This document shows, piece by piece, positions 1 to 64,000 of a DNA stretch of 64,000 nt. The translations under genes were made by a program, and so were the position numbers. The stretch is from NCBI GenBank assembly GCA_027297745.1, contig JAPUHK010000024.1, positions 994 through 64,993 of the forward strand, in the 5' to 3' direction. Each line of letters starts with the position of its first letter. Positions within the stretch are counted from its first letter, which is position 1. The notes under the pieces are model-generated. The model searched no databases. It saw only the letters and a list, made by a program, of their open reading frames with translations, and had not been told where the DNA came from. The DNA is from Planctomycetota bacterium. GTDB taxonomy: Bacteria > Planctomycetota > PLA2.

Positions 1-1004
1 CGCCGCCAGCAGCAGGTCCGTCGACTCGACGCCGATGCGGGAGGCGACGGAGCCCAGCTCGACCCAGGTGACGACCAACGCCTCGCCCCGCCCGAGATCC
101 AAATGCCGGCGCTCCAGGGCGTCGGGCTCGCGCACGCGGATGCCGAGGCCGGCGATGCGCACCTCCTGTAGCTCGTCGCCGTACAGCGCGTCTCCGAAGG
201 AGAACGAGCTTCGATCTTCGTCTTGCGGCGCCGCAACCGCGACGATCTCATCGGTAGGCCAGGGCTCGCGCGCAACCCGGTCGCGTTCACGCAACACGGC
301 CGCCACGTCGATGTCGAGCGGACGGCCGCGCCGCACGACGCGCAGTACGACGTCGTCGTCCCGCAACTCGTCCTCGAGACCGTTCAGCCTGTCGATCGTG
401 TCCCTCAGCGGTCCGGCGGGCTGCAGCAGGAGGTCGCCGGGCTCGAGGCCGATCCTGCGCGCCAGTGTGGATCCCGCGTCCAATTCCGTGACGAGCAGCG
501 CGGTCTGCTTCAGCCGCAGTTGCTTGATCAGCACGGGACTCACCTCACGCGTGACGATCCCGAGCCCTTCGATCTCCCAGGACCCTGGGTGGCGCCTCTC
601 CTTTTGCGCCAGCTTGTTGCGCCTGTTCTCGGCCCAACGCAGGATGCCGAACCGCCGCCGCGCGTCCATGGACCGGTAGCGTTCCGGAGGCTCGGACACG
701 GCCTGTGCGCCGTCCGCCAGCAGCACGTGGCGTTGTGCGGCGGCCACGAGCCTGTACACGCGCCGGCGCACCTCGACGTCCTCGTGGCCGGCCGCGTGTT
801 TCAGGCGCGGCAGCGCGCTCTTGCCGAGGCGCTGGAGCGCCTGCTCGGCTGCGCTGCGTTGCGCGGGTTCCGCATGTCCCAGGCGCTCGATGAGGGCGTC
901 GATGCGCGCCCCTCCGGACTCCTGGGCGCTTGCGACGGTAGCCGCCGGCAGCAGCAGCAGCGCGGCCACGAGCGGCCGCAGGAAGGTCTGGCTGCAGGGG
1001 CGCA
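1..1004 (-). CDS. Secreted PDZ/HEAT-repeat protein, paralog C. It runs off the window edge, so the 3' end is missing.
   Basis: Manual reverse-strand translation from the ATG at 1004 gives MRPCSQTFLRPLVAALLLLPAATVASAQ (signal peptide). A HEAT-like HxxxxVRRRV motif follows. The frame stays open to position 1. It is absent from the ORF track because no stop codon lies inside the window. It parallels the genes at 1048-2109 and 2162-3109. Confidence 0.6.
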
Positions 1005-1047
1005 TCCGTCGCTTTCACGCGGACGCGGATCGCGCCCGCAACGCCCC

Positions 1048-2109
1048 CTAGTTTCCCTGCTTTTGCCGGTCCCGCAAGACCGCACCCACATCGATGCGCA
1101 CGGGCGCCCCGTCGCGCTGCAGGACGAGCATCACGTCCTCCGTCTCGGCCAGCAGCAGCAGTTCGTCGAGGTCGGCCGCGTTTCGGAGGGGCTTGCCGTT
1201 CAAGCGGCGCAGCAGGTCCCCCTTGCGCAGGCCGATGCGCTCGCCGAACGACCCCGGCTCGAGCTTGTCGACGACCCACCCGTGTCCGCCGAGGATGCCG
1301 ACGGGCGTCGACGGGCTGCGCAGCCAGACGCCCACGGCGGGCGCCCGCACGGTGGCGGCCGGGTCGTTCGCACCGACGAGGACCCACTTGATCGCGGCCT
1401 TGCCGCCCGCTTGCCGCATCACGATGCGGAATTGCTGCGGTGCGGGTTGCGCCGGGAACTTCACATCCTTCAGGAACGGGTACTGCGTCTTGAGCTGCGC
1501 TTCGGTGCCTCGCGCCTTCAGGCGACGGTTCGCTTGCGGGCCGGCGCCGGCGGGCGTGCGCGTGCCTGTGAGCGCGAACTGACCCCCGCCCACGCTGCGC
1601 AGCGCGTACTTCGTACGGGCGCCGTTCTCGTCTTTGTGCACGCCGCGCACGTTCCCCGCCAGAACCCCAAGCGCAAGCGCAGCTGCACCCCGCACGCCTA
1701 CCTGCTGGACGATTTCCAGGCGGACGCGCGCCTGATTGATCTTGTTCGGCACGCCCTGCACGATCTGCGGCCGGATGACGAGGACCATGCCGTTCCCGCC
1801 CACCTGCAGGACGGTGTCGGGGTCCCGTTGCGGCTGCGGCCGGGGGTAAGGAGGCTCACCGTCGATGAGCGTGATCAGGCGTTGCACGCGGCGGCGCACT
1901 TCGGCGTCCCTGTGGTGCAGCGCTTTGCGCAGGGCGGGCAGCGCTTCCTCGCCGCGCGCCAGCAGCCGGTCCTCGGCCGCGCCGCGTTCGGCGGGATCGG
2001 GGTGGCCCAGGGCCGCGATCAGATCTTCGGGGGGGGCGTCCTTGCCTGCCGCGTCCGCGACGCCGGTTGCGAGCAGAAGCGCCGGCGCCAACGCGAACAG
2101 GAAACGCAT
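1048..2109 (-). CDS. Secreted PDZ-domain protein with an N-terminal HEAT-like repeat, paralog B.
   Basis: MRFLFALAPALLLATGVADA is a signal peptide. A HEAT-like segment (HHRDAEVRRRVQRL) follows. The C-terminal PDZ-like region reads GILGGHGWVVDKLEPGSFGERIGLRKGDLLRRLNGKPL. The ATG at 2109 is an internal Met of the track ORF. Confidence 0.65.
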   Translation of the reverse strand: MRFLFALAPALLLATGVADAAGKDAPPEDLIAALGHPDPAERGAAEDRLLARGEEALPALRKALHHRDAEVRRRVQRLITLIDGEPPYPRPQPQRDPDTVLQVGGNGMVLVIRPQIVQGVPNKINQARVRLEIVQQVGVRGAAALALGVLAGNVRGVHKDENGARTKYALRSVGGGQFALTGTRTPAGAGPQANRRLKARGTEAQLKTQYPFLKDVKFPAQPAPQQFRIVMRQAGGKAAIKWVLVGANDPAATVRAPAVGVWLRSPSTPVGILGGHGWVVDKLEPGSFGERIGLRKGDLLRRLNGKPLRNAADLDELLLLAETEDVMLVLQRDGAPVRIDVGAVLRDRQKQGN

Positions 2110-2161
2110 GCCATCTACCTCCCGGCCTGCCGAGAGGCCTGGGCCGAAGGCTCTAGTTTCC

Positions 2162-3109
2162 CTAGTCTTGCGACTTCCGCAAGGCTGCGGCCACATCGAT
2201 CTTGCGAGGCCTTGCGCGGCGTACGATTTCGAGCTCGAGGCCCTTGCGCATGATGCGCTCGTCGTTGAGGTCGAGCGCCCTGGAGTCGTCCAGCGTCTCG
2301 CCGTTGAGCCTGACGATCACGTCGTGGCGGCGCAGGCCCGCGCGCGCGGCCGGAGAGCCGCGCAGGACCTCCGTGACGATGTAGCCGGCGCCTTCCGGGA
2401 GCTCCAGGTGGTAGGCCAGCTCCCGGGAGGGCCGTTGCAGCCGCACGCCGAAGTGTCCCAGCGCGAGCCCCCTCGGCAGTCGGCCCGTGATGCGGATCAG
2501 CCCCTCGCCCTCGAAGCGCTTACCCCCATCCGCCACGCGGGCGGGCCGTTCCAGGCCGATGCCCAGAAAGCTGAAGCGCTTCAGGAACGGGTGCTTTTTC
2601 TGCAGCGCTGCCAGCGTGCCCGAGTCGGTGATGCGGCGCGTCTTACCGTCACGGCCGGCCACGCCGGCGTCGAGCTTGTAGACGCCGCCGCCGTCGCTGA
2701 TCAGGCGGTAGTCGATGCGCTCGCCGGACTCGGGGTCGCGGAAGCTGCCTTCCATGGTCTCCGCCGTGACGCCCGGCTTGTTCCCGATCACGATGCGCAC
2801 GCCACCGCTGAAGACGTGCGTGCCTACGGGGCGGAAGCCGCGCAGGATGCGTTCGATCTGGGTGCGCTCCTCCGGGCTCGCCTCGCGCAACGCCGCGCGC
2901 AGCGGTTTCAGCGCAGGGCGGCCGATGGCGGCCAGCCTGCGTTCGGCTTCCGTGCGCTTGAGCGCATCGCGGTGCCGAAGCTGCTCGATCAGCGTGCGGA
3001 TCTCCTCGGTCTTTGCAGCCGCGGGGTCCGGCGCGGGTTGCGGTTCGTCCTGGGCCAGCGCGGCGTGCGCGGTCCAGAGGATCAGGAGCAGAAGAATGGG
3101 ATAGCGCAT
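2162..3109 (-). CDS. Secreted PDZ-domain protein with an N-terminal HEAT-like repeat, paralog A.
   Basis: Signal peptide MRYPILLLLILWTAHAALA. HEAT-like segment LRHRDALKRTEAERRLAAIG. C-terminal PDZ GAGYIVTEVLRGSPAARAGLRRHDVIVRLNGETL. Its ATG lies 1 nt downstream of the anti-sigma stop codon. Confidence 0.7.
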   Translation of the reverse strand: MRYPILLLLILWTAHAALAQDEPQPAPDPAAAKTEEIRTLIEQLRHRDALKRTEAERRLAAIGRPALKPLRAALREASPEERTQIERILRGFRPVGTHVFSGGVRIVIGNKPGVTAETMEGSFRDPESGERIDYRLISDGGGVYKLDAGVAGRDGKTRRITDSGTLAALQKKHPFLKRFSFLGIGLERPARVADGGKRFEGEGLIRITGRLPRGLALGHFGVRLQRPSRELAYHLELPEGAGYIVTEVLRGSPAARAGLRRHDVIVRLNGETLDDSRALDLNDERIMRKGLELEIVRRARPRKIDVAAALRKSQD

Positions 3110-3110
3110 G

Positions 3111-3911
3111 TCAATCGTTCCTGATGAAGGTGATGCCCTCGTGCTTTTTCCGGAGCTCTTCCAACGTACCCTCGTCCTCCCGGATCACGGGAGGGCCTCC
3201 CTCCAGGTTGACGAGCACGAGCTTGAAGCGGCCGTTGCCGAGCCTGAACGTGCTGGCGTAAAAGCGGGTGCCCGCGGGAAGCGCGCGCGGGAAGCTGCCG
3301 TCCTCCAGGTTTCCGCGCGCGATCGAGGAAACCACCACGCTCAGAAAGCCCGGGTCGCGTACGTTCTCAAAGGCCAACTCGAGCTGCGCGATTGTGTCGC
3401 GCACCCGGTTCAGCTGCCGGCGCTCGGAGTCCGTCAGGCGAAGGTGCTGCAGGTCGTCGAGGCGCCGTGCGAGGTCGGTCCGGTGGATGCCCGAACGCAG
3501 ATCGATCAGCTGCCCGTTGAGCTTCTCATACGGTATGGCCGGCCCGAGCTCCGCCGCCCGGCGCAAGAGCGCCTCCGTCTCTGCGAGAGTGATGGCGACT
3601 TCCGTCGGCGGAGTGTCGCCGCGTCCGAACCAGAACGCGGCAGCGTGGGTCAGCAGCAGGATCGCCGCCGCAGCCGCCAGGCCACGTACCGACCAACCGC
3701 GCAGGTTCACCGGCGGGCGTGCGCGCACCTGATCCGCCGTAAACGCCGCCTGCGTCGTCGGGAGCGCTGCGCTGAGCCGCTGCAATGCTTGCAGCTGCTC
3801 CAGCCGCTGCTGCAGCGAGGGTTCCTTGCGCAGGCGTTCCTCGAGCCGCGCGCGATCGGCGCCGGCCAGGCGTCCGTCCAGATGCAGGGAGAGCAACAGA
3901 TGATCGTTCAC
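3111..3911 (-). CDS. Anti-sigma factor with a single transmembrane helix, partner of the upstream ECF sigma factor.
   Basis: A GTG start (VNDHLLLSLHLDGRLAGADRARLEERL) overlaps the sigma stop codon as GTGA. The N-terminal LSxxLDGxL motif is typical of anti-sigma factors. There is one TM helix (GLAAAAAILLLTHAAAFWF) followed by a periplasmic domain. Confidence 0.7.
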   Translation of the reverse strand: MNDHLLLSLHLDGRLAGADRARLEERLRKEPSLQQRLEQLQALQRLSAALPTTQAAFTADQVRARPPVNLRGWSVRGLAAAAAILLLTHAAAFWFGRGDTPPTEVAITLAETEALLRRAAELGPAIPYEKLNGQLIDLRSGIHRTDLARRLDDLQHLRLTDSERRQLNRVRDTIAQLELAFENVRDPGFLSVVVSSIARGNLEDGSFPRALPAGTRFYASTFRLGNGRFKLVLVNLEGGPPVIREDEGTLEELRKKHEGITFIRND

Positions 3912-4513
3912 AGCCACTTCCTCATGCGTTCGAGCACCTTGCGCCGCGCGCGGGCCAGCCGCGTGCTCACGGTCTTCGAGCCGCAGCCGCAAACCACCGA
4001 GGCCTGCTCGTAGCTCAGGCCCTGCACGGCGCACAGCACGTAGACCTCGCGGAACTTGCGCGGCAGCGCGGCCACGGTGGCGCGCAGCGCCTCCTGCGCT
4101 TCCGACAGCACGGCCTGCTCGGCCGGACTCGGCAGCGGCGCGGGGCCGAACTGGTGCTGTTGCGCAGCGCGCTTCTGGTACTTGTCGCGCGCCGCGCGGC
4201 GCCGATAGCCGTCGAGGCACAGGTTGCGCGTGACGGCCCGGATCCAGGCGCGGAAGGGCCGCGTGGGATCGTAGGCCTCAGGCTTACGCAGCAGGCGGAA
4301 GAAGACTTCCTGCCCGATGTCCTCGGCCTGGTCGCGGTCACCCGTCATGAGCCGGGCGAGATCTACGACGCGGTCCCGCCAGCGTTCCACGAGCTCGTCG
4401 AAGGCGGAGCCGTCCCCCTGTGCCACGCGGGCGGCCAGGAACTCGTCCGGGACCGCCGGGGTGGCGTCCGACTCGCGCGCAGCCTGCATCCAGGGACTTA
4501 CGCGCCCCGGCAC
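3908..4513 (-). CDS. ECF (sigma-24 family) RNA polymerase sigma factor.
   Basis: Region-2-like FDELVERWRDRVVDLARLMTGDRDQAEDIGQEVFFRLL. Region-4 helix-turn-helix LSYEQASVVCGCGSKTVSTRLARARRKV. About 200 aa. Confidence 0.85.
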   Translation of the reverse strand: MPGRVSPWMQAARESDATPAVPDEFLAARVAQGDGSAFDELVERWRDRVVDLARLMTGDRDQAEDIGQEVFFRLLRKPEAYDPTRPFRAWIRAVTRNLCLDGYRRRAARDKYQKRAAQQHQFGPAPLPSPAEQAVLSEAQEALRATVAALPRKFREVYVLCAVQGLSYEQASVVCGCGSKTVSTRLARARRKVLERMRKWL

Positions 4514-4526
4514 GGTACTGCTCCCG

Positions 4527-5369
4527 TTACTTTTGGGCCGCCTCGAGGCGCTCCAGGAGCTGCTCGAAGCGCTTCTCGAGCCGGTCCAGGCGCTTCGTCA
4601 ACTCGCGCTCGCGCTCGGTCACCACGGCCGCCGGCTCGAGGAGGACCACCTCCCACCTGCTTGGCTTCAGCTCCCGGAACTTCCAGTGCTGCGGGCGCGA
4701 CGGTTCGCGGTCGCCCGCCTTGCGCATCTCCTTCAGCAACTCCAGGCGGTGTTCGCTGCGCAGCACGGCGGGCTCGTCGCCGGCCTTGCGCGCCTCGACC
4801 AGCGCCGCTTCTTCGCGCGCGATCCAACGCTGCAAGGGCTGGCCCCCAAAGCCGCTGTGCAGCCTGAGGCGCATGCGCGTCACCTGCTCCTGGGCCTTCT
4901 CGAGCCGGCGGCCGATGTCGTCGTAGTCGCGCCGGGGGCGCACGGGTCGCGGCGGAGCGCCCGGCTCCACCTCGACCAGCTCCATATCGACGCGCTCCTC
5001 ACGCCGCCCGCCGAGCTTGATCTCGTCCGAGATCTCCCGGGAGCCGCGGATCAGCTTGTAGCGCACGACGTCGCCCTCGTGGAAGCGGCGCACCGCCTCC
5101 ACCAGCCCCTCCGGACCCTCGATGCGGGTGCCGCCGAACTCCACCAGCACGTCGCCGGTCTTGAAGCCGGCGGCGGCTGCGGCCGATCCCTCGACCACCT
5201 CCTGGATCACTGCGCCGGACTTGACCTTCTCAGGCAGTCCGTACAGTTGCCGCAGCTCGTCGCTGGCAGGCGCGACGCTCACGCCCAAGAAGCCGGTCCG
5301 CTGCTCCTTGGCCGCCGCGGGGGCGATGGCCAGGGCCAGGATGAATAGGGGCAGGGCTCTTCCGATCAT
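4527..5369 (-). CDS. Secreted PDZ-domain protein with a C-terminal coiled coil; first gene of the sigma/anti-sigma operon.
   Basis: Signal peptide MIGRALPLFILALAIAPAAA. PDZ GAVIQEVVEGSAAAAAGFKTGDVLVEFGG. A GGAGAG ribosome-binding site precedes the ATG. It ends 14 nt upstream of the sigma start codon. Confidence 0.7.
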   Translation of the reverse strand: MIGRALPLFILALAIAPAAAKEQRTGFLGVSVAPASDELRQLYGLPEKVKSGAVIQEVVEGSAAAAAGFKTGDVLVEFGGTRIEGPEGLVEAVRRFHEGDVVRYKLIRGSREISDEIKLGGRREERVDMELVEVEPGAPPRPVRPRRDYDDIGRRLEKAQEQVTRMRLRLHSGFGGQPLQRWIAREEAALVEARKAGDEPAVLRSEHRLELLKEMRKAGDREPSRPQHWKFRELKPSRWEVVLLEPAAVVTERERELTKRLDRLEKRFEQLLERLEAAQK

Positions 5370-5529
5370 GACGCTCTCCTTCTGACCTCTCTACGACGGA
5401 AGGCCGGGGCGGAGCTAGTGATTCCCGGGGGGCAATCGCCCGCGCCCGGCGCCTCACAACGAGAGGGCCGGCCGCGGGTAAGCCATAGGGAGGTTGGAAG
5501 CGGGTTGTTAGACTCCTAGCCCCGTGAGC

Positions 5530-7149
5530 ATGACGATCCACGTTCGCAGCCCCGATCAGGACGACCGGCGCCTCGAGTTCCACAAGGCGAAGATCACGGT
5601 CGGGAGCAGCCCCATGTGCGACATCACCATCGCCGGGGACGCCGTGGCCGACGAGCAGGCGGTCCTGGTTCAGCGCGGCGACCACTTCGAGATCTTCGAT
5701 ATCGGGCGCGACGGGGCGGTGCTGGTGGGGGGCCGCCCGTGCCGGCACGGCGACGTCCTGGCGGGGCAGGAGATCTGGATCGGCGACGCGGTCTTGATGC
5801 CGCAGGCGCCCACGAAGGGAGTAGCGTTCGTGGACCGGGGAGAGGGACGCGTGACGGCCACCGTCTCGTCGACCCTCTCGAGCGTCGGCGGGACGTCCGG
5901 CGCGCCCGCCGAGCCGCGCCTGCGCCCGCTGCTCAACGAGGTCGTACGCCTGATCCACTCCATCGGCCGCAGCGAGAACATCTTCGAATCGATCCTCGAC
6001 TCCGTGTTCAGCAGCGCGCCGGTGCTGCGCGCCTTCCTCGCGCTGCGCGATCCCGAAGGCGAGCTGGTGGTCAAGGCGCACCGCAACCGGGAGCACGACG
6101 CGGACGACCAGCCGATCCAGGTCAGCCAGACGCTGGTGGGCAAGGTGCTCGACAGTGGAGAGGCGCTGCTCACCTCGGACGCGGAGGGGGACCCCAACCT
6201 GAACCTGGCGCAGTCGATCCAGAGCCTGCGCATCAAGGCCGCCATCTGCGTACCGCTGGTGGTCGACGGCAAGGTGATCGGGCTTCTGTACGGCGACAAC
6301 CGCGAGCAGCCGGGGATCCTCAACCGCGAGAACCTCGCTTTCCTGAGCGCCCTGGCCGGAGTGGCGGCCGTCGCCGTCGAGAAGTTCCGCTTGCTCGAGG
6401 AATACGACCAAAAGCTGCAGATCGAGCAGGCGCTGGCCATCGCGCGCTCCATTCACCGCAACTTCCTGCCCGCGGGACCGCCGCAGATAGAGGGCTTCGA
6501 CGTCTACGGCGACAGCGAGTCGTGCGACGCGACGGGCGGCGACTATTACGACTTCTTCCCGCTGAGCGAGGACCGCCTGGGCGTCGTGATCGCGGACGTG
6601 GCCGGGCACGGGATCGGCCCCGCCCTGCTGATGGCCAGCGTGCGCGCCACGCTGCGGGCGCTGCTGGTGGACGGGGCGTCGCTGAACGACCTCATGTTCC
6701 GCCTGAACGAGCTGATCAGCGCCGACGTCCGGGACGGCCGCTTCATCACGCTGTTCTTCGGCCTCTTCGACCGCAAGGAGGGGCGGCTGCAGCACATCGG
6801 CGCGGGCCACACGCCCACGATCTGGGTTCGCGGCGGCGGCGGCGCGCCGCGGCAGATCCGCAGCGGGGGCCCCCCGCTGGGCGTTATGAGCGGCGTGCGC
6901 TACGAGGTGGGCGAGGAGATCGCCTTCGAGCCCGGCGACGTCTTCCTGTTCTCCACGGACGGCATCCACGAGGCCATCGATCCGGCCGGCAAGCATTTCG
7001 GCCTGGAGCGGCTGGAGCAGAACCTCAAGGATCACGCGTCAGAGAGCGCTCAGGAGATGGTGGCCGCGGTCCACACGGAGCTGAACGTCCACGTAGACGG
7101 CGAGCCCCTGCGCGACGACACGACATTGGTGGTCGTGAAGATCGTCTGA
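5530..7149 (+). CDS. FHA-GAF-PP2C protein: a serine/threonine phosphatase of the SpoIIE/RsbU type.
   Basis: N-terminal FHA domain (RLEFHKAKITVGSSPMCDITIAGDAVADEQAVLVQRGDHFEIFD). Central GAF-like region. C-terminal PP2C motifs GGDYYDF, VIADVAGHG and DGRFITLFFGLFD. A GTG alternative start lies at 5524. Confidence 0.8.
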   Translation: MTIHVRSPDQDDRRLEFHKAKITVGSSPMCDITIAGDAVADEQAVLVQRGDHFEIFDIGRDGAVLVGGRPCRHGDVLAGQEIWIGDAVLMPQAPTKGVAFVDRGEGRVTATVSSTLSSVGGTSGAPAEPRLRPLLNEVVRLIHSIGRSENIFESILDSVFSSAPVLRAFLALRDPEGELVVKAHRNREHDADDQPIQVSQTLVGKVLDSGEALLTSDAEGDPNLNLAQSIQSLRIKAAICVPLVVDGKVIGLLYGDNREQPGILNRENLAFLSALAGVAAVAVEKFRLLEEYDQKLQIEQALAIARSIHRNFLPAGPPQIEGFDVYGDSESCDATGGDYYDFFPLSEDRLGVVIADVAGHGIGPALLMASVRATLRALLVDGASLNDLMFRLNELISADVRDGRFITLFFGLFDRKEGRLQHIGAGHTPTIWVRGGGGAPRQIRSGGPPLGVMSGVRYEVGEEIAFEPGDVFLFSTDGIHEAIDPAGKHFGLERLEQNLKDHASESAQEMVAAVHTELNVHVDGEPLRDDTTLVVVKIV

Positions 7150-7329
7150 CCGCGTCGCAGGCTCGCGACGGGAGTGGGAGCGGGATCGGGAGAGGAAGCG
7201 AGCGATGGTTCGGGCAGACGTGCGGCCCTGCCGGCGCCCGACGAGGCGTGGAGACGAACGGGCCCGGCTGGGTCTACGCTCCCGTTCCCCCTCCTGCTCC
7301 CGGGCCAAGCCCTCTTCAGAGGCGCGGCC

Positions 7330-7560
7330 CTACTTCTTCGCCTTGGTCTTGGGAGCCTGCTTGGTGGGGGCCGGCTCCTGCTTTTCGGGGCACTCGCACC
7401 AGCCCACGAGGTACCCGCAGTCCAGGCAGAGATCGAAGAGCTCGTGGTCGCAGACGACGCAGCGATAGACGGAGCCCGGGTCCTCATACGCGGTGGCGCC
7501 GCAGTCCTCGCACCGCATCTTCGGGCGGGCAGTCAAACGACGGTAATTGATTTCGTCCAT
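7330..7560 (-). CDS. Small cysteine-rich, zinc-ribbon-like protein.
   Basis: Four metal-ligand pairs (CEDC, CVVC, CLDC, CEC) within 76 aa, followed by a Lys-rich tail. There is no clear SD sequence. The first codons are AT-rich for this genome, so an internal start at MRCEDC is possible. Confidence 0.4.
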   Translation of the reverse strand: MDEINYRRLTARPKMRCEDCGATAYEDPGSVYRCVVCDHELFDLCLDCGYLVGWCECPEKQEPAPTKQAPKTKAKK

Positions 7561-7621
7561 AGGAGTTAGGGCGACGCGGCCCAGCCGCGGCGAAACATTC
7601 TATTCTACCGCCTGGGGGCGT

Positions 7622-8479
7622 TCAGTGCGAGGCCTTCCGGGTCGCCGCGGCGGCCCGGTCGACCAACCTCGCGTCCTTTTCCAGCCCCTGGCCGCGCAGG
7701 TAGCGGGCCCATGCCCCGTAGCGCTCGTGTGTGTCCAACTGCAGGGCCCACAAGAGCTTGGAGCGACAAACCGGGCACAGCAACAGGGGCCGCCGATGCT
7801 CCTCGTCACGGGTCGCCACCCCGTTCATGAGGCAGCGGTAGAAGGTGCAATGTTTCATCGCCAGAACGTGCCCGGCTTCATGGACCGCCATGGCCAAGAG
7901 CCGGCGGCGGGAGCCCGCGGGATCTGCGCTCTGCCAGACCCGGGCCGTGCTGACGATGGCCACCCCCAAGCGCTCCGACCCCCAGCCTTGGACGTAGTTC
8001 AGTCCCTTGGAGTAGAGGTCCCGGTCAGTCACGGCCACCGTGATCAGGGCGTCCTTGGGTCGGCGGGCGGCCACCGCGCGGGCCAGGCCGGTGATGTGCA
8101 CCTGGCGGCGCCGGCGGTTGTACGCGCGCAGCGGGATCGCCCGTGGCTCGAGCAGCTTGGCGGGCCGGCCGTAGAAGGCCGCCAGGCTCGCGCGCACTCG
8201 TTCAGGTAAGCCGGGATCTGTGGCCGGGCGGGTCAGCATGGGCACGACATAGAGCGTCGTGCGGGCGGCGGGCGGCCGGGCCGCGGACGCCTTGTATTCG
8301 GCAAAGGTCTGGCCCTCCTCGCGGTACTGGTCGAGCCACTCGCCGTCCTTCGGCTGGCCGAGGTGCTTCCAGACGCCCGGCGGCACAGGCACGTCCGCGC
8401 GCTTCCCGCCGTACGGGACGAGGAGCAGGAGGCACACTGCGACCGCCTTCATGAGCTGCCCGCGCGCGCGGGCGCTCAT
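7622..8479 (-). CDS. Secreted archaemetzincin-like zinc metallopeptidase (M54 family).
   Basis: HEAGHVLAMKHC followed by CTFYRCLMNG and CPVCRSKL matches the archaemetzincin signature HExxHxxGxxHC plus a Cys4 site. Signal peptide MSARARGQLMKAVAVCLLLLVPYGG. An alternative ATG lies at 8452. The remainder of the 956-aa track ORF is antisense noise. Confidence 0.75.
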   Translation of the reverse strand: MSARARGQLMKAVAVCLLLLVPYGGKRADVPVPPGVWKHLGQPKDGEWLDQYREEGQTFAEYKASAARPPAARTTLYVVPMLTRPATDPGLPERVRASLAAFYGRPAKLLEPRAIPLRAYNRRRRQVHITGLARAVAARRPKDALITVAVTDRDLYSKGLNYVQGWGSERLGVAIVSTARVWQSADPAGSRRRLLAMAVHEAGHVLAMKHCTFYRCLMNGVATRDEEHRRPLLLCPVCRSKLLWALQLDTHERYGAWARYLRGQGLEKDARLVDRAAAATRKASH

Positions 8480-8512
8480 GGTACCCGGCGTACCCGTCCG
8501 GGGGCCCTCCGT

Positions 8513-9658
8513 ATGATCGGTGGCTTGGCCAAGTTGCAAGCGTGTCCCCGCTGCCGCGCGCTGTTGGAGGCGGGCACCAAGAAGTGCCCGTACTGCAGCA
8601 CGCAGGTACAGAAGGCGGCCGTTCTCACGGCCCACGTCCCCGGCGACCTGGGCGACGCCGGCGCCGCGTATCCGCGCGCCGGCCGTGTGCTGATCGGCGT
8701 GTTCGTGGCGCTGTACCTGCTCATGCTCTACTTCGACCCCAACCGGGATGCGGGGATCCAGGGATGGACCACGCGGCCGTCGCATGCGGCCACATACGCC
8801 TTCGGAACGAGCAACCTGTTCGGCATCCGCGCATGCGGCCAGTCCTGGCGCCTCGTGTCGGCTCTGTTCATGCACCTGAGCTTGCTGCACCTGGCCATGA
8901 ACTCGGTCGCCGTGCTGATCCTGGCGCCGCTCGTGGTAGCGGTGCTCGGGCTCAAACGTGCGGGGGTGTTGTTCCTGTTGACCGGCCTGGCGGGCGCGGC
9001 GGCAAGCCATCTGGCGGGCTACGGCGGCGCGGGCGCATCCGGGGCGGTGTGCGGCGCCATAGGAGCGCTGTTGGCCTTCGGCAAACGGGAGGCGGGCCTG
9101 CGCGGCGCGGTCCTGATGCGCGCGATGAAGCAGTGGGTCATGATCCTGGTGCTGTGGACGGTGGTGGCGCTGGCCGCCAACATGAACATCGACCACATCG
9201 CCCACTGGGTCGGATTCGCCGCCGGGCTGGCGCTGGGTTGGTGGGGTGAAGGCGGCAGGGCCGGGCGGCTCAGCGGCGCGCCGCTCTGGAACGCGCTTTT
9301 CTACGCGGGCGCCGCGGCCGTCGTGGCCACGGCGTTCTTCGTGGGCGTGCAGGTGCAGCGCAGCTTTCACGCCCGGGACGTGGCGTTCTACAACCGGGGC
9401 TCCTTCCAGGCCTTGCAGAGGATCCAGCTCAGGCTTCACGGTGGGGGGGAACCTCTCGCGGCGAAGCTGGATCTGCCCGACCCGCCTCCGGGTTCGGAAG
9501 AGCTCGACCAGGCCTTGCGCGAGGCGTGGCAGGCCGTCCGCGAGAGTCCTTCGGCCGCCGCGGCGGTCTCCTCCTTCGACGCCGCCGAGCTGCTCTGGCA
9601 AGCTTGGAGAATCGAGAGCATGTGCCGGTACGGCCCGTGCGCCAACCCGGCGTCGTAA
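8513..9658 (+). CDS. Rhomboid-family intramembrane serine protease with an N-terminal zinc ribbon.
   Basis: N-terminal CPRCRALLEAGTKKCPYCS. Multiple TM helices. Catalytic-type GASGAVCGAIGAL (GxSG) and a downstream His in a TM segment (IAHWVGFAAGLALG). Start taken at the internal Met MIGGLAKLQ. Confidence 0.75.
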   Translation: MIGGLAKLQACPRCRALLEAGTKKCPYCSTQVQKAAVLTAHVPGDLGDAGAAYPRAGRVLIGVFVALYLLMLYFDPNRDAGIQGWTTRPSHAATYAFGTSNLFGIRACGQSWRLVSALFMHLSLLHLAMNSVAVLILAPLVVAVLGLKRAGVLFLLTGLAGAAASHLAGYGGAGASGAVCGAIGALLAFGKREAGLRGAVLMRAMKQWVMILVLWTVVALAANMNIDHIAHWVGFAAGLALGWWGEGGRAGRLSGAPLWNALFYAGAAAVVATAFFVGVQVQRSFHARDVAFYNRGSFQALQRIQLRLHGGGEPLAAKLDLPDPPPGSEELDQALREAWQAVRESPSAAAAVSSFDAAELLWQAWRIESMCRYGPCANPAS

Positions 9659-9754
9659 CGCCTCCGGCCGCTGAGGGGCGTTCATCCGCACCACACAGAG
9701 GCGTATACTGGCGCGCGGCGTCCGAGAGCCGCGTTGCCGGCAAGGGAGGGAAGC

Positions 9755-10612
9755 ATGAGTGAGTATGCACACCCCGGGATGATCGTCTCTACGCAGTGGT
9801 TGGCGGATCATCTCGACGACCCGGGCCTGCGCGTGATCGAGTCGGACGAGGACATCACGCTCTACCACTCCGGGCACATTCCCGGCGCGGTCATGGTCGA
9901 TTGGCAGAGCGAGCTGCAGGACCCCGTCGTGCGCGACTACGTCAACAAGGAGAACTTCGAGAAGTTGATGCGTGCGAAGGGGATCGGGCGCAACGACACG
10001 CTCGTGTTCTACGGCGACAACAGCAACTGGTGGGCCTGCTACGCGCTGTGGGCCTTCAAGATGTTCGGCCACGAGAACATGAAGATCCTCAACGGCGGGC
10101 GCCGGAAGTGGATCGACGAAGGGCGGCCGACATCGACGGACGAACCCGCCTATCCCGCCACGGACTACGAGGCGACGGGTCCGGACTACACGTGGCGCGC
10201 CTTCGCCGATGAGGTTCGCGAGTACGTCGAGGCGGACGGGCAGCTCGTGGACGTGCGCTCGCCCGGCGAATACACGGGCGAGCTGTTGCACATGCCCAAG
10301 TACCCGCAGGAGGGCGCGTTGCGCGCCGGACACATCCCCGGCGGCCGCAGCTGCCCGTGGTCGCGCGCCTGCAACGAGGACGGGACCTTCAAGTCCGCCG
10401 AGGAGCTGAAAGCTCTCTACGAGGGTGAGCTCGGGTTCGACGGCAAGCAAGAAGTGATCGCCTACTGCCGCATCGGCGAGCGCTCCAGCCACACGTGGTT
10501 CGTGCTGAGCTACCTGCTCGGCTACGGCAACGTGCGTAACTACGACGGTTCGTGGACCGAGTGGGGTAACCGCGTCGGCGCTCCCATCGTCAAAGGCGAT
10601 CAGATCCGCTAG
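9755..10612 (+). CDS. Two-domain rhodanese: thiosulfate / 3-mercaptopyruvate sulfurtransferase.
   Basis: A GGGAGGG ribosome-binding site precedes [11 protein letters not shown]. Tandem rhodanese domains. Active-site Cys in CRIGERSS (CRxGx[R/T] loop). Confidence 0.85.
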
Positions 10613-10623
10613 GCCAGCGGGTC

Positions 10624-11028
10624 ATGGACCGCAAGGCGATCATCGAGCGCATCCTGGACCATGCGGAGAGGCCGCGCGGAAAGGCCAAGCTGGATGACCC
10701 GGACCTGGTGCAGGCGGGCGGCAACCCCGGCTGCGGCGACGTGATCATCTGGATGGCGCACCTTGACGCGGAGGGGCGTATCCGCGACGTGGGTTGGGTA
10801 GGCCAGGGTTGCAACCTGAGCCAGGCGGGCGCATCGATGCTCAGCTCCCGGCTCGAGGGGCTCAGCCTGGACGAGATCCTGGAGCTGCCCGCCGACCTGC
10901 TGATCGAGGAGATCGGACCGCAGATGGCGTTGACCCGTCCGGCCTGCAGCAGCCTCGCGCTGAACACGATCAAGACGGCCGTCTACCGCTACAAGCAGGA
11001 GCGGGAGAAGGCCGCGCGGGAGACGTAG
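10624..11028 (+). CDS. SufU/IscU-like Fe-S scaffold protein (NifU N-terminal family).
   Basis: Three conserved Cys in NPGCGD, GQGCNLS and RPACSSL contexts. 134 aa. Confidence 0.7.
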   Translation: MDRKAIIERILDHAERPRGKAKLDDPDLVQAGGNPGCGDVIIWMAHLDAEGRIRDVGWVGQGCNLSQAGASMLSSRLEGLSLDEILELPADLLIEEIGPQMALTRPACSSLALNTIKTAVYRYKQEREKAARET

Positions 11029-11150
11029 GGGGGGCGTTGTCAGAACGAGAACCAACCTACCCCTACCTCTACCCCTGCCTCCGACACTTGCCCCTCCCCT
11101 CGCCCAGGGGAGACGGGCTAGGGGGCAAAGGTAGGGTAGGGGCGGAACAC

Positions 11151-11465
11151 CTACATCAACCCGAGCTGCAGCTTCGCGCCCTCGGACATGCGAGTCATGT
11201 CCCAGGGCGGGTCCCACACCAGCTCGACGGTCGACTTGGTGACGCCTTCGACCCCTTTCACCTTCGTCTCGACCTCGGGCGGCAGCGTGCCGGCCACCGG
11301 GCAGGCGGGCGACGTGAGCGTCATCTTGATCGTGACCTCGTTGTCGTCGTTGATGGCGATGTCGTAGATCAACCCGAGCTGATAGATGTCGACGGGGATC
11401 TCGGGGTCGTAGCAGGTCTTCAGGGCGTCGACCACGCGGTCGTGGAGCGTCGTTTCTTCTGCCAT
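11151..11465 (-). CDS. sufT: SufT / DUF59 (MIP18 family) Fe-S assembly protein.
   Basis: 104 aa. YDPEIPVDIYQLGLIY and TLTSPACPVAG motifs are typical of DUF59/SufT. Confidence 0.75.
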   Translation of the reverse strand: MAEETTLHDRVVDALKTCYDPEIPVDIYQLGLIYDIAINDDNEVTIKMTLTSPACPVAGTLPPEVETKVKGVEGVTKSTVELVWDPPWDMTRMSEGAKLQLGLM

Positions 11466-11469
11466 CGTC

Positions 11470-11919
11470 TCACTCCGTGGTAACGGGAGTCTTCTTCTCG
11501 TTGAGCGCCGCCTGGAGGGTGTGCCAGGGCAAAGTAGCGCACTTCACACGCACCGGGAAGGCGCGCACGCCGAGCAGCACCACGAGCTTGCCGACCTTGT
11601 TGCGGGACTCCTCGTCGTCCTTCCGGCCCGTGACCAGGTCGTGGAAGGTCTGAAACAGCTCCGTCGCCTCCGTCACGGTCTTGCCCTTCAGCATCTGCGT
11701 CATGAGCGAGGCCGACGCGGTGGAGATGGCGCAGCCTTGGCCCTGGAAGCTGACATCCTCGACGACGTTCCCGTCCAGCTTCACGAACACGTGCACCTCA
11801 TCGCCGCACAGGGGGTTGTAGCCGTCGGCGCTGCGCGCGTCCGGGAGCGCGCGGTAGTTGCGCGGCTTGCGGCCGTGATCCAGGATCAGCTCCTGGTAGA
11901 GCTCGCGCAGGTCGCTCAT
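11470..11919 (-). CDS. sufU: SufU (NifU-family) sulfur-acceptor scaffold.
   Basis: MSDLRELYQELILDHGRKPRN. GYNPLCGDE, GQGCAISTA and KCATLPW motifs. Overlaps the sufS stop codon by 4 nt. Only the 3' 450 nt of the 428-aa track ORF is real. Confidence 0.8.
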   Translation of the reverse strand: MSDLRELYQELILDHGRKPRNYRALPDARSADGYNPLCGDEVHVFVKLDGNVVEDVSFQGQGCAISTASASLMTQMLKGKTVTEATELFQTFHDLVTGRKDDEESRNKVGKLVVLLGVRAFPVRVKCATLPWHTLQAALNEKKTPVTTE

Positions 11920-13181
11920 GCGCCGAAGAACTCTCGGGAGGCTTCCAGCGCCCGCACGAACGTGTCGACCTCCTCGAGCGAGTTGTAGAAGGCGAAGGAG
12001 GCGCGCGTCGTGGCCGGCACGCCGAACCGCTTCATCAGGGGCTGCGTGCAGTGGTGCCCCGTGCGCACGGCGATGCCTTCCTGGTCGAGGAAGGTGCCGA
12101 GGTCGTGCGGGTGCGCCCAGTCGGTGACGAAGGAGAGCACCGCCGCCTTGCATGTGGACGTGCCGAACAGCCGCACGCCGCCGATCTGCTGCAGGCCGTG
12201 CGTCGCGCGCGCCAACAGGCTCGTCTCGTGGGCGATGATGCCGTCGAAGCCGCCGAATCCCTCCAGATACTCGAGCGCCGCCGCGAAGCCGACGGCGGCC
12301 GCGACCGACGGCGTGCCCGCCTCGAACTTGCCCGGCGGCTCCCGGAACGTGGACTTGTCGAGCTGCACCGAGAGGATCATCTCGCCGCCGCCCTGGTAGG
12401 GGGGCATGCTCTCCAGCCACTTGTGCTTGCCGTACAGCACCCCCGTTCCCATCGGGCCGAACGCCTTGTGGCTGCTGAGCGCGTAGAAGTCGCAGTCGAG
12501 CTCCTGCAGGTCGACCTTCATGTGCGGCACCGCCTGCGCGCCGTCGAGCAGCACCGGGATGTCGCGCTCGTGGGCCAGCGCGACCATGCCCTTGACCGGG
12601 TTGACGGTGCCGAGCGTGTTCGACACGTGTACGAGCGCCACCAGCTTGGTGCGCTCCGTCAGCAGGTTGCCGTACGCCTCCAGGTCGAGCTGGCCGGAAT
12701 CGGTCACCGGCACGACCGTCAAGTGCGCCCCCACTGACTCGCACAGGAGCTGCCACGGCACGATGTTGGAGTGGTGCTCCATGGTCGTGATCAGCACCTC
12801 GTCGCCCGCGCCCACGTGCTGGCGGCCGAAGCTGGACGCGACCAGGTTGATGGCTTCCGTAGCGCCGCGCACGAAGACGATCTCGCTCACGTCGCCGGCG
12901 TTCAGGAAGCGCCGCACGGTCTCGCGCGCGCCCTCGTAGGCCTCGGTCGCCGCCTGGCTGAGCGCGTGCACGCCGCGATGCACGTTCGAGTTGATCTCCG
13001 TGTAGAAGCGCTGCAGGCGCTCGAGCACCACGCGCGGCTTCTGCGCGCTGGCGGCGTTGTCGAGGTAGACCAGCGGCTTCCCGTGCACGCTGCGTTCGAG
13101 CAGCGGGAAGTCGGCGCGCACGCGCTCGACGTCGATCGGCGCCACGGGCGAGCTGGCCCGGACTTCCTCGAGCGTGCTCAT
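11916..13181 (-). CDS. sufS: Cysteine desulfurase SufS (class II aminotransferase, group II).
   Basis: PLP-binding Lys in ALSSHKAFGP. Conserved active-site Cys in RTGHHCTQP. About 420 aa. Confidence 0.9.
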   Translation of the reverse strand: MSTLEEVRASSPVAPIDVERVRADFPLLERSVHGKPLVYLDNAASAQKPRVVLERLQRFYTEINSNVHRGVHALSQAATEAYEGARETVRRFLNAGDVSEIVFVRGATEAINLVASSFGRQHVGAGDEVLITTMEHHSNIVPWQLLCESVGAHLTVVPVTDSGQLDLEAYGNLLTERTKLVALVHVSNTLGTVNPVKGMVALAHERDIPVLLDGAQAVPHMKVDLQELDCDFYALSSHKAFGPMGTGVLYGKHKWLESMPPYQGGGEMILSVQLDKSTFREPPGKFEAGTPSVAAAVGFAAALEYLEGFGGFDGIIAHETSLLARATHGLQQIGGVRLFGTSTCKAAVLSFVTDWAHPHDLGTFLDQEGIAVRTGHHCTQPLMKRFGVPATTRASFAFYNSLEEVDTFVRALEASREFFGA

Positions 13182-13188
13182 CTCGCGC

Positions 13189-14429
13189 CTAGCCCTCCTC
13201 GTTCCCCGGCAGGCGGCTGTCTAACAGCCGGTCCGCCCGTTCGCGCACCGCAGCAACGTCGAGCCGCTTCGTGATCTCGCCCGCGAAGGCCCGGATCAGC
13301 AGGTTGCGCGCGCGGTCCTTCGTCAGCCCGCGGCTGCGCAGGTAGAACAGCGCCTGCTCGTCGAGCTGTCCGATCGTGGCGCCGTGCGAGCACTTCACGT
13401 CGTCGGCGTAGATCTCGAGCTGCGGCTGGGTGTCCATGACCGCGGTGTCGGTCAGGAGCAGGTTGGCGTTCGACTGGAACGCGTCCGTCTTCTGCGCATC
13501 CTCGTAGACGTGGATGCGCCCCGTGAAGACGCCGGACGACGCGTCGTCCAGAATGCCCTTGTACAGCTCGTGGCTTTCGCAGTGCGGCACCCGGTGCTCG
13601 ATGAGCGTGTGGTTGTCGACGTGCTGCGAGCCGCGCGTCATGAACAGGCCGTTGAGGGTGCCGAGGCTGCCCTCGCCACGTAGCGCGGCGGTGATGTCGT
13701 TGCGCGTGAGCCGGCCGCCGAGCGTCACGACGTTCGACGTGTAGCGGCTGTCGCGCGCCTGGCTCACCCAGACGTTCGACGTGTGGAAGGCGGACTCGTT
13801 CTCGAGCTGCAGGCGCGTGTGCTTCAGCGCGGCGTTTTCCGAGACCAGGACGACACCGACCGCGTTCGTCCAGTGCTCGCCGGTGCCCAGCGAGACGTAG
13901 GTCTCGACGATCTCGGCGCGCCCGTTGCGCTTGACGTGGTAGACGTTGCGCGGATGGCAGGCCTTGCCGTCCGTCCCGATGAACAGGACGTGCAGCGGCT
14001 CCGCAAGCTCGCCCTCCACCTCGACCACGGCCCCGTCCTCGAGGAACGCGGTGTTGAGCGCGACGAACGCCGGGGCGTCGTCCTTCAGCTCGAAGTCGAT
14101 CGTGTCCCGGATGCTGGCCAAGCTGACGCCGACCTGCGCGTCCGAGAGGTCGGCGCGGTAGTGGCCGTCCACGAAGACGAGACTGCCGCCGAAGCCGAGG
14201 CGGGCGACGTCGTCCGGAGTGACGCCGTTCGTGGACGGCCGCCCGAGCGTCAGGTCGCTCTTGGCGATCGGCGCCACGTTGGTGAAGCGCCAGTCCTCCA
14301 GATGCGTGTCGGGGAACCCGAGCTCCTTGAAGCGCGCGATGCCCTCGGTGCGCAGCGCGTGCAGCGCATCGGCCCCGCGCTCCTGCACGAGCGCCTCGTG
14401 GTCCCGAAGGATGCGTTCCATGGTGTCGG

Positions 14430-14433
<4 letters not shown>
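13189..14433 (-). CDS. sufD: Fe-S cluster assembly protein SufD.
   Basis: Position between sufC and sufS. C-terminal SufBD signature (QLEIYADDVKCSHGATIGQLDEQALFYLRSRG). Confidence 0.85.
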
Positions 14434-15185
<752 letters not shown>

Positions 15186-15236
15186 GTCTTTCGTTCTTCC
15201 TCTTCGCGCTTTCGCGTTCGTTGTCTCAGGGTTTCT

Positions 15237-16700
<1,464 letters not shown>

Positions 16701-16702
16701 GC

Positions 16703-17140
16703 CTATTGCACCTTTTCGAGGGGGGGAAACGTGACCGTGGTGGCCATATCGCTGAGCGGGATGTTGCGCAGCGCGTCGCGCACGGCCTGGTTGATGCGCT
16801 GCCAGTTCGTGCGCACGGGGCAGCAGAACTCGATGCCGCACTCGTCGGTGGCGGTGTCGAGGCACTCGGTCAGCGCGATGGGGCCCTCGGTAGCTTCGAT
16901 GATCTCCGCCACCGTGATCTCCTCGGCGGGGCGCGGGAGGCTGTAGCCGCCCTTCACGCCGCGGTACGAGACCAGCAGCCCCGCGCGGCCGAGCGCCTTC
17001 AGCGTCTTGCTGACGGTGGGCAGCGGCAGGCCCGCGCACTTGGCCAGGTCGCGGGCGTTCTGGACCTTCTTCTCGGGCGCGCCCGCGAAGTGGGTCATCA
17101 GAACGATGGCGTAGTCGGCCTGTCGGGTGAGTCTCAGCAT
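16703..17140 (-). CDS. Rrf2-family transcriptional regulator (IscR/SufR-like) with Cys ligands for an Fe-S cluster.
   Basis: N-terminal winged HTH ([39 protein letters not shown]). Cys cluster [17 protein letters not shown]. It sits 2 nt upstream of sufB and is the first gene of the suf operon. Confidence 0.85.
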
Positions 17141-17154
17141 GGGGCCCTCTCAAA

Positions 17155-17175
17155 ACAGGACTCTCGCGGTCCTGT
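17155..17175. promoter_or_regulatory. Perfect 7-bp inverted repeat ACAGGAC-N7-GTCCTGT, 15 nt upstream of the rrf2 start codon; candidate autoregulatory operator of the Rrf2 regulator.
   Basis: Seen directly in the sequence. Rrf2 regulators such as IscR bind palindromic sites overlapping their own promoters. A second palindrome, AGAGTACTCT, lies at 17184-17193. Confidence 0.45.
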
Positions 17176-17370
17176 ATGAAGAAAGAGTACTCTACAGACC
17201 CTATTTAGCTCGGTCAATCTTTCGCGCCCGCTCCCCGTCGGTTGCTCCGATCCCCTGCAAATCGTTGATCGGTAGGGCGTTGCGCGCCTCGGGGCGCGGC
17301 GCGTCTGCCACGCCTCCAGGGGTCTACATGGTTGCTCTGCCGCCGGTCGCGGACTGGGGGTGCCCCATCG

Positions 17371-18525
17371 CTACCGGCCGGTGCGGAGGGCCTGGACGGC
17401 CTCAACGACCCGGTCGGCGGCACGGTCGACCTCGGCCTCAGTCGTCGGGCGGCCGATGCCGAAGCGAAGGGCTGCCAGGGCCAGCTGCCGCGAGATCCCC
17501 ATGGCCTGCAGCACGTGGGAGGGGTCGACCTTGTCGGAGTGGCAGGCGGAGCCCGTGGAGAGCGCCAGGTCGGGCAGCGCCAGCAGCAGCGACTCGCCGT
17601 CCACGCCGTCGAAGCAGACGTTGAGGTTGCCGGGCAGCCTGGCCTCGCGGCAGCCGTTCACGTGCACGCCGTCGAGCCGCTCGAGCAGCGCGCCTTCGAG
17701 CCGGTCGCGCAACCGCGCCGTGCGTTCCGCCTCCTGCCCGGGCTCCTGCCGGCACAGCTCGCAGGCCATGCCGAGACCGACGATGCCGGGCACGTTCGAG
17801 GTGCCGGAGCGCATGCCGCGTTCGTGTCCTCCGCCGTGCATCTGGATCGTGATCTTCACCTCGGGGTCACGGCGCCGCACGTATAGCGCGCCGCAGCCCT
17901 TCGGCCCGTAGAACTTGTGCGCCGTCAACGAAGCCAGGTGTACGTGGTCCTTGCGCACGTCGAAAGGCACGCGGCCGACGGCCTGCGCCGCGTCCGTGTG
18001 GAACAGGATGCCGCGCGCCTCGGCCAGCTGGCCGATCTTGCGGACGCGATGTAGCGTGCCGACCTCGTTGTTGGCGGCCATCAGCGTGATCAGGACCGTC
18101 TGCTCCGTGAGCGCCGCCTCCACGTCCTCGATCCGCACGCGCCCGTCGGGCCCGACGGGGACCCATGTCACCTGCGCGCCGCGCGCCTCGACCTCGGCGA
18201 GCGAATCGAGCACCGCCGAGTGCTCCGTGCGGGCGGAGACGATGTGCGTGCCCGCGCCGCCGCATGCCTCGAAAACGCCCTTGATGGCCAGGTTGTCCGA
18301 TTCCGTGGCACCGGAAGTGAAGACGATCTCACGGGCCTCCGCCCCGATCAGCGCCGCAACGCGCTTGCGGGCCACCTGGACCGCCTCCTCGGCGCGCCAG
18401 CCGTAGGCGTGCCGGCTGGCGGCGTTCCCGAAATCGGCCTCGAAGAAGGGCAGCATCTCCTTCAGCACGCGGGGGTCCACCGGCGTGGTCGCGTGGTAGT
18501 CGAGGTAGATAGGGGGCTCAGCCAC
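17371..18525 (-). CDS. iscS: Cysteine desulfurase of the IscS/NifS type (class I).
   Basis: PLP-Lys in LASLTAHKFYGPKG. Active-site loop SSGSACHS-like (LSTGSACHSDKV). GTG start preceded by AGGATAAGG. Confidence 0.88.
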   Translation of the reverse strand: MAEPPIYLDYHATTPVDPRVLKEMLPFFEADFGNAASRHAYGWRAEEAVQVARKRVAALIGAEAREIVFTSGATESDNLAIKGVFEACGGAGTHIVSARTEHSAVLDSLAEVEARGAQVTWVPVGPDGRVRIEDVEAALTEQTVLITLMAANNEVGTLHRVRKIGQLAEARGILFHTDAAQAVGRVPFDVRKDHVHLASLTAHKFYGPKGCGALYVRRRDPEVKITIQMHGGGHERGMRSGTSNVPGIVGLGMACELCRQEPGQEAERTARLRDRLEGALLERLDGVHVNGCREARLPGNLNVCFDGVDGESLLLALPDLALSTGSACHSDKVDPSHVLQAMGISRQLALAALRFGIGRPTTEAEVDRAADRVVEAVQALRTGR

Positions 18526-18596
18526 GGGGCCTTATCCTAGCTTTCCAGCTCTGAGTACTGCTCGGACAGCAGATATGGGGGATATACTGACTAGCA

Positions 18597-18932
18597 ATGT
18601 CCAAGCTGGCCATGACCGACAAGGCGGCGGAGAAGATCCTCGAGTTCGTCGCCAAAGACTCCAAGAAACTCCAGGAACCCGGCCTGCGCGTGCGCCTGAC
18701 CGGCGGCGGCTGCTCCGGCTACATGTATCAGTACTCGCTGGACGACGGCCCCGCCGAGGGCGACGAGGTTATCGAGCACAACGGCGCCAGGCTGTTCGTG
18801 GACAAGAAGTCGCTCTTCTTCTTGGCGAACTCGGTCGTGGACTACGCAGAGTCGCTCATGAACTCCGGGTTCCGCGTTCAGAACCCGAACGCCAAGGGCG
18901 CCTGCGGCTGCGGCGAGAGCGTCTCTTTCTAG
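18597..18932 (+). CDS. A-type Fe-S carrier protein (HesB/IscA/ErpA family).
   Basis: 111 aa. C-terminal CGCGESF signature. Conserved Cys in GGGCSG. Confidence 0.85.
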   Translation: MSKLAMTDKAAEKILEFVAKDSKKLQEPGLRVRLTGGGCSGYMYQYSLDDGPAEGDEVIEHNGARLFVDKKSLFFLANSVVDYAESLMNSGFRVQNPNAKGACGCGESVSF

Positions 18933-18960
18933 CTCTCAGCTGAGAGCTGACAGCTCTAGA
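18927..18960. terminator. Nested perfect palindromes between convergent genes; candidate bidirectional terminator.
   Basis: TCTAGCTCTCAGCTGAGAGCTGACAGCTCTAGA contains the 18-bp perfect palindrome AGCTCTCAGCTGAGAGCT. It spans the stop codons of the A-type carrier gene (+) and the divergent nuoB paralog (-). It is not followed by a classic T-tract. Confidence 0.4.
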
Positions 18961-19489
18961 TGAGCGTGTCCTTGACCTGCGCGACGAGCTCCGCGGCGGG
19001 CTGCTCCTCGGAGATCTTGTCTTGCAGCTCCATGAGGCCCTTGAGCACGGCCTCAGGGCGCGGCGGACAGCCCGAGATGTACAGGTCGACGGGTATCACC
19101 TCGTCGATGCCCTGGACCACGGGGTAGGAGCGGAACATGCCGCCCGAGGAGGCGCAGGCCCCCATGGCGATGCACCACTTGGGCTCCGACATCTGGTCCC
19201 ATACCCGCTTGACGACGTCGGCCATCTTGTAGGTCAAGGTGCCGGCTACGACCATCACGTCCGCCTGGCGCGGGCTGAAACGGGCCACCTCGGCCCCGAA
19301 GCGGGCCAGGTCGTAGCGCGAGCAGGCAACGGCCATGAACTCGATGGCGCAGCAGCTCAAGCCCATCGGGAGGGGCCAGAGGGAGTTCTTCCGGCTCCAG
19401 TTGATGAGCGCGTCGAGCCGTGAGAGGAAGAAACCGCCTTCCTGCTCGTGCTCGGTGACCTGGAGGTCCAGCGTGGTCGGGTTGGTCAT
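18956..19489 (-). CDS. Stand-alone NuoB-like protein (complex I 20-kDa / hydrogenase small-subunit family); second nuoB paralog.
   Basis: MTNPTTLDL... with the N2-cluster ligand pattern [13 protein letters not shown] and GCPP. It is divergent from nuoA and shares a 160-bp intergenic region with it. Start chosen at an internal ATG. Confidence 0.75.
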
Positions 19490-19650
19490 GGCCACGGAAA
19501 GTGTACCCCGCGACTCGTGCGGGGGCACCCTCGGGGGGCCGGGGCCGTCCGCGAATCTGGAAAGCCCTTGGTGCCACTGGAATAATCCCCTCTTTCGCGC
19601 CCAGGTATACGCACCCGATCGTGACACTCCAACTGCTCTTGGCCTCGACG

Positions 19651-20124
19651 ATGTTCCACAACTTGGGGAACGTGCTGATCTTCGCCCTGTTCGGCGGGGT
19701 CTTCGTCTGGGTGAACCTGTTCGTGATCGGCAAGCTCCTGCTGCGCCGGCCGCACAAGCCCAAGTTCGGCGAAAAGGAAGAGACCTACGAGTGCGGCGAG
19801 CCCACGATCGGCGACGCCTGGATCCGCTTCGACATCCGCTTCTACACGCTGGCGCTCATCTTTCTGATCTTCGACATCGAAGTGGCGCTGCTCTTCCCGT
19901 GGGCCGTGGCGTACGACGAGTTCATCGCCGCCGGCTTCGGGGCCGGCGCCTTTTTCGAAGTGCTGATCTTCCTGGTCGTGCTGGGCGTGGGCCTGGCCTA
20001 CGTCTGGTTGCGCAAGGACCTGAATTGGACCAGCACGCTGCCCGGACCGGCGGTGCCCGAGGAGGCGCTCGCAGGGGACGCAGTGGAAGAGAGCAAGCCC
20101 GCACAGGAGGAGGTCTCGGCATGA
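19651..20124 (+). CDS. nuoA: NADH-quinone oxidoreductase subunit A.
   Basis: Three TM helices. Conserved YECGEP and [12 protein letters not shown] motifs. A GTG alternative start lies at 19621. Confidence 0.85.
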
Positions 20125-21065
20125 CGCAGCAAGCACCCTCACGCCCGGGCCGCCCGGCGCACATGGCGCCGCCGGAGCGCTTCGACCCCGAGCTCGAGCG
20201 CACGATCCTCGTGACCAAAGCGGAGTGGCTGATCGACTGGAGCCGCAAGTCCGCCCTCTGGCCGCTCGGCTTCGGTCTCGCCTGCTGCGCGATCGAGATG
20301 ATCTCGACCGCTATGACGCGCTTCGACATCTCGCGTTTCGGCGCCGAGGTGTTCCGCGCCACGCCGCGTCAGGCCGACGTGATGATCGTGGCCGGCACGG
20401 TCACCCACAAGATGGCGCCCCGCGTGCGCCGGCTCTACGACCAGATGTCGGAGCCCAAGTGGGTGATCGCGATGGGCGCCTGCACCGTGGGCGGCGGGCC
20501 CTACTTCGTCTACGGCTACCACGTCGTGAAGGGCGTGGACAAGATCGTCCCCGTCGACATCTACCTGCCCGGCTGCCCGCCGCGCCCGGAAGCCCTGCTC
20601 GAGGCCATCATGCGCCTGCAGGAGCTGGTGCTCTCGCGCAGCAAGCGCATCCAGGGCAAGGATCCGCAGTACACGCCCCCCGAGCCCGGCTCGCGGCAGG
20701 CGGTAGCGGACAACGTCTCGCCCGCCGAGCCGTGGGAGACCGAGAAGGCGCACAAGTTCGACGACCCGAAGCGCGAGCGCGAGGCCCAGGTGCAGGCCGC
20801 GAAGGCGGAAGTCGCCAAGAAGCGCGCCGAGGCTGCTAAGAAGAAGGCCGAGGCCGAGGCCGCCGAGACCGAAGGGGCGCCGAAGCCGGAGGCAAAGGCG
20901 GCCGAAGAGCCCGCAGCGCCCCCGGCGCAACCGGCACCCGCCGAAGAGGGGCCTGCCGCCGAAGCGCCTCCCGCGGCAGAGCCGCAAGGGGAGCGCGAAG
21001 GCGACGCTCCCGAGCAGCCTGATGTGGGGGCCGGCGGCGACGAAGGAAAGGGCGCAGGCGAATGA
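20121..21065 (+). CDS. nuoB: NADH-quinone oxidoreductase subunit B with a roughly 130-aa Ala/Glu/Lys/Pro-rich C-terminal extension.
   Basis: [14 protein letters not shown] and PGCPP motifs. ATGA overlap with nuoA. The tail reads [50 protein letters not shown]. Confidence 0.88.
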
Positions 21066-21547
21066 CCGTGGCCGAGGCTCTGAAGCAAGCGCTGGGCGAG
21101 GCCGTCGAGGAAGTCGTCGACGAGGGGCCGAACCCCTTCGTGCGCGTCAAGGCTCAGAGCATCGTCGAAGCCTCGCGCGTGCTCAAGGACCAGTGCGGCG
21201 TCGAGATGCTGCACCTGATCAGCGGCGTCGACTACGCCGACCGCATGGAGGTCGTCTACCACTTCGCGACGCTGGGCGCCGCGGGCTCGTCGGATTCCGG
21301 CGTCCCCGCGTCGTTCCCCTGCGTGAAGGTGACGCTGCCGCGCGACAACCCGGTCGTGCCCACGCTGAGCGGCGAGTGGCGCTCCGCCAACTGGATGGAG
21401 CGCGAGACCTGGGACCTGCTCGGCATCCGCTTCGAAGGCCACCCGCATCACTACCGCATCCTTTGCCCCGAGGACTGGGTGGGGCACCCGCTGCGCAAGG
21501 ACTACGTGTTCCCCACCGAGTACCACGGGATCGACTGCACGGAATGA
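21062..21547 (+). CDS. nuoC: NADH-quinone oxidoreductase subunit C (30-kDa subunit).
   Basis: [17 protein letters not shown] motif. ATGA overlaps at both ends. Confidence 0.88.
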
Positions 21548-22716
21548 CCCCTGACATCAAGATCGACCACGACGAGCGGGCGGCTCCGGCGATCCCGCGC
21601 GACGTCCAGACCGAGGAGATGATCTTCAACCTCGGTCCCCAGCACCCGGCTACGCACGGCGTGCTGCGCGTGGTCGTGCGTACCGACGGCGAGATCGTGC
21701 TCGGTTGCCAGCCGCTGATCGGCAACCTGCACCGCTGCGCCGAGAAGATCATCGAGTCGCTCAGCTACGTGCAGGGCCTGCCCTACGTGGACCGCATGGA
21801 CTACCTGGGCTCGCTCAACAACGAGCTGGGCATCGCGCTGGTGGTGGAGAAGGCGGCGGGCATCGAGGTGCCCAAGCGCGGCCAGTACCTGCGCGTGATC
21901 ACCTGCGAGATCAACCGCGTCATCAGCCACCTGTTCAGCGCCGGGCAGTTCGGCCTCGACATGGGCGCTTTCACGCCCTTCCTGTACATGTTTCGCGAGC
22001 GGGAGGAGGGCATCCTGCTGCTCAACGAGATCACGGGCGGCCGGCTCCTGTACCACTACATCCGCTACGGGGGCGTCACGCGCGACGCGCCGGAGGGCTG
22101 GCTCGGGCGGGTCGTGAAGTGGTGCGACGTGGTCGACGGGCACCTCGACGAATACAACAACCTGCTCACGTACAACCGCATTTTCCTGAACCGCACCTGC
22201 GGCGTGGCCCTGTTGCAGAAGGATGTTTGTCTGAAATACGCCGCCACGGGGCCGATCCTGCGCGGCGCGGGCATAAAGCGCGATCTGCGCAAGGACATGC
22301 CCTACTCGAGCTACGAGGACTTCGACTTCGAGATCCCCGTGGGGCCCTTCGAGCACGGCGTGGCCGGCGACAGCTGGAACCGGCACCGCCAGCGGCTGTA
22401 CGAGATCGAGGAGAGCCTGAAGATCATCCGCCAGGCGTGCGCGAACCTCCCCGACGGCGACGTCGGCAACCGCAAGGTGACGCGCGCCTGGAAGGCGCCC
22501 CCGGGTGAGGCCTACGTGGCCACGGAAGCGCCGCGCGGCGAGCTGTCGTTCTATTTCATCTCCGACGGCGGCCGGAAACCGTACCGCATGAAGGCGCGCG
22601 GGCCGTCCTTCAACAACATCGCCGTTCTGGAGACGGAGGCGCGCGGCCTGATGCTGGCCGACCTGATCGCGCTGATCGGATCGGTCGACATCACGCTGGG
22701 GGAGGTGGACCGGTGA
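21544..22716 (+). CDS. nuoD: NADH-quinone oxidoreductase subunit D (49-kDa subunit).
   Basis: [14 protein letters not shown] and C-terminal RSYDPC-like region. 390 aa. Only the 3' part of the 564-aa track ORF is coding. Confidence 0.9.
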
Positions 22717-23813
22717 TCGCCGCGGCGCAGCCGGTCAGCACCGCCATCGCGGACTTCCTCGCGGAACTGGTCGGCATGCCGCCCAACTGGTTCTTCAGCG
22801 CGATCGCCATGCTGCTCGTGGCGACGGGGGTGCTGATGCTGGTGGTCACGCCCGTGGGGCTTGGCGGCGTGTACATCGAGCGCAAGTTCGCCGGGCGCAT
22901 GCAGAACCGCCGCGGCCCGAACCGTGTCGGTCCTTACGGGCTGCTGCAGACGCTGGCCGACGGCGTGAAGCTGCTGGCCAAAGAGGACATCATCGCGCCG
23001 AGCACGGATGCGCCGCTGTTCCGGCTGGCGCCCTACGTGGTGTTCATCGGCGCCTTCACCGGGTTCGTGGTGCTGCCGTACGCGCCGGGCATCGTGGCCG
23101 GGCCGCTGGACGTCGGCGTGCTCCTCTTCCTGGCGTTGATCGCCTTCGAGACGATCGGCATCGTCATGGCGGGCTGGTCCAGCAACAACAAGTGGAGCCT
23201 GCTCGGCGGCATGCGCGAGGTGGCGCAGGTCGTCAGTTACGAGTTGCCGCTCGGCATCGCCGCCATGTGCCCCGTGATCGCGGCCGGCACGATGTCCTTG
23301 AACGGCATCACGGATTACCAGGGCGGCGGCGGCATCTTCGGCTGGCTGATCCTGCGTAACGGGTACTGGGCTGTGGTGATGGTCCCGGCCTTCCTGATCT
23401 TCTATGTCTCCGGCCTGGCCGCCGCCAAGCGCGCGCCCTTCGACCTTCCGGAGGCGGAGTCGGAGCTGGTCGCCGGCTTCCACACCGAGTACTCGGGCAT
23501 GCGCTTCGGCATGTTCTTCCTGCCCGAGTACGCGCTGATGCTGTCCATATCGGGTGTGACCAGCGTGCTGTTCCTCGGCGGCTATCACGATCCCTTCGGG
23601 CTGAGCGGCCCCGGCGGCACGTTCCACGACGTGTGGTGGTGGGGCCTTCTGTGGTTCTTCCTGAAGACCACGTTCCTGTTCCTGAGTCAGATCTGCCTGC
23701 GTTGGACGCTGCCGCGCATGCGCATCGACCAGGTTATGTACCTCTGCTACAAGGTGCTGCTTCCCGCAAGCCTGGCGTGCCTGGTCGGGACCGCAGCGCT
23801 GAGGTTGCTGTAG
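22713..23813 (+). CDS. nuoH: NADH-quinone oxidoreductase subunit H. It directly follows nuoD; no nuoE, nuoF or nuoG is present.
   Basis: Polytopic. Conserved RKFAGRMQNRRGPNRVGPYGLLQ and EYSGMRFG motifs. Confidence 0.9.
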   Translation: MIAAAQPVSTAIADFLAELVGMPPNWFFSAIAMLLVATGVLMLVVTPVGLGGVYIERKFAGRMQNRRGPNRVGPYGLLQTLADGVKLLAKEDIIAPSTDAPLFRLAPYVVFIGAFTGFVVLPYAPGIVAGPLDVGVLLFLALIAFETIGIVMAGWSSNNKWSLLGGMREVAQVVSYELPLGIAAMCPVIAAGTMSLNGITDYQGGGGIFGWLILRNGYWAVVMVPAFLIFYVSGLAAAKRAPFDLPEAESELVAGFHTEYSGMRFGMFFLPEYALMLSISGVTSVLFLGGYHDPFGLSGPGGTFHDVWWWGLLWFFLKTTFLFLSQICLRWTLPRMRIDQVMYLCYKVLLPASLACLVGTAALRLL

Positions 23814-23815
23814 TC

Positions 23816-24283
23816 ATGAAAAACTGGTTCGCACGCATCTGGCACGGTCTCAAGACGACGCTGATCGGGCTGAGCATCACGGTGCCCTACCTGTTCCGCA
23901 AGCCCTACACGCTGCAGTACCCCGAAGAGGTGCCCGACATCCCGGAGACGGAGCGCGGGCTGCACAACTTCGAGATCGACAAGTGCATCGCGTGCTACCA
24001 GTGCGCCAAGATCTGCCCCGTCGACTGCATCGCGATCGAGGACGAGATCAAGGGCAAGAACGCGGTACTGCTCAAGTTCGAGATCGACTACACGAAGTGC
24101 CTGTTCTGCGCGCTGTGCTGCGAGCCCTGCCCGACGGAGTGCATCCTCATGGGGCCCACGTTCGACCTCGTCGGCTACACGCGGGACGAGGTGATCATCG
24201 ACTACGCGGATCGCGAGAATCCGCGCACCTGGAGCGCGGGGGAGCAGATCCCCTATCCGATCGCGTCGTTCGCGAGGAAGTGA
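23816..24283 (+). CDS. nuoI: NADH-quinone oxidoreductase subunit I (2x[4Fe-4S]).
   Basis: CIACYQCAKICP and CLFCALCCEPCP ferredoxin motifs. Confidence 0.9.
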   Translation: MKNWFARIWHGLKTTLIGLSITVPYLFRKPYTLQYPEEVPDIPETERGLHNFEIDKCIACYQCAKICPVDCIAIEDEIKGKNAVLLKFEIDYTKCLFCALCCEPCPTECILMGPTFDLVGYTRDEVIIDYADRENPRTWSAGEQIPYPIASFARK

Positions 24284-24287
24284 TCCG

Positions 24288-24785
24288 ATGAGCCCGGAGC
24301 CGCTTCTCTTCTGGATCTTCGCCTCCGTGTGCGTCGTCGGCGGCCTCATGGCCGTGCTGCTGCCGCGCATCGTGCACGCCGTCTTCAGCCTGTTCCTGTG
24401 CTTCTGTGGCGTGGCCGCGATCTACGCGGTGGCGGGCGCCGACTTCCTGGCCGTCGCGCAGCTCGTGATCTACGTCGGCGGCGTGATCATCCTGTTCAGC
24501 TTCGGCATCCTGCTCACGGGCCGCACGGCGACCTCGCTGGGCCCGAAGGAGGTGCGCAACCGCCCGTTCGGCGTGGCGCTGGGCGCGGCGCTGTTCCTCG
24601 GGCTCATGTCCGCCATCTCCGCCGGCGGCTTCAAGGTGGGCACAGCGGACGTCGGCGAGCCCACGACCGAGAGCATCGGCAAGCTGTTGCTCGGCGACTA
24701 CATCATCGCCTTCGAGTTCGCCTCGGTGTTGCTGCTCGTGGCGCTGGTGGGGGCCGCCTTCCTGGTGCGGAGGACGCAGACGTGA
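24288..24785 (+). CDS. nuoJ: NADH-quinone oxidoreductase subunit J.
   Basis: 165 aa. Five TM helices. Position in the operon. Confidence 0.8.
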   Translation: MSPEPLLFWIFASVCVVGGLMAVLLPRIVHAVFSLFLCFCGVAAIYAVAGADFLAVAQLVIYVGGVIILFSFGILLTGRTATSLGPKEVRNRPFGVALGAALFLGLMSAISAGGFKVGTADVGEPTTESIGKLLLGDYIIAFEFASVLLLVALVGAAFLVRRTQT

Positions 24786-25087
24786 GCATCAGTCTCTACC
24801 ACTACCTCGGCCTCGGCGCAGCGCTGTTCGCGATCGGCGTGATCGGCGTGGTCACGCGCCGCAACGCGATCGGCCTGCTGATCGGCGTCGAGCTGATCCT
24901 CAACGCCGCCAACATCAACCTGGTCGGCTTCAGCCGTTTCAGCGGAAAGCTGGAGCCCCAGGTCTTCGCCCTGTTCGTCATCGTCCTGGCCGCCGCGGAG
25001 GCGGCTGTGGCCCTGGCCATCGTTCTGCAGCTGTTCGACAAGCGCAAGGACGTGGACGTGGACCGCGCCAGCGCGCTCAAGGGGTGA
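24782..25087 (+). CDS. nuoK: NADH-quinone oxidoreductase subunit K.
   Basis: GTG start overlapping the nuoJ stop codon (GTGA). About 100 aa with three TM helices. Conserved GVELILNAANINL. Confidence 0.82.
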   Translation: MSISLYHYLGLGAALFAIGVIGVVTRRNAIGLLIGVELILNAANINLVGFSRFSGKLEPQVFALFVIVLAAAEAAVALAIVLQLFDKRKDVDVDRASALKG

Positions 25088-25097
25088 CGCCGAAGTC

Positions 25098-27056
25098 ATG
25101 ATGCACGCCCTTCCCTCCTACGCCGTCTGGATCGTGCTGGCGCCCGCGCTGGCCGCGCTCTTGCAGAACTTTTGCGGCAAGCTGCTGCCGCGCAAGGGCG
25201 ACTGGCTCGTCGTGGGCGGCATGGGCGTCTCGCTCGCGCTGTCGCTGATGGTGCTGATGGAGTGGAGGGCCCTCGATCCGGGCCACTACTTCGAAGGCAG
25301 CGTCACCTGGTTCCAGTTGACGGGCGGCATCTCGTTCTCCGTCGGCATCGTGATCGACGGCCTGACCGCGGCCATGCTGATCGTGGTCACGCTGGTCTCG
25401 CTGCTCGTGTTCGTGTTCTCGATGGGCTACATGAAGGGCGACCGGCACTACGACCGCTTCTTCTTCTGGCTCTCGTTCTTCAGCACCTCGATGCTGATCC
25501 TGGTGGTGGCCGACAACCTGCTGCTGCTGTTCGTCGGCTGGGAGCTGGTGGGGCTTTGCAGCTACAAGCTGATCGGCTTCTGGGGCCAGGACCTGGCCAA
25601 CGCGGAGGCGGCCAAGAAGGCCTTCATCACCACCCGCGTGGGCGACGTCGGGATGCTGATCGGCATCCTCATGATGTACAAGGCCTGCGGCACGCTCTCG
25701 TTGCAGGGCGTGTTCGCGCAGGTGCAGGCCGGAGCGATCCAGGGCAGCGCGCTGACCTGGGCCGGCATCGCGCTGTTCCTCGGCGCGGTCGGCAAGTCGG
25801 CGCAGTTCCCGCTGCACGTCTGGCTGCCGGACGCCATGGCGGGCCCGACGCCTGTCAGCGCGCTGATCCACGCGGCCACGATGGTGGCGGCGGGGGTCTA
25901 CTTCGCGGCGCGCATGTTCCCGATCTTCACGCCGCAGGCGCTGTACTTCATCGCCTGGACGGGCGGTGTGACCGCGCTGCTGGCGGCGCTCATCGCGGTC
26001 ACGCAGACGGACATAAAGAAGGTGCTGGCCTACTCCACGATCAGCCAGCTCGGCTACATGATCCTCGGCGTCGGCGTGGGCGCTCCGTGGGCGGCCATGT
26101 TCCACCTGTGCACGCACGCCATGTTCAAGGCCTGCCTGTTCCTCGGCTCCGGCTCCGTGATCCACGCCATGCATCACACCCAGGAGCTCGAGGACATGGG
26201 CGGCCTGCGCAAGAAGATGCCGGTCACCTTCTGGACCTTCGTGGTCAGCACGCTCGCGCTGGCCGGCATCCCCTTGTTCAGCGGCTTCATGTCGAAGGAC
26301 GCAATCCTGTTCGAGGCGTTGCACAGCGGGCAGACGGCGCTGTTCGCGATCGGGCTCGGTGCCGCCTTCCTGACCGCTTTCTACATGACGCGCATGCTGT
26401 GGCTGTGCTTCATGGGCGAGCCGCGCAACCGGGAGAAGCACGACCACGCGCACGAGTCGCCCGTGAGCATGACGCTGCCGCTGGTCGTGCTGGCACTGCT
26501 CTCGATCGGGATCTTCTGGGGCGGGTTCGCGGACGACTATTTCACGACGCCCGCCTACCACGCGGACTACCCGCAGACGGCGGAGGTGGCGGCGGCTTAT
26601 GCGCCAGCGGGAGAGGTGCGCGCTCATCCACACCACCCGGTGTGGTTCCTGCTGCTGGCGAGCGCGATGGGTCTCGGCGGCATCGCGCTGGGCATCGCGC
26701 TGTTCCGCTCCGGCAAGCGGGACCAGGACACGGTGCTCTTGCCCGAAGGGCTGCACCGCACGGCGAAGAACAAGTACTACCTCGACGACCTCTACCTGGG
26801 CTGGGGCTTCGTCGGGCTCGGTGACACGCTCAGCCGTTGGAGCCGCGTGGCCGACGACCGCGCGGTCGACGGCGCGGTCAACGGTGTCGGCAGCGCGGGC
26901 GTGACCGTCGCCGAGATCAGCGGGGACGCGGACCAGGTCATCGTGGACGGCGCTGTCAACCTGGTCGCGGACGCCACGGACGCGGTAGGCGGCGTGGCCA
27001 GTAGCGCGCAGACGGGGCGCATTCGGAACTACCTGGGAGCAGCACGACGGTCGTGA
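25098..27056 (+). CDS. nuoL: NADH-quinone oxidoreductase subunit L (antiporter-like).
   Basis: 652 aa, polytopic. WLPDAMAGPTPVSALIHAATMVAAGVY motif. Confidence 0.9.
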   Translation: MMHALPSYAVWIVLAPALAALLQNFCGKLLPRKGDWLVVGGMGVSLALSLMVLMEWRALDPGHYFEGSVTWFQLTGGISFSVGIVIDGLTAAMLIVVTLVSLLVFVFSMGYMKGDRHYDRFFFWLSFFSTSMLILVVADNLLLLFVGWELVGLCSYKLIGFWGQDLANAEAAKKAFITTRVGDVGMLIGILMMYKACGTLSLQGVFAQVQAGAIQGSALTWAGIALFLGAVGKSAQFPLHVWLPDAMAGPTPVSALIHAATMVAAGVYFAARMFPIFTPQALYFIAWTGGVTALLAALIAVTQTDIKKVLAYSTISQLGYMILGVGVGAPWAAMFHLCTHAMFKACLFLGSGSVIHAMHHTQELEDMGGLRKKMPVTFWTFVVSTLALAGIPLFSGFMSKDAILFEALHSGQTALFAIGLGAAFLTAFYMTRMLWLCFMGEPRNREKHDHAHESPVSMTLPLVVLALLSIGIFWGGFADDYFTTPAYHADYPQTAEVAAAYAPAGEVRAHPHHPVWFLLLASAMGLGGIALGIALFRSGKRDQDTVLLPEGLHRTAKNKYYLDDLYLGWGFVGLGDTLSRWSRVADDRAVDGAVNGVGSAGVTVAEISGDADQVIVDGAVNLVADATDAVGGVASSAQTGRIRNYLGAARRS

Positions 27057-27073
27057 TTCTGCTTTAGGAAACG

Positions 27074-28624
27074 ATGAACGAACTCACGTATGCGATCTTC
27101 CTCCCGCTGGTCGGGATGCTGGCGGTGCTCTTGACCAACAAGGAGAAGCCGCAGCAGGCGCGCGTGGTCGGCTTCCTGTTCACGCTCGTCACCTTCGGGC
27201 TGTGCACCCTGGTGGCGCTGCAGTGCTTCAACGCGGGCGACGTGGACGGCTACCACTACCGCGTCCAGGCAGTGTGGATCGACCTCGGCGGCAGCTTCCA
27301 GGTGCACTACTCGATCGGCGTGGACGGCCTCAGCGGCATGCTGATCTTCCTGACGGGGCTGCTGGGCGTGTGCGCCGCGCTGGCGTCGTGGAACATCAAG
27401 CAGGGCACGCGCGGCTACTGGGCCATGTTCCTGCTCTTGCACACGGGCGTGATCGGCACCTTCGCCTCGCTGGACCTGTTCCTGTTCTACGTCTTCTGGG
27501 AGATCGTGCTCCTGCCGATGTACTTCCTGATCGGCGTGTGGGGCGGCCCGCGGCGCAGGTACGCGGCGATCAAGTTCTTCCTGTACACGCTGTTCGGCTC
27601 GGTCTTCCTGCTGGCCGGCATCCTGGTCACCTACTTCGCGCTGACGGCCACGGGGTCCGGCTTCGCCGGCAACCCATTCAGCATTCCAGAGATCACGGCC
27701 TACGCGAGGGTGACGGACAACATCATGGCGCCCTTCGGCGAGAGCGCGCACACGATCGCGACGCTCGTGTTCTGGGGCCTGTTCGTCGCCTTCGCGATCA
27801 AGGTGCCAGTCTTCCCGTTCCACACGTGGTTGCCGGACGCCCACGTCGAGGCGCCGACGCCCATCTCCGTGATCCTGGCGGGCATCCTGCTGAAGCTCGG
27901 CGCGTACGGCATGCTGCGCATCGGGTTCCCGTTCTTCCCAAAGATCTTGCACGAGATGGCCTTCTATCTCGGCGTGCTGGGAATGATCAACATCATCTAC
28001 GGCGCGCTGGTGGCCATGGCGCAGACCGACTTCAAGCGGCTCGTGGCCTACTCGTCGGTCTCGCACATGGGCTTCGTCATCCTCGGCTTCGCCGCGATGA
28101 CGCCGGAATCGCTGAACGGCGCGATCCTGATGATGTTCAACCACGGCACGATCAGCGGCCTGTTGTTCCTGGTGGTGGGCGTCGTGTACGACCGCGCGCA
28201 TCACCGCGACCTGGGACGTTTCGGCGGGCTGATGTGGAACATGCCGATCTACGCCGCAATCAGCGGCGTGGCAATCTTCGCCTCGCTCGGCCTGCCCGGC
28301 TTGAGCGGTTTCATCGGCGAGATACTGACCCTCCTCGGGTCCTTCAAGACGACCTTCTACGAGCACGCCGGCCTGATCACGGTCGTGTGCACGATCGGCC
28401 TGGTGTTGACCGCGGCCTACTACCTGCGGGCGCTGCAGCGCGTCTTTTTGGGCGAGACCAACCCTGAGTGCGAGTCGTTCCCCGACGTCGACACGCGCGA
28501 GATCGGCTCGATGGTGCCGCTCCTGGTGCCGACGATCGTCTTCGGCATCTATCCCGCGCCGCTGATCGACCTGATCCAGGGTCCCGTGAGTAGCCTCGTG
28601 CTGATGGTGAAGAGTCTGGGCTGA
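27074..28624 (+). CDS. nuoM: NADH-quinone oxidoreductase subunit M.
   Basis: 516 aa. WLPDAHVEAPTPISVILAGILLKLGAYG motif. Confidence 0.9.
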   Translation: MNELTYAIFLPLVGMLAVLLTNKEKPQQARVVGFLFTLVTFGLCTLVALQCFNAGDVDGYHYRVQAVWIDLGGSFQVHYSIGVDGLSGMLIFLTGLLGVCAALASWNIKQGTRGYWAMFLLLHTGVIGTFASLDLFLFYVFWEIVLLPMYFLIGVWGGPRRRYAAIKFFLYTLFGSVFLLAGILVTYFALTATGSGFAGNPFSIPEITAYARVTDNIMAPFGESAHTIATLVFWGLFVAFAIKVPVFPFHTWLPDAHVEAPTPISVILAGILLKLGAYGMLRIGFPFFPKILHEMAFYLGVLGMINIIYGALVAMAQTDFKRLVAYSSVSHMGFVILGFAAMTPESLNGAILMMFNHGTISGLLFLVVGVVYDRAHHRDLGRFGGLMWNMPIYAAISGVAIFASLGLPGLSGFIGEILTLLGSFKTTFYEHAGLITVVCTIGLVLTAAYYLRALQRVFLGETNPECESFPDVDTREIGSMVPLLVPTIVFGIYPAPLIDLIQGPVSSLVLMVKSLG

Positions 28625-30183
28625 TGCTGCTGGGTGCGGAAGCCTTTATCCCCGACGTCTCGGCGTTGTTCAGCCACTTCGGCGCGGAAGTCGTGCTGGC
28701 GTTGGGGATCCCCTTGCTCCTCGTGGCGGACCTGTTCACCCGCCGCAACAAGGAGTCGGTCACCGGCGCTCTCTCGCTGGTGCTGTTGACCGTCGCCCTC
28801 GTGCTCGGGCTCTGGCAGGACTCCTCCAGCAGCGTCGGTCTGACGAGCCTCTTGCGCGCGGACGGGCTGGCCAAGGGCTTCCGCGTGATCGCGCTGGCCA
28901 GCGGCGTGATCACCGCGGTGGCAGCACTGCGCGGCGGTGACGCGGTGCGCCACCGGACGGAGTTCTTCGTGCTCCTGATGGGGGCCGTACTCGGCGCCTG
29001 CCTCACGGCGGCCGCGAACGAGATGGCCATGCTGTACCTCGCGATCGAGACGCTGTCGATCGCCGGGTACCTGCTGGCCGGCTTCAAGCGGCGCGATCCG
29101 CAGGGCTCGGAGGCCGCGCTGAAGTACATCATCTTCGGCGCCATCTCCTCCGGCATGATGCTGTACGGCCTGACCTTGCTGTACGGCTTCGGCGGGACGA
29201 GCCTCTTGACCACGCCGCCGGGCGCCCCTGAAGGCACCGTTTCGCTGCAGTCCTATCTGCAAGAGAACGCCTCGGCGCTCGCCATGAAGCCCGCCTTCAT
29301 CGCCGCCGTGGTGCTGGTGTTCGCGGGCCTGGCCTACAAGATCGCCGCGGCGCCGTTCCATTTCTGGTGCCCCGACGTCTACCAGGGCGCGCCCACCTCG
29401 GTGGCGGGTTTCCTGGCCGTTGCCGGAAAGGGCGCCGGGCTGGCCGCCTTCATCCGCATCGTGCAGGCCGTCACCGGCGGCGCCGGCGACCACATCACGG
29501 ACCTCTTGGCCAGGCACAACGACGTGATCCGCACGGTGCTGATCGGCATGTCGATCGCGACCATGACGATCGGGAACGTAGCCGCGCTGCGCCAGCGCAA
29601 CGCCAAGCGGATTCTGGCCTACAGCGCCATCGCGCACGCGGGCTACATCCTGATGGGTCTCACGGTCACCAGCCGCGCGGGCGCGACGGCCATGCTCTTC
29701 TACATGGGCGTCTACGTGTTCATGACGTTCGGCGCCTTCTTCATGGTGGCGCTCGTGGAGCGCGAAAAGGGTAGCTGCGACCTGTCGGCCTTCGAGGGGC
29801 TCGGGTTCCGTGCGCCCTTCTTCGCCGTGTCCTTCGCGATCGTGCTGATCAGCCTGACGGGCCTGCCGCCGACCGGCGGCTTTTGGGCCAAGGTGTTCCT
29901 GTTCGAGGGCGTGTTCAGCTACGGCGGCGCGCACTCCTCGAGCCTGTACCTGTGGTTCGGCGTGATCGGCCTGCTCAACGGGGTCATCTCGCTGGTCTAC
30001 TACGCCCGCTTCCTGAAGGCCATGTACCTGGCCGACCCGGAGCACAACACCGGCTCCGGGCTGGAGCTCGGCCTGGCGGACAAGAGCATGGTGTTCGCCA
30101 TGACGCTGCCGCAGCTGGTGCTCGGCGTGATGTTCGCTGGGCTCTACGAGACGGCGCAGCTTCTGGTCGTGGATCTCTTCTGA
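28624..30183 (+). CDS. nuoN: NADH-quinone oxidoreductase subunit N.
   Basis: 519 aa. WCPDVYQGAPTSVAGFLAVAGKGAG motif. TGATG overlap with nuoM. Confidence 0.88.
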   Translation: MLLGAEAFIPDVSALFSHFGAEVVLALGIPLLLVADLFTRRNKESVTGALSLVLLTVALVLGLWQDSSSSVGLTSLLRADGLAKGFRVIALASGVITAVAALRGGDAVRHRTEFFVLLMGAVLGACLTAAANEMAMLYLAIETLSIAGYLLAGFKRRDPQGSEAALKYIIFGAISSGMMLYGLTLLYGFGGTSLLTTPPGAPEGTVSLQSYLQENASALAMKPAFIAAVVLVFAGLAYKIAAAPFHFWCPDVYQGAPTSVAGFLAVAGKGAGLAAFIRIVQAVTGGAGDHITDLLARHNDVIRTVLIGMSIATMTIGNVAALRQRNAKRILAYSAIAHAGYILMGLTVTSRAGATAMLFYMGVYVFMTFGAFFMVALVEREKGSCDLSAFEGLGFRAPFFAVSFAIVLISLTGLPPTGGFWAKVFLFEGVFSYGGAHSSSLYLWFGVIGLLNGVISLVYYARFLKAMYLADPEHNTGSGLELGLADKSMVFAMTLPQLVLGVMFAGLYETAQLLVVDLF

Positions 30184-30674
30184 TGAATCGCGAGGCACGC
30201 ATCACCTACTTGAACCGCGTACTGGCGGCGACGTCGAACTCGCTCTTGCAGTACATCTCTGTGGCCACGCCGTACGTGCCGCCCGAGTGCGAGGACCAGA
30301 TGGAAGAGGTCACGCGCCTGATCGACGAGGAAGCGCAGCAGGTCGCGCGCATCGTGGATCTGATCGAGGAGCGCGACGGCGTGCCGTCGGCGGGCATCTT
30401 CCCGTTCTGGAACGTCGACCTGAACTACCTCGACTTCCGCTTCCTGGCGCGCTTCGCCGCACAGAAGCAGGGCGAGATCGTGGACGGGCTCGAGCGCGAC
30501 CTCGACAACCTGCGCGGCGACCCCGACGCCTTCACCGCGGTGGGGGAGATCCTGAAAGAGAAGCGCGCGCACCTCGACGTGCTGCGCTCGTTCGCCGGCA
30601 TGGATCAGCCGGAACCCGAAGCCGCCGCGGAAGAAGCTCCCGCCGAAGCGCCCGCCGAACCCGCAGGCGAGTAG
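30184..30674 (+). CDS. Hypothetical acidic protein co-transcribed with nuoN; possible accessory subunit.
   Basis: Its ATG immediately follows the nuoN stop codon (TGATG). 163 aa with no TM helix. The Pro/Ala/Glu tail resembles the NuoB tail. No family recognised. Confidence 0.5.
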
Positions 30675-30682
30675 CCGAGCTC

Positions 30683-32320
30683 CTAGCCTGACCCTGGCGG
30701 CTTGATGCCGGCCCACCGCTCCAGGTAGGGCAGCACGACCTCACTCACCTCTTCCCGCGGGCGGCTGCCGAGGTAGCGTGCCGCCTCGCGCGAGCCCGCC
30801 TCGGGGTCGATCTGCACGAGCGCGCCGATGGCGAAGAACTGATCCCCGGCCCTCGGATGGGCGAGGAAGTCGAGCAGGATCCGTTCCGCCCTTGGGCCGC
30901 CCATCTTGCCCAGCGCGCCCAGAAGATACGGCCGCACGCCGTCCCACCCGGGGCGCAGCAGCTTGTCCTCGAAGTGAGGCGCGCCCGCGGGCTCCCGCAG
31001 TTCCCCAAGCGCGCCGGCGGCGCTATAGAAGAGACCGGCGTCCTCCGACTCCGCGACGAGGTCGAGCAGGTAGCGGCGCGTCTCCGGCGTGTCCGCAGCG
31101 CCCATGGCGCGCAGGATCGTGTAGCGCGCGGAGCGGGGGAATGCCGGATCACCGGCCGCCGTGATGAGGTGCGCCTCGTACCCGGGCGACCAGGCCTCGC
31201 GCAGGAGGCGCTCGAACCACGCGCCTTGCCTGCCTCCGCGCAGCAAGGCCAGCAGCGCGAGCAAGCCCTGCTCGCCGTGGCCGTTCAGCTTCTCGATGGC
31301 TTCGAGCGCCTCCTCGTCCAGCTTGTCTTGCTGATGCTGGTTGCGCACGGCCTCCTCTGCCTCGAGCGCTGCCTGGAGCGCCGGCGCGGGGACCTTCAAG
31401 GCCGCCGCGGCGCGCTGAAGCTTCGAGTCCCGCGTGCGCGGGCGGCCGCGCTGCTTGGCCGCTTGCTGTTTTGCAACCGGCCTCTCAGCCGAGGCGGCAC
31501 GCGCGGCGGCGAGCTGCTCGACTAGAACACGTTCGCGCTCCCGCGCCGCCTCCAGTTCCCGGTGCAGGTCAGGGCCGTGCGGCGCGCGCGCGACCCGCTG
31601 CGCCGGCTCCGCGTCCGACCTTCCGGGCAACGCGGCGCCAATGCCCACGCCGACGATTCCCGTGGCGGCGACGGCGGCGGTAACGATGGCGGCGGTCTTG
31701 TACTTCATGACTTCTCCAAGGATGAGCTGGGACGACGCGTGCGCGCAGTCGGCCAGGAACCAGGGCACCGCGAGCAGGGGAAGGGCGAGCCAGGGTGCGA
31801 GCGAGCCGAGCAGGAGCGTGCGCGCACGCTGGAGCCGCTTCTTGACGGCGGACTGCGTAATGCCGAGCAGCCCGGCTACCTCGTTTGTCGTGAGCCCTTC
31901 GAAGTAGTGCAGCACGACCGGGTCGCGGTAGCCTGCCGCAAGCCGGTCCACGCCGTCGCGCAGGCGACGGAACTCCTCGGCGCGCATGGCCGCCGCCGCG
32001 GGCGTCGGCGCCTGCGGCAAGTGTGCGAGCCGCCGGGAAAGCTCGTGTTGCCGCCGGTGTTGCGCCTTGTGCCGGTACGCGATGCGCACGACCGCCGTGA
32101 CGAGCCAGGGCATGACCGGGGCGTCGAGCGGCCCCCCGCGTTTGTGCAGTAGCGAGAGGTAGGCGGTGTGGACCGCGTCCTCAGCCTCGTCCGGCGAGCC
32201 GATGCGGCGCGCCACCGCGAGCAGCTTCGGCCGCGTCCGGCGCACGACCTCCTCGGCCGCCTCCTCGTCCGCGTCCCGCAGGTAGCGGTCGACGAGATCT
32301 TCCAGCGTCTCCCTGGCCAT
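30683..32320 (-). CDS. ECF sigma factor fused to a transmembrane segment and a C-terminal HEAT/armadillo-like repeat domain.
   Basis: N-terminal sigma regions 2 and 4 (DAVHTAYLSLLHKRGG..., LTTNEVAGLLGITQSAVKKRLQRART). A TM helix (AAIVTAAVAATGIVGVGIGAAL). A coiled coil and HEAT-like repeats. It is a single uninterrupted 545-aa frame. Confidence 0.65.
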   Translation of the reverse strand: MARETLEDLVDRYLRDADEEAAEEVVRRTRPKLLAVARRIGSPDEAEDAVHTAYLSLLHKRGGPLDAPVMPWLVTAVVRIAYRHKAQHRRQHELSRRLAHLPQAPTPAAAAMRAEEFRRLRDGVDRLAAGYRDPVVLHYFEGLTTNEVAGLLGITQSAVKKRLQRARTLLLGSLAPWLALPLLAVPWFLADCAHASSQLILGEVMKYKTAAIVTAAVAATGIVGVGIGAALPGRSDAEPAQRVARAPHGPDLHRELEAARERERVLVEQLAAARAASAERPVAKQQAAKQRGRPRTRDSKLQRAAAALKVPAPALQAALEAEEAVRNQHQQDKLDEEALEAIEKLNGHGEQGLLALLALLRGGRQGAWFERLLREAWSPGYEAHLITAAGDPAFPRSARYTILRAMGAADTPETRRYLLDLVAESEDAGLFYSAAGALGELREPAGAPHFEDKLLRPGWDGVRPYLLGALGKMGGPRAERILLDFLAHPRAGDQFFAIGALVQIDPEAGSREAARYLGSRPREEVSEVVLPYLERWAGIKPPGSG

Positions 32321-32418
32321 GGCACCCCCATAGTGCCTGCCGCGGGCGCGCGGTGACACACGTTAAGGGTCGCCTCCCCGGGCCGGACGCCGCGAGGCGA
32401 AGTCCAAGGGGCTAGGAG

Positions 32419-33474
32419 CTACGCGTCCCAGGTCAGGTTGACGGTGCCGGCGGATGCGGAGGCGAGCTCGTCGAGGCGCGCCATCATCTTGTCCGCGCAG
32501 GCGGCGAAGGCCTTGGCTGGGGCGCCGTCGGGCTGCGAGAACACGATCGGCGTGCCCTCGTCGCCGCTGGGCGTGATCGACGTGTCGATCGGAAAGCTGC
32601 CGAGCAGCGGCAAGTTGAACTTCTTGGCTGCCTTCTCCCCCGCGCCCTGCAGGAAGATGTGCGTCTCGTGGCCGCACTCGGGGCAGACGAAGCCGGCCAT
32701 GTTCTCGATCACGCCCGTCACCGGCACGCGCACCGACTGGAACATCTCGACCGCCTTCTCGACGTCGAGCAGCGCCACGTCCTGCGGCGTCGTGACCACC
32801 AACGCGCCCGACAGCGGCACGGTCTGCGCCAGGCTCAAGACCGCGTCACCGGTGCCCGGCGGCAGGTCGACCACAAGCAGGTCGAGCTCGCCCCACGCGA
32901 CGTTGGTCAACAGTTGCGTGACCATGCGCCCGACCAGTGGGCCGCGCCAGACGACGGCTTGCTGGCCCGGAGGCGTCAGGAAGGCGATCGAGATCACCTT
33001 CAGGCCGTGCGCGTTGGCGGGGATCACGCGCCGCTGCTCGTCGGCGGCCGCGCGGTGGTTGCGCGTGCCCGTCATGATGGCCGCGCTCGGCCCGTGGATG
33101 TCCGCGTCCAAGAGGCCGATCTTGAGCCCCTTGCGCACGAGCGCCGCGGCCAGGTTGACGGCGACGGTGGACTTGCCCACGCCGCCCTTGCCGCTGCCCA
33201 CGGCCAGAATGCGCTTCACGCCCTCGAGCGGCGCCGGTCCCTGCGGAGCGTCGGCCTGCGCCGGCGCCTGGAACGCTACGAACACTTCTTTCACACCGTC
33301 CAGCGTGCCGACGCGCCGCTTCACCTCTTCGGCGAAGCCCGGCTTCTGTCCCATGGGGACGTCGGTCACGACGCTGACCGTGATCCGGCCCTCCGATTCC
33401 TTGATCTCGGGGACCTGCTCGGGCTTGAGGATGTCCGCCAGCGTGGAGCGGACCTGCTCGATGCGCGTCTTCAT
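32419..33474 (-). CDS. apbC: Mrp/ApbC/NBP35-family Fe-S cluster carrier ATPase.
   Basis: Walker A GKGGVGKST. CPECGH (CxxC) cluster-binding motif. N-terminal DUF59-like domain. ATGA overlap with the upstream MBL-fold gene. Confidence 0.88.
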   Translation of the reverse strand: MKTRIEQVRSTLADILKPEQVPEIKESEGRITVSVVTDVPMGQKPGFAEEVKRRVGTLDGVKEVFVAFQAPAQADAPQGPAPLEGVKRILAVGSGKGGVGKSTVAVNLAAALVRKGLKIGLLDADIHGPSAAIMTGTRNHRAAADEQRRVIPANAHGLKVISIAFLTPPGQQAVVWRGPLVGRMVTQLLTNVAWGELDLLVVDLPPGTGDAVLSLAQTVPLSGALVVTTPQDVALLDVEKAVEMFQSVRVPVTGVIENMAGFVCPECGHETHIFLQGAGEKAAKKFNLPLLGSFPIDTSITPSGDEGTPIVFSQPDGAPAKAFAACADKMMARLDELASASAGTVNLTWDA

Positions 33475-34307
33475 CAGATGGTGACCTCCTCGCCCTTGCC
33501 GAACCCGCCCTCCTCGACGACGCGGCAGGCCGTGCAATTCACGTCGTGCTCGAAGAAGAGCGTCCAGCCCTCACGCGCGGCCTGCGACAGGATGCGCTGC
33601 TTCTCCTCCAGCGTCGACAGAGGGTTGTTGTCGTAGGCCATCACATACGGCAGCCGCAGGTGCGTCGTCGTCGGCACCAGGTCGGCCGTGTAGAGCAGCG
33701 TCTGTTCCCCGTCGCTCAGCTTCGGCAGCTGCATGCCGGGCGTGTGCCCGTCGACGACCACGACTTCGAGCCCGTCGTCCAACTTCCCGGGGCCGTCCAT
33801 CAGCCGAAAGCGGCCTTCGCGGTACAGCGGCAGGAAGTCGTCGGGGCGGAAGCTCCCGCGGTCCTTGGCCGTGGGGTCGCGCGCCCATTCCAGCTGCGAG
33901 CGCTGCACGTGGTAGCGCGCGCGCGGGAAGGTGGGGGAGCCGTCGGTGCGCGTGGCGCCGCCGGCGTGGTCGAAGTGCAGGTGCGTCAGCAGCACGTCCG
34001 TGATGCCGTCCGGATCGACGTCGGCCGCGCGCAGCGCCTCGTCGGGCATCATCCCGTCGTAGGCGTAGATGGCGTTCTTCTTGGCGTCGAACTTGTCACC
34101 GAGGCCCGTATCCACGAGCCACGTGCGCTCCGGTCCGCGCAAGACCAGCAGGCGCGCGCACATGGCGATGCGGTTGTGGTCGTCGGGCGGGTTGGTGCCC
34201 GCCCACAGCACCCGCGGCACGACTCCGAACATGGCGCCCCCGTCCAGGCCGAACGTCCCGGCTTGCACTGCGATCACTTCGTACGCGCCGATTCTCATGG
34301 GGGACAC
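33474..34307 (-). CDS. MBL-fold metallo-hydrolase.
   Basis: THLHFDHAGG (HxHxDH) metal-binding motif. The GTG start at 34307 can be replaced by the ATG at 34298. Confidence 0.8.
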   Translation of the reverse strand: MSPMRIGAYEVIAVQAGTFGLDGGAMFGVVPRVLWAGTNPPDDHNRIAMCARLLVLRGPERTWLVDTGLGDKFDAKKNAIYAYDGMMPDEALRAADVDPDGITDVLLTHLHFDHAGGATRTDGSPTFPRARYHVQRSQLEWARDPTAKDRGSFRPDDFLPLYREGRFRLMDGPGKLDDGLEVVVVDGHTPGMQLPKLSDGEQTLLYTADLVPTTTHLRLPYVMAYDNNPLSTLEEKQRILSQAAREGWTLFFEHDVNCTACRVVEEGGFGKGEEVTI

Positions 34308-34398
34308 ATTCTCTCAGCATGCTCAAACTCTCCCCCGTGCGCGTCGGGCTCGGGCACGTGTGGCGGACTCGGACTCGGGCTCGGGTTGGGCGGGGAGG

Positions 34399-35853
34399 TC
34401 AGTCCACCAGGATCCGCACCACCCGGCGGGAGTGCGGACCGCCCGCCTCGCCGACGCCGCCCATGAGCAGGATCGAGCCGTCCAGCGGCTTCTCGGAGAC
34501 GTGCCCCGCGAACGGCACGGGCAGGCGCGGGCTGAAGATGTAGTGCACGCGCGCGTCGGGAATGGGACCCGGCAGATACTCGACGATCTCGCACGAATCC
34601 AGCGCGGGGTCGCCCGGCAACGCGACATTGAAGCCGCCCACGGCCAGGAACAGGTTCGGGCCGATGGACGAGAACGTGTGCTCCCCGCGGCGCTCGAAGA
34701 ACAGCTCCGTCGCGAAGTAGGTGAAGCCCACCCGCGAGTCGACGATGGAGACCGTGCGCTGGTCGCCCGACGCCACGAGCAGCCGGTCGCTGCTGAGCTG
34801 GACGGCCGCGGCGCGCCAGCGGAAGGCGCCCTCGTTGTGGGACGCGAGATGCACTCCATCGTAGAAGGCCCCGATGCCTTGCAGGTTGCCCACGCCGATG
34901 TAGGTGATGTCGAAGTTCATCTGCACCTGTACGTGCTGCGCGGTGGGCACGGTGAGCTGGCCCACGGGAATCCACGTCGCGCCGATGAGCCGCTCCACGC
35001 TCGCAATGGGCGCGCCTCCCGCGCCGAAGCCGCCCGAGACCAACACGTGCTCGGCGCCGAACAGCGGGCTGGCGGCGTGCCAGCGCCGGGCTTCGAGCAT
35101 GGGGGGCGCGGGCGTGAAGGTCTCCGTCGCGGGATCGTAGTACTCGGTGGTTGCCAGCGGCGGCCCGCCCACCGTGCTGATTCCGCCGGCGATCAGCACG
35201 CGGCCGTCGCGCAGCACCGTGACCGTGTGTTCGGCGCGCGGCTCCAGCATGGTCGAGTTGGCGAAGCGGAACGTGCTCGTCGCCTCGTCGTAGATCTCGA
35301 CCGTGTCGGTCGCCGTCTGCGCGTCGCTGTAGCCGCCGAAGACCATGATCACGCCGTTGATCGACAGCGAGCGCGCCCGGAAGCGGCCCACAAGCAGCCT
35401 CTCGCCCAGGTCGACGATCTGATCCGGCCGCAGCGTCGGGGTGGGGTTGTCGGTGATGAAGGTGAAGACGTAGTCCGCGCCGAGCGCTTCGCCGCTCGCG
35501 CTCTGCACGCTCCCGCTCAAGACCACGCGGTAGACCGTGTTCTGGATGAGAGGAACGCTGGGCACGAAGCGCACCAGGACGTTGTTGCCGGCGCTCTTCT
35601 GCACGACGCCCGGCACGGGCACGCCCGCGGCCGTCTCCACGCGGAACGTATTGCCGTTCACGGACGCGAGGTTGGCGGGGATGTTGAAGATGATCGAGAT
35701 CGGCGCGCCGACGGCGACGTCTATGCCGCCCGGCGCAGGCAGGCTGCCGGTAACCGCGAAGCCGGTCCCGACGGCCGCACCGCCGTCCCCGCCTCCGCCG
35801 CCGCAAGCCGCGAGGCAGGCAACCACCACCAACCACAACACACGCACGCCCAT
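34399..35853 (-). CDS. Lipoprotein with an Ig-like N-terminal domain and Kelch-type beta-propeller repeats.
   Basis: Signal plus lipobox LAACGGGGG. An SbsA-Ig-like segment. Repeated GGxxxxGxxxxxxEYYD / GG..y motifs typical of Kelch blades. GGAG ribosome-binding site before the ATG at 35853. Confidence 0.65.
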   Translation of the reverse strand: MGVRVLWLVVVACLAACGGGGGDGGAAVGTGFAVTGSLPAPGGIDVAVGAPISIIFNIPANLASVNGNTFRVETAAGVPVPGVVQKSAGNNVLVRFVPSVPLIQNTVYRVVLSGSVQSASGEALGADYVFTFITDNPTPTLRPDQIVDLGERLLVGRFRARSLSINGVIMVFGGYSDAQTATDTVEIYDEATSTFRFANSTMLEPRAEHTVTVLRDGRVLIAGGISTVGGPPLATTEYYDPATETFTPAPPMLEARRWHAASPLFGAEHVLVSGGFGAGGAPIASVERLIGATWIPVGQLTVPTAQHVQVQMNFDITYIGVGNLQGIGAFYDGVHLASHNEGAFRWRAAAVQLSSDRLLVASGDQRTVSIVDSRVGFTYFATELFFERRGEHTFSSIGPNLFLAVGGFNVALPGDPALDSCEIVEYLPGPIPDARVHYIFSPRLPVPFAGHVSEKPLDGSILLMGGVGEAGGPHSRRVVRILVD

Positions 35854-35920
35854 ACGTGCTCCAGTCTTCAGGCCCAACCGGCAGCCATCCTACCCCGAGG
35901 CGAAGAGGGCGGGGGCGCAG

Positions 35921-36202
35921 CTATTCGTCGGCCTGCGCGGCCTCGTCTTCGGGGCGCAAGCCGGTCTCGTGGAACTCCTTGCGGGCGGCGGCGTAGGCGT
36001 CCGGGTCCAGCTCCTCCAGCACGAAGGCGTCGGGGTCCCTGGCGATGCGCTCCAGGTAGGGGATGCACCAGCCGCAGCCGGTGCCCGCGTCCAGGCAGTT
36101 GCTCATTTGCGACACCCGCTGCGGCCTCTCACGGCGCGCGAAGTTCACCAGCTTACGCAGCGAGACCTTGAAGCAGTAACAGACCTTGTCGTCGAGTTGC
36201 AC
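35921..36202 (-). CDS. BFD-like [2Fe-2S]-binding domain protein (bacterioferritin-associated ferredoxin-like).
   Basis: 93 aa. The CYC...C..C pattern (VCYCFKVSLRKL ... GTGCGWC) is typical of the BFD domain. GTG start assumed. The remainder of the 324-aa track ORF is non-coding. Confidence 0.55.
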   Translation of the reverse strand: MQLDDKVCYCFKVSLRKLVNFARRERPQRVSQMSNCLDAGTGCGWCIPYLERIARDPDAFVLEELDPDAYAAARKEFHETGLRPEDEAAQADE

Positions 36203-36338
36203 GGGCCGGGCGGCGAGTCTACCACCGTACGACCGTGCGGGAGCAGGCGCAGGACTCCAGGGCGCCTCGCGGGGCGCCGATAGTGGAATAGAATTACGGC
36301 GTCCGTTTTCGGACGGGACGGCGTTAAGCAAGGCAAGC

Positions 36339-37379
36339 ATGCGGTTCTGGCTCCCTCTTCTGTGCCTGCTCTTGGCAACGCACCCCGCCCAGGCCGGCAA
36401 GGCCGATCGCCTCGCGGGTGAAGCGCGCAAGCTGGCCGAGTCCGTCGACGAGATCTGGCAGGCATTGCTGGATGACCACGAGGAGGTCTCGGACGAGGAT
36501 CTGCAGAAGCTGATCGATGTGTCCGGCAAGGCCGCCGACTTGTACGGCGAGGTGCTGGAGCTCGAGGACCGCGCCGGCATCGACGAGCGCATCGTGCGCC
36601 TGAGCAGGCGCATCCAGGCCGCCCTGCAGCTGCGTGCGCAGCGCGCGGCCGCCGCGGGGGGCGAGGTCGACCCGACGGCGCCGCCGGAGCAGGCCGGCCC
36701 CACGGCTGCAGGGACGGCCCCGAAGCCGCCCGGCTCCGGGGTCAGCGAGCGGGACCGCCAGCGGCAGGAACGCGGCACGCGCACGCAGAAGCTGCCGCCG
36801 ACGACGGCGGAGGCCTTCGCCAAGGTGCCGGTGCCGGAGGAGACCAGGCGGCAACAGCTGCGCCACGAGTCCGACCTGCGCAAGTTCATTCTCAACTACG
36901 CCGCCGCCCGCAGGTTAGGCACGCTCGTCACGCGTTGCACCAACTGCAACGGCTCGGGCCGCATTGGGCTCGGCAAGCGCGGCAGGGACGGCAAGGCCAT
37001 CTACCTGGCCTGCCGGCAGTGTTACGGCGAGGGCGCGCACCTGAACTCCCACGCCGCCCGCAAGGCCTTCTGGCTCTCGAAATCGCCCTACTACCGCGCC
37101 AAGGAGATCAATCGCGCCCGGTTCGAGGAGAAGCTCAAGAAGTGGGGGCGCAAGCCCACGAGCATCCGCGAGTTCCTGCGCAAGGTGAAGCTGGAGTCGG
37201 TCGAGTACCACGGCCTGTGGGCCATGGCGAGCTACACCGAGTACGTGCGCAAGGTCCATCCGCGCAAGAAGAAGCTCACGCGCGAGGTGAACGCGTACTT
37301 CATCCGCATCGGCCGGCGCTGGTTCTTCTTCGACGCGCGCGCGGATCGCGAGTTCCTGGAAGCGCACACGCCGCACTAG
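36339..37379 (+). CDS. Secreted hypothetical protein with DnaJ-type CxxCxGxG zinc-finger-like motifs.
   Basis: Signal peptide MRFWLPLLCLLLATHPAQA. CTNCNGSGRIG and CRQCYGEGAH motifs. Basic C-terminus. Confidence 0.6.
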   Translation: MRFWLPLLCLLLATHPAQAGKADRLAGEARKLAESVDEIWQALLDDHEEVSDEDLQKLIDVSGKAADLYGEVLELEDRAGIDERIVRLSRRIQAALQLRAQRAAAAGGEVDPTAPPEQAGPTAAGTAPKPPGSGVSERDRQRQERGTRTQKLPPTTAEAFAKVPVPEETRRQQLRHESDLRKFILNYAAARRLGTLVTRCTNCNGSGRIGLGKRGRDGKAIYLACRQCYGEGAHLNSHAARKAFWLSKSPYYRAKEINRARFEEKLKKWGRKPTSIREFLRKVKLESVEYHGLWAMASYTEYVRKVHPRKKKLTREVNAYFIRIGRRWFFFDARADREFLEAHTPH

Positions 37380-37587
37380 GCGCTCGGGCCTCGGCGGCCC
37401 TGGTTATCGGACGCTGCTTGCGCGGGCTCCTGCGATCCTTGTAGAATCCGCGCGGCCGGACGATTCACCCCTTCTGGTGAGGGCGAACGGACTGAGAATA
37501 GGGGTGATGGTGTCAAGGGCCTGAGAACGGAAGGGGGAGCGCGTTCCGGCGAGGAGGCTTGCGCCGGGCTCCCCCTTTCCCACAAAA

Positions 37588-37618
37588 GAAAACGCGCCGG
37601 AAGTCCGGCGCGTTCCTC
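37588..37618. terminator. Bidirectional rho-independent terminator.
   Basis: Hairpin GCGCCGGA-agt-TCCGGCGC. On the minus strand it is followed by TTTTCTTTTGTGG, downstream of the EEP gene. A T-rich run also follows on the plus strand. Confidence 0.6.
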
Positions 37619-37636
37619 TTTCGGTCGCGGTGAACG

Positions 37637-38665
37637 CTAGTCGTTGTCGGTCTCGGGCACGCGCAGCGTGATCCATACCGGGCGATGGTCGCTGACCGCG
37701 CGGGCCGCCGCCGCATCGTTGCCGCCGTAGATCGTCTCGTCGAACTTGCGCGTTCCGGACGTTCCGGTCCACTCCGTCGTGTGCTTCGGATGGATGAAGA
37801 TCTGATCGAAGTTGGTGCGTCCCCGCACGCCGGTGAACGTCAGGTCGTCGACGGTCGGCCTCAGGCCGGAGTTTTGGAGCAGCGCCTCGAAGGCCGGGTC
37901 GCCGCTGTCCAACTTGAAGTCGCCCATCAGGATCACGTCGCGGTCACCGGGCGTCGCCGCCTGGATACGGTCCCAGGCCGCGGCCAGCGCGCTCACCTCG
38001 GCCTTGCAGTGCGCCAGCGTGTGGCCGGGGTAGATGTGCACGGCCGCCAGCGTGAAGTCGAAGCCGCCGCCGGTCGTGAAGCCGGCGAAGACTACGTCGC
38101 GCGTCAGCTCGTTGTCCGGGTCGGCATCGACCTTCAGCCCGCCGGCCATGCGGATCGCGGAGGAATCCCACAGGAGCCCGATGCGCTGCCGGTGGCCACT
38201 GGCCTCTCCCAGCTCCGGGCTGGCCGCATGTTTCCAGGAGGAGCCGAACTCGCTCGCCAGGCGCTCCAGCGACTGCTCGCTGCGGACACCCGCCAGAACC
38301 ACGATCTGCATGCCCTCGACGGTCCGGGCGATGGCGCTGCGCGCTTCCGCGCTGCTCATGCGCTGCACGTTCCACCACATGACGCTCACGGTCGGGCCCG
38401 GAGTGGGCTGCGAGGGCAAGACCACCTTGGGGGTGGGCTGCACTTTGGCCACCGGCTCCACCCCGGCCACGGGCTCTTCCCGAGGGGGCGGGGTCATGAC
38501 CGTGGCCGGCGTCGGCTCTTCCGTGGGGACGTCCCTGATCATGGGGACAGCGCCGGGCTCGCCCGCCACGGCGGTGCCGAGGGTCGGCTCACGGTAGTCG
38601 GGGCCGGTCCCCTGGCAGGCCGCCAAAGCAGCGGCCAAGGCGGCGGCGACGAAGACTCTGGGCAT
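37637..38665 (-). CDS. Exo/endonuclease/phosphatase (EEP) family lipoprotein.
   Basis: Lipobox LAACQG. A Pro-rich linker. An EEP core (VMWWNVQ ... ILMGDFKLD ... SDHRPVWITL). Confidence 0.75.
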   Translation of the reverse strand: MPRVFVAAALAAALAACQGTGPDYREPTLGTAVAGEPGAVPMIRDVPTEEPTPATVMTPPPREEPVAGVEPVAKVQPTPKVVLPSQPTPGPTVSVMWWNVQRMSSAEARSAIARTVEGMQIVVLAGVRSEQSLERLASEFGSSWKHAASPELGEASGHRQRIGLLWDSSAIRMAGGLKVDADPDNELTRDVVFAGFTTGGGFDFTLAAVHIYPGHTLAHCKAEVSALAAAWDRIQAATPGDRDVILMGDFKLDSGDPAFEALLQNSGLRPTVDDLTFTGVRGRTNFDQIFIHPKHTTEWTGTSGTRKFDETIYGGNDAAAARAVSDHRPVWITLRVPETDND

Positions 38666-39142
38666 GTTCTCCTCCTAGCTTGGGCTAGTGTCGCCACGGC
38701 CGCTGGTGGCGTCCAGACCTTATTCGGCCCCTCGAGGGCGATTCGGGCCGCTTGTCCCAGAGCGACGCAACCGCCTGACAGATGGGGCCCCCTTTGTCGA
38801 TTTCGGTCGACGACGGGACCCGTCCCTGGCCTGAAAGCCGGCCTTCCAGAAGTTCGCTCTGTGGGTGTGCGGCGCCCCGCTGCGGCGGGTCCGGGCACGC
38901 CCGTTGCGGTCGGGACGCGGCAGTAATCGACGATTCCCGAGCCGGCGCTCCGCACACACCCGCAGTAGCCGCGGCTAGTGCATTCGGACGCCGGCCGGGG
39001 CGGGGCTTCGACACCTGGACGGCGGTGCGAGGGGCGCGGGCCGGGGCCCGACTTGGGGCCTTCATGCCCTAAATGCGCCAAGCGCTCGCTGACACCGCGG
39101 CCGAGATGCCTGAGAATGCATGACCAGAGAGAGGAGATCTTC

Positions 39143-39889
39143 ATGACGAGAGTTGGTTTGGGTGTGTTCGTGGTTGCGTTGGTGACTCTGGGGTTGGTCG
39201 GCGTCGGCTGCAAGGGCACGACCAGCGGCGACTCGGGGTGCGGCGCCTGTGGAGACGGGTGCGCTGCATGCGGTGCGTGCGGCGCCTGCGGCGCTTGCGG
39301 CGACGGTTGCGGTGCAGGTTGCGGTGCGTGCGGCGGCTGTGCAGGCTGCGGCGACGGTTGCGGCGGCTGTGGCGGTAAGAGCGGCTGTGGCACTTGCGGC
39401 GACGGTTGTGGCGGATGTGGCGGCAAGAGTGGTTGTGCCTCCGCGTGTGGTTGCGGTGGCTGTGGCTGTGGCGGTTGCGGTTGCGGCGGCGGGGCGAGCA
39501 CGTCCAGCTCCGACCAAAAGCACGCCAAGGAGTTGTTCGCCTCCTACAAGAGTTGGCGCAAGATGACCGACGCGCCCTTCAAGAGCAAGGGCCACGGCAA
39601 CATGATGGTGCACGACTGGGTCAACTCGCGTGCGCTGGCCACCTTCCGGGCCAAAAAGGGCAGCTACGTGCCCGGCGCGGCCCTGGCCAAGACGGGCTGG
39701 AAGGGCGATACGCTCAAGAAGGTGTGGCTCATGGAGAAGCGCGGCAGCGGCTACGACAAGGAGAACGGGGACTGGTGGTACGCACAGCTCAACGCCGCCG
39801 GCAAGGTGGAGAAGGCGGGCAAGGCCTCGGGCTGCATCGACTGCCACGGGGGCGCCGACAACGACTACGTCTTCGGCCTGAAGAAGTAG
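39143..39889 (+). CDS. Lipoprotein with a metallothionein-like Cys-Gly repeat linker and a C-terminal CxxCH domain resembling cytochrome P460 / c'-beta.
   Basis: A GAGAGGAG ribosome-binding site precedes the ATG. Lipobox LVGVGC. About 26 Cys occur in roughly 95 aa of [18 protein letters not shown] repeats. The C-terminal domain of about 120 aa ends with [10 protein letters not shown], the single heme-binding motif. Confidence 0.7.
39238..39500 (+). repeat. Imperfect tandem TGCGGC(G/A)(C/G)NTGYGGC repeat encoding the Cys-Gly stretch.
   Basis: Seen directly in the DNA. Its antisense strand gives a spurious Pro/Gln-rich ORF (38539-39528). Confidence 0.8.
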
Positions 39890-39920
39890 ACCGTGTTGCC
39901 CCAGCGGGGGCCCGCCCCTG

Positions 39921-40823
39921 CTAGAGCTTCCTTACGGCCCGCACCAGAGCCGCGGCGGTCGCCGCTGGGAGCGGTCGCGTGCGCCAGTCGGGTTCTCCCG
40001 CCCACGAGCCCAAGATCTTGTAGGCGCAGCCGTAGGGCTGTGTGGGGCCGAGGCCGCATGCCAGGTCGAACCAGAGCACGCCGCGGCGCTCGCCGCCGCC
40101 CATGTCCCTGAAGTGTTGGCCCGCGTCTTCGTCGTGCAGGCGCACAAGCCCGGGGCGCTCCCGCAAGAACTCCCCGATGTGCCAGCGCAAGGGACCGTAG
40201 GACACGTCGTGCTGCATCTCGAGGCTCGCCTCTACGAGACGCAGGATGCCGCCCTGCGTCTGGTAGGTCTTGCGCCACTCGAACAGATGTGCGGGCGAGT
40301 CGGCCAGGCGCCGGGCGTCCTTGCCGTCGATAAGCGGATCGCCGGCATCGTAGAAGCTGGCCTCGATGGTAAAGCAGCGTCCGGGCAACGCCGGACGCGG
40401 GTAGTGCTTGACCAGAACGCGCAGCGGCCGCGTCTCCGCGGCACCGCGGGCGGCAGCCTGCACGGTCCGCCAGCCGTCAACGATGCGACCGGTCGTGTCC
40501 TTGACGAACAGGTCGTCCGTTTGCGCCGGCAACCCGAGCGCACCCAGCGCCTCCACGAAGGCCGCCGCCTGGCCGGCCCCCGGACGCACGACCAGCTCCG
40601 GCGGGCAGCTTGCAGGCACGCGTTCGTGCTCGCGCGTGGACAGTAGGAGCGGCGTCATGCGCCGTACGGGCACGACACCCCTGCGGTAGGTGCCCAGGTA
40701 GTAGGAGTCCGGGTCCACCGGGGGCGGCTCGGGCCCCGTGGCCGGGCCGAGCGGCTGGCCTACGACGGCGCCGCTGATCCCACCGAAGAGAGCCGCGAAG
40801 GCCAGTACCGCCGCTGTGCGCAC
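39921..40823 (-). CDS. Secreted hypothetical protein.
   Basis: Signal peptide MRTAAVLAFAALFGGISGAVVG. 300 aa. No recognised family. Confidence 0.55.
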   Translation of the reverse strand: MRTAAVLAFAALFGGISGAVVGQPLGPATGPEPPPVDPDSYYLGTYRRGVVPVRRMTPLLLSTREHERVPASCPPELVVRPGAGQAAAFVEALGALGLPAQTDDLFVKDTTGRIVDGWRTVQAAARGAAETRPLRVLVKHYPRPALPGRCFTIEASFYDAGDPLIDGKDARRLADSPAHLFEWRKTYQTQGGILRLVEASLEMQHDVSYGPLRWHIGEFLRERPGLVRLHDEDAGQHFRDMGGGERRGVLWFDLACGLGPTQPYGCAYKILGSWAGEPDWRTRPLPAATAAALVRAVRKL

Positions 40824-40858
40824 GCCTGGAAGACGTACGAGACGCGCCGGGAGTTCCG

Positions 40859-41434
40859 CTAGGCGCTAACCGACTCTTCGGGGGCCTCGACCACTTCGGG
40901 CTCGTCCGACGTCTTGGCAGGCTCGTCGCGCAGCAGGCGCTGCACCAGCTCGCGCGCCGCGGACACGTCCGGCTCCTGCAGGCAGCGGTCGAGATCTTGG
41001 AGCAGTTCCTGCCGGTCGCGCATGCTCTGCGCGAGGGTGTTTACTTCGGTCGCCATCGTCTTCAGGTAGTCGCGCTTGCGCAGCGAGAGCCGCTGGTCGA
41101 GGTTGCCGGTGTTGATGCCCTTGAGCGCGCGCTCGATGACGAAAGCCGGGCCCGCCACGCGGTGGCTGACCAGGATGATCACGGTGAACAGGATGCAGGC
41201 CGCCAGCACGAAGTAGATCAGGTTGGCGCGCAGCATCACCTCGCGCGTCTCCTGCGCGTTGAGCTGCTCGATGGTGCCCTGGCCCGGCAGCAGGAACAGT
41301 GCTGCGAGATACAGCCCCGCCACGCCGAGCAGCACGGCCAACATGTAGAAGGCCATCGTCAACTGCATGCGGTTGTTGACGAGGTATGAGAGCCGGCGGA
41401 AAGACCGGCGTTCCTTCGGCTTGGATTCCGACAC
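40859..41434 (-). CDS. Small membrane protein with two TM helices and a HAMP-like linker.
   Basis: Two TM helices (AFYMLAVLLGVAGLYLAALFLL, LIYFVLAACILFTVIILV). An amphipathic HAMP-like helix follows (AGPAFVIERALKGINTGNLDQRL). Confidence 0.55.
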   Translation of the reverse strand: MSESKPKERRSFRRLSYLVNNRMQLTMAFYMLAVLLGVAGLYLAALFLLPGQGTIEQLNAQETREVMLRANLIYFVLAACILFTVIILVSHRVAGPAFVIERALKGINTGNLDQRLSLRKRDYLKTMATEVNTLAQSMRDRQELLQDLDRCLQEPDVSAARELVQRLLRDEPAKTSDEPEVVEAPEESVSA

Positions 41435-41623
41435 GTACGCACCTCCTGGCCCGAGCGGGGCTACCCATGGCCCATCGACCAGATGGGGCGCCCAGCCTTA
41501 GCCCGCTGCAACGCCCCGAATCTCGGGCCTGGGGCCGCTCCGGAGCGTCCCCGGCGCGCGCCGTAAACCGCTCGACGTGCCCTGCTCGTGCGGGATTTGA
41601 GGTAGATACGGAGCACCAGGAGG

Positions 41624-42979
41624 GTGCCCATGAGCTACGACGTGATCGTTTTCGGGGCCGGCAACGCAAACGACGTGGTGCGCATGGCCGGGAAGGCGGG
41701 CCTGCGGGTGGCTGTGGTGGAGAAGGGGCCGCTCGGCGGCACCTGCGCCAACCGCGGCTGCATCCCCTCGAAGCTGATGATCGCGTACGCGGATCGCGCC
41801 GGCCAGGTGCGCTCTGCGGGCCGCTTCCACATAGAGGCGGAGCTGCGTTCGATCGACGGCGGCAAGATCATCGAGGAGACCTTCGGCTACACGCGCCGCT
41901 TCGACAAGCTGGTGGAGGACGGCTATCCGGAAGGCGTCGAAGTGCACCGCGGACACGGGACCTTCGTCGACAACCACACGGTCGCCGTCAACGGCACGGA
42001 GCTGCGCGGCGACAAGATCGTGCTGGCGACGGGCTCGCGCCCGCGCCGGCCCGACATCCCCGGGCTGCAGGGCACGCCGTACTGGACCAGCGACGAGGTG
42101 TTCGAGATGGAGCGCCTGCCGGCCTCGCTCACGATCGTCGGCGGCGGCTACATCGGCTGTGAGCTGAGCCACTTCTTCAACGGTGTGGGCGTCGAGACGA
42201 CCCTCCTGGTGCGCACCGAGCACCTCCTGGGCCGCGAGGACGAGGAGGCCTGCGCCGTCATGCAGAAGGGCTTCACAGAGCGCGTCCCGACACGCTTCAA
42301 CGTGTTCGTGGAGGCCGTGGCCCACGAAGACGGGAGCTTCCTGCTGACGCTCAGCGACGGGAGCGAGCACACCTCCGAGGCGCTGTTGTTCGCCATCGGC
42401 CGCATCCCCAACAGCGACCAGATCGCCATCGAGAACACGGACTTGAAGCCGAACGCGCATGGCTACGTCGAGTCCGACGACCACCTGCGCACATCGGTGC
42501 CGCACATCTATTCGCTGGGCGACGTGGCAGGGCGCTACTTCTTCACGCACACGTCCAGTTTCGAGGCGGCCTACCTCGGCCGGCAGATCGTCGAGGGGCT
42601 CGACGAGCCGATCGACTACGGGCCTGTAGGGCATGCAATCTTCACGTCGCCGGAGATCGCCGGCGTGGGGGCGACCGAGCAAGAGCTGAAGGAGCGCGGG
42701 GAGGACTACGTGGCGGCATCCGTGCCCTACTCGTCCTACACGAAGGGGCGCGCGCTCAAGGAAGAGCATGGGCTGTTCAAGCTCATCCTCGACCGCGAGG
42801 GCAAGATCCTCGGCTGCCACGTCGTCGGGCACGAGGCGTCGGTGCTTCTGCACGAGGTCTTGCCCGTGATGAAATGGCGCAACCACGTCAGCTCGATCAC
42901 GGACGTGATCCACGTGCACCCGTCGCTGCCGGAGATCGTGCGCGGCGCCGCGGGCAAGGCCGCGGCGCTGCTGAAGTAA
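41624..42979 (+). CDS. Class I pyridine nucleotide-disulfide oxidoreductase (Lpd/Gor/MerA-like flavoprotein disulfide reductase).
   Basis: FAD motif VIVFGAGNAN. Redox-active GGTCANRGCIPSK. NAD(P) Rossmann IVGGGYIGCE. C-terminal dimerisation His-Pro motif HVHPSLPE. Confidence 0.85.
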   Translation: MPMSYDVIVFGAGNANDVVRMAGKAGLRVAVVEKGPLGGTCANRGCIPSKLMIAYADRAGQVRSAGRFHIEAELRSIDGGKIIEETFGYTRRFDKLVEDGYPEGVEVHRGHGTFVDNHTVAVNGTELRGDKIVLATGSRPRRPDIPGLQGTPYWTSDEVFEMERLPASLTIVGGGYIGCELSHFFNGVGVETTLLVRTEHLLGREDEEACAVMQKGFTERVPTRFNVFVEAVAHEDGSFLLTLSDGSEHTSEALLFAIGRIPNSDQIAIENTDLKPNAHGYVESDDHLRTSVPHIYSLGDVAGRYFFTHTSSFEAAYLGRQIVEGLDEPIDYGPVGHAIFTSPEIAGVGATEQELKERGEDYVAASVPYSSYTKGRALKEEHGLFKLILDREGKILGCHVVGHEASVLLHEVLPVMKWRNHVSSITDVIHVHPSLPEIVRGAAGKAAALLK

Positions 42980-43038
42980 CTGTTACCCGATGTAACGGCC
43001 GCAACACGTTTAGCAGAACGGACTTGGGGATCGAGGCT

Positions 43039-43101
43039 TGCGGCATGCGTGCCGCATCGCTGACAACGCTACGAACAAGGATCTGCGGCAGCCGTGCCGC
43101 A
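43039..43101. promoter_or_regulatory. Two tandem TGCGGCA-N4-TGCCGCA palindromes, flanked by two copies of the 11-mer palindrome GTAACTGTTAC; candidate operator sites.
   Basis: Seen directly. The palindromes are at 43039-43056 and 43084-43101. The 11-mer copies are at 42976-42986 and 43154-43164. All lie between the disulfide-reductase gene and the hypothetical/DUF488/radical-SAM operon. Confidence 0.4.
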
Positions 43102-43167
43102 TGCTGGTAGTCGTAATCTCTACGTGTGAAGGACATTGCGACTGTTAGAAGCGGTAACTGTTACTTC

Positions 43168-43473
43168 ATGGACGGTGACTTCATGGACGGTGCTCAGGCC
43201 AGGCTCGCCGCGTTGCGCGTGATGCAGGACGTGCTGGACGGGAGCGTACGGCGGGTGGGGGAGCTGCGCCGGGCGTGGCCGCCGGCCGAAGCTGATTTCC
43301 TGCTGAAGCGGGCGCGCCAGGAGGCGGAGCACTACCTGGTCACGGGCGGGGAGCTCGAGCGCCGTTTCGTGGCCATGCTGCGCTCGTTTCTGGAACGCGG
43401 CGGCACGGCCGGGGAGCTCGAGCAGGCCTACGATGAGGTGATCCGAGTCCACAACGAGGAGACGGGTGACTAG
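43168..43473 (+). CDS. Hypothetical protein.
   Basis: About 100 aa. The start is ambiguous (ATGs at 43126, 43168 and 43183). The 3' end overlaps the DUF488 start by 8 nt. No family recognised. Confidence 0.4.
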   Translation: MDGDFMDGAQARLAALRVMQDVLDGSVRRVGELRRAWPPAEADFLLKRARQEAEHYLVTGGELERRFVAMLRSFLERGGTAGELEQAYDEVIRVHNEETGD

Positions 43474-44011
43474 CCCGAAGCTCTTCACCGTCGGCCACAG
43501 CAACCGCACGGCGCCGGATCTCGTGCGGCTGCTGCTTGCGCACGGCATCCGCACCGTGTGCGACGTGCGCGCCTTTCCGAAGTCGAGCCGCTGGCCGCAT
43601 TTCGACCGCGAGGCGCTGGAGCCTGTGTTGCAGGACGCCGGGATCGAGTACGTCTGGCTCGGCGAGCCGCTCGGCGGCTACCGCAAGGGCAAACGCACGG
43701 ACTCGGTGCACACGGCGCTGGACAGCTTCCGCAGCTACGCGGATCACATGGAGAGCGACGAGTTCCGTGCAGGGATCGCGCGCTTGCTAGCGCTCGCGTG
43801 CGAGACGCCGACGGCCTACCTGTGCGCCGAGAAGGACTGGCGCCGCTGCCACCGGCGCCTGATCTCAGACCACCTCGTGGAGCTCGAGGGCGCCGCAGTG
43901 GTCCACCTGCTGGCAGCGGACGCCTGTGAGGCCCACGCGCTGGACCCGCGTGCCCGCGTCGTGGCGGGGCGCCTGGTGTACGACCGGGGCGCGCAGGCCG
44001 AGCTCTTCTGA
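43466..44011 (+). CDS. DUF488-family protein.
   Basis: LFTVGHSNRT ... CAEKDWRRCHRRLI is characteristic of DUF488. GTG start. Confidence 0.7.
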   Translation: MTSPKLFTVGHSNRTAPDLVRLLLAHGIRTVCDVRAFPKSSRWPHFDREALEPVLQDAGIEYVWLGEPLGGYRKGKRTDSVHTALDSFRSYADHMESDEFRAGIARLLALACETPTAYLCAEKDWRRCHRRLISDHLVELEGAAVVHLLAADACEAHALDPRARVVAGRLVYDRGAQAELF

Positions 44012-44051
44012 CGCCGCGCTGTCCCGGGCTTCTGTTAGGCTTTTGTTAGGT

Positions 44052-45077
44052 ATGCTGACAAGGGTCGAGAACCCGCCGAACCCGTGGCACTCCCAGCACC
44101 AGGAGTGGGTTGGACCGCCGCCGCCTGCACGCCTGCAGGTCTACGAAGAGAGGGCCAGGTCGATCGTGGTTGAGAACCGGAGCCCAGACGTGGGCTTCGG
44201 TTTCTCCATCAACCCCTACAGGGGGTGTTTTCACGGGTGCTCCTACTGCTACGCGAGGCCCACGCACCAGTACCTCGACTTCGGCGCGGGCACGGACTTC
44301 GAGCGCAAGATCGTCGTGAAGGTCAACGCGCCGGAGCTTCTGCGCGAGCGCTTTCTCAAGCCTTCGTGGCGGGGCGATCTGATCGCACTTTCGGGCAACA
44401 CCGATTGCTATCAGCCGCTCGAAGCCACCTACGGGATCACCCGCCGCATCCTCGAGGTCTGCGCGGAGTTCCGCAATCCAGTGGCCGTGATCACGAAGGC
44501 GGCGCTGATCCGGCGCGACGTCGACGTGCTTTGCGAGCTGGCGCGCCGGGCGCAGCTGTCGGTCTCTTTCAGCATCCCGTTCGTCGACGAATGGATGGCG
44601 CGGCAGATCGAGCCTTACGCGCCGTCCCCGGACATGCGCTTTGGGGCCATGCGCGTGCTGGCCGAGGCCGGGATTCCGGTCGGCGTGGCCGTGGCTCCGC
44701 TGATCCCCGGACTGAACGACAGCCAGGTGACCGCGATCCTGGAGCGGGCGCGCGATTGCGGCGCGCGCAGCGCGTTCAAGATCCTGCTGCGCCTCCCCGC
44801 GGAGGTGAAGGACGTGTTCATCCCCCGCCTGCGGCGCTCCTACCCGGGGCGTTCGAAGCGTGTGCTGAACGCGCTCAAGGAGATGCGCGGCGGCGCCCTG
44901 TACACCGCGCAGTTCGGCAGCCGCATGCGCGGCCGCGGACACCGCTGGAAGGCGCTCGAGGACCTGTTCGAGGTCACCTGCCGACGGCTCGGGCTCAACG
45001 CGCGCCGCACGGAGGAAGAGCCGACGACCTTCCGCCGGCCGTGCACGCAGCTCTCGTTGCTCGACCCTACGCCGTGA
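44052..45077 (+). CDS. Radical SAM protein (SPL / DNA-photolyase-like radical SAM family).
   Basis: CFHGCSYCYA (CxxxCxxC) near the N-terminus. About 340 aa. Start taken at the internal Met MLTRVENPP. Confidence 0.75.
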   Translation: MLTRVENPPNPWHSQHQEWVGPPPPARLQVYEERARSIVVENRSPDVGFGFSINPYRGCFHGCSYCYARPTHQYLDFGAGTDFERKIVVKVNAPELLRERFLKPSWRGDLIALSGNTDCYQPLEATYGITRRILEVCAEFRNPVAVITKAALIRRDVDVLCELARRAQLSVSFSIPFVDEWMARQIEPYAPSPDMRFGAMRVLAEAGIPVGVAVAPLIPGLNDSQVTAILERARDCGARSAFKILLRLPAEVKDVFIPRLRRSYPGRSKRVLNALKEMRGGALYTAQFGSRMRGRGHRWKALEDLFEVTCRRLGLNARRTEEEPTTFRRPCTQLSLLDPTP

Positions 45078-45635
45078 AGATGCCCGGCGGGGCGTCCAGG
45101 TGTCCGCCGCTCGCGCCCGTGGCGACCACCTCCGCCGACAACTGGCCGCAGCCCATACCCTCCCGCTTGCCGGCGCTGTAGCGGGTCTTGACGGGGCAGC
45201 GCAACGCGCGCAGCCGTGTCGTGAACCGCTTCACCTCGTCCCACGACGGGGGCCGGAAGGCGCTGTCCGTGTCGTTGTAGGGGATCACGTTGAGGATGTA
45301 GCGCGAAGGCGCAGCCGAACGCGCAGCCCGCCTGCGACGACAGGCAGAGCGTGACCGCCCGCGCGTTCCGGATCAGGACGGTCTCGACGATCTCGCCGGG
45401 AGCGGTGCGGAAGAGCAGCTTGCGCGTGCCGTCCTCGGCCCGGCGTACGGCAACGGTCTCGAGCAGCGGTCCGAAACGCGCGCGGTCCCGCAGCCGCAGC
45501 CCGCGGTCGAGCCCGTCCCAATCTAGCGCCCCTCTTGTGCACGGCGAGCGCGATGCGGCGTGCGACTTCGTCGGCCACGCCGAGCGTCTCCGCGAGTGCG
45601 GGGATGGGGACGTCACGCAGGTGCGGCCTGTGCAC
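45067..45635 (-). pseudogene. rlmN: Decayed remnant of rlmN (23S rRNA m2A2503 / tRNA methyltransferase, radical SAM), with about 600 nt deleted internally and frameshifts.
   Basis: Three frames each carry a recognisable RlmN segment. N-terminus: LRDVPIPALAETLGVADEVARRIALAVHKRGA. Cluster region: VETVLIRNARAVTLCLSSQAGCAFGCAF. C-terminus: IPYNDTDSAFRPPSWDEVKRFTTRLRALRCPVKTRYSAGKREGMGCGQLS. The radical-SAM core between the CxxxCxxC motif and the C-terminal domain is missing. Only about 20 nt separate the two segments. Confidence 0.7.
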
Positions 45636-45673
45636 GGGGGCACGAGCCTACCAGTCTCATCCCGCCTTGGACG

Positions 45674-46318
45674 CTACGCGCGCACGGTGCGCACCGCGCG
45701 CTTCGCTCCCCACGGCTGCGGCACCCAGCCCGAAGCCGTGATCCAGCAGAACGTGAGCGCAGCGGAGATGCCTACCGTGTAGACGGCCGCCGTGGCCAGG
45801 AGGCGGCTCTGCAGCGCCGCAGCCAACAGGCCGACGGTGCTGAGCAGCGTCACCGCGTACATGGCGAGCATGACCAGCGACGCGAAGATGCCGCCGAGCA
45901 CCGCCGTCACGCAGCGCCTCTGCTGAGGGGAGAAGTCGAGCGGGCCCGTGAGCGTGATGGTCACGACGCAGGCAAGCGCCAGGCCCATCAGCAGAGCCGC
46001 GTAGCCGATCAGGTGCGGCACGGCGAAGCCGGCCAGCAGCGTCACGCCCGCCATGCGCCAGGCCACCCAGCCGACGCGGGCACAGCTCTCCGCCAGTTGG
46101 GGCCGGGGACAGACGCCTGAGCTCAGGGGCCTGAGCGGCATGTGCTGCGCGATGCCGTTGATCAGCTCGCGGAAGCAGGCCGCCTCGATGCGGATGCGGG
46201 AAAGGCCCTGCTCCCGCAAGGCGCGCCGTGTCTCCAGCAGGTCCTCCCGGAACTGGGGCCGGATATCGCCCGGCACCGCGCACGAGAGGAGCTTCACCCA
46301 TACCTGTGCGTGCGACAT
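45674..46318 (-). CDS. Membrane protein with a cytoplasmic N-terminal domain and four or five TM helices.
   Basis: MSHAQVWVKLLSCAVPGDIRPQFREDLLETRRAL is followed by hydrophobic helices. No family recognised. Confidence 0.5.
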   Translation of the reverse strand: MSHAQVWVKLLSCAVPGDIRPQFREDLLETRRALREQGLSRIRIEAACFRELINGIAQHMPLRPLSSGVCPRPQLAESCARVGWVAWRMAGVTLLAGFAVPHLIGYAALLMGLALACVVTITLTGPLDFSPQQRRCVTAVLGGIFASLVMLAMYAVTLLSTVGLLAAALQSRLLATAAVYTVGISAALTFCWITASGWVPQPWGAKRAVRTVRA

Positions 46319-46528
46319 TGGTGGTTGAACCTCCGTGTTGCACCTTGGCACGAAACCGTGCAGGGGCAAACCGGTTTACAGGGATGAAGCCTCTCTGTGG
46401 CCCGGATGTCCTCCAACGACACAGCTCCGGCCCGATTCGATACAGAAGGGACCTGGACCGATACACCGGAGCGGGACCCGGGCCTGGTCTACAATCACAG
46501 CGCCCGAAAACCCCGATCGGAGCCCGCC

Positions 46529-48169
46529 ATGTACCAAAACCGCATCCGCCCCCGGCACGGCGTAGGCCTCACGCTGCTGTGCCTCGCGCTCCTCGCCGCG
46601 CCCGTCTGGGCAACCTGTGGCGGCGGCGGCGGCGGCGGCCGCGGCGGCGCCGGGCAGGCCTACAAGACGAACTGGATGACCAGCTGGAAAAAGACGCTGT
46701 CGGACGCGGAGCTCAAGGAACAGGGCGTCCTGTTGTACTTCCAGCCCCGCAGCTCGTCGGAGCACCGCTTCTTCAAGACGAAGTGGCCCAACGACGTCTC
46801 CAAGGAGCGTTTCTTCTACAAGGTCCGCGGCACGAGCGAAGAGGCCGAGAAGATGCGCGCACAATACCGCGTGGAAGGGAAGAAGCACCACGTCTTCATC
46901 TGCGACTGGCACGGCAACGTGTTCAAGTCCTTCGCGACCACCGACCGCGCCAAGTTCCGGAGCGGCGCCCTGAAGGGTCCCCTGTACGGCATACAGCGCT
47001 CGGTCAAGCGCTTGCGCAAGAAGATCGCGCAGAACACCGCGAAGGCTGAAAAGGCCCTCGAAAGGAAATCGTACCCCACGGCCATCAAGGCGCTGAAGTC
47101 CGCGCAGGAGTACACGGGCTATCCCGAGGTCGAGCAGTCCAAGAAGCTGTGGCAGCAGTTGGAGAAGGAGGGCCTGAGCCAGTTGGAAGCCGCCCTGCAA
47201 CTCGAGAATCCCGAGCGCCGCAAGAAGCTCAACGCGCTCAAGCGGACCTTCAAGCGGACGGGCGTCGAGAAGGCGGCGGCCAAGGCGCTGGCCAAGGAGA
47301 ACGGCAAGCGCGAAGCCTCCGTGCCGGCGGAGCGCGCGCATGACGACGCCACGATGAAGGCGCCGTCGCTGGCGGAGCGCATCTGCGCCGAGCTGTTTGT
47401 GGACGACGGCTCCACCACGATCGCGGAGCTCGTCGACGCGGCCGTCCAGGAGGGCCTGCGGCACGAGAACGCGGCTCGCTACGAGGACGCGCTGCGCGCC
47501 TACGAGCGTGCCGTGCGGCTCGATCCCAAGGACCCCGTCCCGCTCGTCTACCTCGGTGAGCTGCACCGGCATCACATGGGGCGCTGGGATGACGCCGAGC
47601 GGGCCTTCCGCCGCGTGCTGGAGCTCGACGGTCAGGACCACGCGGTCGCCGTCGCGCTGCACGGCATCGGCAAGATGACCATCTGGCGCGGCGACAACGA
47701 AGCCGGCCTGAAGCTGCTAGCGGGCTCCATCGAGCGTTCGCCGACGGCGTTGTGCTACCGCAACCTGGCCGTCTACTGGAACACCGAGGGCGACGCCGGG
47801 AAGGCCTTCGCCTACGCCACCAAGGCCTACGAGCTCGAGCCGCGTGACTCCTACAACCAGGTCTTCTACTCCGTGTACCTGCTCCTGAACGGGCGTGGGG
47901 AGCAGGCGCAGCGCCTCATGGCCGCCGCCGAGTTCGATCCGTCCATGTCGTACAACTACGCCTGCTATCACGCTGTGCGCGGGGATCGCGACCAGGTGTT
48001 GGCGTACCTGAAGCGCCACTTCTACGAGTACGAGAAGTACGCCGCGGTACGTTCCTTCGAGATGGCGGAGGCGCGCATGGACAGCTTCTTCGCGCGCTGG
48101 TTGGAGGATCCGGAGTTCAAGCAGGTCACGAAGCTTGCCGGCAAGACGCCCTGGCTGCGCGAGGGCTAG
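46529..48169 (+). CDS. Secreted TPR-repeat protein with a thioredoxin-fold-like N-terminal domain.
   Basis: Signal peptide MYQNRIRPRHGVGLTLLCLALLAAPVWA, then a Gly run. TPR-like repeats in the C-terminal half (YEDALRAYERAVRLDPKDPVPLVYLGELH...). Confidence 0.65.
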   Translation: MYQNRIRPRHGVGLTLLCLALLAAPVWATCGGGGGGGRGGAGQAYKTNWMTSWKKTLSDAELKEQGVLLYFQPRSSSEHRFFKTKWPNDVSKERFFYKVRGTSEEAEKMRAQYRVEGKKHHVFICDWHGNVFKSFATTDRAKFRSGALKGPLYGIQRSVKRLRKKIAQNTAKAEKALERKSYPTAIKALKSAQEYTGYPEVEQSKKLWQQLEKEGLSQLEAALQLENPERRKKLNALKRTFKRTGVEKAAAKALAKENGKREASVPAERAHDDATMKAPSLAERICAELFVDDGSTTIAELVDAAVQEGLRHENAARYEDALRAYERAVRLDPKDPVPLVYLGELHRHHMGRWDDAERAFRRVLELDGQDHAVAVALHGIGKMTIWRGDNEAGLKLLAGSIERSPTALCYRNLAVYWNTEGDAGKAFAYATKAYELEPRDSYNQVFYSVYLLLNGRGEQAQRLMAAAEFDPSMSYNYACYHAVRGDRDQVLAYLKRHFYEYEKYAAVRSFEMAEARMDSFFARWLEDPEFKQVTKLAGKTPWLREG

Positions 48170-48185
48170 CGTTTTCAGATAGACC

Positions 48186-48725
48186 CTAAGCGCCCGGCCG
48201 TGCGCGCATCGACGCGTTGAACGCCTTGCTGCCGCCGGGCGGGATGCTGAGGAAGCGCCAAGCGGGTCCCGCGAACGTGCGCGCGATGAGCAGGATCTGT
48301 CCCGTGTGGTAGCCGTAGTGGCCGACCTGGCGCACGAGCGCGCGCGAGACGGTCACCGGCTGCGTGCGGATCGTCACCGTGGCCTCCAGGTCGGCCTCGC
48401 GCAGGCCGCGCAGCGTCTCGAACAGCGTCTCCCAGGCCTCCTCCCAACGCCCCATGAGCTCGTCGCGGCCGGCGAGGTCGTTGATGAACTCCTGCTCCCG
48501 GTTGCGCCAGGGCTTCTCGCCGTCGCTGGTGAGGAAGTCGGTCCAGCGCGAGCGCAGATTACCGGCCATGTGCTTCATGATCACGGCGATGGAGTTCAGG
48601 CCGCCTGCGGGCGCCTCCTGCATGTGCTGCCAGCTGATCTGGCCGATCGCGTCTTCGGCGATCTTCTTGTAGTAGCGGAACTCGGCTTCCACGGCGTCGA
48701 GGAGCTTGTCTTTCAACGGGTTCAC
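48186..48725 (-). CDS. DinB/YfiT-like (DUF1572-type) four-helix-bundle protein.
   Basis: 179 aa. H-x-H pattern (MKHMAGNLRSRW..., GHYGYHTGQI) typical of DinB_2. Confidence 0.6.
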   Translation of the reverse strand: MNPLKDKLLDAVEAEFRYYKKIAEDAIGQISWQHMQEAPAGGLNSIAVIMKHMAGNLRSRWTDFLTSDGEKPWRNREQEFINDLAGRDELMGRWEEAWETLFETLRGLREADLEATVTIRTQPVTVSRALVRQVGHYGYHTGQILLIARTFAGPAWRFLSIPPGGSKAFNASMRARPGA

Positions 48726-49066
48726 GGACCCACCTTATCCTCCGCGGCGGCGGCGTGGCTCAACACAGGGTCTTGGTCTTGGGTACCTTGGCCCGCACGA
48801 GGTCGTCGAGCCGCGCGCGCTGCTCGCCGACGCCCGCACCGGTACTGTTGCGGCGTAAGGAACAGCAGTACGCCCTCAGGCGCGATGACTGCCTTGCAGA
48901 ATGCGTTCCAGCCCATCTCCGAGCTGGCCATGCCGACCGTCGCGGCCTTCAGGCCGTCTTCGCGCATGACCATTTCGACTTCGTGCCGCGCGTCGCCCTT
49001 GTGGGCGCGGACGAACTCCTCCGTGGTCCACTGGTAGCGGATGTGGATGGGCGCCTCGTCGTTCAT
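48722..49066 (-). CDS. Small hypothetical protein; possible frameshift in the 3' third.
   Basis: The N-terminal 70 aa look protein-like. The C-terminal tail (RCGRRRAARAARRPRAGQG) looks like out-of-frame translation. An alternative frame gives GAGVGEQRARLDDLVRAKVPKTKTLC*. Confidence 0.35.
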   Translation of the reverse strand: MNDEAPIHIRYQWTTEEFVRAHKGDARHEVEMVMREDGLKAATVGMASSEMGWNAFCKAVIAPEGVLLFLTPQQYRCGRRRAARAARRPRAGQGTQDQDPVLSHAAAAEDKVGP

Positions 49067-49078
49067 GGCGCGGGCACC

Positions 49079-49450
49079 TTACCCGCCCGGGCTGCGCTCT
49101 TCGAGCGCGACGCGCCGCCCGTCCGGGTCCTGCAGCTCGGCCACGCGGATCCCCGGACCCGGTTCGTGCGGGGTGCCGACGCACACGCCGTTGCGCTCCA
49201 GCGCCGCAACGGCGGCGGCCAGGTCGTCGACGCGGAACAGGAGCTCGTCGGGTGAGCGGCCGAAGTCCTCCGGCGCGTACTCCATGCCCTCCCAAGGCCC
49301 ACGCAGGCAGAGCAGCGCTTCGCCCGTGTCGAAGACCGCCCAGCCGGGGTGCACGGCCTGCGCCGTCAAACCCAACGTGTCGCGATAAAACTCTACGGCG
49401 CGCTCAAAGTCGCGCACCAGCAGCACGATGCGGCCGACGTGCATTCCCAT
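49079..49450 (-). CDS. Glyoxalase / bleomycin-resistance (VOC) family protein.
   Basis: MGMHVGRIVLLVRDFERAVEFYRDTLGL ... about 123 aa. Only the 3' portion of the 246-aa track ORF. Confidence 0.7.
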   Translation of the reverse strand: MGMHVGRIVLLVRDFERAVEFYRDTLGLTAQAVHPGWAVFDTGEALLCLRGPWEGMEYAPEDFGRSPDELLFRVDDLAAAVAALERNGVCVGTPHEPGPGIRVAELQDPDGRRVALEERSPGG

Positions 49451-49455
49451 GCGGC

Positions 49456-50649
49456 CTAGTCTCCCGCGAGGATCTCCTCGAGCTGTTCCACGCTGCGGAA
49501 GGCCGTCGTCCTGACGTCGCGCAGGGTCTCGGTCAGAAGCCCCCGGTGGACCTGCGCGGGGCCGCACAGCACGGCCACCCGCGGCCCGGCGCGGGCGCTC
49601 TTCGTGCTGCCGAGCAGCTTGCGGAAGCGCACGGCGGACGCCTCGTCGTCCCACACCGTCCACACGACGACCAAGAACCGCTCGCCGTCCTGGTAGACCT
49701 GCGCCTGGTCGCCGCCCCAGCGCAGGTCGTCGGGCAGGCCGCCGCCGATCTGCTCCACAGACAACGGCTTCGGCGCGGTGTCCGGACGTAGCGCCCAGAC
49801 CCAGTCCGCGATCGTCCACTCCCCGAGCACCGTGCGCGCGGCGAGCTTCCAGCCCGCGCCGAGGCGGTCGGACAAATCCGGCACGATCACGGCCAGCGGC
49901 GGATCGTTGCGCTCCGGATGCAGGACCTGCTCGGTGCTGACGGGAGGGTTGAGGTACAGCGCGTCGCAGGCGTCGCGCAAGCCGCCCTTCGCGTGCGCGA
50001 GCAGGTAGCGCGCTCCCGCGACGTAGGGATGGTAGGTCCAGCGCACGGCGTACGGCTCGCAGCCCTCGATGTCCAGCCGCTCCGGCAGCGCCTCGATCTT
50101 GTCCCGCATGCCGTCGAGCGATCCCGTGGGCCAGGACAGCTCATGCAACACGGCCTCGCCCTCCTTGGCCGCGGCGCGCGCCCAATTCACGTCGTCGAAG
50201 TAGCCGTCTATGGCGGGCGGTGCGTTGAAGAGGCGGCTGTGGCGCGCTTGCACGGCGTGCATCAGCGCGTGCGCCAGCTGCGGCTCGCGCAGCTCCGCCG
50301 GCGTGTCCGTGAAGTAGACCAGCCGGTCATCGCTCAGGTGGTAGTAGCCGCGGTAGCGCCTGCGAACCTCGTCGTACGCTTCGTCCGCATCTTGTCCGGC
50401 CGGAACAATGCCGAGCGTGCGCCACAGCACCGCGTAGGGCTCGTTCGTCTTCGTGGGTTGTGCGGCGACGCGCTTGTGCCACTCGGTGCGGGGGATCACT
50501 TCGAGTTGCAGGCGGTCGTCGAGCTTCAGGCCGCGCAACTCCTGCAGCCGCGTCGCTACCTTGCGAAAGCCCTCTTGCGGCGTCCACGAGTCCGCGCGGG
50601 CGCTGAAGGCGAGTGCACAGAGCAGTGCCGTGGGTAGGCGGACGCTCAT
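49456..50649 (-). CDS. Secreted hypothetical protein.
   Basis: Signal peptide MSVRLPTALLCALAFSARA. 397 aa. No recognised family. Only the 3' part of the 573-aa track ORF. Confidence 0.55.
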   Translation of the reverse strand: MSVRLPTALLCALAFSARADSWTPQEGFRKVATRLQELRGLKLDDRLQLEVIPRTEWHKRVAAQPTKTNEPYAVLWRTLGIVPAGQDADEAYDEVRRRYRGYYHLSDDRLVYFTDTPAELREPQLAHALMHAVQARHSRLFNAPPAIDGYFDDVNWARAAAKEGEAVLHELSWPTGSLDGMRDKIEALPERLDIEGCEPYAVRWTYHPYVAGARYLLAHAKGGLRDACDALYLNPPVSTEQVLHPERNDPPLAVIVPDLSDRLGAGWKLAARTVLGEWTIADWVWALRPDTAPKPLSVEQIGGGLPDDLRWGGDQAQVYQDGERFLVVVWTVWDDEASAVRFRKLLGSTKSARAGPRVAVLCGPAQVHRGLLTETLRDVRTTAFRSVEQLEEILAGD

Positions 50650-50801
50650 CGGCGTCCAGCCTACCCGGCGCGTTACCGCAGCGCATGGGCCCGCAGGCGA
50701 CCCTCGCGTACGACGAACGCACGCCCGCGCCCCGCCGCCCGGTTGGCGGCCCGGTCGTACGGAACGGCAGAGCATCGGGCGCCGTGATACCGCGGCGCGG
50801 C

Positions 50802-51329
50802 CTACGGGTCGTAGAAGACCTGGGTCCACCAGGGGCCGCCCGAGGCGTTGTGCACACCCACGCCGAGCCGCGTGAAGGACGCGCTGAGGATGTTGGCGCG
50901 GTGGCCGGCGGAGTTCATCCAGGCGATCATGACCGACACCGGGTCCGGCTGGCCGCGCGCGATGTTCTCGCCCGCCGCGCTCCAGGTGATGCCGGCCAGC
51001 GAGAGCCGGTCCCACGGCATCTGGCCGTCCGGGTTCTGGTGATCGAAGAAGGCGCGCAGGTCCATGTCGACGCTGTGGTCGTAGGCCACCTGGGACGTGG
51101 GGTCGTGCCAGGTCAGGGGCGCGACTCCCGCATTGACCCGCTCGACGTTCGTGAGGTCGAAGACCTGCATCGCCCAAGCGAGTTCCTGAACGGACATCTG
51201 CCCGCCGCCGCCGCCGCCGGTGCCGATCGAGGTGGTCCCGGAATCGCTGCTGCCGGTGCAGGCGGGAACCAGCAGCAACAGCGCGGTCAGTGCGGCGGTG
51301 AGGAAGGGAGTCCGTTTCAGCATGGACAT
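50802..51329 (-). CDS. CAP/SCP/PR-1-like domain lipoprotein.
   Basis: Lipobox LLVPACTGS. A Gly-rich linker. CAP signatures HYTQVVW-like (GHRANIL, WWTQVFYDP). Confidence 0.7.
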   Translation of the reverse strand: MSMLKRTPFLTAALTALLLLVPACTGSSDSGTTSIGTGGGGGGQMSVQELAWAMQVFDLTNVERVNAGVAPLTWHDPTSQVAYDHSVDMDLRAFFDHQNPDGQMPWDRLSLAGITWSAAGENIARGQPDPVSVMIAWMNSAGHRANILSASFTRLGVGVHNASGGPWWTQVFYDP

Positions 51330-51401
51330 TACGCTGCCTAATCTTCGTCGCCCCCGGCCGGGGCTTGAGGCGGCGCCCAAAGGCCCCATTCTGGAGGGCT
51401 T

Positions 51402-52745
51402 TCAGGGCTGCCGCGGAGCGCGCATCGCGCGCCCGTGCTGGTGCAGCGTCAGGGCCACGACCCTGCCGTCCTGCTTGTGGAAGGTGATGCGCGCGTCGAC
51501 CACTTTGTAGAAGAAGCTCGTCTCCGACTCGGGAAAGACCTGCAGCTTGGCCTGGCCTGTGGCCTGCACCATGAGCTTGTCGCCCTCGCGGGTGACCGTC
51601 AGCACAAACTGCGGCGTGAGCGCGTACGCGCCCGCGTAGGCGTCGTAGATCTTCGGGTCGACCTGCGCCTCCCGGGGCGGCTGCTCTCCACGCAGCAGCT
51701 TCATGATCCGCCGGCCGACGCTGTCGATCACGCCGTCGGCCGTGTTGCTGAGAATGACGAGAGCGTGCCCGCGCTGCGTGTCCACCGCTGCGAAGGAGTG
51801 GTAGCCGCCGGTCTGGCCGTTGTGCCTACGGTAGCCGAGCGGGTCGATGTGCCAGCCGAGCCCGAGCTTTTGCGCCTGGGGCGCGCCGGGCTTGTGGTGT
51901 ACCTTGCGCGCCAGCGCCAGGGCCGCGTGCATGCCGCCGTCCTTCTCTGCCAGATTCGCCTGCAGGAACGCCAGCATGTCGCGCACGGAGGAGCGAATGC
52001 CGCCCGCTCCGGCCAGCGTGGGGATGTCCCAGGTGGAGGACGGCACCCCGTTGGCCCGGTAGGGGGGTGCGAGCCGCTTGCGCATGTCCTGCGTGTACAC
52101 GATGCGCGTGCTCGGCATACCGAGCGGCTCCGTGATGCGCTCGACGAGCAGCGCCTCGTAGCTCTTGCCCGCCTTGCGCGCCAGCGCATGCCCTAGCAGG
52201 CCTGCGCCGAGGTTGCTATACGCGCTCTTCAGCCCTGGAGCGCGCTTCAAGGTGCAGCCGGACAAGAAGGCGTACATCAGCGCCGGCGTGTAGTCCGCGT
52301 AGGGATTGTTGGGATCCTTCGGGGCGAAGTTGCTCGGCATGCGCGGCAAGGCCGAGGTGTGCGTGGAGAGATCGACCAACGTGATCTTGCGCCCCCCGTG
52401 CGCCGGCACCTGCACCGTGTCGGGCAAGAGCTGCTCGAGCGGCTGGTCGAGGCGGACGCTGCCGTCCTGCACGAGCGCCGCCAACAGCACGCCCGTAAAG
52501 ACCTTGCTGATCGATCCGATCTCGTAGACGGTGTCCTGATCGGGCACGTCTTTCTCGCCCACTGTGACCTTGCCGTACCCGCGCACCCACGGCTGCTTGT
52601 CGCGCGCCTCGATCACGCCGATCGTCATCCCCACGACGCTGCCGCTCCCGATTACCGGCTGCGCGAGGGCGTCGACCTCCCGCGCGAGGTCTTTGGCGGC
52701 CGCGCACGGCAGGGCCACGAGCAAGATGAGCAGAACGCCTCTCAT
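51402..52745 (-). CDS. Secreted serine hydrolase of the beta-lactamase / penicillin-binding-protein family (class C-like).
   Basis: Signal peptide MRGVLLILLVALPCAAA. SxxK motif in YEIGSISKVF. A YxN-type motif (YSNLG). About 447 aa. Confidence 0.8.
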   Translation of the reverse strand: MRGVLLILLVALPCAAAKDLAREVDALAQPVIGSGSVVGMTIGVIEARDKQPWVRGYGKVTVGEKDVPDQDTVYEIGSISKVFTGVLLAALVQDGSVRLDQPLEQLLPDTVQVPAHGGRKITLVDLSTHTSALPRMPSNFAPKDPNNPYADYTPALMYAFLSGCTLKRAPGLKSAYSNLGAGLLGHALARKAGKSYEALLVERITEPLGMPSTRIVYTQDMRKRLAPPYRANGVPSSTWDIPTLAGAGGIRSSVRDMLAFLQANLAEKDGGMHAALALARKVHHKPGAPQAQKLGLGWHIDPLGYRRHNGQTGGYHSFAAVDTQRGHALVILSNTADGVIDSVGRRIMKLLRGEQPPREAQVDPKIYDAYAGAYALTPQFVLTVTREGDKLMVQATGQAKLQVFPESETSFFYKVVDARITFHKQDGRVVALTLHQHGRAMRAPRQP

Positions 52746-52990
52746 GACCACCCTCCAAGGGTAATCGACGGCGCGCCCACGCACGACGCTGCCGTCTGCG
52801 CACGCGCGCAAGCGCGTAGGCGCACGGTGGCGATTGGACGAATGCGTGCAGTCGTTCCAACCACGCCGCCCGTGCGCCGGATCCCCGTTGGAGCGCTCGA
52901 ACCTTATCGTGCACCGCGAGCGGCACCCGTGTTGCGTATGCGGAGGCGGGCTAAGGGACGAGCGGAGCCTCAACCGAGAGAGGAGAGCTC

Positions 52991-53496
52991 ATGCGTAAGG
53001 GAACGATCGCCCTGTGTCTACTCGTCTGTGCTGCAGGCACCTACGCGGCAGTCGAGTGGACCGTCGGCAACGGAGACGCAGGCGGGGCCAATCTGCATCA
53101 GATGGGCAAGTCCGGCATCAAGGCTCGCATCCGTATCGTGGATCACGGTGACCCGGCCGCGGGTCTCGAGGTGACGGGCACGGCCACGGGCCTCGACCCG
53201 GGCCAAGCCTATTTCTCGCTGTTTTACGACAGCAGGGCCAAGCCCTCCGGTCCTTCGGCCTGCGCGCCCAACGTGCCGGGCGCCCTGACCCCGCCTCAGA
53301 TGTTCATCTCCTTCTGGCAGGTGGACGGCAACGGCAACGGCACGCTGCACGTGACCAAGACCGGCCCCTCCTACGCCGCTCTGGGCGCCCTGGGGGGGCC
53401 ATGTCGATCCGTCTGGGCGCCACCGGCGCGCTGCAGGCCTGCGGTAAGGTCACTCCCGCCGACGAGTCCGCGCGCACCTGCCGCCTCCAGCGTTGA
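52991..53496 (+). CDS. Secreted Cu/Zn-SOD-fold (CHRD-like) protein interrupted by a frameshift at a G7 homopolymer.
   Basis: Signal peptide MRKGTIALCLLVCAAGTYAA. LEVTGTATGLDPGQAYFSLFYD resembles the SodC beta-barrel, but the His ligands are replaced. After the G-run at 53392-53398 the shifted frame reads MSIRLGATGALQACGKV, matching the SodC C-terminal (SRLACGVIG) motif, and stops at 53496. Confidence 0.45.
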
Positions 53497-53566
53497 CCCA
53501 CGATCCCAACGAAAAGCGGGGCGCCCGTTTCAGGGCGCCCCGCGCTGTTGGCTGTGAGTCCGTGGA

Positions 53567-56395
53567 CTAGGGTCCGCTGACGTAGTTGCCGGCGTTGCCC
53601 CCGATGTTGCCGTTGGCGTCCAGCCAGGAGTCCAGGTGGATTCCGATGGCCGGGTCGGGGTTGGTCAGCCTGTCGATCAGCGTGCCCGTCAGCGGTCCCG
53701 CCATGGTCGGGTTGGGCGTGCCCGTGCGCAAGCTCGGGCCCGTCCCCGGCATGAGCGGGTGGTTGCTGGAGCTCGTCGGAGTTCCGTCCGCGAGCACGAT
53801 GCTGTCCAGGTTGTAAGCGATGCGGGTCATGAACGTGGCCGGGTCGAAGGCCGTCGCCGGCGCGACCGTCACGTTCTGGATGCCCGGATCGGCGAAGATG
53901 CCGTACCGGTTCGGGTTCTGGTCCAGCGGGTTGATAGCGCCGCCGTTCCCGTCGAACAGGAACAGCCCCGTACCCAGGCCGGCCACCATGTGCACCCAGA
54001 AGGGTGAGTTCATCTGGTTGCCGGAGTTCTGGCCGAAGTGCTGCCTCAGCTCCGTGAAGTCCAGTTGATCGTAGCTTCCGCTCGCCATGGCGGAACGGAA
54101 GGCCACGTACTCGGTCCCGTACTGCTGCATACCCGCCTCGGTGATGTGGCACGCGACGCAGTAGCGCGGGCCCTCCATGGTGGAGGTGACGCGGCCGCGG
54201 ATCGAGTGGGCCATCATCGCGTTGTGACCGAGCGAGGGCGTTTGGTTGGGGTCGCTCCCCTGCGCCTTGCGGTCGGAGAACGTGAAGATGCTGGACAGCT
54301 GGTTGTTGCGGTCCTCCCACTGGAAGAACATCTTCGTGTTCGAGCTGACCTGCGTGATCTCGTTGTGCGGGCTGATGCCCAGCGCCATGAACACGGGCGA
54401 CTGGTACACGAACTCGGCCTCGTCCTCCTCGAAGACGATGCGCTCGCCCGTGATGTTGCTGAAGTCATTCGAGTACTCGCCCTTCAGGTGACAGCCCATG
54501 CACGTGTTCGTCCACGAAGCGTGGCAGGACGCGCAGTCCAGGTCGTCCGTGTGGCTGAAGTTGCTCGGGACCGCGTTGTTCGCCTGGATCGGACCTATGC
54601 CGGTCGTGCCCAGGCCGTCGTCACGGCCCATCGCATAGGAGGCCTTGTCGCTGTACAGGGGCGCCCCGCTGAACGGGTGCGTCCGGCCCGTGTTCACGGT
54701 GACGTCCAGCGTCTGCGGGACGAAGTGACGCGCGCCCGTGAGACGGCTGTACAGGTAGAAGTGGCCGTCGCTCTCCAGCACGACGTGCGCCAGGGTGTTC
54801 CCCTCGCCGTCCACCGCCAGCTCCTGGGTGGTGTTGTCGTAGGCCGTGCCTTGAGCCGTCTGGGCATAGGCCGCGACGCCGCCGTGGCAGCTCTCGCAAC
54901 GGATCCCCACGGCGTGCTCCATGCGGCTCACGATCTTGCCGCCGCTCGGGGAGGTCACGTCGCCGCCGTGCAGGTCGAAGCTGCCGTGGCAGTCGATGCA
55001 GCCCATGCCGGCCTCGTAGTGCACGTCGGGCGGGGTGTCGTCGCGGCCGTCGTCGTCGTAGTCCTCCTCGAGGAGGTACTGGTTGCGGTTGCGCCCGTTG
55101 AACTCGCGGTTCCCCAACCGGATCAGGACGCCGTTCTGGTCGTAGATCGGCAGGTTGGGGTCGAACAGGCGCGTGTCGCCGGAGGTCGTCCGGTAACTTC
55201 CCGGCTGCGACGGGTACTGGAAGCCGCGCCGCACGTCCTGGTTCTGGTCGAGGCGGATGCCCCAGTACTGCATGACCGTGCGGTTCGAGCCCTGGTGGCA
55301 GCCGGCGCAGGCGTAGTCGTCGATGCCCTGGACGAACTCGCCGCTGGACAACGTCTTGGCCACGGTGCGGATCAGGTGGCGGGCGACGTGCGGCAGCTCG
55401 GGCTCGTCGATGTCGTCCGGATCGTACGGCTCCATGCGGTTGAGGTTCGGATCGTTGCTGGTGGAGCGCCCGCTCAGGCTGTGGCGCATGTGGCACGCCG
55501 AGCAACCCGAGCCGCGGTAGTCGCCGTAGCGGTTGTTCGCGCCGGCGCTGCCGAGGTGGCAGTCTCCGCAGGTGTAGGCGATCTGCTCGTGATAGAGCTT
55601 CGCCAGCGGGGAGTCCGTGATCGCCTGGCCCGTCAGCGGATCGATGTCGTCATCGAGCTCGGCGGCGTCGAAATCCGGGTTGTTGCGGATGTCGTTCGGG
55701 CCGTTGTTGAAGCGCCGGCTGTAGACCGGGAACTCCATCAGGTTTTGCACCGAACCGAAGGTCGTCGGGTCGAAGCTCTGGTCCGTGACGGCGCGAATGC
55801 CCAGGTCGGCGGCCGTGTCCTCGTAGCCCGTGTACCCCATCTGGTTGTCCACGCCGGCCGCGAACATCGCGCCGGAGAAGATGCCCATCTCGGTGGCGAT
55901 CGGGCTCTGGGACACGATCTGCGCGTGGTTCGCGTGGCACTGGCCGCAGCTGCGGTTCTGCGTGACCACGCGGATGTCGGCCGGGCTGACGAACTGCAGC
56001 CAGTCCAGCGCGCTGTAGGTCTGCCCGTTCGCGGCCGTGTAGTCCGGGAACTTGTCCGGACCGGCCAGGGTCAGCCGGTTGAAGTAGGCGTGGTCGTTGT
56101 TGATCCAGTTCTGCCGGTCGCCGATCTCGGGCGGCGCCGGGACGTGGCTCGAGGCCCTGTCCGTCCCGTTCGGGTTTCCGCCGTGGCAGGTGGTGCACAG
56201 CAGGTTGCTGGCGCCCGTGAAGGGGTGTGGGTTCTCGAGGCCCGGGCCCCCGTAGTTGTTGTCCACGGAGCCGTTGTGGCAGGTCATGCACGACTGGGCC
56301 GACGCTGTGATCGCGCGGCCGCTGGAGTCGACGCAGCCCGTCACGACGAACGCCAGTAGGAAGATGACTGAGAGGAGACCTCTGTGATGAGTCAT
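53567..56395 (-). CDS. Undecaheme c-type cytochrome lipoprotein (outer-membrane / extracellular multiheme cytochrome candidate).
   Basis: Lipobox LAFVVTGC. Eleven CxxCH motifs (CMTCH, CTTCH, CGQCH, CGDCH, CSACH, CAGCH, CIDCH, CESCH, CASCH, CMGCH, CVACH) in about 940 aa. The ATG at 56395 has an alternative GTG at 56407. Confidence 0.85.
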   Translation of the reverse strand: MTHHRGLLSVIFLLAFVVTGCVDSSGRAITASAQSCMTCHNGSVDNNYGGPGLENPHPFTGASNLLCTTCHGGNPNGTDRASSHVPAPPEIGDRQNWINNDHAYFNRLTLAGPDKFPDYTAANGQTYSALDWLQFVSPADIRVVTQNRSCGQCHANHAQIVSQSPIATEMGIFSGAMFAAGVDNQMGYTGYEDTAADLGIRAVTDQSFDPTTFGSVQNLMEFPVYSRRFNNGPNDIRNNPDFDAAELDDDIDPLTGQAITDSPLAKLYHEQIAYTCGDCHLGSAGANNRYGDYRGSGCSACHMRHSLSGRSTSNDPNLNRMEPYDPDDIDEPELPHVARHLIRTVAKTLSSGEFVQGIDDYACAGCHQGSNRTVMQYWGIRLDQNQDVRRGFQYPSQPGSYRTTSGDTRLFDPNLPIYDQNGVLIRLGNREFNGRNRNQYLLEEDYDDDGRDDTPPDVHYEAGMGCIDCHGSFDLHGGDVTSPSGGKIVSRMEHAVGIRCESCHGGVAAYAQTAQGTAYDNTTQELAVDGEGNTLAHVVLESDGHFYLYSRLTGARHFVPQTLDVTVNTGRTHPFSGAPLYSDKASYAMGRDDGLGTTGIGPIQANNAVPSNFSHTDDLDCASCHASWTNTCMGCHLKGEYSNDFSNITGERIVFEEDEAEFVYQSPVFMALGISPHNEITQVSSNTKMFFQWEDRNNQLSSIFTFSDRKAQGSDPNQTPSLGHNAMMAHSIRGRVTSTMEGPRYCVACHITEAGMQQYGTEYVAFRSAMASGSYDQLDFTELRQHFGQNSGNQMNSPFWVHMVAGLGTGLFLFDGNGGAINPLDQNPNRYGIFADPGIQNVTVAPATAFDPATFMTRIAYNLDSIVLADGTPTSSSNHPLMPGTGPSLRTGTPNPTMAGPLTGTLIDRLTNPDPAIGIHLDSWLDANGNIGGNAGNYVSGP

Positions 56396-56630
56396 TTCTG
56401 ATCTCACTTTGCCCGACCCCTCCGGCGGCGACCGCCGGAGTCCGAGCGAGAGGGCGTGAGAGCCGGCCCCACGAGGGAGAGACCAACACGCGGTAGTCCG
56501 ATGCTAGGAACGGGTATCACTTGGAGGGGGGCCTGAGAGACGCAACTTGAGACTTCAGCCGGAGCGTCTCGTTGTGAGGCGGCTCGATCGGAAACGCCGG
56601 CGGTCTGCCCCACAAACCGTGCGGGGCCGC

Positions 56631-57278
56631 TCAATTGACGGCCGGCACCCATGCCGTGGGCACGTGGCACTCGTGGCAGTTGTCGACGAAGCCCAGCGGG
56701 ATGTGGGGGGGATTGGTGGTGTTGTTCCGGTCGTCCACGTGGCACGTGACGCACTCGGTGTCCACGGGGATGAAGTTGCCGACCCGCGCGCCCGGGTGGC
56801 AGCGGTAGCAGGCCACCAACGTGTGGGCGCCGAGCAGCGGGAAGCGCGTCCGGTCGTGGAGCGCGATCTGGCCCACGGGGCGCCAGGTCTGCTCGGTGTG
56901 GCAGCGGGTGCAGTCCTTGTCCAGGTCGCCGTAGTGGTAGTCCTCGTGGCAGCCCGTGCAGCCCTGCGAGTGGAAGATCGCCACAGGCCCGCGGTCGTTG
57001 TGGCAACGCAGACATTGCGCCTGCTCATGAGCCCCGTTGAGAGCGAAGCCGGTGTTGGCCAGGTGGTTGAACTTGAAGTCGCTCTTGAGCTTGTTCCAGT
57101 CACCGCCCACGTGGCACAGCTGACAGTCGGCCGGGAACGAGTCGTGCGGCAGGACCGGTCCGAAACCCGCCCACCAACGGTGCTGCTTGCCGGTCAGCGG
57201 GCGCGCGGCGGCGCAGGCCAACAGGATCGCGCTCAGGAGCGCGATCGCGATCGGGCGTCTACGGAATCGGAATCGCAT
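56631..57278 (-). CDS. Periplasmic heptaheme c-type cytochrome.
   Basis: Signal peptide MRFRFRRRPIAIALLSAILLACAAA. Seven CxxCH motifs (CQLCH, CLRCH, CTGCH, CTRCH, CYRCH, CVTCH, CHECH) in about 215 aa. A GAGAG ribosome-binding site lies 12 nt after the OMP stop codon. Confidence 0.85.
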   Translation of the reverse strand: MRFRFRRRPIAIALLSAILLACAAARPLTGKQHRWWAGFGPVLPHDSFPADCQLCHVGGDWNKLKSDFKFNHLANTGFALNGAHEQAQCLRCHNDRGPVAIFHSQGCTGCHEDYHYGDLDKDCTRCHTEQTWRPVGQIALHDRTRFPLLGAHTLVACYRCHPGARVGNFIPVDTECVTCHVDDRNNTTNPPHIPLGFVDNCHECHVPTAWVPAVN

Positions 57279-57290
57279 GGGTATCAACTC

Positions 57291-59081
57291 TCAAAAGCCC
57301 TTCTGCCAGGTGAACCCAGCGGACCACGAGATCTCCTTGTCGTAGGCGACGACCTCCCCGAACACGTAGACGTCCCAGTTTCCGACGCGATAGACGCTCA
57401 AGCTGCCGCGCAGACGTTGCTGCACCAGGTCGTCCCGGTTCGCGTTCAGGCCGTGGATGTGGTGGAAGGCAAGCTCGTACATCAGGTCCCACCTGCCCTT
57501 GGCCGTCGTGCGGCCGTAGAGGAGACGCACGCCCGCCACGCTCTCGTACTGGCCGATGTTGCCGTAGCCGACGAGGTCCAGGTGCGCCTGGCGCCGCAGC
57601 GTCTGTTCGACGCCGATGTCGAACGCGCCGCCGCTGCCGTCCTCGTCGACCCAGCCGCTGACGTGCCCGTGCAGGCGCCTGTCGGCGCCCAGCATCTTCC
57701 AGAGGTTCAGCGCCAGCCGGTCGAACTCGTTGTTCGCCAGGTCGGCGGCGAAGACGATGGGACGGTATTCGCCCTCCCGCAAGAGCTCTGCGAACGCCCA
57801 GTGCTGATAGAGGAACTGGATGCCGCCCCGGGCGAAGGTGCGGTTCAGGGAGGCGATGGCCTGCGTGATCTCTATGCCTGAGCCCTTGATCGGGTCGCTG
57901 GCGGAGTAGAAGTCGACCCAGATCGTGGCGTGGAAGGCCCAGCCGTCCACCGGCAGAACGTGCATGCGGGCCACCAGGAGGTCGCGGTCCGGGTTGCCGT
58001 TGTTCCAGGTCTTCTGGAAGCCGCCGGCGATCAGGAAACGCTCGTTCGGGTCCTGCACCCACTCGTACCAGCCCGCCAGCTGGAAGTCCTCGAAGGTGTC
58101 GAAGTCGTCGTTCAGCTCCGGCATGTAGCCCATGCTCACGCCGTAGCGGTGCCCGTTGTCGCCCCTATGCGCCCACTGCAGGCCGTCCAGCACGCCGAAC
58201 TCGGGCATGCCGTGCTGCAGGAAGCGGCCGACCTCCCAGCGGTTGCTGTTGAAGCGATTTCCGCCGCGGAAATAGGAGAGGCGGCGCAGCAGGAAGTCCC
58301 CCGTGAGGTCGCTGTTGTACTTGTAGTTCGCCAGGTAGGCCGCCTCCGCGTTGAGGCGGAAGCCGCCGCCCTTGCCGAAGGGATTCGAGTAGGTCAGGTC
58401 CGTGCCGACTCGCAAGTAGGAGCTGGTGAAGTCGCTGTCGGGGTTGTCCGTCACCGCGGCGCTCACATAGGTGAAGCCGGCGAGCCCCTTCCGGCGGTTC
58501 TTGGGGCGCACGGCTCCGGTCTCGGCCAGCAGCGACTTGCTCGTGGACCACTCCTCGTCCTTGTTCTTCCAGGGCGGGTGTTCCGGAGTCTCGCCCTCGG
58601 TGCCCGCGGCAGCAGCGCCTCCGGCTGCCGCTGCACCTGCGGCGACTCCGGCGCCGTCTTTGTCCTTGTCTTCCGGCTCGCCTTCGCCTTCCGGCTTGGT
58701 GCCTTCCCCTTCAGGCTGTCCGCCTTCGGGTTCCGGTTGCAGTTCGGGCTCCGGCTCAGGATCGGGTTGCGTGAAGCGCGAAGCCGGGATCAGCACTTCG
58801 CCGCGCGTGCCCGCTTCGGGAACGAACTTGGCGTCGCGCATCTCGACCACCGCGCTGCGCGCGCGGACCGAGAGCACGGTTCCGGAATAGGTGCCGCCCT
58901 GGCGCGGGAAGAAGGACACGACGTCGCCGATGGCGAGGCCGTCCCGCTTGCCGCGGTCGATGGTGACCGAGGCTCCGGGTCCCGCGGAGCTCACGCGCAG
59001 GGACACACGTTCCAGCTCTTCCTGCGCCCATGCGGACACGCAGGTCCACAGGACCATGGAGAGCAGAATTACAAGCCTCAC
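57291..59081 (-). CDS. Outer-membrane beta-barrel protein (porin-like), candidate sheath of a porin-cytochrome conduit.
   Basis: A GTG start overlaps the upstream stop codon (GTGA) and is preceded by GGAAGGAAGA. Signal peptide MRLVILLSMVLWTCVSAWA. An acidic PEPE/Gly-Ala low-complexity linker. Alternating amphipathic beta-strands. C-terminal aromatic residues FTWQKGF. Confidence 0.75.
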   Translation of the reverse strand: MRLVILLSMVLWTCVSAWAQEELERVSLRVSSAGPGASVTIDRGKRDGLAIGDVVSFFPRQGGTYSGTVLSVRARSAVVEMRDAKFVPEAGTRGEVLIPASRFTQPDPEPEPELQPEPEGGQPEGEGTKPEGEGEPEDKDKDGAGVAAGAAAAGGAAAAGTEGETPEHPPWKNKDEEWSTSKSLLAETGAVRPKNRRKGLAGFTYVSAAVTDNPDSDFTSSYLRVGTDLTYSNPFGKGGGFRLNAEAAYLANYKYNSDLTGDFLLRRLSYFRGGNRFNSNRWEVGRFLQHGMPEFGVLDGLQWAHRGDNGHRYGVSMGYMPELNDDFDTFEDFQLAGWYEWVQDPNERFLIAGGFQKTWNNGNPDRDLLVARMHVLPVDGWAFHATIWVDFYSASDPIKGSGIEITQAIASLNRTFARGGIQFLYQHWAFAELLREGEYRPIVFAADLANNEFDRLALNLWKMLGADRRLHGHVSGWVDEDGSGGAFDIGVEQTLRRQAHLDLVGYGNIGQYESVAGVRLLYGRTTAKGRWDLMYELAFHHIHGLNANRDDLVQQRLRGSLSVYRVGNWDVYVFGEVVAYDKEISWSAGFTWQKGF

Positions 59082-61156
59082 CGCTTTTCTTCCTTCGCGC
59101 CCCGGCGGAACGGGTTCTCGTCCTCGCCGTGGCAATCGGCGCACCTGCCCCCCATCGGGCGATAGCGGATGAAGTCTTTACCGTTCTCGCGAACTGGTAA
59201 ATGGCAGGCGGAGCAGGCCAGGGGGGTGTGGGCCTCCCCGAGCTGGAAGCTCGAGTCCAGGTCGTGGCGGAAGCTCAGGTCCGTGAAGGCCGCAGCGGCA
59301 GGCCTGTGGCAGCTCCGGCAGTCGGTCAGCCCCTTCACCTCGAACTGCCCGGCATGGGAATCCTGGTGGCAATCCGAGCAGTGGCCGCCCTTGGCGCGGG
59401 CCCAGGTGCGCCCGGCCTCGTCCGGCTCCCGCAGGGGGGTGTGGCAGTCGGCGCAGTCGACTTTCTTGTGCTGGCCGACCAGGGCGAAGCCGGTCCAGCG
59501 CTTGTGGTCGAAGCCGTTCGGGAAGGTCCGGAACGAGCTCTCGCCGTGGCAGCGCTCGCAGCCGGTCTTGCCCTTGAAGGTGCGCGGCATGCCGGGCTTG
59601 TCGAAGTCGTTCTTGTGCGGATCGATGTGGCACGTGTCGCACCCCTCGTACACGCCGAAGCGATCCGAGACGCGGCCGAACGTGCGGCCGAAGCGGTCGG
59701 GTTCCGGGGTGCGCGGGTGGCAGGCCTCGCACTCCTCCTGCGCGTGGGCCGCGACTAGCGGGAACCCCGTCCACGGGCCGTGGTCGAAGGCCTCGGGCGG
59801 GATGTCCCGGAAGTCCGTGGCCAGGTGGCAGTCGGCGCAGCGGCCGTACGTGCTCGCCGATGTCTCCGGCGCGAACTGCTCGAAGAACCCCTCGTGCGGG
59901 TCCGGATGGCATCCGGCGCACTTGACGGGAGTCCCGTGGAACACGCGCGGGCTGCCCTCGATGGGCGCCGCCTCGTGGCACGCGTTGCAGTCGGTCTCGA
60001 TATGGCTGCCGATCAAAGGCAGGGACGTCTCCGCGTGCATCTCGACGCTGAAGATGTGCGGCTCGAAGTAGAGCGTCCCGTGGCAGGCGACGCACGCGCC
60101 GCTCTTGAACGAACCCTCGCCGAACTGGCCGCCGTGGGGATCCTCGTGGCACGCGGCGCAGTCGTCGGCCGCGCGGGCCGGGTAGCGGGCCTTGAAGTCC
60201 TCGTGGTTGAGATCGTGGCAGTCCGCGCAGCCCACTTCGTGATGCGGATCGGTGAGCGAGAACCCGGAGCTTTCGTGCTGCTCCACGGTCATCTCCCCGA
60301 GCTGCCTGTCGTTCCAGGTCGTGTGCTCCGCGCGATGGCACACGTCACAGGCGGCGCCGGTGGGGCGGGAGACCTGCAACGCGACGCCGTCGACGAAACC
60401 CTCGGCGTGCGAGTTCGCGTGGCAGTCCACGCACATGCGCGCGGCCGGGGCGCGATTCTCGCCTAGCGCCTCGAGCGTGTAGGGCTCGTTCGCGTGGCAG
60501 GAGCGGCACTCCATGTTGCTGTGGCCGCCGATCAGCTGCAGGTAGTCCTCGTGGCCGCGCGACTCCAGCTCCGCCCAGGCGCGTTGCCCGTGGCACTGGA
60601 CGCAGCTCAGCGCCGCGTAGCGGCCCTCGTGCACATCCCCGTGGCACGTCGTGCACTCCTGGTCGAGCCCGATGTAGCGCGTCGCGCCCTCCGGCAGGAT
60701 CTCGATGTTCACCTGCAGGTGGCACTCGTTGCAGGCCAGCTCGATGTGCCGGCCGTCCATGGGGAAGCGGATCATGTTGTGGTCGAACTCCGCCGGGTCG
60801 GGCACGCCCGCGGCCGCGAAGCTCTGCCGGTTGACGATGGCGAAGCCCGCGCCGTGGTGCTCGCTGTGGCACAACGCGCACAGCATGGCCTTGTTCCCAA
60901 TCACGCCGTGGAGTCCGTTTCCGGCGGCGATCTGCGCGTCGATCGTCTTGTGGCACTCGAGACACGCATCCGACATGCTCAGGAACAATCCGCCGTGGCA
61001 CGCGGAGCAGCTCTCGCCGCGGTTCAGGTCGCCCACGCGCGCGTGGACGGCCGTGACCTCTCCCGGTGACTTGCGCCCGAGGTGGCCGATCACGACGTAG
61101 AGCACCGCCGCAGCCGAGGCCAGGCCGATCCAGAGGCCGGGACGTCCCAGCTTCAA
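59078..61156 (-). CDS. Membrane-anchored 23-heme c-type cytochrome.
   Basis: N-terminal signal-anchor (LWIGLASAAAVLYVVIGHL). 23 CxxCH motifs counted by eye in 692 aa, about one per 30 residues. A TTG start overlaps the upstream stop codon. Confidence 0.85.
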   Translation of the reverse strand: MKLGRPGLWIGLASAAAVLYVVIGHLGRKSPGEVTAVHARVGDLNRGESCSACHGGLFLSMSDACLECHKTIDAQIAAGNGLHGVIGNKAMLCALCHSEHHGAGFAIVNRQSFAAAGVPDPAEFDHNMIRFPMDGRHIELACNECHLQVNIEILPEGATRYIGLDQECTTCHGDVHEGRYAALSCVQCHGQRAWAELESRGHEDYLQLIGGHSNMECRSCHANEPYTLEALGENRAPAARMCVDCHANSHAEGFVDGVALQVSRPTGAACDVCHRAEHTTWNDRQLGEMTVEQHESSGFSLTDPHHEVGCADCHDLNHEDFKARYPARAADDCAACHEDPHGGQFGEGSFKSGACVACHGTLYFEPHIFSVEMHAETSLPLIGSHIETDCNACHEAAPIEGSPRVFHGTPVKCAGCHPDPHEGFFEQFAPETSASTYGRCADCHLATDFRDIPPEAFDHGPWTGFPLVAAHAQEECEACHPRTPEPDRFGRTFGRVSDRFGVYEGCDTCHIDPHKNDFDKPGMPRTFKGKTGCERCHGESSFRTFPNGFDHKRWTGFALVGQHKKVDCADCHTPLREPDEAGRTWARAKGGHCSDCHQDSHAGQFEVKGLTDCRSCHRPAAAAFTDLSFRHDLDSSFQLGEAHTPLACSACHLPVRENGKDFIRYRPMGGRCADCHGEDENPFRRGAKEEKR

Positions 61157-63378
61157 CTTTTGCCCCCGAAGAAGAAGGGGTAGTACGCGAGCGCGTAGAC
61201 GATGTGGATTACCACCAGCAGCACCATCAGCGCCGCCATCCAGCGGTGCAACCAGCGCCAGGTGCCGAGCACCGCGCGCAGGTCCTCATAGTGCGCCGCC
61301 ATGAGCGCCGTGCGGTGTGCCTTGCGCGCGAGCTGCATCGTTTCCTTGATCTGCTCCTCGTCGATGCCCTCTTCACGCCCTTCGTCCTCCAGGCGTGTGA
61401 GCAAGCGCTTCAAGCCGCCCCGGCCGGTCAGCATGGACAGCACGCGCCCAAGGAACCCCGAGCCCCATTGCTTCTTCTCGATCAGCTCATCCACCGCGCT
61501 GCGCGCCCGTTCGCGGTACTCCCGTTGGCCCTGGTCCCACTCCTCGGACATGCGGCCGAGGCGGGCCTTGACCTCCTGCAGCTCCAGCTCGCGTCCGTTC
61601 GCGGCGCGCGGCACGCAGGCGTAGAAGTAGCGTCCGATGGCGCCGGTGACCAACAGCACCGCCAGCGCCCAAAAGGCGTGCCCCGCGACGGTGTTGCCGG
61701 GCGCCATGGCGCCGTGCAGCGTCGCCAGCAAGAGCGCCAGGATGCCCGTGGCGACGTGGCTCGTCATCCAGATCTGCAGGGAGCCGACGTTGAGCCGGAA
61801 GCGCGGCGAACGCCGCACCAGATAAAGGAGGTTCACGAGGATCAGCGCGGTCGCGCCGATGCCCAGCCACAGGCCGAGGCCGAGGCCCGGGCGCAGCAGC
61901 GCATGCTTCGGGTGCGCGGCGCGCGCGGAGGCCGGCAGGCCGTAGTAGTCCGCGTGCACCATGACCCAGACCAACGCGGCCAGCGAGAGTGTGAAGCCGA
62001 TGCCGAGCGCGTGGACCAGGCCCGTGCCCTGCTCGCCGAGCTGGGGCGCCGCCTTGCGCAGCGACGGGTCGAAGGACACGCCCGAGCGTTCGAGCAGCTC
62101 CAGCGGCGCGCTGCCGCCCGCCATCACGAACACCTCGTCGTTCGGCAACGTGCGCGTCGCCGTGCCGTAGCCGCTCTGCACCGTGAGCTCGACCGAGTCC
62201 GGACGGATCGCCCGCACTTCGCTGTTGAACAGGACCTCGAGCTTGCCCTCGCGCAGGCATTCGTCCAGGCGCTCCTGGTTCTTGGGTCGAATGCGGAAGA
62301 AGCTCTCCTTGCGGTACGAGAGCGTCACCTGGTTCCCCGGTTGCTCCGCGAGACCCATGGCCGCCTCGACCGCGCTGTCGCCGCCGCCGACGACCAACGT
62401 GCGCCGGTGCTGGTACGAGTGGGCGTCCAGCAGGCTGTAGGCCACCTTGGACAGGTCTTCGCCTTCCACGCCGAGCTTGCGCGGCGAGCCGCGGCGGCCC
62501 ACCGCCAGACAGACGTTGCGCGCCGTGTAACTGCCGGTCTTGGTGCGCACGACGTAATTGCCGTCGTCGTCCCGGCTAAGACCCACGAACGTCTCCTGGG
62601 AGCGGATCGGCAGCTGCTGCTCCTCCGCGATGTGCGCCCACAGCTCGACCAGCTCTTCCTTCGTGTAACTGGACTTCAGGCGGCCGTAGAGCGGCAGGTC
62701 GACCGGCTGGCTCATGATCAGCTTGCGCCGCGGGTACTTCGCGACCGTGCCGCCGGGCCCGCTCTCCTGGTCCAGCGTCACGAACTTCAGGCCGTGGCGC
62801 TTGGCCTCGAGCGAACACGCCAGGCCGGCGGGGCCGGCGCCGACCACGCACAGGTCCAGCGTGCCGTTGGGGTTGGGCTCGTGCTCCAGGCGCCGCGCGA
62901 CTTCGCCCGCTACGGCCGTTCCGTGGTCGACGGCGGTCTTGATCAGCGAGTGCGCGGTCACCTCACCCGCGAGGAACAGCCCGGGCGAGCCCACGGCCTC
63001 GAGCTGTTCGGTCAGGACCGGGATGTCCCGGCGCTCGGCGATGTCGCTCAGCGTGACCTTGATCGCGCCGACGGGGCACTCGCGCTCACACAGGGCATGG
63101 CCGACGCAGCGCGCGCCGTGCACGACCATGGCCTGGCCGTGCACGAGCTTCAGCACCTGGTCCTCGGGACAGACGTCGACGCACGTGCCGCAGCCCAGGC
63201 AGCGGGACAGATCGACGACGGGTTGGGCGAGCTGGGCCTTGTCACTCCCCTGACGGACCGCCTGCTCACGGTCGCCCAGCGCGCGGCGCATGCGCCGGAG
63301 CTCCAGGCGCCGCGCGATCGCCACCATGAGGGATAGGCCTAGGGCGACTACGACTCCAATAAGGAGGGGCCAACTCAT
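61153..63378 (-). CDS. Membrane-bound fusion oxidoreductase: N-terminal TM helix + 2x[4Fe-4S] ferredoxin + FAD/NAD(P)-binding (TrxB/GltD-like) domain + C-terminal polytopic domain with His-bearing TM helices (putative cytochrome b).
   Basis: CLGCGTCVDVCP and CVGHALCERECP. Rossmann motifs VVGAGPAGLA and VVGGGDSAVEAA. Five or six C-terminal TM helices with conserved His (MVHADYYG, TSHVATGILALLLATLHG, GHAFWALAVLL, VVIHIVYAL). GGAG ribosome-binding site before the ATG at 63378. Confidence 0.75.
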   Translation of the reverse strand: MSWPLLIGVVVALGLSLMVAIARRLELRRMRRALGDREQAVRQGSDKAQLAQPVVDLSRCLGCGTCVDVCPEDQVLKLVHGQAMVVHGARCVGHALCERECPVGAIKVTLSDIAERRDIPVLTEQLEAVGSPGLFLAGEVTAHSLIKTAVDHGTAVAGEVARRLEHEPNPNGTLDLCVVGAGPAGLACSLEAKRHGLKFVTLDQESGPGGTVAKYPRRKLIMSQPVDLPLYGRLKSSYTKEELVELWAHIAEEQQLPIRSQETFVGLSRDDDGNYVVRTKTGSYTARNVCLAVGRRGSPRKLGVEGEDLSKVAYSLLDAHSYQHRRTLVVGGGDSAVEAAMGLAEQPGNQVTLSYRKESFFRIRPKNQERLDECLREGKLEVLFNSEVRAIRPDSVELTVQSGYGTATRTLPNDEVFVMAGGSAPLELLERSGVSFDPSLRKAAPQLGEQGTGLVHALGIGFTLSLAALVWVMVHADYYGLPASARAAHPKHALLRPGLGLGLWLGIGATALILVNLLYLVRRSPRFRLNVGSLQIWMTSHVATGILALLLATLHGAMAPGNTVAGHAFWALAVLLVTGAIGRYFYACVPRAANGRELELQEVKARLGRMSEEWDQGQREYRERARSAVDELIEKKQWGSGFLGRVLSMLTGRGGLKRLLTRLEDEGREEGIDEEQIKETMQLARKAHRTALMAAHYEDLRAVLGTWRWLHRWMAALMVLLVVIHIVYALAYYPFFFGGKS

Positions 63379-63435
63379 GCCTTCACTCCGGCCTCAGTGC
63401 TATGCCCTCCTGCCCGACCTCCCAGACCCGCCCGT

Positions 63436-63978
63436 CTACTTGCCGCCGGCGCTTCGCGCCCTGAGCTCCCGGTCCCGGGAGCTGCCGCTGACGTTCATGG
63501 ACGTGGCCTTGCGTCGCGTCTCGCCCTGGCTGAAGGCCGGGGCAGGCGGGCCCTCGACGGGCTGGGCGGCGCTCACGGGCAGGGCGGCCGACTCGACATA
63601 CGCGCGAGCAGCCTTCAGGCAGGCGTCGAACTCGCCGTCGAGATCAGAGACCCGCTTGGCCAGCGCGCGCGCTTCGCCCTGGATCTCGGACACGGCCACG
63701 GGGTTGAGGTCGTTGCCCAGGAAGAGCGCGTGGTCGCGCAGGCTGTTGTTGACCGCATCATAGGACGCCAGGGCGGGCTCCGCGGCCGCGACGATGGCGT
63801 GGTAACGCTCGCGAGTCTCCACCAAGCGGTTGCGGCTGCGCTGGCGCAGCTCCACGCTGCTGATGTCCTTGAGGTCATCGGCCCACTGATCGAAGACCGG
63901 ATCGCTCGAGTCCTTCATGTTCTCGATGCTGTCCCGAAGCTTTTCGGCCTGCTCCTCGGAGTTCTCGATGGCCGTCAT
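63436..63978 (-). CDS. Hypothetical protein (coiled-coil rich), possibly N-terminally truncated by the window edge.
   Basis: 180-aa track ORF ending 57 nt upstream of the oxidoreductase gene. No family recognised. Confidence 0.4.
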   Translation of the reverse strand: MTAIENSEEQAEKLRDSIENMKDSSDPVFDQWADDLKDISSVELRQRSRNRLVETRERYHAIVAAAEPALASYDAVNNSLRDHALFLGNDLNPVAVSEIQGEARALAKRVSDLDGEFDACLKAARAYVESAALPVSAAQPVEGPPAPAFSQGETRRKATSMNVSGSSRDRELRARSAGGK

Positions 63979-64000
63979 GAACTCCCCGTAGGCCGTAACC

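Follow-up and report, generated by a model that had tools for sequence, protein, structure and literature searches.

A Planctomycetota ECF sigma factor operon in which the anti-sigma factor and secreted PDZ proteins appear to share a small module

Pairs of ECF sigma and anti-sigma factors form the third great pillar of signalling in bacteria, and the Planctomycetota are especially rich in uncharacterised pairs of this kind; for most ECF groups, to our knowledge, the input mechanism is unknown. The RsiW pathway of Bacillus subtilis uses PrsW and RasP, and we know of no PDZ partner genes in the RsiW operon. In the E. coli sigma-E/RseA/RseB/DegS/RseP pathway (PMC8103513), a single-pass anti-sigma factor sequesters the ECF sigma factor, the product of an adjacent gene guards the periplasmic domain of that anti-sigma factor, expression of the sigma and anti-sigma genes is coupled through translation, and DegS unites the PDZ sensor and the site-1 protease in one protein. 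The algU-mucA-mucB-mucC-mucD operon of Pseudomonas encodes a sigma factor, an anti-sigma factor, periplasmic accessory proteins and the switch-modulating MucD (PMC3815931), which is an active DegP-type protease with its catalytic motif. In the Bacteroidota, ECF sigma factors of the GFO_1088/PG0214 type (NF058625) are encoded together with the secreted, PDZ-containing S41 peptidase GFO_1087 (NF058627).

The operon described here lies within a 64,000-nucleotide stretch of contig JAPUHK010000024.1 (the window); it is chromosomal and comes from an uncultured lineage of the Planctomycetota. Sequence and ORF translations place six genes in series on the minus strand, A (4527–5369), B (3908–4513), C (3111–3911), D (2162–3109), E (1048–2109) and F (1–1005), and A to E come out at the same lengths (280, 201, 266, 315 and 353 amino acids) when genes are called independently on a near-identical contig, in agreement with the co-directional array of six proposed in an earlier note on this DNA. 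As read directly from the sequence, A and B are separated by 13 nt, B and C overlap as GTGA, C and D meet as TGA C ATG with a 1-nt gap, and gaps of 52 and 42 nt precede E and F, respectively; the overlap and the 1-nt gap are as the earlier note had described them. No terminator-like site was detected on the minus strand between positions 1 and 7500, and thus none inside the array. The same note had called the region a regulatory island, a term that composition does not justify because the G+C content is uniform (0.66–0.73) along it.

The resemblance to the E. coli pathway includes the translational coupling of the sigma and anti-sigma genes, a single-pass anti-sigma factor that would hold the sigma factor, a proposed periplasmic guard encoded alongside, and PDZ domains as the proposed sensors of exposed C-terminal peptides. 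Unlike DegS, however, the PDZ domains reside on soluble proteins without a serine-protease domain, searches gave no match to the RseB family, the tip of the anti-sigma factor and the accessory protein have a module in common, and C is unrelated in sequence to RseA outside the N-terminal domain. By analogy, we infer an RseB/DegS-like switch logic whose sensor PDZ stands apart from any protease. As in the algU-muc operon, sigma, anti-sigma and PDZ-bearing accessory genes stand together, but A, D, E and F lack the catalytic motif of MucD and carry HEAT-like helices, the shared module or a coiled coil in place of its protease domain.

Gene A, which opens the conserved operon, encodes a secreted protein with a signal peptide, a PDZ domain at residues 23–119 (window 5013–5303) and about 150 residues of helical or coiled-coil sequence. 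The domain scores 45.2 bits with Pfam PDZ_2 (cut-off 27), its carboxylate-binding loop is FLGV, and DegP/HtrA models align to A over the PDZ1 part only. The product of gene B starts at GTG 4513 (201 amino acids), while a start at the alternative ATG 4489 would yield 193, the length found in distant homologs. It contains sigma regions 2 and 4 only, within about 200 residues, as is characteristic of ECF (group 4) sigma factors, and matches Sigma70_r2 (PF04542; 59.9 bits, cut-off 24), Sigma70_r4_2 (PF08281; 49.7 bits, cut-off 25.7) and TIGR02937 (92.6 bits, cut-off 42.9), which confirms the earlier assignment. B and MCZ6571770.1, a protein of a Planctomycetota MAG, do not differ in sequence; the nearest solved relatives of B are SigE (PDB: 9m9d; 89 bits), CnrH, SigW (of the SigW-RsiW complex, PDB: 5wuq) and E. 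coli sigma-E. Among NCBIfam models no equivalog cut-off was reached, and the match to NF058625 (96.1 bits) falls below the family cut-off of 130.

Gene C encodes a single-pass anti-sigma factor with a cytoplasmic helical anti-sigma domain (residues 3–49), a transmembrane helix at about residues 75–96 (window about 3624–3683), and a periplasmic part composed of a helical bundle (103–202) followed by a C-terminal beta-beta-beta-alpha module. The N-terminal helical domain, the single transmembrane segment and a gene coupled directly behind that of the sigma factor are the features of class I anti-sigma factors. RsiW binds zinc via HxxxCxxC, whereas residues 1–60 of C include no cysteine and score 14.3 bits with zf-HC2 (cut-off 22.2); C was therefore excluded as a zinc-binding anti-sigma factor (ZAS). 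By eye, none of A, C and D ends in a hydrophobic residue.

The three genes behind C had been described as tandem paralogs, and this holds fully for two of them. D (315 amino acids) consists of a signal peptide, four helices at residues 29–91 that resemble a HEAT pair (window 2837–3025), a beta module with a helix that includes residues 133–178 (window 2576–2713; the shared module discussed below), a disordered linker and a PDZ domain at 218–309 (window 2183–2458). E (353 amino acids) has a signal peptide, a HEAT pair with HHRDAEVRRRV (window 1870–2028), a beta region longer than that of D with the shared module at residues 167–215 (window 1465–1611), and a PDZ domain at 264–345 (window 1075–1320; PDZ_6 36.2 bits), the region to which matches with PDB relatives are confined. 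D and E align over their full length with 28% identity (E value 2e-11). The product of gene F, whose first 335 residues are present before the gene runs off the window edge, differs: a signal peptide and a HEAT pair with GHEDVEVRRRV (window 742–903) are followed by a divergent PDZ-like domain (window 286–573) and the start of a second PDZ. Its homolog P0114 (88% identity, 566 amino acids) comprises a HEAT pair, a weak PDZ-like domain, a PDZ domain and two FlgT_C-like beta domains, and in both P0114 and a further homolog of 567 amino acids (P0198), which likewise ends in two FlgT_C-like beta domains, the second PDZ scores above the cut-off. Neither F nor P0114 contains the middle module of D and E, and a profile of that module gives no F match; the likeness of E and F lies in the N-terminal helices (56% identity). 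The signal peptide ascribed to all three proteins is present in each; the C-terminal PDZ applies to D and E, while the F homolog continues past its PDZ. The HxDxxVRRRV motif of a HEAT-like repeat, likewise ascribed to all three, is present in E and F only, with HEAT_2 scores below the cut-off of 27.7 (22.0 and 25.4 bits). The helical pair of D has diverged, and the HEAT segment of E matches D in a 688-ORF database (E value 2.5e-4). PDZ domains exceed the Pfam cut-off in A, D and E, and the core and phi-G-phi carboxylate-binding loops are conserved in the PDZ proteins. A relative with a HEAT-x-PDZ arrangement (P0016) has no sigma gene nearby.

A module of about 42 amino acids is located at the periplasmic C-terminus of C (residues 217–260; window 3132–3263, minus strand) and in the middle of D and E. 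In C it reads Y..LG.GR[FY]..., then (D/H)EGT.EEL, with three predicted strands and a helix, and residues E247, G248, T249, E251, E252 and L253 do not vary among 9 homologs. In an hhalign comparison, C 217–258 aligns with residues 133–174 of the D family with a probability of 85.6% (E value 5.6e-6, score 47.3; E value 2.4e-5 in an earlier run with fewer sequences), compared with a maximum score of 22.9 among 150 column shuffles. BLASTP gives 36% identity over 55 residues, the anti-sigma C-terminal profile matches the D-like protein of locus L004 (E value 3.8e-7; 688 ORFs), and the best non-self matches of the D-middle profile, which scores E at 90.6 bits, are all anti-sigma factors. The window's own C and D match weakly (HMM E value 0.0084), and the case rests on these family profiles. 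AF2 models of C and D, built from shallow alignments and of moderate pLDDT (70 and 62), place strands and helix in the same order, in C as strands 217–225, 228–235 and 242–249 and helix 250–256. On this profile evidence, the module at the tip of C is homologous to that in the middle of D and E, a relationship that could also have arisen by local domain shuffling between neighbouring genes without any interaction of their products.

Profile, motif and fold searches, with Pfam and NCBIfam, revealed no S1 or S41 protease domain in genes A to F, so that the cryptic protease which would have made these proteins simply HtrA- or CtpA-like was not found, and the PDZ proteins carry signal peptides and no protease domain, as had been proposed. 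An HtrA/DegS/DegP (S1C) protease was rejected, as HtrA models match the PDZ parts only, with neither a Trypsin/Trypsin_2 match nor GxSGG. An S41 processing peptidase (CtpA/Prc) was rejected likewise: weak matches (E values 3e-4 to 0.2) are restricted to the PDZ, as is that of D to NF058627 (E value 0.09), the S41 catalytic domain (PF03572) is absent, and D and E terminate directly behind the PDZ. No RseB/MucB family match was obtained for A, D, E or F in Pfam or NCBIfam at E values up to 1. It might be argued that D and E are pseudo-proteases which retain a remnant of the S1C C-terminal barrel before the PDZ, since BLASTP alignment of D with DegQ homologs extends from residue 102 to the PDZ and pairs VIGNKPGVTAET with AIGNPFG..TVT and LGIGLERP with GIGFAIP. 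However, residues 95–215 of D alone match neither DegQ (best E value 0.74) nor any Pfam family at E values up to 10, hhalign of the D-family middle profile with an HtrA alignment gives a probability of 0.1%, all D-family and C-family members are at noise level with an HtrA protease-domain HMM, and GxSGG is absent. The N-terminal barrel with its His and Asp has no counterpart either, D 29–91 being helical in the AF2 model, and we regard such descent as very improbable.

The order A-B-C-D is kept in Planctomycetota metagenome contigs L004–L009 and L011–L017, where the anti-sigma and sigma factors share 32–43% and 57–63% identity with those of the window. The sigma gene is preceded by a homolog of A in L005, L006, L007, L011, L012, L014, L015 and L017, the 4-nt B/C overlap recurs in L004–L008, and the C/D gap is 1–4 nt at all readable junctions (L003, L004, L006–L010, L012, L015, L016). 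Every distant locus with downstream DNA present has a single D-like gene, of which D is the ortholog; the array is therefore a lineage-specific expansion. The tandem triplication of the earlier note gives way to a conserved state of one such gene and an array confined to close relatives, of differing architectures and with at least four members in L018, where a fourth HEAT gene follows F. A Memo-like gene, unrelated to the others, is also retained downstream. Adjacency by chance, with gene order merely inherited in one clade and no functional coupling, would accord with the retention of that gene and with the origin of all related loci from one poorly sampled Planctomycetota clade. Such coincidence seems exceedingly improbable, as the overlaps and 1–4 nt junctions persist while the proteins fall to 32–43% identity, intergenic DNA is otherwise unalignable, and a module is common to C and D. 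With the A-B-C-D order and the short C/D junction conserved and a homologous module common to C and D/E, the case for linking the PDZ proteins functionally to the switch is better grounded than by adjacency alone.

Since the tip of C and a secreted PDZ protein share a module, the operon looks like an envelope-stress switch unlike the textbook design. Our tentative reading, to which we give slightly less than an even chance, is an envelope-sensing ECF switch in which docking of D on C couples PDZ sensing to sigma release. C would hold B at the membrane, and D would be produced in step with C, as their stop and start codons are 1–4 nt apart in every readable locus. D would dock on, or compete for, the periplasmic tip of C via the shared beta module, while the PDZ domains of D and A would recognise C-terminal peptides that envelope proteins expose. 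Such recognition may then alter the shielding of C from proteases provided in trans, with the result that B would be released and transcribe its own operon. In the window's lineage D has expanded into the array, through which more kinds of signals or partners may be accommodated; E keeps the putative docking module, and F and the fourth gene only the HEAT pair plus other domains. That the PDZ proteins act as input to the switch rather than as output is what we infer here from sequence. The opposite assignment, which places them in the sigma regulon as periplasmic holdases or envelope quality-control adaptors that simply happen to be co-transcribed, is somewhat unlikely. It draws on PDZ similarity that is highest to HtrA-family PDZ1, the precedent of the HtrA-type MucD (PMC3815931), the extra beta domains and missing docking module of F, an array copy number that differs between lineages, as often in effector families, and the occurrence of P0016 outside a sigma context, but it leaves unexplained both the module shared by C and D/E and the 1–4 nt spacing between C and D in every locus examined. 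Moreover, MucD itself feeds back on the switch, and output and input are therefore not exclusive. Were the PDZ proteins only output, the locus would be a stress operon of the ordinary kind, its helpers degenerate and HtrA-like. Were docking to hold, PDZ peptide sensing would be separable from the site-1 protease, with exchangeable soluble partners to deliver it, and a new small interaction module would mark which secreted protein pairs with which anti-sigma factor. A bolder form of the docking proposal, which we consider unlikely, takes the beta-beta-beta-alpha module to be a previously undescribed homotypic docking device by which protease-less PDZ arms plug onto the anti-sigma tip, with an expandable array (D, E and beyond) that would integrate several peptide signals and offer a modular alternative to DegS, with its fusion of sensor and protease.

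Upstream of A, a divergent intergenic region (5370–5523) separates the operon from a gene on the plus strand (5524–7149) for a 541-residue FHA-GAF-SpoIIE (PP2C) phosphatase (SpoIIE 159 bits, GAF 54.6 bits, FHA 23.1 bits). A CGTAGA box lies at 5390–5395 on the minus strand, about 20 nt upstream of the A start codon, and CGTA[GA]A is invariant across 5 otherwise diverged upstream regions. This would be in keeping with an ECF-type -10 element and with autoregulation; no conserved -35 element was found in the upstream regions of A, and a search for sigma-type promoters in the rest of the window returned no further copies. The GGAGTCTAACAAC box (5504–5516) adjoins the phosphatase start codon, and GGAGTCTAACA recurs without change in L012, L014 and L017, with 0.4 matches expected per window. 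In the latter three loci, too, the phosphatase gene adjoins the A homolog (41–50% identity), and its product is possibly a second, cytoplasmic input. The phosphatase could even be the main input, acting through phosphorylation of sigma factor, anti-sigma factor or partner, with the PDZ proteins accessory or unrelated; its recurrent position beside A, the invariant box in the shared intergenic region and the existence of phospho-regulated ECF systems (review PMC8999054) speak for such control. We consider it quite improbable, because the position is taken in L011 by the end of another gene (by eye a putative RND-type transporter), no kinase, STAS or anti-anti-sigma gene occurs within about 4 kb, the transmembrane and periplasmic architecture of C suggests an extracytoplasmic input, and a neighbour kept within one clade is weak evidence. 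In L012, the phosphatase gene, A, B, C, D and the Memo gene are all contained within 4.7 kb.

Six genes follow one another on the minus strand of the window, and the genes called on a metagenome contig of almost the same sequence encode the same products. They comprise gene A (4527-5369; 280 aa), coding for a secreted PDZ/coiled-coil protein; gene B (3908-4513; 201 aa), for an ECF sigma factor; gene C (3111-3911; 266 aa), for its anti-sigma factor; and genes D (2162-3109; 315 aa), E (1048-2109; 353 aa) and F (1-1005; >335 aa, extending past the edge of the window), for HEAT-like/PDZ proteins. An earlier note on this DNA, largely right in its description apart from a count of three paralogs that needs correction, held that B and C overlap and that C and D are 1 nt apart. 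Both junctions can be read from the sequence: GTGA ends B and starts C, and C is followed by D as TGA C ATG. At the remaining junctions the spacing is 13 nt (A-B), 52 nt (D-E) and 42 nt (E-F), and terminator-like sites are absent from the minus strand of positions 1-7500. The label of an "island" was not sustained, since the composition of the window is uniform (G+C 70%) and gives no sign of foreign origin; neither tRNA nor Rfam features were found within the 64 kb. The neighbours at 9659-30183 (a rhodanese, two cysteine-desulfurase-like class-V aminotransferases, SufB/D- and SufC-like proteins, and NADH dehydrogenase subunits H, L, M and N) are ordinary chromosomal genes, which supports a core-genome location.

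The product of gene B contains Sigma70_r2 and Sigma70_r4_2 domains and scores 92.6 bits with the ECF superfamily model (cut-off 42.9); the solved structures nearest to it are SigE, CnrH, SigW and E. coli sigma-E. A second ECF-type sigma gene (matches to Sigma70_r4_2 and Sigma70_ECF) is present at 30683-32362 on the minus strand in a 559-aa stop-to-stop frame, and its product may carry a long C-terminal extension. The PDZ domains of A, D and E are above the Pfam cut-offs, and the HEAT_2 matches in E and F are below threshold. In one subclade the A homologs (L006:3-758, L007:1-438 and L008:1-126) carry a long poly-acidic C-terminal tail (…EDELEDDDEDDDGDDDEDDDD), absent in the A of the window. 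D and E are full-length paralogs (28% identity; E value 2e-11), and from the extent of their divergence the paralogy is judged to be old, but F, counted as the third paralog, differs in kind. E and F have in common an N-terminal helical pair (56% identity) and the PDZ domain. The 566-aa F homolog P0114 (88% identity) consists of the HEAT pair, a divergent PDZ-like domain, a PDZ domain and two FlgT_C-like beta domains, and the module that occupies the middle of D and E is absent from this F type. The motif HxDxxVRRRV, attributed to all three proteins, is present in E and F but not in D; it also occurs in a fourth gene encoding a signal peptide and HEAT pair (L018:3235-3612; …HPDPEVRRRLRRL…), which comes after the F homolog in a close relative. 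The array thus has at least four members and reaches beyond the left edge of the window. A more distant relative, P0016 (L019:5614-6615), has a signal peptide, HEAT pair, beta region and PDZ domain. Its gene stands alone: the adjacent genes belong to DNA repair (PolX/PHP, HhH-GPD) and a sigma gene is absent from the vicinity, so that the HEAT-PDZ architecture also exists outside sigma operons.

The sequence GGGAAACTAG is found identically on the minus strand at 1048-1057, the 3' end of E (…QGN-stop), and at 2153-2162, just past the stop of D (…QD-stop-GN-stop). It was considered as a repeated promoter and rejected: the two copies fall where the 3' ends of the paralogs D and E correspond, and the window contains no more copies than expected by chance. 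D appears, on this comparison, to have acquired an earlier stop than the ancestral paralog end; the close homologs P0001 and P0002 read on through that position to …KGD and …EGD.

The earlier note saw no obvious protease triad in the PDZ proteins, and no cryptic S1 or S41 domain was found in them by profile, Pfam or motif search. Matches to the HtrA, DegS, Ctp and RseP models are confined to the PDZ parts, no protease family was found in Pfam, and there is no GxSGG motif. The BLASTP alignment of D with DegQ runs upstream of the PDZ domain and is suggestive by eye. That D and E retain part of an S1 protease was nonetheless rejected: the DegQ signal is lost once the PDZ domain is left out (best E value 0.74), the hhalign alignment of D with HtrA has a probability of 0.1%, the HMM of the HtrA protease domain gives no signal, and no Pfam match is obtained at E values up to 10. 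On these comparisons the pseudo-HtrA reading of D and E is rejected, save at very remote ancestry. Two protease genes are located 2-4 kb from the operon: an M54 (archaemetzincin-like) metallopeptidase at 7622-8479 on the minus strand, and a rhomboid intramembrane protease at 8363-9658 on the plus strand, whose N-terminus matches a zinc ribbon weakly and below the cut-off (E value 0.009). Both are candidates for trans-acting proteases. As listed, the two ORFs overlap, and one start codon needs refinement.

The periplasmic C-terminus of the anti-sigma factor and the middle of D and E contain a common module of about 42 aa. The last ~45 residues of C follow the pattern Y..LG.GR[FY]..., then (D/H)EGT.EEL, and the middle of D and E follows Y.L.S.G.G.[YF].L..., then GT...L...[HY].FL; by BLASTP the two regions are 36% identical over 55 aa. 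Comparison of the C and D family alignments with hhalign gave an E value of 2.4e-5 in a first run and, with more sequences, a probability of 85.6% and an E value of 5.6e-6 over 41 columns (C 217-258 to D 133-174). Against this score of 47.3, the 150 controls with shuffled columns averaged 12.5 and did not exceed 22.9. Among 688 six-frame ORFs, the anti-sigma C-terminal profile finds the D-like protein of contig L004 (E value 3.8e-7), while the best non-self matches of the reverse profile, built from the middle of D, are all anti-sigma factors, at the expected position. Both AF2 models have three strands and a helix at the module. No relative of it was found in Pfam or PDB sequences, the best PDB match being spurious (E value 0.0015 over 15 residues). 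A match of the anti-sigma helical bundle to the HEAT region of D in the first hhalign run was discarded, since it disappears with larger alignments and only the 41-column module aligns.

The family is rare. Close homologs of D number four among 5.8 billion clusters and those of C number ten. When E without its PDZ domain was searched exhaustively, no match outside its own family extended past the shared N-terminal segment of signal peptide and HEAT pair. Relatives are carried by a single genome among the species representatives (Planctomycetota MAG.302, L009) and by eight contigs from JGI, and B is identical to MCZ6571770.1, a Planctomycetota MAG protein. The order A-B-C-D is kept in contigs whose anti-sigma and sigma factors are 32-43% and 57-63% identical, respectively; the B/C overlap is 4 nt in L004-L008, and the C/D gap is 1-4 nt at every readable junction. 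In the loci with downstream DNA (L004, L009 and L012), the only D-like gene (32-40% identity to D) is followed by a Memo-like gene; the ancestral unit is therefore A-B-C-D. The Memo-like gene has the orientation of the D gene (L004:2457-3170, L009:1625-2839 and L012:4033-4722; PF01875, 127.7 bits in L009). Genes past D were found in L001, L002 and L018, and by these comparisons the array of D, E, F and further genes is an expansion confined to the close relatives of the window.

MucD belongs to the algU-mucABCD operon (PMC3815931), and by analogy the PDZ proteins could be outputs of the regulon, which is the main rival to the model given below. Such a role would account for the resemblance of the PDZ domains to those of HtrA and for the variation in the array; it leaves unexplained, however, both the shared module and the invariant coupling of C to D, and we regard it as rather unlikely. 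The locus combines an ECF sigma and single-pass anti-sigma pair with exported, protease-less PDZ proteins in a conserved tight operon, and C shares its module with D and E. The earlier proposal of a possible input role for the PDZ proteins is a reasonable functional idea. In the model that we tentatively prefer, at somewhat short of an even chance, D would be made along with C and, via the shared module, would either mimic the periplasmic tip of C or dock on it. Both D and A would bind exposed C-termini through their PDZ domains, peptide binding would change the protection of C against trans-acting proteases, and release of B would follow. The logic would be similar to that of RseA/RseB/DegS (PMC8103513) and of the algU operon. 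Unlike in those systems, the presumed PDZ sensor carries no protease domain, an RseB-family protein was not found, and the accessory protein has a module in common with the anti-sigma factor. We found no paper in the literature that treats PDZ, HEAT repeat, anti-sigma factor and ECF together.

A divergent FHA-GAF-SpoIIE (PP2C) phosphatase gene (5524-7149, plus strand) adjoins A, as it does in all but one of the four distant loci that cover that side. Cytoplasmic input via this conserved phosphatase would be compatible with the other models, though as an explanation we consider it improbable. Upstream of A, a CGTA[GA]A box is invariant in five otherwise unalignable regions (alignment A5), 20-40 nt before the start (5390-5395, minus strand, in the window), and is a candidate ECF-type -10 element. 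The five loci have no conserved -35 element; in L014 and L017, but neither in the window nor in L012, the box is preceded by an AAC motif at a distance of 17-18 nt. In a search for the regulon, further copies of the upstream boxes of A were not enriched elsewhere in the window, and no sigma-70-type promoter was found in 1-7500. A second box, GGAGTCTAACA (5504-5516), is invariant in the window, L012, L014 and L017, where 4-7 nt separate it from the GTG start codon of the phosphatase. Read on the phosphatase strand as TGTTAGACTCC, it looks like an extended -10 element (TGnTAnnnT). This extended -10-like box lies ~9-12 nt before the start codon, so close that the phosphatase mRNA would be leaderless.

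Follow-up and report, generated by a model that had tools for sequence, protein, structure and literature searches.

A GAF-PP2C phosphatase with a degenerate FHA-fold domain, encoded beside an ECF sigma locus in a Planctomycetota bacterium

In a 64-kb stretch of DNA from a Planctomycetota bacterium (hereafter, the window) a gene for a three-domain protein phosphatase lies back to back with a short operon that includes an ECF sigma factor. The question raised by this locus is what such a phosphatase senses, on what it acts, and whether the neighbouring sigma factor has any part in its function. Phosphatases combining a sensor domain with a PP2C domain are a large and little-studied class of bacterial signalling proteins, and regulation in Planctomycetota is almost unexplored. 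Our literature searches found no functional study of any FHA-GAF-PP2C protein, nor is there mention in the ECF classification paper of a group linked to PP2C or PDZ proteins.

Gene, domains and catalytic site

The phosphatase gene and the parts of its product are the following:

5530–7149, plus strand: phosphatase coding sequence, 539 aa plus stop (GC3 0.93, homologs from E = 0, Pfam matches)
5524, plus strand: alternative GTG start, giving 541 aa
5530–5832, plus strand: N-terminal FHA-fold domain without the pThr-binding residues, residues 1–101 (Pfam, ortholog profile, AF2 beta-sandwich, residue table)
5833–5919, plus strand: probably disordered, low-confidence and poorly conserved linker, residues ~102–130
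5920–6315, plus strand: GAF sensor domain, residues ~131–262 (Pfam GAF/GAF_2/GAF_3, invariant columns, AF2 model)
6325–6465, plus strand: single long alpha-helix from GAF to PP2C, residues 266–312 (DSSP on the AF2 model)
6466–7146, plus strand: SpoIIE/RsbU-family PP2C domain (Pfam SpoIIE, alignment to SpoIIE and Rv1364c, invariance, Foldseek)
6541–6543, 6595–6597, 6958–6960 and 7114–7119, plus strand: metal-binding Asp codons D338, D356, D477 and D529/D530
residues 362–380 and 385–397: predicted PP2C switch helices

The reading frame is confirmed as genuine, and so is its architecture of FHA-fold domain, GAF domain, long helix and SpoIIE-family PP2C domain; the FHA, GAF and PP2C order originally proposed was borne out by the Pfam matches and the AF2 model. 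GC3 is 0.93–0.94 over the frame from 5524 (GTG) or 5530 (ATG) to 7149, and a protein database search returned hundreds of full-length homologs, the top one 95% identical. The start codon reads as ambiguous: support for ATG 5530 comes from the alignment of the N-termini and from the 95%-identical protein of the database, whereas orthologs begin with GTG at the position equivalent to 5524. The Pfam scan was run on the 541-aa translation, while residue numbers of domains and aspartates follow the ATG numbering. Three orthologs, none above 52% identity and one of them from a locus also included in the comparison below, were found in a scan of species-representative genomes; relatives among the matches listed from a metagenome scan had 30–42% identity and were of no help for synteny. 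An Rfam scan of 5000–7700 found no RNA family.

The catalytic domain is matched by Pfam SpoIIE (PF07228) at residues 349–540 of the 541-aa form with 159.1 bits (E = 1.7e-46, cut-off 25), over positions 2–191 of the 192 in the profile. The PP2C metal-binding aspartates, on which the original prediction hinged, are all present, invariant in a 20-sequence subset of the orthologs and kept in at least 98% of all 56. The four positions align to the SpoIIE motifs SGD, SDGMGNG, SDG and EDD, D356 lying within a DVAGHG motif; their SpoIIE equivalents we take to be D610, D628 (plus G629), D746 and D795. The PP2C region of the AF2 model has pLDDT values of ~85–95, and Foldseek matches it to SiaA (6k4e, TM(target) 0.81, E = 2.9e-14), with Rv1364c, SpoIIE, RssB and RsbX also found. 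Conservation and fold point to a phosphatase that is probably catalytically active. M. tuberculosis Rv1364c, P. aeruginosa SiaA and RssB, and B. subtilis SpoIIE, the best matches of the catalytic domain in sequence and fold, differ from our protein in their sensor domains (PAS, HAMP/membrane, receiver and membrane, respectively), and Rv1364c, unlike it, also has kinase and STAS domains of its own. The protein on which SiaA acts, SiaC, is not of the STAS type.

The GAF domain is recognized by Pfam GAF at 151–286 of the 541-aa form (54.6 bits, cut-off 22.4) and by GAF_2 and GAF_3 (54.6 and 44.9 bits), and it is modelled as a mixed alpha/beta domain at residues 131–256, preceded by a stretch with pLDDT below 50 at residues 104–129. 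Its invariant motifs TSDAExDP and YGDNRExPG are candidates for a pocket. RsbU and RsbP of B. subtilis and RsbZ of C. difficile dephosphorylate the STAS protein RsbV, leading to the general stress response. The phosphatase studied here is like them in having a SpoIIE-family PP2C domain with a complete metal site and an N-terminal sensor joined to it by a long helix. RsbZ likewise has GAF domains, and helical linkers are a general signal-transmitting element of sensor-PP2C phosphatases (PMC12143880).

The N-terminal FHA-fold domain

The Pfam FHA model (PF00498) matches residues 24–86 of the 541-aa form marginally, with 23.1 bits against a cut-off of 20.7, and the Yop-YscD_cpl model reaches 22.1 bits, which is under its own cut-off. 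Residues 1–101 form a beta-sandwich in the AF2 model, and among solved structures a profile of the ortholog domains matched the FHA domains of OdhI and GarA best (E = 2.4e-9, ~89 residues aligned). The same profile retrieved 40,099 proteins at E ≤ 1e-3 from a library of 1.84 billion, the top of the list being made up mainly of long proteins that the profile hits at several distinct places; at the profile level this confirms membership of the superfamily and does not delimit the degenerate clade.

FHA domains contact phosphothreonine (pThr) through residues of a few short motifs. These motifs are GR, SxxH and NG (PMC3162421). In OdhI and GarA, pThr-dependent regulators of Actinobacteria, the residues concerned are the Arg of GR, the Ser and His of SRRH, and the Ser, Asn and Thr of S-L-N-G-T. 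At these positions the clade of our protein has S/A, D/A, Q, E, G and V, and the protein itself S, A, Q, R, G and V: G25-S26 stands for GR, A40..Q43 for SxxH, and R60-D61-G62-A63-V64 where S-x-N-G-T is canonical, the three motifs reading GS, AxxQ and GA. Among the 56 members of the ortholog clade the canonical Arg is kept in one, Ser in four, His in three, and Asn and Thr in none, while every pThr-binding residue is intact in all 40 distant FHA-GAF-PP2C homologs. Given these replacements across the clade, the description of this domain as phosphothreonine-binding is not supported, and neither is a coupling to Ser/Thr kinases.

The domain is nevertheless conserved, with a mean column identity of 58% and invariant G25, C30, G59, G68, E81, W83 and G85 in the domain alignment. 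Non-canonical phospho-binding is still conceivable from the sequence despite the lost residues. A precedent for pThr-independent action is given by MxiG and YscD-type proteins of type III secretion, in which an FHA fold likewise has incomplete binding motifs; MxiG is a documented FHA fold without pThr binding (PMC3162421). Unlike our protein, a soluble phosphatase, they belong to the membrane rings of a secretion machine, and the homology is limited to the fold. The canonical FHA-GAF-SpoIIE phosphatases of Acidobacteriota, Aminicenantes and other Planctomycetota (P0061–P0105) have the same domain order, a length of ~550–560 aa and 28–35% identity; they keep GR, SxxH and S-x-N-G-T (40/40), which the query clade has replaced. 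Their database name is 'SpoIIE family protein phosphatase', and they are uncharacterised. Two clades of one architecture, with and without the pThr-binding residues, offer a clean natural comparison, and for annotation the lesson is that an "FHA" match implies neither a phosphothreonine reader nor a link to a kinase.

Divergent neighbours and the intergenic region

Upstream of the phosphatase the following features were found:

3111–3911, minus strand: single-pass anti-sigma, 266 aa (weak anti-sigmaE N-terminal match)
3908–4513 (or 4489), minus strand: ECF sigma factor (Sigma70_r2, r4_2, TIGR02937)
4527–5369, minus strand: secreted PDZ plus helical-tail protein, 280 aa (Pfam PDZ_2/PDZ_6; signal peptide)
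5392–5401, plus strand: TACGACGGAA motif, 22 nt from the PDZ gene start codon, unique in the window
5506–5514, plus strand: TGTTAGACT, extended -10-like element, followed after 9 nt by GTG 5524 and after 15 nt by ATG 5530

The phosphatase gene had been described as divergent from the ECF sigma operon across a shared 154-bp region. The orientation and the length are correct (5370–5523; 160 bp if the start is ATG 5530), but the operon opens with the PDZ gene and not with sigma, which follows 14–37 nt downstream; next comes the anti-sigma gene, whose start overlaps the sigma stop codon. The anti-sigma is class-I-like and transmembrane. Its ortholog at locus L006 has a faint zf-HC2 match, and it co-varies with sigma across the orthologous loci.

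The PDZ gene, called or aligned, is divergent from the phosphatase in every locus with a readable upstream region (10/12), and 9 of the 12 orthologous loci carry the sigma/anti-sigma module. L001, L171 and L173 keep the phosphatase and the PDZ gene with no sigma/anti-sigma pair at the locus, which could sit elsewhere in those genomes; in a simple NJ tree, built without support values, they are spread over two branches. Neither a PDZ nor an ECF sigma gene adjoins the distant canonical-FHA homologs in the loci compared. The PDZ gene is the constant genomic partner of the phosphatase, the sigma module is probably an optional passenger behind it, and the phosphatase–sigma link is not conserved across these loci. 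A gene that lies beside a sigma operon does not necessarily control the sigma factor concerned. The PDZ pairing, together with the sigma module in 9/12 loci, could represent a functional link, although adjacency is hard to interpret either way because the whole region is syntenic in the lineage.

TGTTAGACT is the sole TGnTAGACT on the plus strand of the window. A similar element precedes an in-frame GTG by 5–9 nt in all 10 orthologous loci compared (window included), being exact in 7 of them, with the variants CGT-TAGACT, TGG-TAGGAT and TGT-TACACT; the spacing from hexamer to start is longer in the window (9 or 15 nt) than in the orthologs (5–7 nt). This pattern suggests that the phosphatase gene is transcribed from a promoter of its own into an mRNA with no leader or hardly any, and the placement of TGnTAGACT immediately ahead of GTG codons offers a helpful starting point for working out the rules of promoters and leaderless mRNAs in Planctomycetota. 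Standard scans for sigma-70 promoters and terminators found nothing; the sigma-70 scan misses the conserved element because the latter has no recognisable -35, which the scan needs.

The full TACGA motif of TACGACGGAA recurs in L001, L003, L007 and L173, with related forms in L006, L171 and L172. Its distance from the TAGACT-type hexamer is a constant 22 nt in 6/10 loci, sigma-less ones included, while in the window the two are ~100 nt apart; it is possibly the promoter of the PDZ operon, or else an operator. A minus-strand autoregulatory ECF promoter composed of TACGACGGAA and GTTAGAC (-35 'AAC', -10 'CGTC') was considered and rejected, given a variable spacing of 18–21 nt or more, the distance between the motifs in the window and their persistence in sigma-less loci. 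An inverted repeat at 5439–5478, GC-rich and unconserved in other loci, was taken as chance.

Substrate and possible roles of the phosphatase

Pfam scans of the 64-kb window found no STAS, RsbW-type or Hanks-kinase (Pkinase) gene, and six-frame jackhmmer searches of the window and of 10 orthologous loci (L174 excluded) gave neither a STAS nor an RsbW gene; the search for anti-anti-sigma partners suggested earlier had no match in the window. The closest FHA-less GAF-PP2C relatives, Planctomycetota proteins of 35–37% identity, are encoded within PP2C-RsbW-STAS operons (L014, L016, L017, L019, L079, L101 and L111), which upholds the likeness to RsbU/SpoIIE partner-switching phosphatases suggested at the outset. 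At L009 a canonical FHA-GAF-PP2C homolog clusters with a STAS gene, the only such case among the canonical neighbourhoods compared. Unlike RsbU, RsbP and RsbZ, our protein and its orthologs have no rsbV/rsbW-type genes beside them and carry an extra N-terminal FHA-fold domain, and the neighbouring sigma factor is of the ECF type (group 4), with its own anti-sigma, and not of the SigB type. Because the window and the orthologous loci hold no STAS or RsbW gene, we infer the substrate class by extrapolation from paralogs at 35–37% identity.

On balance we favour the view that the gene encodes a catalytically competent cytoplasmic SpoIIE/RsbU phosphatase under GAF control, whose FHA domain is degenerate, whose gene is transcribed from its own promoter and whose substrate is encoded elsewhere. 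The GAF domain would sense a ligand or state, and the 47-residue helix would pass this signal to the PP2C switch helices, the kind of control presumed for RsbU, RsbP and the GAF-PP2C protein RsbZ. The FHA-fold domain, devoid of pThr-binding residues, would most likely serve in docking or autoregulation independently of phosphorylation. As substrate we think most likely of a phosphorylated switch protein, STAS-type (RsbV-like) or similar, from elsewhere in the genome, and the adjacent ECF sigma/anti-sigma pair is not the likely one. The conserved extended -10 promoter would drive the gene, with an mRNA that is leaderless or nearly so. Because its FHA domain has lost the pThr-binding residues and the sigma link is unconserved, the phosphatase ranks as an unexceptional representative of a family that is common and uncharacterised, and these findings leave current concepts unchanged.

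The alternatives differ from this reading in what is docked, dephosphorylated or controlled. According to the original prediction, the FHA domain would dock on a Thr-phosphorylated protein and a Hanks-type kinase pathway would act through the PP2C domain on the activity of the adjacent ECF sigma. The FHA fold, the canonical FHA domains of the distant homologs and the position of the phosphatase next to and divergent from the sigma operon in 9/12 loci agree with this, but this protein and nearly all 56 clade members have other residues in place of the pThr-binding Arg, Ser, His and Asn, the window has no Pkinase, STAS or RsbW gene, sigma has its own anti-sigma, three of the 12 loci have the phosphatase without sigma, and canonical-FHA homologs elsewhere do not adjoin ECF sigmas. 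Moreover, a co-transcribed membrane anti-sigma with a periplasmic part and periplasmic PDZ proteins point to an envelope input. The proposed coupling of kinase signalling to sigma is unsupported and we regard it as very improbable. Even less credible, to the point of being almost negligible, is a pseudo-phosphatase or adaptor like E. coli RssB, which would bind a partner with no dephosphorylation: structures of the RssB family stand among the top matches both in sequence and in fold, but the metal aspartates and the GHG motif are invariant across orthologs and a full PP2C domain is modelled with high confidence.

It is unlikely, though less so, that the phosphatase and the envelope module of PDZ, plus sigma where present, make up one functional unit, in which the short divergent control region would co-regulate the cytoplasmic phosphatase and the periplasmic PDZ protein; the FHA-like domain might also bind the anti-sigma at its cytoplasmic part, or another membrane component. 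The pair is kept in all 10 of the 12 loci with a readable upstream region despite insertions and deletions at either outer flank, which involve the sigma module at one end and POR or E1_dh genes at the other, the intergenic region is just 46–170 bp, and two conserved motifs are held at a fixed 22-nt spacing in 6/10 loci. On the other hand, the PDZ protein is in a different compartment because of its signal peptide, adjacency may be inherited and not selected given the region-wide synteny, and the motifs of the window do not keep the fixed spacing. Another reading, which we consider improbable, is that in this Planctomycetota lineage an ancestral pThr-reading FHA domain turned into a docking module independent of phosphorylation, with the new invariant residues C30, G59, E81 and W83, which might tether the GAF-gated phosphatase to a component of the adjacent envelope-stress unit, for example at the cytoplasmic N-terminus of the anti-sigma. 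If true, such tethering would give an ECF sigma factor a cytoplasmic phosphatase input of an undescribed kind.

Domain architecture and catalytic site

The codon positions of the phosphatase ORF show the pattern expected of a genuine gene (GC3 0.93–0.94, in surroundings with about 70% G+C), and the domains originally assigned to it are present. In Pfam, the SpoIIE-type PP2C domain scores 159 bits (E 1.7e-46) and the GAF domain 54.6 bits. The N-terminal FHA domain barely exceeds its threshold (23.1 vs 20.7 bits), and the FHA-like 'YscD' model of type III secretion scores it about equally. No specific NCBIfam family was found for the protein, which gave only partial matches to SiaA, SpoIIE, RssB and NifA-type GAF regions. 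The AlphaFold2 model, made from 20 orthologs (mean pLDDT 79; residues numbered from ATG 5530), divides the product as follows:

5524 (GTG) or 5530 (ATG) to 7149, + strand: phosphatase ORF
residues 1–101: beta-sandwich
residues 104–129: disordered stretch
residues 131–256: GAF domain
residues 266–312: single unbroken helix
residues 323–538: PP2C domain

Structurally, the model best matches PP2C domains, namely those of SiaA, Rv1364c, SpoIIE, RssB and RsbX, with which the sequence matches concur; the protein belongs to both the SpoIIE/PP2C and the GAF family. The metal-binding Asp residues, named beforehand as the point on which the original prediction would stand or fall, are all present: GGD338YYD, AD356VAGHG, TD477G and RD529D530 align to the SpoIIE motifs SGD, SDGMGNG, SDG and EDD. 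These positions are kept in at least 98% of the 56 sequences of the ortholog clade and are invariant in a 20-sequence subset. Judged from its sequence, the phosphatase should be an active enzyme and not an RssB-like pseudo-enzyme.

The FHA-like domain

An N-terminal profile of 13 orthologs matches OdhI and GarA in their FHA domains (E 2.4e-9) as well as about 40,000 proteins in a large protein library, so that the assignment of the FHA fold is sound. Three motifs, GR, SxxH and NG, mediate the binding of phosphothreonine (pThr) by FHA domains (PMC3162421). These were compared in an alignment of OdhI, GarA, the 56 members of the ortholog clade (46–95% identity) and 40 distant homologs (28–35% identity) sharing the same three-domain architecture.

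Retention of pThr-binding residues (ortholog clade; distant homologs)
Arg of GR: 1/56; 40/40
Ser of SxxH: 4/56; 40/40
His of SxxH: 3/56; 40/40
Asn of NG: 0/56; 40/40
Thr after NG: 0/56; 40/40

The protein of the window has G25-S26, A40..Q43 and R60-D61-G62-A63-V64 at the corresponding positions. The domain predicted to bind phosphothreonine thus has the fold, but the motifs are replaced in it and in nearly all members of its clade, and by its sequence it would fall outside the functional definition of a pThr-binding FHA module. The domain has stayed well conserved, carries its own set of invariant residues (G25, C30, G59, G68, E81, W83 and G85) and is therefore probably functional, but the loss of the motifs makes a canonical pThr reader very unlikely. 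MxiG, a documented FHA fold without pThr binding (PMC3162421), provides a precedent. The loss also removes the main support for the suggested coupling to Ser/Thr kinases, and no kinase gene was found within the 64-kb window.

Gene neighbourhood and the divergent intergenic region

The phosphatase gene is indeed divergent from the sigma operon across 154 bp, but the first gene of this operon encodes a PDZ protein rather than the sigma factor itself:

4527–5369, − strand: secreted PDZ protein, 280 aa, divergent neighbour of the phosphatase
3908–4489/4513, − strand: ECF sigma, behind the PDZ gene
3111–3911, − strand: single-pass anti-sigma, 266 aa, its start overlapping the sigma stop
5392–5401: motif TACGACGGAA, 22 nt from the PDZ start
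5506–5514, + strand: TGTTAGACT, matching TGnTAGACT

The anti-sigma combines an N-terminal anti-sigma-domain-like segment with one membrane span, and the sigma is further accompanied by periplasmic proteins whose PDZ domains are of the HtrA/DegS type. A sigma factor with its own membrane anti-sigma and such companions suggests that the input comes from the envelope, not from a cytoplasmic phosphatase. Three tandem secreted HEAT+PDZ paralogs lie 3' of the anti-sigma gene, within 1–3109 (<1–1005, 1048–2109 and 2162–3109, −); in related loci a single homolog (about 270 aa) precedes Memo, and Memo, Zincin_1 and 4HBT are missing from the window.

Twelve distinct orthologous loci were compared (the window, L001/2, L003/4, L005 (=L012), L006, L007, L011, L013, L171, L172, L173 and L174), all relatives being from metagenome assemblies. 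An orthologous divergent PDZ gene (29–41% identity) is found in all ten loci whose upstream region was called or aligned. Sigma, anti-sigma and a PDZ-like third gene behave as one unit, present in 9 of the 12, the sigma orthologs scoring 222–250 bits in the eight loci found by sequence search. At L001, L171 and L173 the unit is missing and Memo or other genes come immediately after the PDZ gene; the sigma may have a copy elsewhere in those genomes. The sigma-less loci fall on two separate branches of a crude NJ tree without support values, a pattern suggestive of two or more losses. Synteny extends to the wider region (Zincin_1, Memo, a 76-aa Cys-rich protein, Peptidase_M54, rhomboid), and the adjacency of phosphatase and sigma is therefore by itself of little weight. 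An ECF sigma never occurs beside the distant canonical-FHA homologs in the neighbourhoods examined.

The gene of the Cys-rich protein (7330–7560, −), which has no Pfam family, is convergent with that of the phosphatase; its orthologs in seven related loci (96–115 bits) mostly adjoin Peptidase_M54. The archaemetzincin-like Peptidase_M54 gene of the window (7628–8452, −), 43% identical to the L007 copy, is buried in a spurious 956-aa ORF (7622–10492) and so is missed by simple ORF lists.

TGnTAGACT occurs once per strand in the 64-kb window, and an element of this kind precedes an in-frame GTG by 5–9 nt in all ten loci compared, the window included (exact in seven, close variants in three). It has the geometry of a putative extended −10 promoter giving a leaderless mRNA. 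In the window TGTTAGACT lies 9 nt from GTG 5524 and 15 nt from ATG 5530, the codon aligning with the orthologs' start, so that the leader would measure 0 to about 8 nt. The TACGACGGAA motif recurs in most loci, sigma-less ones among them, and thus gives no evidence of autoregulation by the ECF sigma. Scans of the phosphatase locus for standard promoters, terminators and Rfam families gave no hits. The intergenic region also holds a GC-rich inverted repeat (5439–5478, 12-nt arms, 16-nt loop), unconserved in other loci. The sole other TGnTAGACT (36216–36224, −) lies about 340 nt upstream of the start (35877) of a Kelch/Big_5 gene and may be a further promoter of this kind.

Partner-switching relatives and proposed mechanism

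Pfam scans of all genes called in the window detected neither a STAS nor an RsbW-type protein, and six-frame jackhmmer searches (seeds RsbV, SpoIIAA and one locus STAS protein; RsbW and SpoIIAB) found none there or in ten orthologous loci. The phosphatase does not belong to any partner-switching module encoded at this locus. Its nearest non-orthologous relatives, Planctomycetota GAF-PP2C proteins of about 420 aa without FHA (35–37% identity), are encoded in PP2C-RsbW-STAS operons at L014, L016, L017, L019, L079, L101 and L111 according to the same searches, and a STAS gene clusters with one canonical FHA-GAF-PP2C gene (L009). By analogy with these relatives, a phospho-STAS protein encoded elsewhere in the genome would be the substrate expected at the family level.

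The domain structure, the catalytic site, the motif loss and the synteny pattern are observed, the steps of the mechanism inferred. We lean, though only slightly, towards the following mechanism as a whole. The GAF domain would respond to some ligand or state, and the long helix would pass the change to two PP2C switch helices (predicted at 362–380 and 385–397) controlling metal binding and PP2C activity. The protein may thereby work like RsbU, RsbP and RsbZ, for which, as for other sensor-PP2C proteins, such a helix/switch scheme has been proposed as general (PMC12143880). The FHA-like domain may add a phospho-independent contact, either intramolecular or with a partner, and the active phosphatase would dephosphorylate its switch protein.

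The FHA-GAF-SpoIIE architecture is already known, being abundant in databases though uncharacterised; it is frequent among Planctomycetota, Acidobacteriota and Aminicenantes known from metagenomes, under the labels 'SpoIIE family protein phosphatase' or 'RsbU', and our literature search found no study of it. The new element is modest and consists of the loss of the pThr motifs across the clade together with the constant PDZ pairing.

The L009 cluster (2577–9674, +, an Aminicenantes MAG) contains, head to tail, STAS, two TLC/MFS (ATP/ADP-translocase-like) transporters and the canonical FHA-GAF-PP2C gene, which suggests partner-switching control tied to transporters. Elsewhere in the window, a second ECF-type sigma of 558 aa (30683–32359, −) has a long C-terminal region containing HEAT repeats fused to it. 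The stretch 9734–30183 holds rhodanese, NifU-like and SUF Fe-S assembly genes (SufB/D, SufC, two cysteine desulfurases) and an NADH dehydrogenase (Nuo) operon. A cluster at 53567–63378 (−) encodes large MtrC/MtrF-like multihaem cytochromes with cytochrome c7/c3 repeats (946, 218 and 692 aa), a 617-aa protein without a family match and a Fer4 + Pyr_redox protein.

Follow-up and report, generated by a model that had tools for sequence, protein, structure and literature searches.

A candidate autoregulatory operator of a RisR-like Rrf2 regulator in the suf promoter region of a Planctomycetota bacterium

We propose that positions 17141-17220 of the window, by which we mean the whole 64-kb stretch of DNA analysed here, contain the promoter and the operators of an autoregulated rrf2-sufBCDSUT operon, in which the holo-regulator would repress from two tandem sites, O1 and O2, and the apo form would release them. 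We put the probability of this reading, which draws on the analogy with RisR of Myxococcus xanthus (Sourice et al., mBio 2023, PMC9973013), at about 0.8. The perfect palindrome ACAGGAC-N7-GTCCTGT found in this region is, from sequence comparison, very likely the binding site of the adjacent Fe-S-sensing Rrf2 repressor on its own suf operon. The sites exist, are conserved in position across phyla and match the footprinted RisR motif; the regulator is a member of the SUF-regulator family.

Gene layout and candidate promoter-operator region

The regulator gene heads a predicted rrf2-sufB-sufC-sufD-sufS-sufU-sufT operon (11151-17140), whose genes lie on one strand with short or overlapping junctions and follow an order identical to that of M. 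xanthus risR-sufBCDSUT. The genes of the locus, each read from its start to its end, are as follows.

18525 to 17371, minus strand: IscS/NifS-like class-V cysteine desulfurase, upstream of rrf2 and in tandem with it
17140 to 16703, minus strand: rrf2 regulator gene, 145 aa, SUF-regulator / RisR-like type, Pfam Rrf2
16700 to 15237, minus strand: sufB, Pfam and NCBIfam matches
15185 to 14430, minus strand: sufC, Pfam and NCBIfam matches
14433 to 13189, minus strand: sufD, Pfam and NCBIfam matches
13181 to 11916, minus strand: sufS, Pfam and NCBIfam matches
11919 to 11470, minus strand: sufU (NifU_N), Pfam and NCBIfam matches
11465 to 11151, minus strand: sufT (DUF59/FeS_assembly_P), Pfam and NCBIfam matches

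Within the intergenic region upstream of rrf2, a promoter scan and a position matrix delimit the candidate regulatory elements. The matrix was built from 76 orthologous sites, with the window excluded, and was run over both strands of the 64 kb.

17212-17217, minus strand: predicted -35 hexamer TTGACC, from the promoter scan
17189-17194, minus strand: predicted -10 hexamer TAGAGT, from the promoter scan
17184-17193, no strand assigned: second palindrome AGAGTACTCT, the O2 GTAC half-site fused to the -10 hexamer
17181-17207, minus strand: candidate operator O2, imperfect, gene orientation TAAATAGGGTCTGTAGAGTACTCTTTC, second matrix match at 15.9 bits
17152-17178, minus strand: candidate operator O1, gene orientation CATACAGGACCGCGAGAGTCCTGTTTT, containing the perfect palindrome 17155-17175
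17145-17151, minus strand: ribosome-binding site GAGAGGG, 4 nt before the ATG, read from the sequence

The predicted promoter, TTGACC-17-TAGAGT (17217 to 17189), is the single promoter match in 16600-18700, where 0.2 are expected, and transcription would start near 17182. O1, the best matrix match in the window at 23.6 bits, reads caGGAC-N7-GTCCtg with flanks cata and tttt and lies between the predicted promoter and the ribosome-binding site, at about +5 to +31 from the predicted start. O2, whose centre is 29 bp from that of O1, spans about -25 to +2 and overlaps the predicted -10 hexamer together with part of the spacer. Of its two half-sites, the right one (GTAC) is intact and the left one (GGGT) degenerate. 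The GTAC of O2 lies inside AGAGTACTCT, and its first bases, GT, are the end of the -10 hexamer TAGAGT. O1 and O2 are the only matrix matches above 8 bits in the 64 kb; the maximum over 20 shuffles was 12.5 bits.

Read on the plus strand, the palindrome consists of ACAGGAC at 17155-17161, a 7-nt spacer and GTCCTGT at 17169-17175 with zero mismatches, exactly as the first-pass annotation had reported it; AGAGTACTCT is likewise present where that annotation had placed it. The repeat at 17155-17175 is separated from the ATG at 17140 by 14 nt, extends imperfectly into 14-nt arms that are 79% complementary, and occurs as a single exact copy within the window. The region around it (17141-17220) has a G+C content of 50%, compared with 68% for the whole window.

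We note that the perfection of the palindrome was discarded as evidence of function, since perfect 7-N7-7 repeats occur at a random rate in this GC-rich window: we counted 8, against 10.9 in random (Markov-1 or shuffled) sequences, and thus no excess. Similarly, perfect inverted repeats with arms of at least 7 nt and spacers of 0-12 nt number 154 in the window against 134 ± 15 in Markov-1 random sequence. Allowing up to three mismatches to the palindrome pattern gives 4 matches in the window where 2.4 are expected; those at 7118, 28143 and 49920, each with three mismatches, were rejected as further copies because their count is at chance level and none passes the matrix. The significance of the palindrome therefore comes solely from its conservation in orthologous promoters and from its match to a footprinted motif.

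The intergenic region (17141-17370) does measure the 230 bp given in the first-pass annotation, which had also called it divergent and shared with iscS. Both flanking genes lie on the minus strand and are co-directional. The suggestion that feedback might extend to iscS fails as well: the operator lies downstream of the IscS-like gene, and a matrix scan upstream of that gene found no site, with a best score of -4.4 bits. We therefore rejected operator control of the IscS-like gene on grounds of wrong orientation and the missing upstream site. It is conceivable that the operators could at most roadblock read-through from it. The encoded desulfurase falls under all NCBIfam equivalog cut-offs (IscS, 491.8 against 548; NifS, 436 against 530), and its gene has no adjacent IscU partner. 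No canonical terminator was found in 17221-17370; GC-rich inverted repeats at 17283-17303 and 17342-17378, 3' of the stop codon of the IscS-like gene, lack a T run. In close relatives, a Mrp/ParA-type ATPase gene takes the place of the desulfurase upstream of the regulator, which indicates that the operator travels with the regulator and not with the upstream gene.

Two further observations concern the neighbourhood of the operon. At 19335-22716 on the plus strand, a 576-aa protein with a C-terminal NuoB-like Oxidored_q6 domain overlaps a 564-aa Complex1_49kDa protein, the domain of the latter resembling NuoD and the NiFe-hydrogenase large subunit. In relatives (e.g., L082, 1313-1846), a short, 177-aa Oxidored_q6 protein is encoded just upstream of the regulator, with a HesB/IscA-type gene on one side and the Mrp-type ATPase gene on the other, an arrangement that may point to a repeated association of a NuoB-like protein with Fe-S assembly genes in the clade of the window. 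Downstream of the suf operon, a 956-aa open reading frame (7622-10492, minus strand) has as its sole Pfam match a weak, C-terminal one to peptidase M54 (archaemetzincin), at 27 bits.

Conservation of the operator in orthologous loci and close relatives

The orthologous set comprises 80 rrf2-suf loci that a scan of species-representative genomes yielded; their regulators share 50-66% identity with that of the window. The loci span Planctomycetota, Acidobacteriota (many of them Thermoanaerobaculia), Chthonomonadales, Sumerlaeota, Gloeobacterales, delta- and alphaproteobacterial metagenome-assembled genomes (MAGs) and others. Orthologous promoters were where the first-pass annotation had expected the motif to be missing if its proposal was wrong; the core GNAC-N7-GTNC is present within 300 nt upstream of the regulator gene in 76 of the 80 loci. 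By comparison, it occurs in 0 of 78 coding control segments and at a density of 0.045 per 300 nt elsewhere in the orthologous loci. The motif co-occurs with the regulator gene across at least eight phylum-level groups. Together with the match to the RisR motif and to the SUF-regulator model TIGR02944, these counts support the earlier proposal that the palindrome is the operator of the adjacent Rrf2 protein and probably mediates Fe-S feedback on the suf operon.

The 76 sites give an asymmetric 27-bp consensus, GAAWYMGKAC-YRNNNYR-GTMCTGTTT, in which the flanks are also conserved, with A at position -5 in 72 of 76 sites and T at two gene-side positions in 66 and 75 of them. The gene-proximal TGTTT is far better kept across these sites than its promoter-side mirror W-Y-M; this could reflect a constraint that the -10 box and start region place on the left side of the operator, or unequal contacts of the dimer with the two flanks. 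A recognisable sigma-70-like promoter is present at 51 loci, and at 47 of these the -10 hexamer precedes the start of the core by 5-16 nt, most commonly 12 nt. The core of the window starts 16 nt after the -10 box, farther than this commonest distance.

At four of the 80 loci (L009, L064, L070 and L076), the strict core is absent upstream of the regulator. Variant cores are seen in L076 (CACGAC-N7-GTCAGG) and L064 (AGACC-N7-GTCTTG), and the four cases suggest either diverged specificity or mis-set start codons. Five other, distant orthologous loci (L005, L017, L034, L048 and L069) carry two matrix matches or visible sites, with spacings of 25, 35 or 65 bp rather than the 28-29 bp of the clade of the window.

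The arrangement of the window recurs in its close relatives, taken as contigs encoding regulators 72-90% identical to that of the window. Wherever the upstream DNA of a relative is long enough, two matrix matches of 17-23 bits are present with centres 28-29 bp apart; none of 400 random 250-mers reached 9 bits. Alignment of these promoters reveals invariant blocks, GTAC in O2 and GGAC...GTCC...TTT in O1, within surrounding sequence that diverges. The relatives have -10 equivalents at the same place (TAAGGT, TAGAGT or TAGGGT), and -35 elements were read as TTGACC in L082 and TTGAAC in L086. We note that the O2 of the window is the weakest of the clade, scoring 9.1 bits (uniform background) against 17-21 bits in the relatives.

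The same alignment decides the status of AGAGTACTCT, which the first-pass annotation had taken for an independent site. At its position the relatives have the non-palindromic 10-mers AAGGTACTAT, AGAGTACTAT or AAGGTACGGT, and only GTAC is invariant. We therefore rejected AGAGTACTCT as an independent operator: the palindrome is not conserved, and what the relatives keep is GTAC, as the right half-site of O2 lying over the -10 hexamer.

We suggest, tentatively and as somewhat less than an even prospect, that the clade has a fixed two-operator design that may allow cooperative dimer binding near the same face of the DNA and a steeper Fe-S switch than the single footprint of M. xanthus, and that the 27-bp consensus is the first family-wide description of a RisR/IS6 operator. 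If this is true, the consensus could serve for regulon prediction in uncultured lineages.

The regulator, the proposed mechanism and its alternatives

The regulator scores 115.5 bits against Pfam Rrf2 (PF02082, cut-off 30), the only family above its Pfam cut-off, and 133.3 bits against TIGR02944, an equivalog model for the SUF regulator with a cut-off of 110.65. It is also 100% identical to a protein from a Planctomycetota MAG named 'SUF system Fe-S cluster assembly regulator' at NCBI. Every Rrf2 equivalog other than TIGR02944 fails: the regulator reaches 65.7 bits against a cut-off of 207.55 with the IscR model TIGR02010, 44.6 against 275 with the IscR model NF008110 and 48.1 against 182 with the NsrR model, and it falls far under the cut-offs of the RirA and CymR models. 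Scores with HTH_20 (22.1 bits) and MarR_2 (19.8 bits) are both below the 27-bit cut-offs and thus give no sign of an ArsR/DeoR-type SufR fold. The proposal of the first-pass annotation that the protein is an Rrf2 regulator of the Fe-S-responsive kind is supported by its membership of the SUF-regulator family, whose model TIGR02944 it passes. Its choice of IscR, RsrR or SufR as comparators has to be replaced, since the protein lies far under the IscR cut-offs and the proper comparator is RisR.

Alignment with 38 homologues reveals little or no variation at Cys93, Cys101, Cys107, Asp9, Arg60 and the wing glycines. The three cysteines are spaced C-X7-C-X5-C, and the wing motif reads R60-G-x2-G-G-x2-L (G61, G64, G65, L68). 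A PDB search returned no solved structure of the subfamily of the regulator; the best match was IscR of Thermincola potens (4cic), at 57 bits.

In the mechanism that we propose, a sigma-70-type promoter, TTGACC-17-TAGAGT, would be flanked and overlapped by two tandem regulator sites, each taken up by one homodimer via its winged helix-turn-helix, with each monomer touching a G(G/T)AC half-site along with A/T-rich flanking DNA. Under adequate Fe-S supply, the regulator would carry a cluster on its three conserved cysteines and occupy O1, and probably O2, and this occupancy would prevent RNA polymerase from binding, forming the open complex or escaping the promoter. Scarcity or oxidation of clusters would cause the apo-protein to leave the DNA, so that the suf genes and the regulator itself become derepressed. 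The outcome would be a negative feedback loop on Fe-S status. We propose this mechanism, including binding, cluster dependence, the sign of regulation, the transcription start and the cooperativity of O1 and O2 as we infer them, because of the analogy with RisR and the positions of the sites.

Four other explanations of the palindrome were weighed. It could act as RNA, either as a hairpin in the rrf2-suf 5' leader that affects translation, stability or attenuation, or as a terminator of the IscS-like gene. The predicted transcript does include the repeat, which folds into the expected stem ACAGGAC...GUCCUGU and is followed by a short U run (UUUU), with the ribosome-binding site 3 nt on. However, the leader fold of -15.3 kcal/mol is hardly distinguishable from that of shuffled sequences (-12.4 ± 2.6; z = -1.15; 26 of 200 shuffles equal or better), Rfam gave no match at E <= 1, and a terminator scan found no terminator-like site. 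Moreover, only the GAC/GTC pairs are always complementary among the 76 sites. Watson-Crick pairing at the fourth core position is found in 46 of 76, and at the three flank positions that extend the stem of the window to 7 bp complementarity is seen in 39, 33 and 26; a stable stem is thus not conserved, since pairing outside GAC/GTC varies. The asymmetric flanks (GAAWYM against TGTTT) fit a protein site, and the promoter sits between the IscS-like gene and the repeat, where a terminator would halt suf transcripts. On the fold z-score, Rfam, the terminator scan and the unconserved pairing outside GAC/GTC, we rejected the hairpin, terminator and attenuator readings, and consider a role as RNA highly improbable. 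A functionless palindrome that arose by chance within an AT-rich promoter island would agree with the random frequency of perfect 7-N7-7 repeats (8 against 10.9). Yet 76 of 80 orthologous loci, and every close relative, carry the core and its flanks in the corresponding position amid diverging sequence, and this comparative evidence effectively refutes the chance reading.

The remaining two explanations accept a protein site and differ in its occupant or in its logic. The site might belong to another regulator, of the Fur/PerR type or an Rrf2 paralogue, with the link to the adjacent gene being incidental; suf promoters of other bacteria do also carry Fur and OxyR sites. Against this stand the accompaniment of the regulator gene by the motif in at least eight phylum-level groups, the failure of the matrix to find a copy elsewhere in the 64 kb, and the combination of 2-fold symmetry, GAC-N7-GTC spacing and AT-rich flanks, which is that reported for RisR and typical of Rrf2 dimers, and we regard ownership by another regulator as extremely unlikely. 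Alternatively, the Rrf2 protein could bind the site with the opposite logic, the apo form binding and activating, or both forms binding; apo-IscR of E. coli activates suf at type 2 sites (PMC9973013). The sites nevertheless cover the -10 box and the beginning of the transcribed region, as those of a repressor would, and for RisR of M. xanthus, the one characterised member with this motif and order of genes, repression is by the holo form and activity is lost in the triple-Cys mutant (PMC9973013). With the regulator also far under the IscR models (65.7 bits against 207.55), we judge an inverted logic to be very unlikely.

Comparison with known Fe-S regulators

The Rrf2-type SUF feedback circuit is already known and has so far been studied experimentally only in M. 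xanthus. To this circuit, our analysis adds a Planctomycetota example and comparative support from many phyla, while the understanding of the control of Fe-S homeostasis is unchanged. In practical terms, promoter, operators and regulated unit are now better annotated, and the gene orientation is corrected. The position matrix can be used for locating such operators in metagenome-assembled genomes.

RisR (MXAN_1152, WP_011551272.1) is an Rrf2 protein of M. xanthus that belongs to subgroup IS6, far from IscR, and its gene is the first of risR-sufBCDSUT (PMC9973013). Its spectrum suggests a [4Fe-4S] cluster, with C92, C102 and C108 as ligands; when risR is deleted, suf rises about 90-fold and isc about 15-fold, and the variant altered in all three cysteines has no activity (PMC9973013). 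At both the suf and isc promoters, the footprint of holo-RisR covers about 30 bp around the motif T(t/g)GAC-N7-GTCC(t/a) with AT-rich flanks, and mutation of a half-site in its operators results in 3- to 4-fold derepression (PMC9973013).

The resemblance to the window covers gene order, protein and site. The regulator of the window is also the first gene of rrf2-sufBCDSUT, and it shares with RisR the wing motif Gx2GGx2L with the equivalent of Arg59 (R60 in the window). Both proteins place their three cysteines in the context GP(I/V)ALTEC...C-x-(I/L)-E-x-x-C-x-VR-x-x-W, RisR being compared over a 33-residue fragment that was rebuilt from Cys-to-Ala primers and aligns to residues 86-117 of the window regulator with the three cysteines in register. 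The sites have in common the core GGAC-N7-GTCC and A/T-rich flanks, the right flank being TGATT in the RisR site and TGTTT here, and an overlap with the core promoter, which is a predicted one in the window. Wild-type suf and isc sites of M. xanthus, rebuilt from the 4mut primers of PMC9973013, score 23.4 and 11.5 bits with our matrix, and O1 of the window scores 21.4 on the same scale. The taxa of the orthologues (Acidobacteriota, Chthonomonadales, cyanobacteria and delta-proteobacteria) agree with the description of IS6 in PMC9973013; a search with a Polyangia homologue gave no Myxococcus protein among the 120 matches listed.

Several differences set the two systems apart. The cysteine spacing is C-X9-C-X5-C in RisR and C-X7-C-X5-C in the window regulator. 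The window has two tandem sites, one of them mostly past the start, whereas the suf promoter of M. xanthus has one footprint of about 30 bp over -35/-10. M. xanthus also has an isc target, while no second target with a site is present in the 64-kb window, and the phylum of the window, Planctomycetota, is absent from the IS6 examples in the text of PMC9973013.

The IscR type 1 consensus, given in the literature as ATASYYGACTRwwwYAGTCRRSTAT (E. coli / Pseudomonas aeruginosa), matches the window site at only 8 of 12 positions per half-site by hand count. Both are 25-bp dyads with GAC-N7-GTC spacing and A/T-rich ends, and both would serve a cluster-loaded Rrf2 dimer in the autorepression of an Fe-S operon headed by the regulator, here by analogy. 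The IscR promoter of E. coli, PiscR, has more than one type 1 site. The two differ next to the core, which is SYY-GACT in IscR and yM-G(G/T)AC-y in the family of the window. IscR acts on suf by apo-form activation at type 2 sites, and nothing in the window suggests type 2-like logic. Furthermore, IscR has a [2Fe-2S] cluster with Cys3His ligation, while that of RisR appears to be [4Fe-4S] (PMC9973013).

SufR (COG2345, ArsR/DeoR-like) is described as an Fe-S-cluster repressor of suf in cyanobacteria, mycobacteria and Streptomyces. It resembles the window regulator as an Fe-S-bearing repressor whose gene adjoins or heads the suf operon and which exerts Fe-S feedback on suf, a role that the window regulator would fill by analogy. 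It is of an unrelated family and fold with other operator sequences, the window regulator being an Rrf2 protein (PF02082).

NsrR, an Rrf2 protein with a [4Fe-4S] cluster that senses nitric oxide, differs from the window regulator in its regulon (hmp and related genes) and motif, and no NO-detoxification genes lie near the regulator in the window. The two nevertheless have the same fold and three cysteines. In NsrR, an aspartate near the N-terminus is the fourth cluster ligand, and Asp9 is invariant in the family of the window regulator. RisR itself is closer to NsrR than to IscR (PMC9973013).

Follow-up and report, generated by a model that had tools for sequence, protein, structure and literature searches.

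Organization of the nuo locus

The window, that is, the whole 64-kb stretch of DNA analyzed here, contains a tightly coupled nuoABCDHIJKLMN operon at 19651–30183 on the + strand, in which neighboring genes overlap or are separated by no more than 17 nt. The nuo genes were assigned to families with Pfam and NCBIfam profiles and their cut-offs. The operon lies between a stand-alone second nuoB (nuoB2) and an ORF designated orfX, with genes for Fe–S cluster assembly on both sides:

11151–17149, − strand: Rrf2-SufB-SufC-SufD-SufS-SufU-SufT operon for Fe–S assembly, outside the nuo transcript (Pfam matches; SufU read from the translation)
17371–18525, − strand: IscS/NifS-type cysteine desulfurase (nearest NCBIfam models IscS-type, 1.5e-147, under the equivalog cut-offs)
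18597–18932, + strand: IscA/ErpA-type Fe–S carrier (TIGR00049, 110.7 bits; cut-off 58.8)
18956–19489, − strand: nuoB2, stand-alone canonical-type NuoB of 177 aa (PF01058, 2.3e-29; NF011390, 298 bits; cut-off 281)
19558–19586, + strand: promoter-like site, TGGAAA, 17-nt spacer and TG-extended AATAAT, ~65 nt 5′ of nuoA
19651–20124, + strand: nuoA, 157 aa, with an acidic C-terminal extension of ~30 aa (PF00507, 6.3e-30)
20121–21065, + strand: nuoB, 314 aa, core plus C-terminal extension
20121–20651, + strand: nuoB core, residues 1–177, with the N2 cluster cysteines (PF01058, 5.3e-29; NF005012, 238 bits; cut-off 116)
20652–21065, + strand: NuoB C-terminal extension, ~137 aa, residues 178–314, GC3 0.81
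21062–21547, + strand: nuoC (PF00329, 6.8e-38)
21544–22716, + strand: nuoD (PF00346, 6.7e-85; NF004739, 411 bits; cut-off 360)
22713–23813, + strand: nuoH (PF00146, 9.8e-110)
23816–24283, + strand: nuoI, 2×[4Fe-4S] ferredoxin-type subunit (Fer4-family matches)
24288–24785, + strand: nuoJ (PF00499, 6.2e-33)
24782–25087, + strand: nuoK (PF00420, 7.3e-29)
25098–27056, + strand: nuoL (NF005141, 645 bits; cut-off 556)
27074–28624, + strand: nuoM, single copy (TIGR01972, 559 bits; cut-off 264)
28624–30183, + strand: nuoN (TIGR01770, 340.5 bits; cut-off 332.6)
30183–30674, + strand: orfX, 163 aa, acidic, predicted ferritin-fold four-helix bundle with a degenerate ferroxidase site, translationally coupled to nuoN
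32419–33537, − strand: Mrp/ApbC (NUBPL-type) Fe–S-transfer P-loop NTPase (PF10609, 1.7e-95)

The gene map and the profile matches agree with an earlier note on this sequence, which had read the operon as an 11-gene, complex I-like unit without the N-module, and every element described there was located with coordinates identical to, or no more than 1 nt from, those given. The direct succession of nuoD and nuoH noted at that time is also evident: the two ORFs overlap by 4 nt, and therefore nothing lies between them. NuoD is of the quinone-reductase type, and inspection of its sequence revealed no NiFe CxxC motifs. NuoI shares 76–80% identity with the NuoI proteins of related operons. The promoter-like site, a candidate by its consensus, is the sole such match within 18400–19800, and the block is retained in the same intergenic region of two related loci (L013 and L022).

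The possibility that nuoEFG lie in the flanks was examined with a Pfam scan, which identified no NuoE, NuoF, or NuoG homologs among the window's ~40 high-GC3 ORFs of sizeable length; nor were these genes found in any flank fetched from relatives. The same order, with a long nuoB followed by nuoC, nuoD, and nuoH through nuoN and without EFG, also occurred in L001, L004, L005, L006, L009, L013, and L022, and the 11-gene order was kept in at least eight genomes. The suggestion that the complex might be of the F420-dependent Fpo type or the cyanobacterial NDH-1 type was not supported by the NCBIfam cut-offs for either; NdhH/NdhK-type models, for example, scored well below theirs (NF005649, 342 bits against 583).

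The extension of the operon-encoded NuoB, previously estimated at ~130 aa and described as rich in Ala, Glu, Lys, and Pro, proved slightly longer (A33 E24 P20 K13 G12). It begins with a proximal module of ~50 aa that was conserved in five relatives when aligned with the NuoB proteins of L001, L004, L006, L009, and L013, continues into a K/A/E-rich stretch, and ends in a variable Pro/Ala/Glu-rich tail; the distal region as a whole is variable, disordered, and rich in Ala, Glu, Lys, and Pro.

A conserved ferritin-fold gene downstream of nuoN

The acidic 163-aa protein that had been predicted to be co-transcribed after nuoN is indeed present (pI 4.3; core pI 4.5) and contains no transmembrane segment. 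Its tight coupling to nuoN also stands, but the start codon does not abut the nuoN stop at 30184; the true ATG begins at 30183, sharing 1 base with the nuoN TGA (TGATG). The composition is of the coding type, with a GC3 of 0.93 in the core versus 0.72 for the antisense ORF. Co-transcription of orfX with the operon also fits a co-regulated soluble protein.

Homologs of orfX formed 25 clusters, of which the named ones were from Planctomycetota. In all seven distinct related loci, orfX was located immediately 3′ of nuoN, with a 1-nt overlap in three of them, in agreement with the expectation that the trailing ORF is syntenic in related genomes. More distant relatives (25–33% identity) were also directly 3′ of a nuoN homolog in 5/5 contexts recovered, from among ~650 clusters, these contexts being short stretches, too short to show the presence of EFG. 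Taken together, the orfX family followed nuoN in 12/12 contexts at 25–50% identity, often with a stop–start overlap. The genes 3′ of orfX varied, including an ECF sigma factor in the window, PCMT in L001, L003, and L004, and TatD in L021.

The earlier note had left this protein unknown; its AlphaFold2 model (pLDDT 83.9) instead predicts a ferritin fold with a degenerate di-iron site. The structural matches were ferritins, Dps, and Bfr, with a mini-bacterioferritin as the best, and the score against the ferritin family profile PF00210 was 19.6 bits, below the cut-off of 24.5. When the six ligand positions of Escherichia coli Bfr, in the numbering that we assume for it, were mapped onto orfX, they corresponded to T17, E50, Q53 (T in most relatives), a variable residue, K127, and H130, so that 2/6 di-iron ligands are kept. 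No member of the close subfamily retains the other four, position 127 being Lys instead of Glu, and the ligand positions were highly variable across 153 distant representatives. An almost complete E/ExxH/ExxH set persists in a few distant members of the family, and an ancestral or alternative function could therefore be catalytic. orfX has neither the Met at the Bfr heme position nor the Dps-type His pair. Its strongest conservation lies not in the bundle core but in a surface loop, the invariant exposed B–C loop (FP[YF]WNVDLNYLDxRFLARFA). Residues 143–163 form a disordered tail that is acidic here and not conserved; in many relatives the tail is basic and carries a QxVPRPVR motif. Judging from the model, orfX encodes a soluble, acidic protein of the ferritin fold that no longer has a ferroxidase site.

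A stand-alone NuoB linked to Fe–S assembly genes

NuoB2 was correctly recognized as a stand-alone paralog, but nuoA is not its main partner; its conserved neighbors are IscA and Fe–S assembly genes. Its score exceeds the NCBIfam equivalog cut-off for NuoB, all four Cys of cluster N2 are present, and the protein shares 57% identity with the core region of the operon-encoded NuoB. Its orthologs in the clade (78–87% identity) have an IscA neighbor in four other genomes (L011, L013, L015, and L022), so that the two genes adjoin in 5/5 genomes when the window is included. In L011 and L015, nuoB2 lies inside an IscA-NuoB2-Mrp-Rrf2-SufBCDS-NifU-SufT operon, directly followed by the Mrp gene, with spacings to its flanking genes of no more than 10 nt (between a 4-nt overlap and a 9-nt gap). 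Its relatives at 72–77% identity are the NuoB proteins of nuoABCDEFGHIJK (14-subunit) operons, which places NuoB2 in the lineage of canonical 14-subunit NuoB proteins. All three features, orfX, the NuoB tail, and NuoB2, were conserved in related Planctomycetota metagenome-assembled genomes.

Proposed function and alternative explanations

We consider it somewhat probable (roughly 55%) that the locus encodes an 11-subunit, N-module-less respiratory complex I of an uncultured Planctomycetota lineage, with three lineage-specific elaborations: orfX in a subunit, stabilizing, or assembly role, the NuoB tail, and NuoB2. NuoA–D and NuoH–N would form a quinone reductase and proton pump, most likely receiving electrons from ferredoxin or another low-potential protein that docks directly on the NuoI/NuoB/NuoCD face; such a donor is proposed because of what is known for other 11-subunit enzymes. 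As a twelfth cistron translated by stop–start coupling from nuoN, orfX would act through protein–protein contacts, with the B–C loop as the likely contact surface, as a supernumerary subunit or a stabilizing or assembly factor; its association with the complex is inferred from gene linkage. The NuoB extension may decorate the Q-module surface that is left bare without NuoEFG. NuoB2, probably descended from a canonical 14-subunit NuoB and retained as a lone gene in linkage with IscA, the NUBPL-like Mrp, and SUF, may be an alternative cluster-N2-bearing subunit able to take the place of the operon-encoded NuoB; or it may be a client of, or an intermediate in, dedicated Fe–S insertion.

That the complex is an ordinary NADH dehydrogenase with its NuoE, NuoF, and NuoG genes at another place in the genome, and that NuoB2 is left over from, or still serves, a second canonical complex I, appears unlikely. 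The closest outgroup relatives of NuoB2 come from full operons, which shows that a canonical enzyme is, or was at some time, present in the wider lineage; nuo clusters can also be split, as in the nuoB-nuoC pair of Prosthecobacter (L014). However, in all fetched loci the stand-alone NuoB2 occurred solely on contigs with an 11-subunit-type nuo operon, and both the absence of nuoEFG from the window and the fetched flanks and the conserved 11-gene order argue against this explanation. We also regard it as improbable that orfX is a functional ferritin-like protein (mini-ferritin, Dps, or rubrerythrin-like) that handles iron or scavenges oxidants and is not a subunit, being simply co-expressed with the Fe–S-rich complex to supply iron to its clusters or to protect them. 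The fold, the location of the operon among SUF, IscS, IscA, and Mrp genes, the ligand sets of some distant relatives, and the JGI annotation of a few homologs as bacterioferritin are consistent with such a role, whereas the loss of ligands throughout the close subfamily, the missing heme Met and His pair, and a conservation peak outside the bundle core speak against it.

It is quite unlikely that orfX, perhaps jointly with the NuoB tail, serves as an electron-donor adaptor, bringing ferredoxin or some other reduced carrier to the Q-module in the way that NdhS/NdhV do in cyanobacterial NDH-1. The missing N-module, the strict linkage to nuoN, the invariant exposed loop, and, in L022, a PFOR gene ~7 kb away from the operon would suit an adaptor, and the literature acknowledges that the donor to 11-subunit enzymes has yet to be settled (PMC3144371, PMC11238625). 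Nevertheless, orfX resembles none of NdhS, NdhV, and NdhO and lacks a redox-cofactor motif, its acidic core would disfavor ferredoxins, which are typically acidic, and the charge of its tail differs among relatives. That orfX is a functionally unrelated hitchhiker at the end of the operon is very improbable: it has no family annotation and, in the seven related loci, has evolved faster than the core Nuo proteins (46–49% versus ~59–87% identity), but it follows nuoN in all 12 contexts, whereas its downstream neighbors differ between loci.

Comparison with known complexes

The EFG-less architecture, with nuoA–D and nuoH–N in one operon, nuoD followed by nuoH, and quinone-reductase-type NuoB and NuoD, is already known from 11-subunit complexes (PMC3144371, PMC11238625). 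Unlike these, the present locus adds a ferritin-fold twelfth cistron, a NuoB extension with a conserved module, and a NuoB2 beside IscA, none of which is described in either paper. Cyanobacterial and chloroplast NDH-1 likewise lack NuoEFG and have extra small subunits (NdhS, NdhV, and NdhO) that take electrons from ferredoxin, whereas this locus is a single contiguous operon without NdhL–O, NdhS, or NdhV homologs.

NUBPL/Ind1 and Mrp/ApbC proteins insert Fe–S clusters into complex I in the mitochondrial assembly pathway. The arrangement in L011 and L015 is similar in that an Mrp/NUBPL-type NTPase and IscA lie directly beside an N2-bearing NuoB (the PSST/NDUFS7 homolog); however, the link here is genomic and bacterial, and the NuoB concerned is the stand-alone paralog rather than the operon subunit.

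The mini-bacterioferritin matched by orfX is an active 12-mer (PDB 9qq4/9qq5; PMC13168243), but orfX shares only ~14–15% identity with mini-bacterioferritin, bacterioferritin, and Dps (PF00210), and strict genomic linkage to nuoN has not been reported for ferritins. Nqo15 of Thermus thermophilus, a frataxin-like protein proposed to stabilize complex I or to aid Fe–S cluster regeneration (PMC3144371), resembles orfX as a small soluble protein with an iron-metabolism fold and is a non-core part of a bacterial complex I. Its fold is that of frataxin, not the ferritin four-helix bundle, and its place at the N/Q-module interface of the 14-subunit enzyme is proven by structure, whereas that of orfX with its complex is suggested by gene linkage. 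A conserved ferritin-shaped gene at the end of a complex I operon, together with a spare NuoB tied to Fe–S assembly genes, appears not to have been described before.

Operon structure and absence of the N-module genes

Because the G+C content of the window is ~68%, mechanical ORF lists were full of spurious frames, and the genes were therefore set by homology, start-codon context, and GC3. The features of the nuo locus were as follows.

18956–19489, minus strand, stand-alone second nuoB (product NuoB2)
19651–30674, plus strand, 12 genes in the order nuoA, nuoB, nuoC, nuoD, nuoH, nuoI, nuoJ, nuoK, nuoL, nuoM, nuoN, orfX
19651–20124, plus strand, nuoA
21544–22716, plus strand, nuoD
22713–23813, plus strand, nuoH
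30183–30674, plus strand, orfX, 163 codons
30683–32359, minus strand, gene with an ECF-type sigma factor domain

All eleven Nuo homologues (A, B, C, D, H, I, J, K, L, M, and N) were matched by Pfam and NCBIfam models. Six junctions in the operon are overlaps of 4 nt or 1 nt, and the widest gap is 17 nt. In particular, nuoD and nuoH overlap by 4 nt, so the genes for NuoE, NuoF, and NuoG cannot fit in between. No match to PF01257, PF01512, or a NuoG-type model was found among the ORFs of the window, including ~40 further high-GC3 ORFs that represent all the sizeable ones in the 64 kb, and nuoE, nuoF, and nuoG were likewise not found in the related loci L001, L004, L005, L006, L009, L013, and L022, with flanks of up to 10 kb. 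The 11-gene operon without nuoEFG that had been described in the earlier note was thus borne out by the model matches, the nuoD/nuoH overlap, and the ORF scan, which also covered the flanks of the operon within the window; on a rival reading, NuoEFG may be encoded, unlinked, elsewhere in the genome. The second NuoB gene was present as the earlier note had described it, as was the Ala/Glu/Pro/Lys-rich C-terminal extension of the operon NuoB (~137 residues). The trailing gene is also real, and only its start had to be moved by one position, from 30184 to the ATG at 30183, the A of which is shared with the TGA of nuoN (TGATG). This shared base means that nuoN and orfX are coupled and are more than neighbours. 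NuoA, like NuoB, is extended, with a non-canonical acidic C-terminal stretch of ~30 residues.

Downstream, the ECF sigma gene is convergent with orfX and only 8 nt separate their ends, which leaves no room for an intrinsic terminator after orfX. In the product of the ECF sigma gene, the sigma factor domain (~residues 30–190) is continued by a fused C-terminal part of ~370 residues, which matched no domain and seems to contain a membrane segment.

Class of the enzyme

As read from the sequences, the operon NuoB contains the four cysteines of its Fe–S cluster N2 (motifs ACCAIE...GAC...GCPP), and NuoD contains the motifs GPQHPATHG and PYVDRMDY and the C-terminus LGEVDR, with no NiFe-type CxxC pairs. 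We take the two NuoD motifs to hold the quinone-binding His and Tyr by comparison with Thermus Nqo4, the roles of the NuoB and NuoD residues being presumably those of T. thermophilus Nqo4 and Nqo6. With the N2 cysteines in NuoB, and with this His and Tyr and no CxxC pairs in NuoD, the Q-module is of the quinone-reductase type. The genes nuoL, nuoM, and nuoN are present in one copy each.

Four other classes were considered and rejected. A 2M-type complex I was ruled out by the single nuoM, with no second copy in the operon. F420H2 dehydrogenase (Fpo) models scored far below their cut-offs (FpoD NF040602, 315 versus 600 bits; FpoL NF040617, 433 versus 1050), and the Pfam scan of the sizeable ORFs detected no FpoF-like gene in the window. 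The same was true of the models of cyanobacterial-type NDH-1 (NF005649, 342 versus 583 bits; NF005626, 505 versus 963), and there are no Ndh-specific genes within the operon. A membrane-bound hydrogenase was ruled out by the lack of NiFe motifs in NuoD.

The best-supported assignment is an N-module-less complex I-like proton pump, and its core architecture is of an already known kind. This 11-subunit form is the probable ancestral form according to Moparthi and Hagerhall (PMC3144371) and occurs in many anaerobes, with an electron donor that has yet to be identified (PMC11238625). No partner protein shared by such enzymes emerged from a systematic search (PMC3144371; repeated in PMC11238625). 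By analogy with other 11-subunit systems, the donor would be ferredoxin or something similar. On a related metagenome contig (L022), the 11-gene nuo operon has a pyruvate:ferredoxin oxidoreductase (POR/PFOR) gene ~7 kb away, at 16808–18534, which hints weakly at a metabolism based on ferredoxin in the clade. The organism-named close relatives of the operon were all Planctomycetota or Planctomycetaceae MAGs, with no cultured organism among them. NuoB2 matches at 100% identity a protein in NCBI (P0176) from a 'Planctomycetota bacterium' MAG, the contig of which very probably gave rise to the window.

Extension of the operon NuoB

NuoB from the window was compared by alignment with the NuoB proteins of five relatives, the latter annotated as 289 to 363 aa long. 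The proximal part of the extension is a conserved module of ~50 residues (SRSKRLNxxDPxYTPPEKGSRQAVxDGLSPAEPWxTEKA...), followed by a Lys/Ala/Glu-rich middle stretch and a variable, repeat-like distal region of Pro, Ala, Glu, Lys, and Thr, such as the PKAEPKADA repeats in L001. The conserved proximal module indicates that the tail is a feature of the lineage, beyond low-complexity drift. We suggest that it may cover a surface of the Q-module that NuoG would otherwise contact.

A degenerate ferritin-like gene coupled to nuoN

orfX is a real gene, and the GC3 of its core is 0.93, compared with 0.72 for the antisense ORF. Its close homologues are rare: a search of 5.8 billion proteins returned only 25 clusters, the named ones of which were planctomycetal, and among 185,579 species-representative genomes, the subfamily motifs occurred in six, five of them Planctomycetota/Planctomycetaceae MAGs and one an unclassified 'uncultured bacterium'. 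The trailing ORF proved to be conserved in related genomes, because a homologue followed nuoN directly on its 3' side in 7 of 7 close loci, that is, in every locus long enough to judge (L001/L008, L003, L004, L005, L006, L007, and L009). These loci are collinear (nuoB-C-D-H-I-J-K-L-M-N), again without nuoEFG, and in three of them nuoN and the orfX homologue overlap by 1 nt. Whereas their Nuo core proteins are ~59–87% identical to those of the window, the orfX homologues are 46–49% identical, indicating that orfX is faster-evolving yet kept. In three loci, a gene for a PCMT family methyltransferase (protein-L-isoaspartate O-methyltransferase) lies on the same strand directly after the orfX homologue (L001, 10688–11305; L003, 6588–7316; L004, 10535–11269); it is absent at the matching position in the window.

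The predicted structure of the orfX protein is a four-helix bundle with the ferritin fold. No NCBIfam model matched it, and its score against Pfam PF00210 (19.6 bits) was below the gathering cut-off of 24.5, whereas three related proteins exceeded that cut-off (P0026, 30.8; P0029, 30.9; P0036, 25.0). The equivalents of the metal ligands were identified by aligning the proteins to bacterioferritins with HMMER and by a census across the family, with the ligands of E. coli bacterioferritin (Bfr) taken to be E18, E51, H54, E94, E127, and H130.

Ligand positions of E. coli Bfr and their equivalents in orfX
E18: T17
E51: E50
H54: Q53 (Thr in most relatives)
E94: variable position (residue 94)
E127: K127
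H130: H130

Only two of the six residues of the di-iron ferroxidase set (Glu, Glu-x-x-His, Glu, Glu-x-x-His) are kept, E50 and H130, and the change from Glu to Lys at position 127 is nearly invariant across the orfX subfamily. Two further types of ferritin-fold protein were rejected, a haem-binding bacterioferritin by the lack of Met at the Bfr haem position and a Dps-type ferroxidase by the lack of a conserved His pair. The invariant residues are located from the B–C loop to the start of helix C (FP[YF]WNVDLNYLDxRFLARFA) and in EKRAH of helix D, and the conserved part of orfX is a surface loop. The protein has a pI of 4.3 and no hydrophobic segment. Most of the close homologues (alignment A1, P0004–P0023) end in a basic tail with the motif (E/D)(S/P)Q(N/H)VPRP(V/A)R or QHVPRAW, whereas orfX of the window and its nearest relatives (P0001–P0003) carry an acidic PEPEAAAEEAPAE tail instead.

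When 1.84 billion cluster representatives were searched with a profile, the close subfamily was represented twice (E below 1e-30), and a long tail followed, with 93 representatives up to E = 1e-10 and 650 up to E = 1e-3. The distant family proteins have 140–170 residues and are 25–33% identical to orfX. The locus search with a narrower alignment of the family (A5) gave only three metagenome loci. In all five of the distant contexts recovered (L017, encoding P0029; L018; L019; L020; and L021, encoding P0300), a small and possibly biased sample in which none extends far enough upstream to reveal the presence or absence of nuoEFG, the gene was located directly downstream of a nuoN homologue, the product of which was 37–46% identical to NuoN of the window. 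The link between the ferritin-like gene and nuoN therefore reaches well past the planctomycete clade. Six distant members (P0047, P0064, P0088, P0091, P0092, and P0139) are 346–441 aa long, with an N-terminal ferritin-like domain; the remaining 200–280 residues had no Pfam match in the two proteins scanned, P0047 and P0064. The ligand positions were highly variable among 153 distant representatives, few of which had a nearly complete E/ExxH/ExxH set. Judging from these sequences, the family looks like the descendants of a di-iron protein in which the metal site is no longer needed, a pattern expected of an enzyme fold that has been recruited as a structural part.

The second NuoB and the Fe–S assembly genes

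NuoB2 exceeded the cut-offs of NF011390 (298.4 versus 281) and TIGR01957 (232 versus 142.7) in NCBIfam, retains all the N2 cysteines (motifs SCCAIE, GAC, and GCPP), and shares 57% identity with the operon NuoB core. Its orthologues are 78–87% identical, and this high conservation argues for a continued fit to a NuoD/NuoH-type partner. The nearest outgroup, at 72–77% identity, is nuoB of complete nuoABCDEFGHIJK operons (L016 and L023), indicating that NuoB2 came from the canonical 14-subunit lineage and was kept as a single gene in the clade. In a Prosthecobacter MAG (L014, 7533–9122), nuoB and nuoC form a short cluster with a gene of 123 aa that precedes them, and the genes beyond this cluster are unrelated; the NuoB encoded there is 69% identical to NuoB2. 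This indicates that the nuo genes are split in some Verrucomicrobiota.

In the window, the nuo operon is densely surrounded by genes for Fe–S cluster assembly.

11151–17149, Rrf2-SufBCDS-SufU-SufT
17371–18525, IscS
18597–18932, IscA
32419–33537, Mrp (NUBPL-type ATPase)

In related MAGs (L001, L004, L011, and L015), a matching set in another order occurs within ~8–25 kb of that operon. Two loci (L013 and L022) match the window, with NuoB2 divergent from nuoA of the 11-gene operon and adjoining IscA and IscS. In L011 and L015, NuoB2 lies away from nuoA, in L011 (on a contig shared with L004) by ~25 kb, and is part of the co-directional cluster MBL-IscA-NuoB2-Mrp(ParA/NUBPL-type)-Rrf2-SufB-SufC-SufD-SufS-NifU-SufT, in which NuoB2 is tightly packed, its junctions lying between an overlap of 4 nt and a gap of 9 nt. 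Thus, the constant neighbours of NuoB2 are IscA and the Fe–S assembly genes, rather than nuoA. In mitochondria, NUBPL/Ind1 is needed to insert Fe–S clusters into complex I, which makes the IscA-NuoB-Mrp gene string suggestive, and the linkage of NuoB2 with IscA, Mrp, and SUF would mirror that need in bacteria. NuoB2 may be an alternative N2-bearing subunit made together with the Fe–S machinery, or a dedicated client of that machinery.

The intergenic region between nuoB2 and nuoA (161 nt) contains the only sigma-70-like match in 18400–19800, at 19558–19586, where TGGAAA, a 17-nt spacer, and a TG-extended AATAAT constitute a match to the consensus only. In L013 and L022, no other part of the matching region is as well conserved as this block. 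A search for intrinsic terminators around nuoB2/nuoA gave none.

Role of orfX

We infer the functions proposed for this locus from gene linkage and predicted structure. On the best-supported reading, orfX would be a ferritin-fold protein without catalytic activity that works by contacting other proteins, either as an accessory subunit or as an assembly or stability factor, and its nearest precedent is the frataxin-like Nqo15 of Thermus. The fold would also suit a working iron-storage or iron-protection protein, but this reading is weakened by the loss of the ferroxidase ligands in orfX. An electron-donor adaptor is an attractive idea, although the acidic surface of orfX does not favour it. It is unlikely that orfX is a hitch-hiker gene, given its synteny with nuoN in 12 of 12 contexts. 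This linkage and the stop–start coupling (TGATG) are what would point to a physical association of orfX with the Nuo core.

We also put forward a broader proposal, tentatively, at roughly one chance in three (about 0.35). In a bacterial complex I-like enzyme, orfX would be a genuine twelfth subunit that has gone unrecognised, or else an obligatory assembly factor, belonging to a family of several hundred clusters that is generally nuoN-linked in uncultured bacteria and that arose from a di-iron enzyme recruited as a structural part, as the mitochondrial supernumerary subunits were. Together with NuoB2 in an IscA-NuoB2-Mrp-SUF operon, orfX would point to a pathway dedicated to the supply or repair of the Fe–S clusters, notably N2, of an N-module-less complex I.

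Other features of the window

On the minus strand, 53567–56503 and 59078–61285 encode two multihaem c-type cytochromes of very large size (11 and 23 CxxCH motifs), with Pfam matches to cytochrome c7/c3 and MtrC/MtrF-like domains. Large ORFs between and beyond them (57291–59177 and 61153–63393) had no Pfam match. The region may be a module for electron transfer in the periplasm or outside the cell. Three further genes, at 43442–45077 and 48186–48734, are apparently unrelated to the nuo locus: a DUF488 gene together with a radical-SAM gene that overlaps it, and a DUF1572/DinB-family gene nearby.

Significance

Literature searches on nuoEFG in Planctomycetes and on complex I, nuoB, or Fe–S assembly in Planctomycetes found nothing on these features, and Spero et al. 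2015 do not mention Planctomycetes (PMC4453560). Likewise, no paper was found that links a ferritin-like protein to nuoN or complex I, and a paper on mini-bacterioferritins makes no mention of such a context. As far as could be found, the nuoN-coupled degenerate ferritin-like protein, the conserved NuoB extension, and the canonical-type NuoB paralogue wired to IscA/Mrp/SUF have not been described before.

Two open questions are touched by these features: which partners the 11-subunit enzyme has, and how Fe–S clusters are inserted into bacterial complex I. The locus offers two testable handles. One is orfX, a conserved additional gene that accompanies nuoN across widely diverged sequences and a candidate accessory subunit derived from a ferritin that no longer has its catalytic site; the other is a NuoB paralogue that is genetically linked to IscA, the SUF system, and an ATPase of the Mrp/NUBPL type. 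Should orfX turn out to be an iron-handling protein that is simply co-expressed, the locus would be an ordinary example of an enzyme class already known. If either handle holds true, it would provide a new class of bacterial supernumerary subunit and a genetic system for the maturation of N2.
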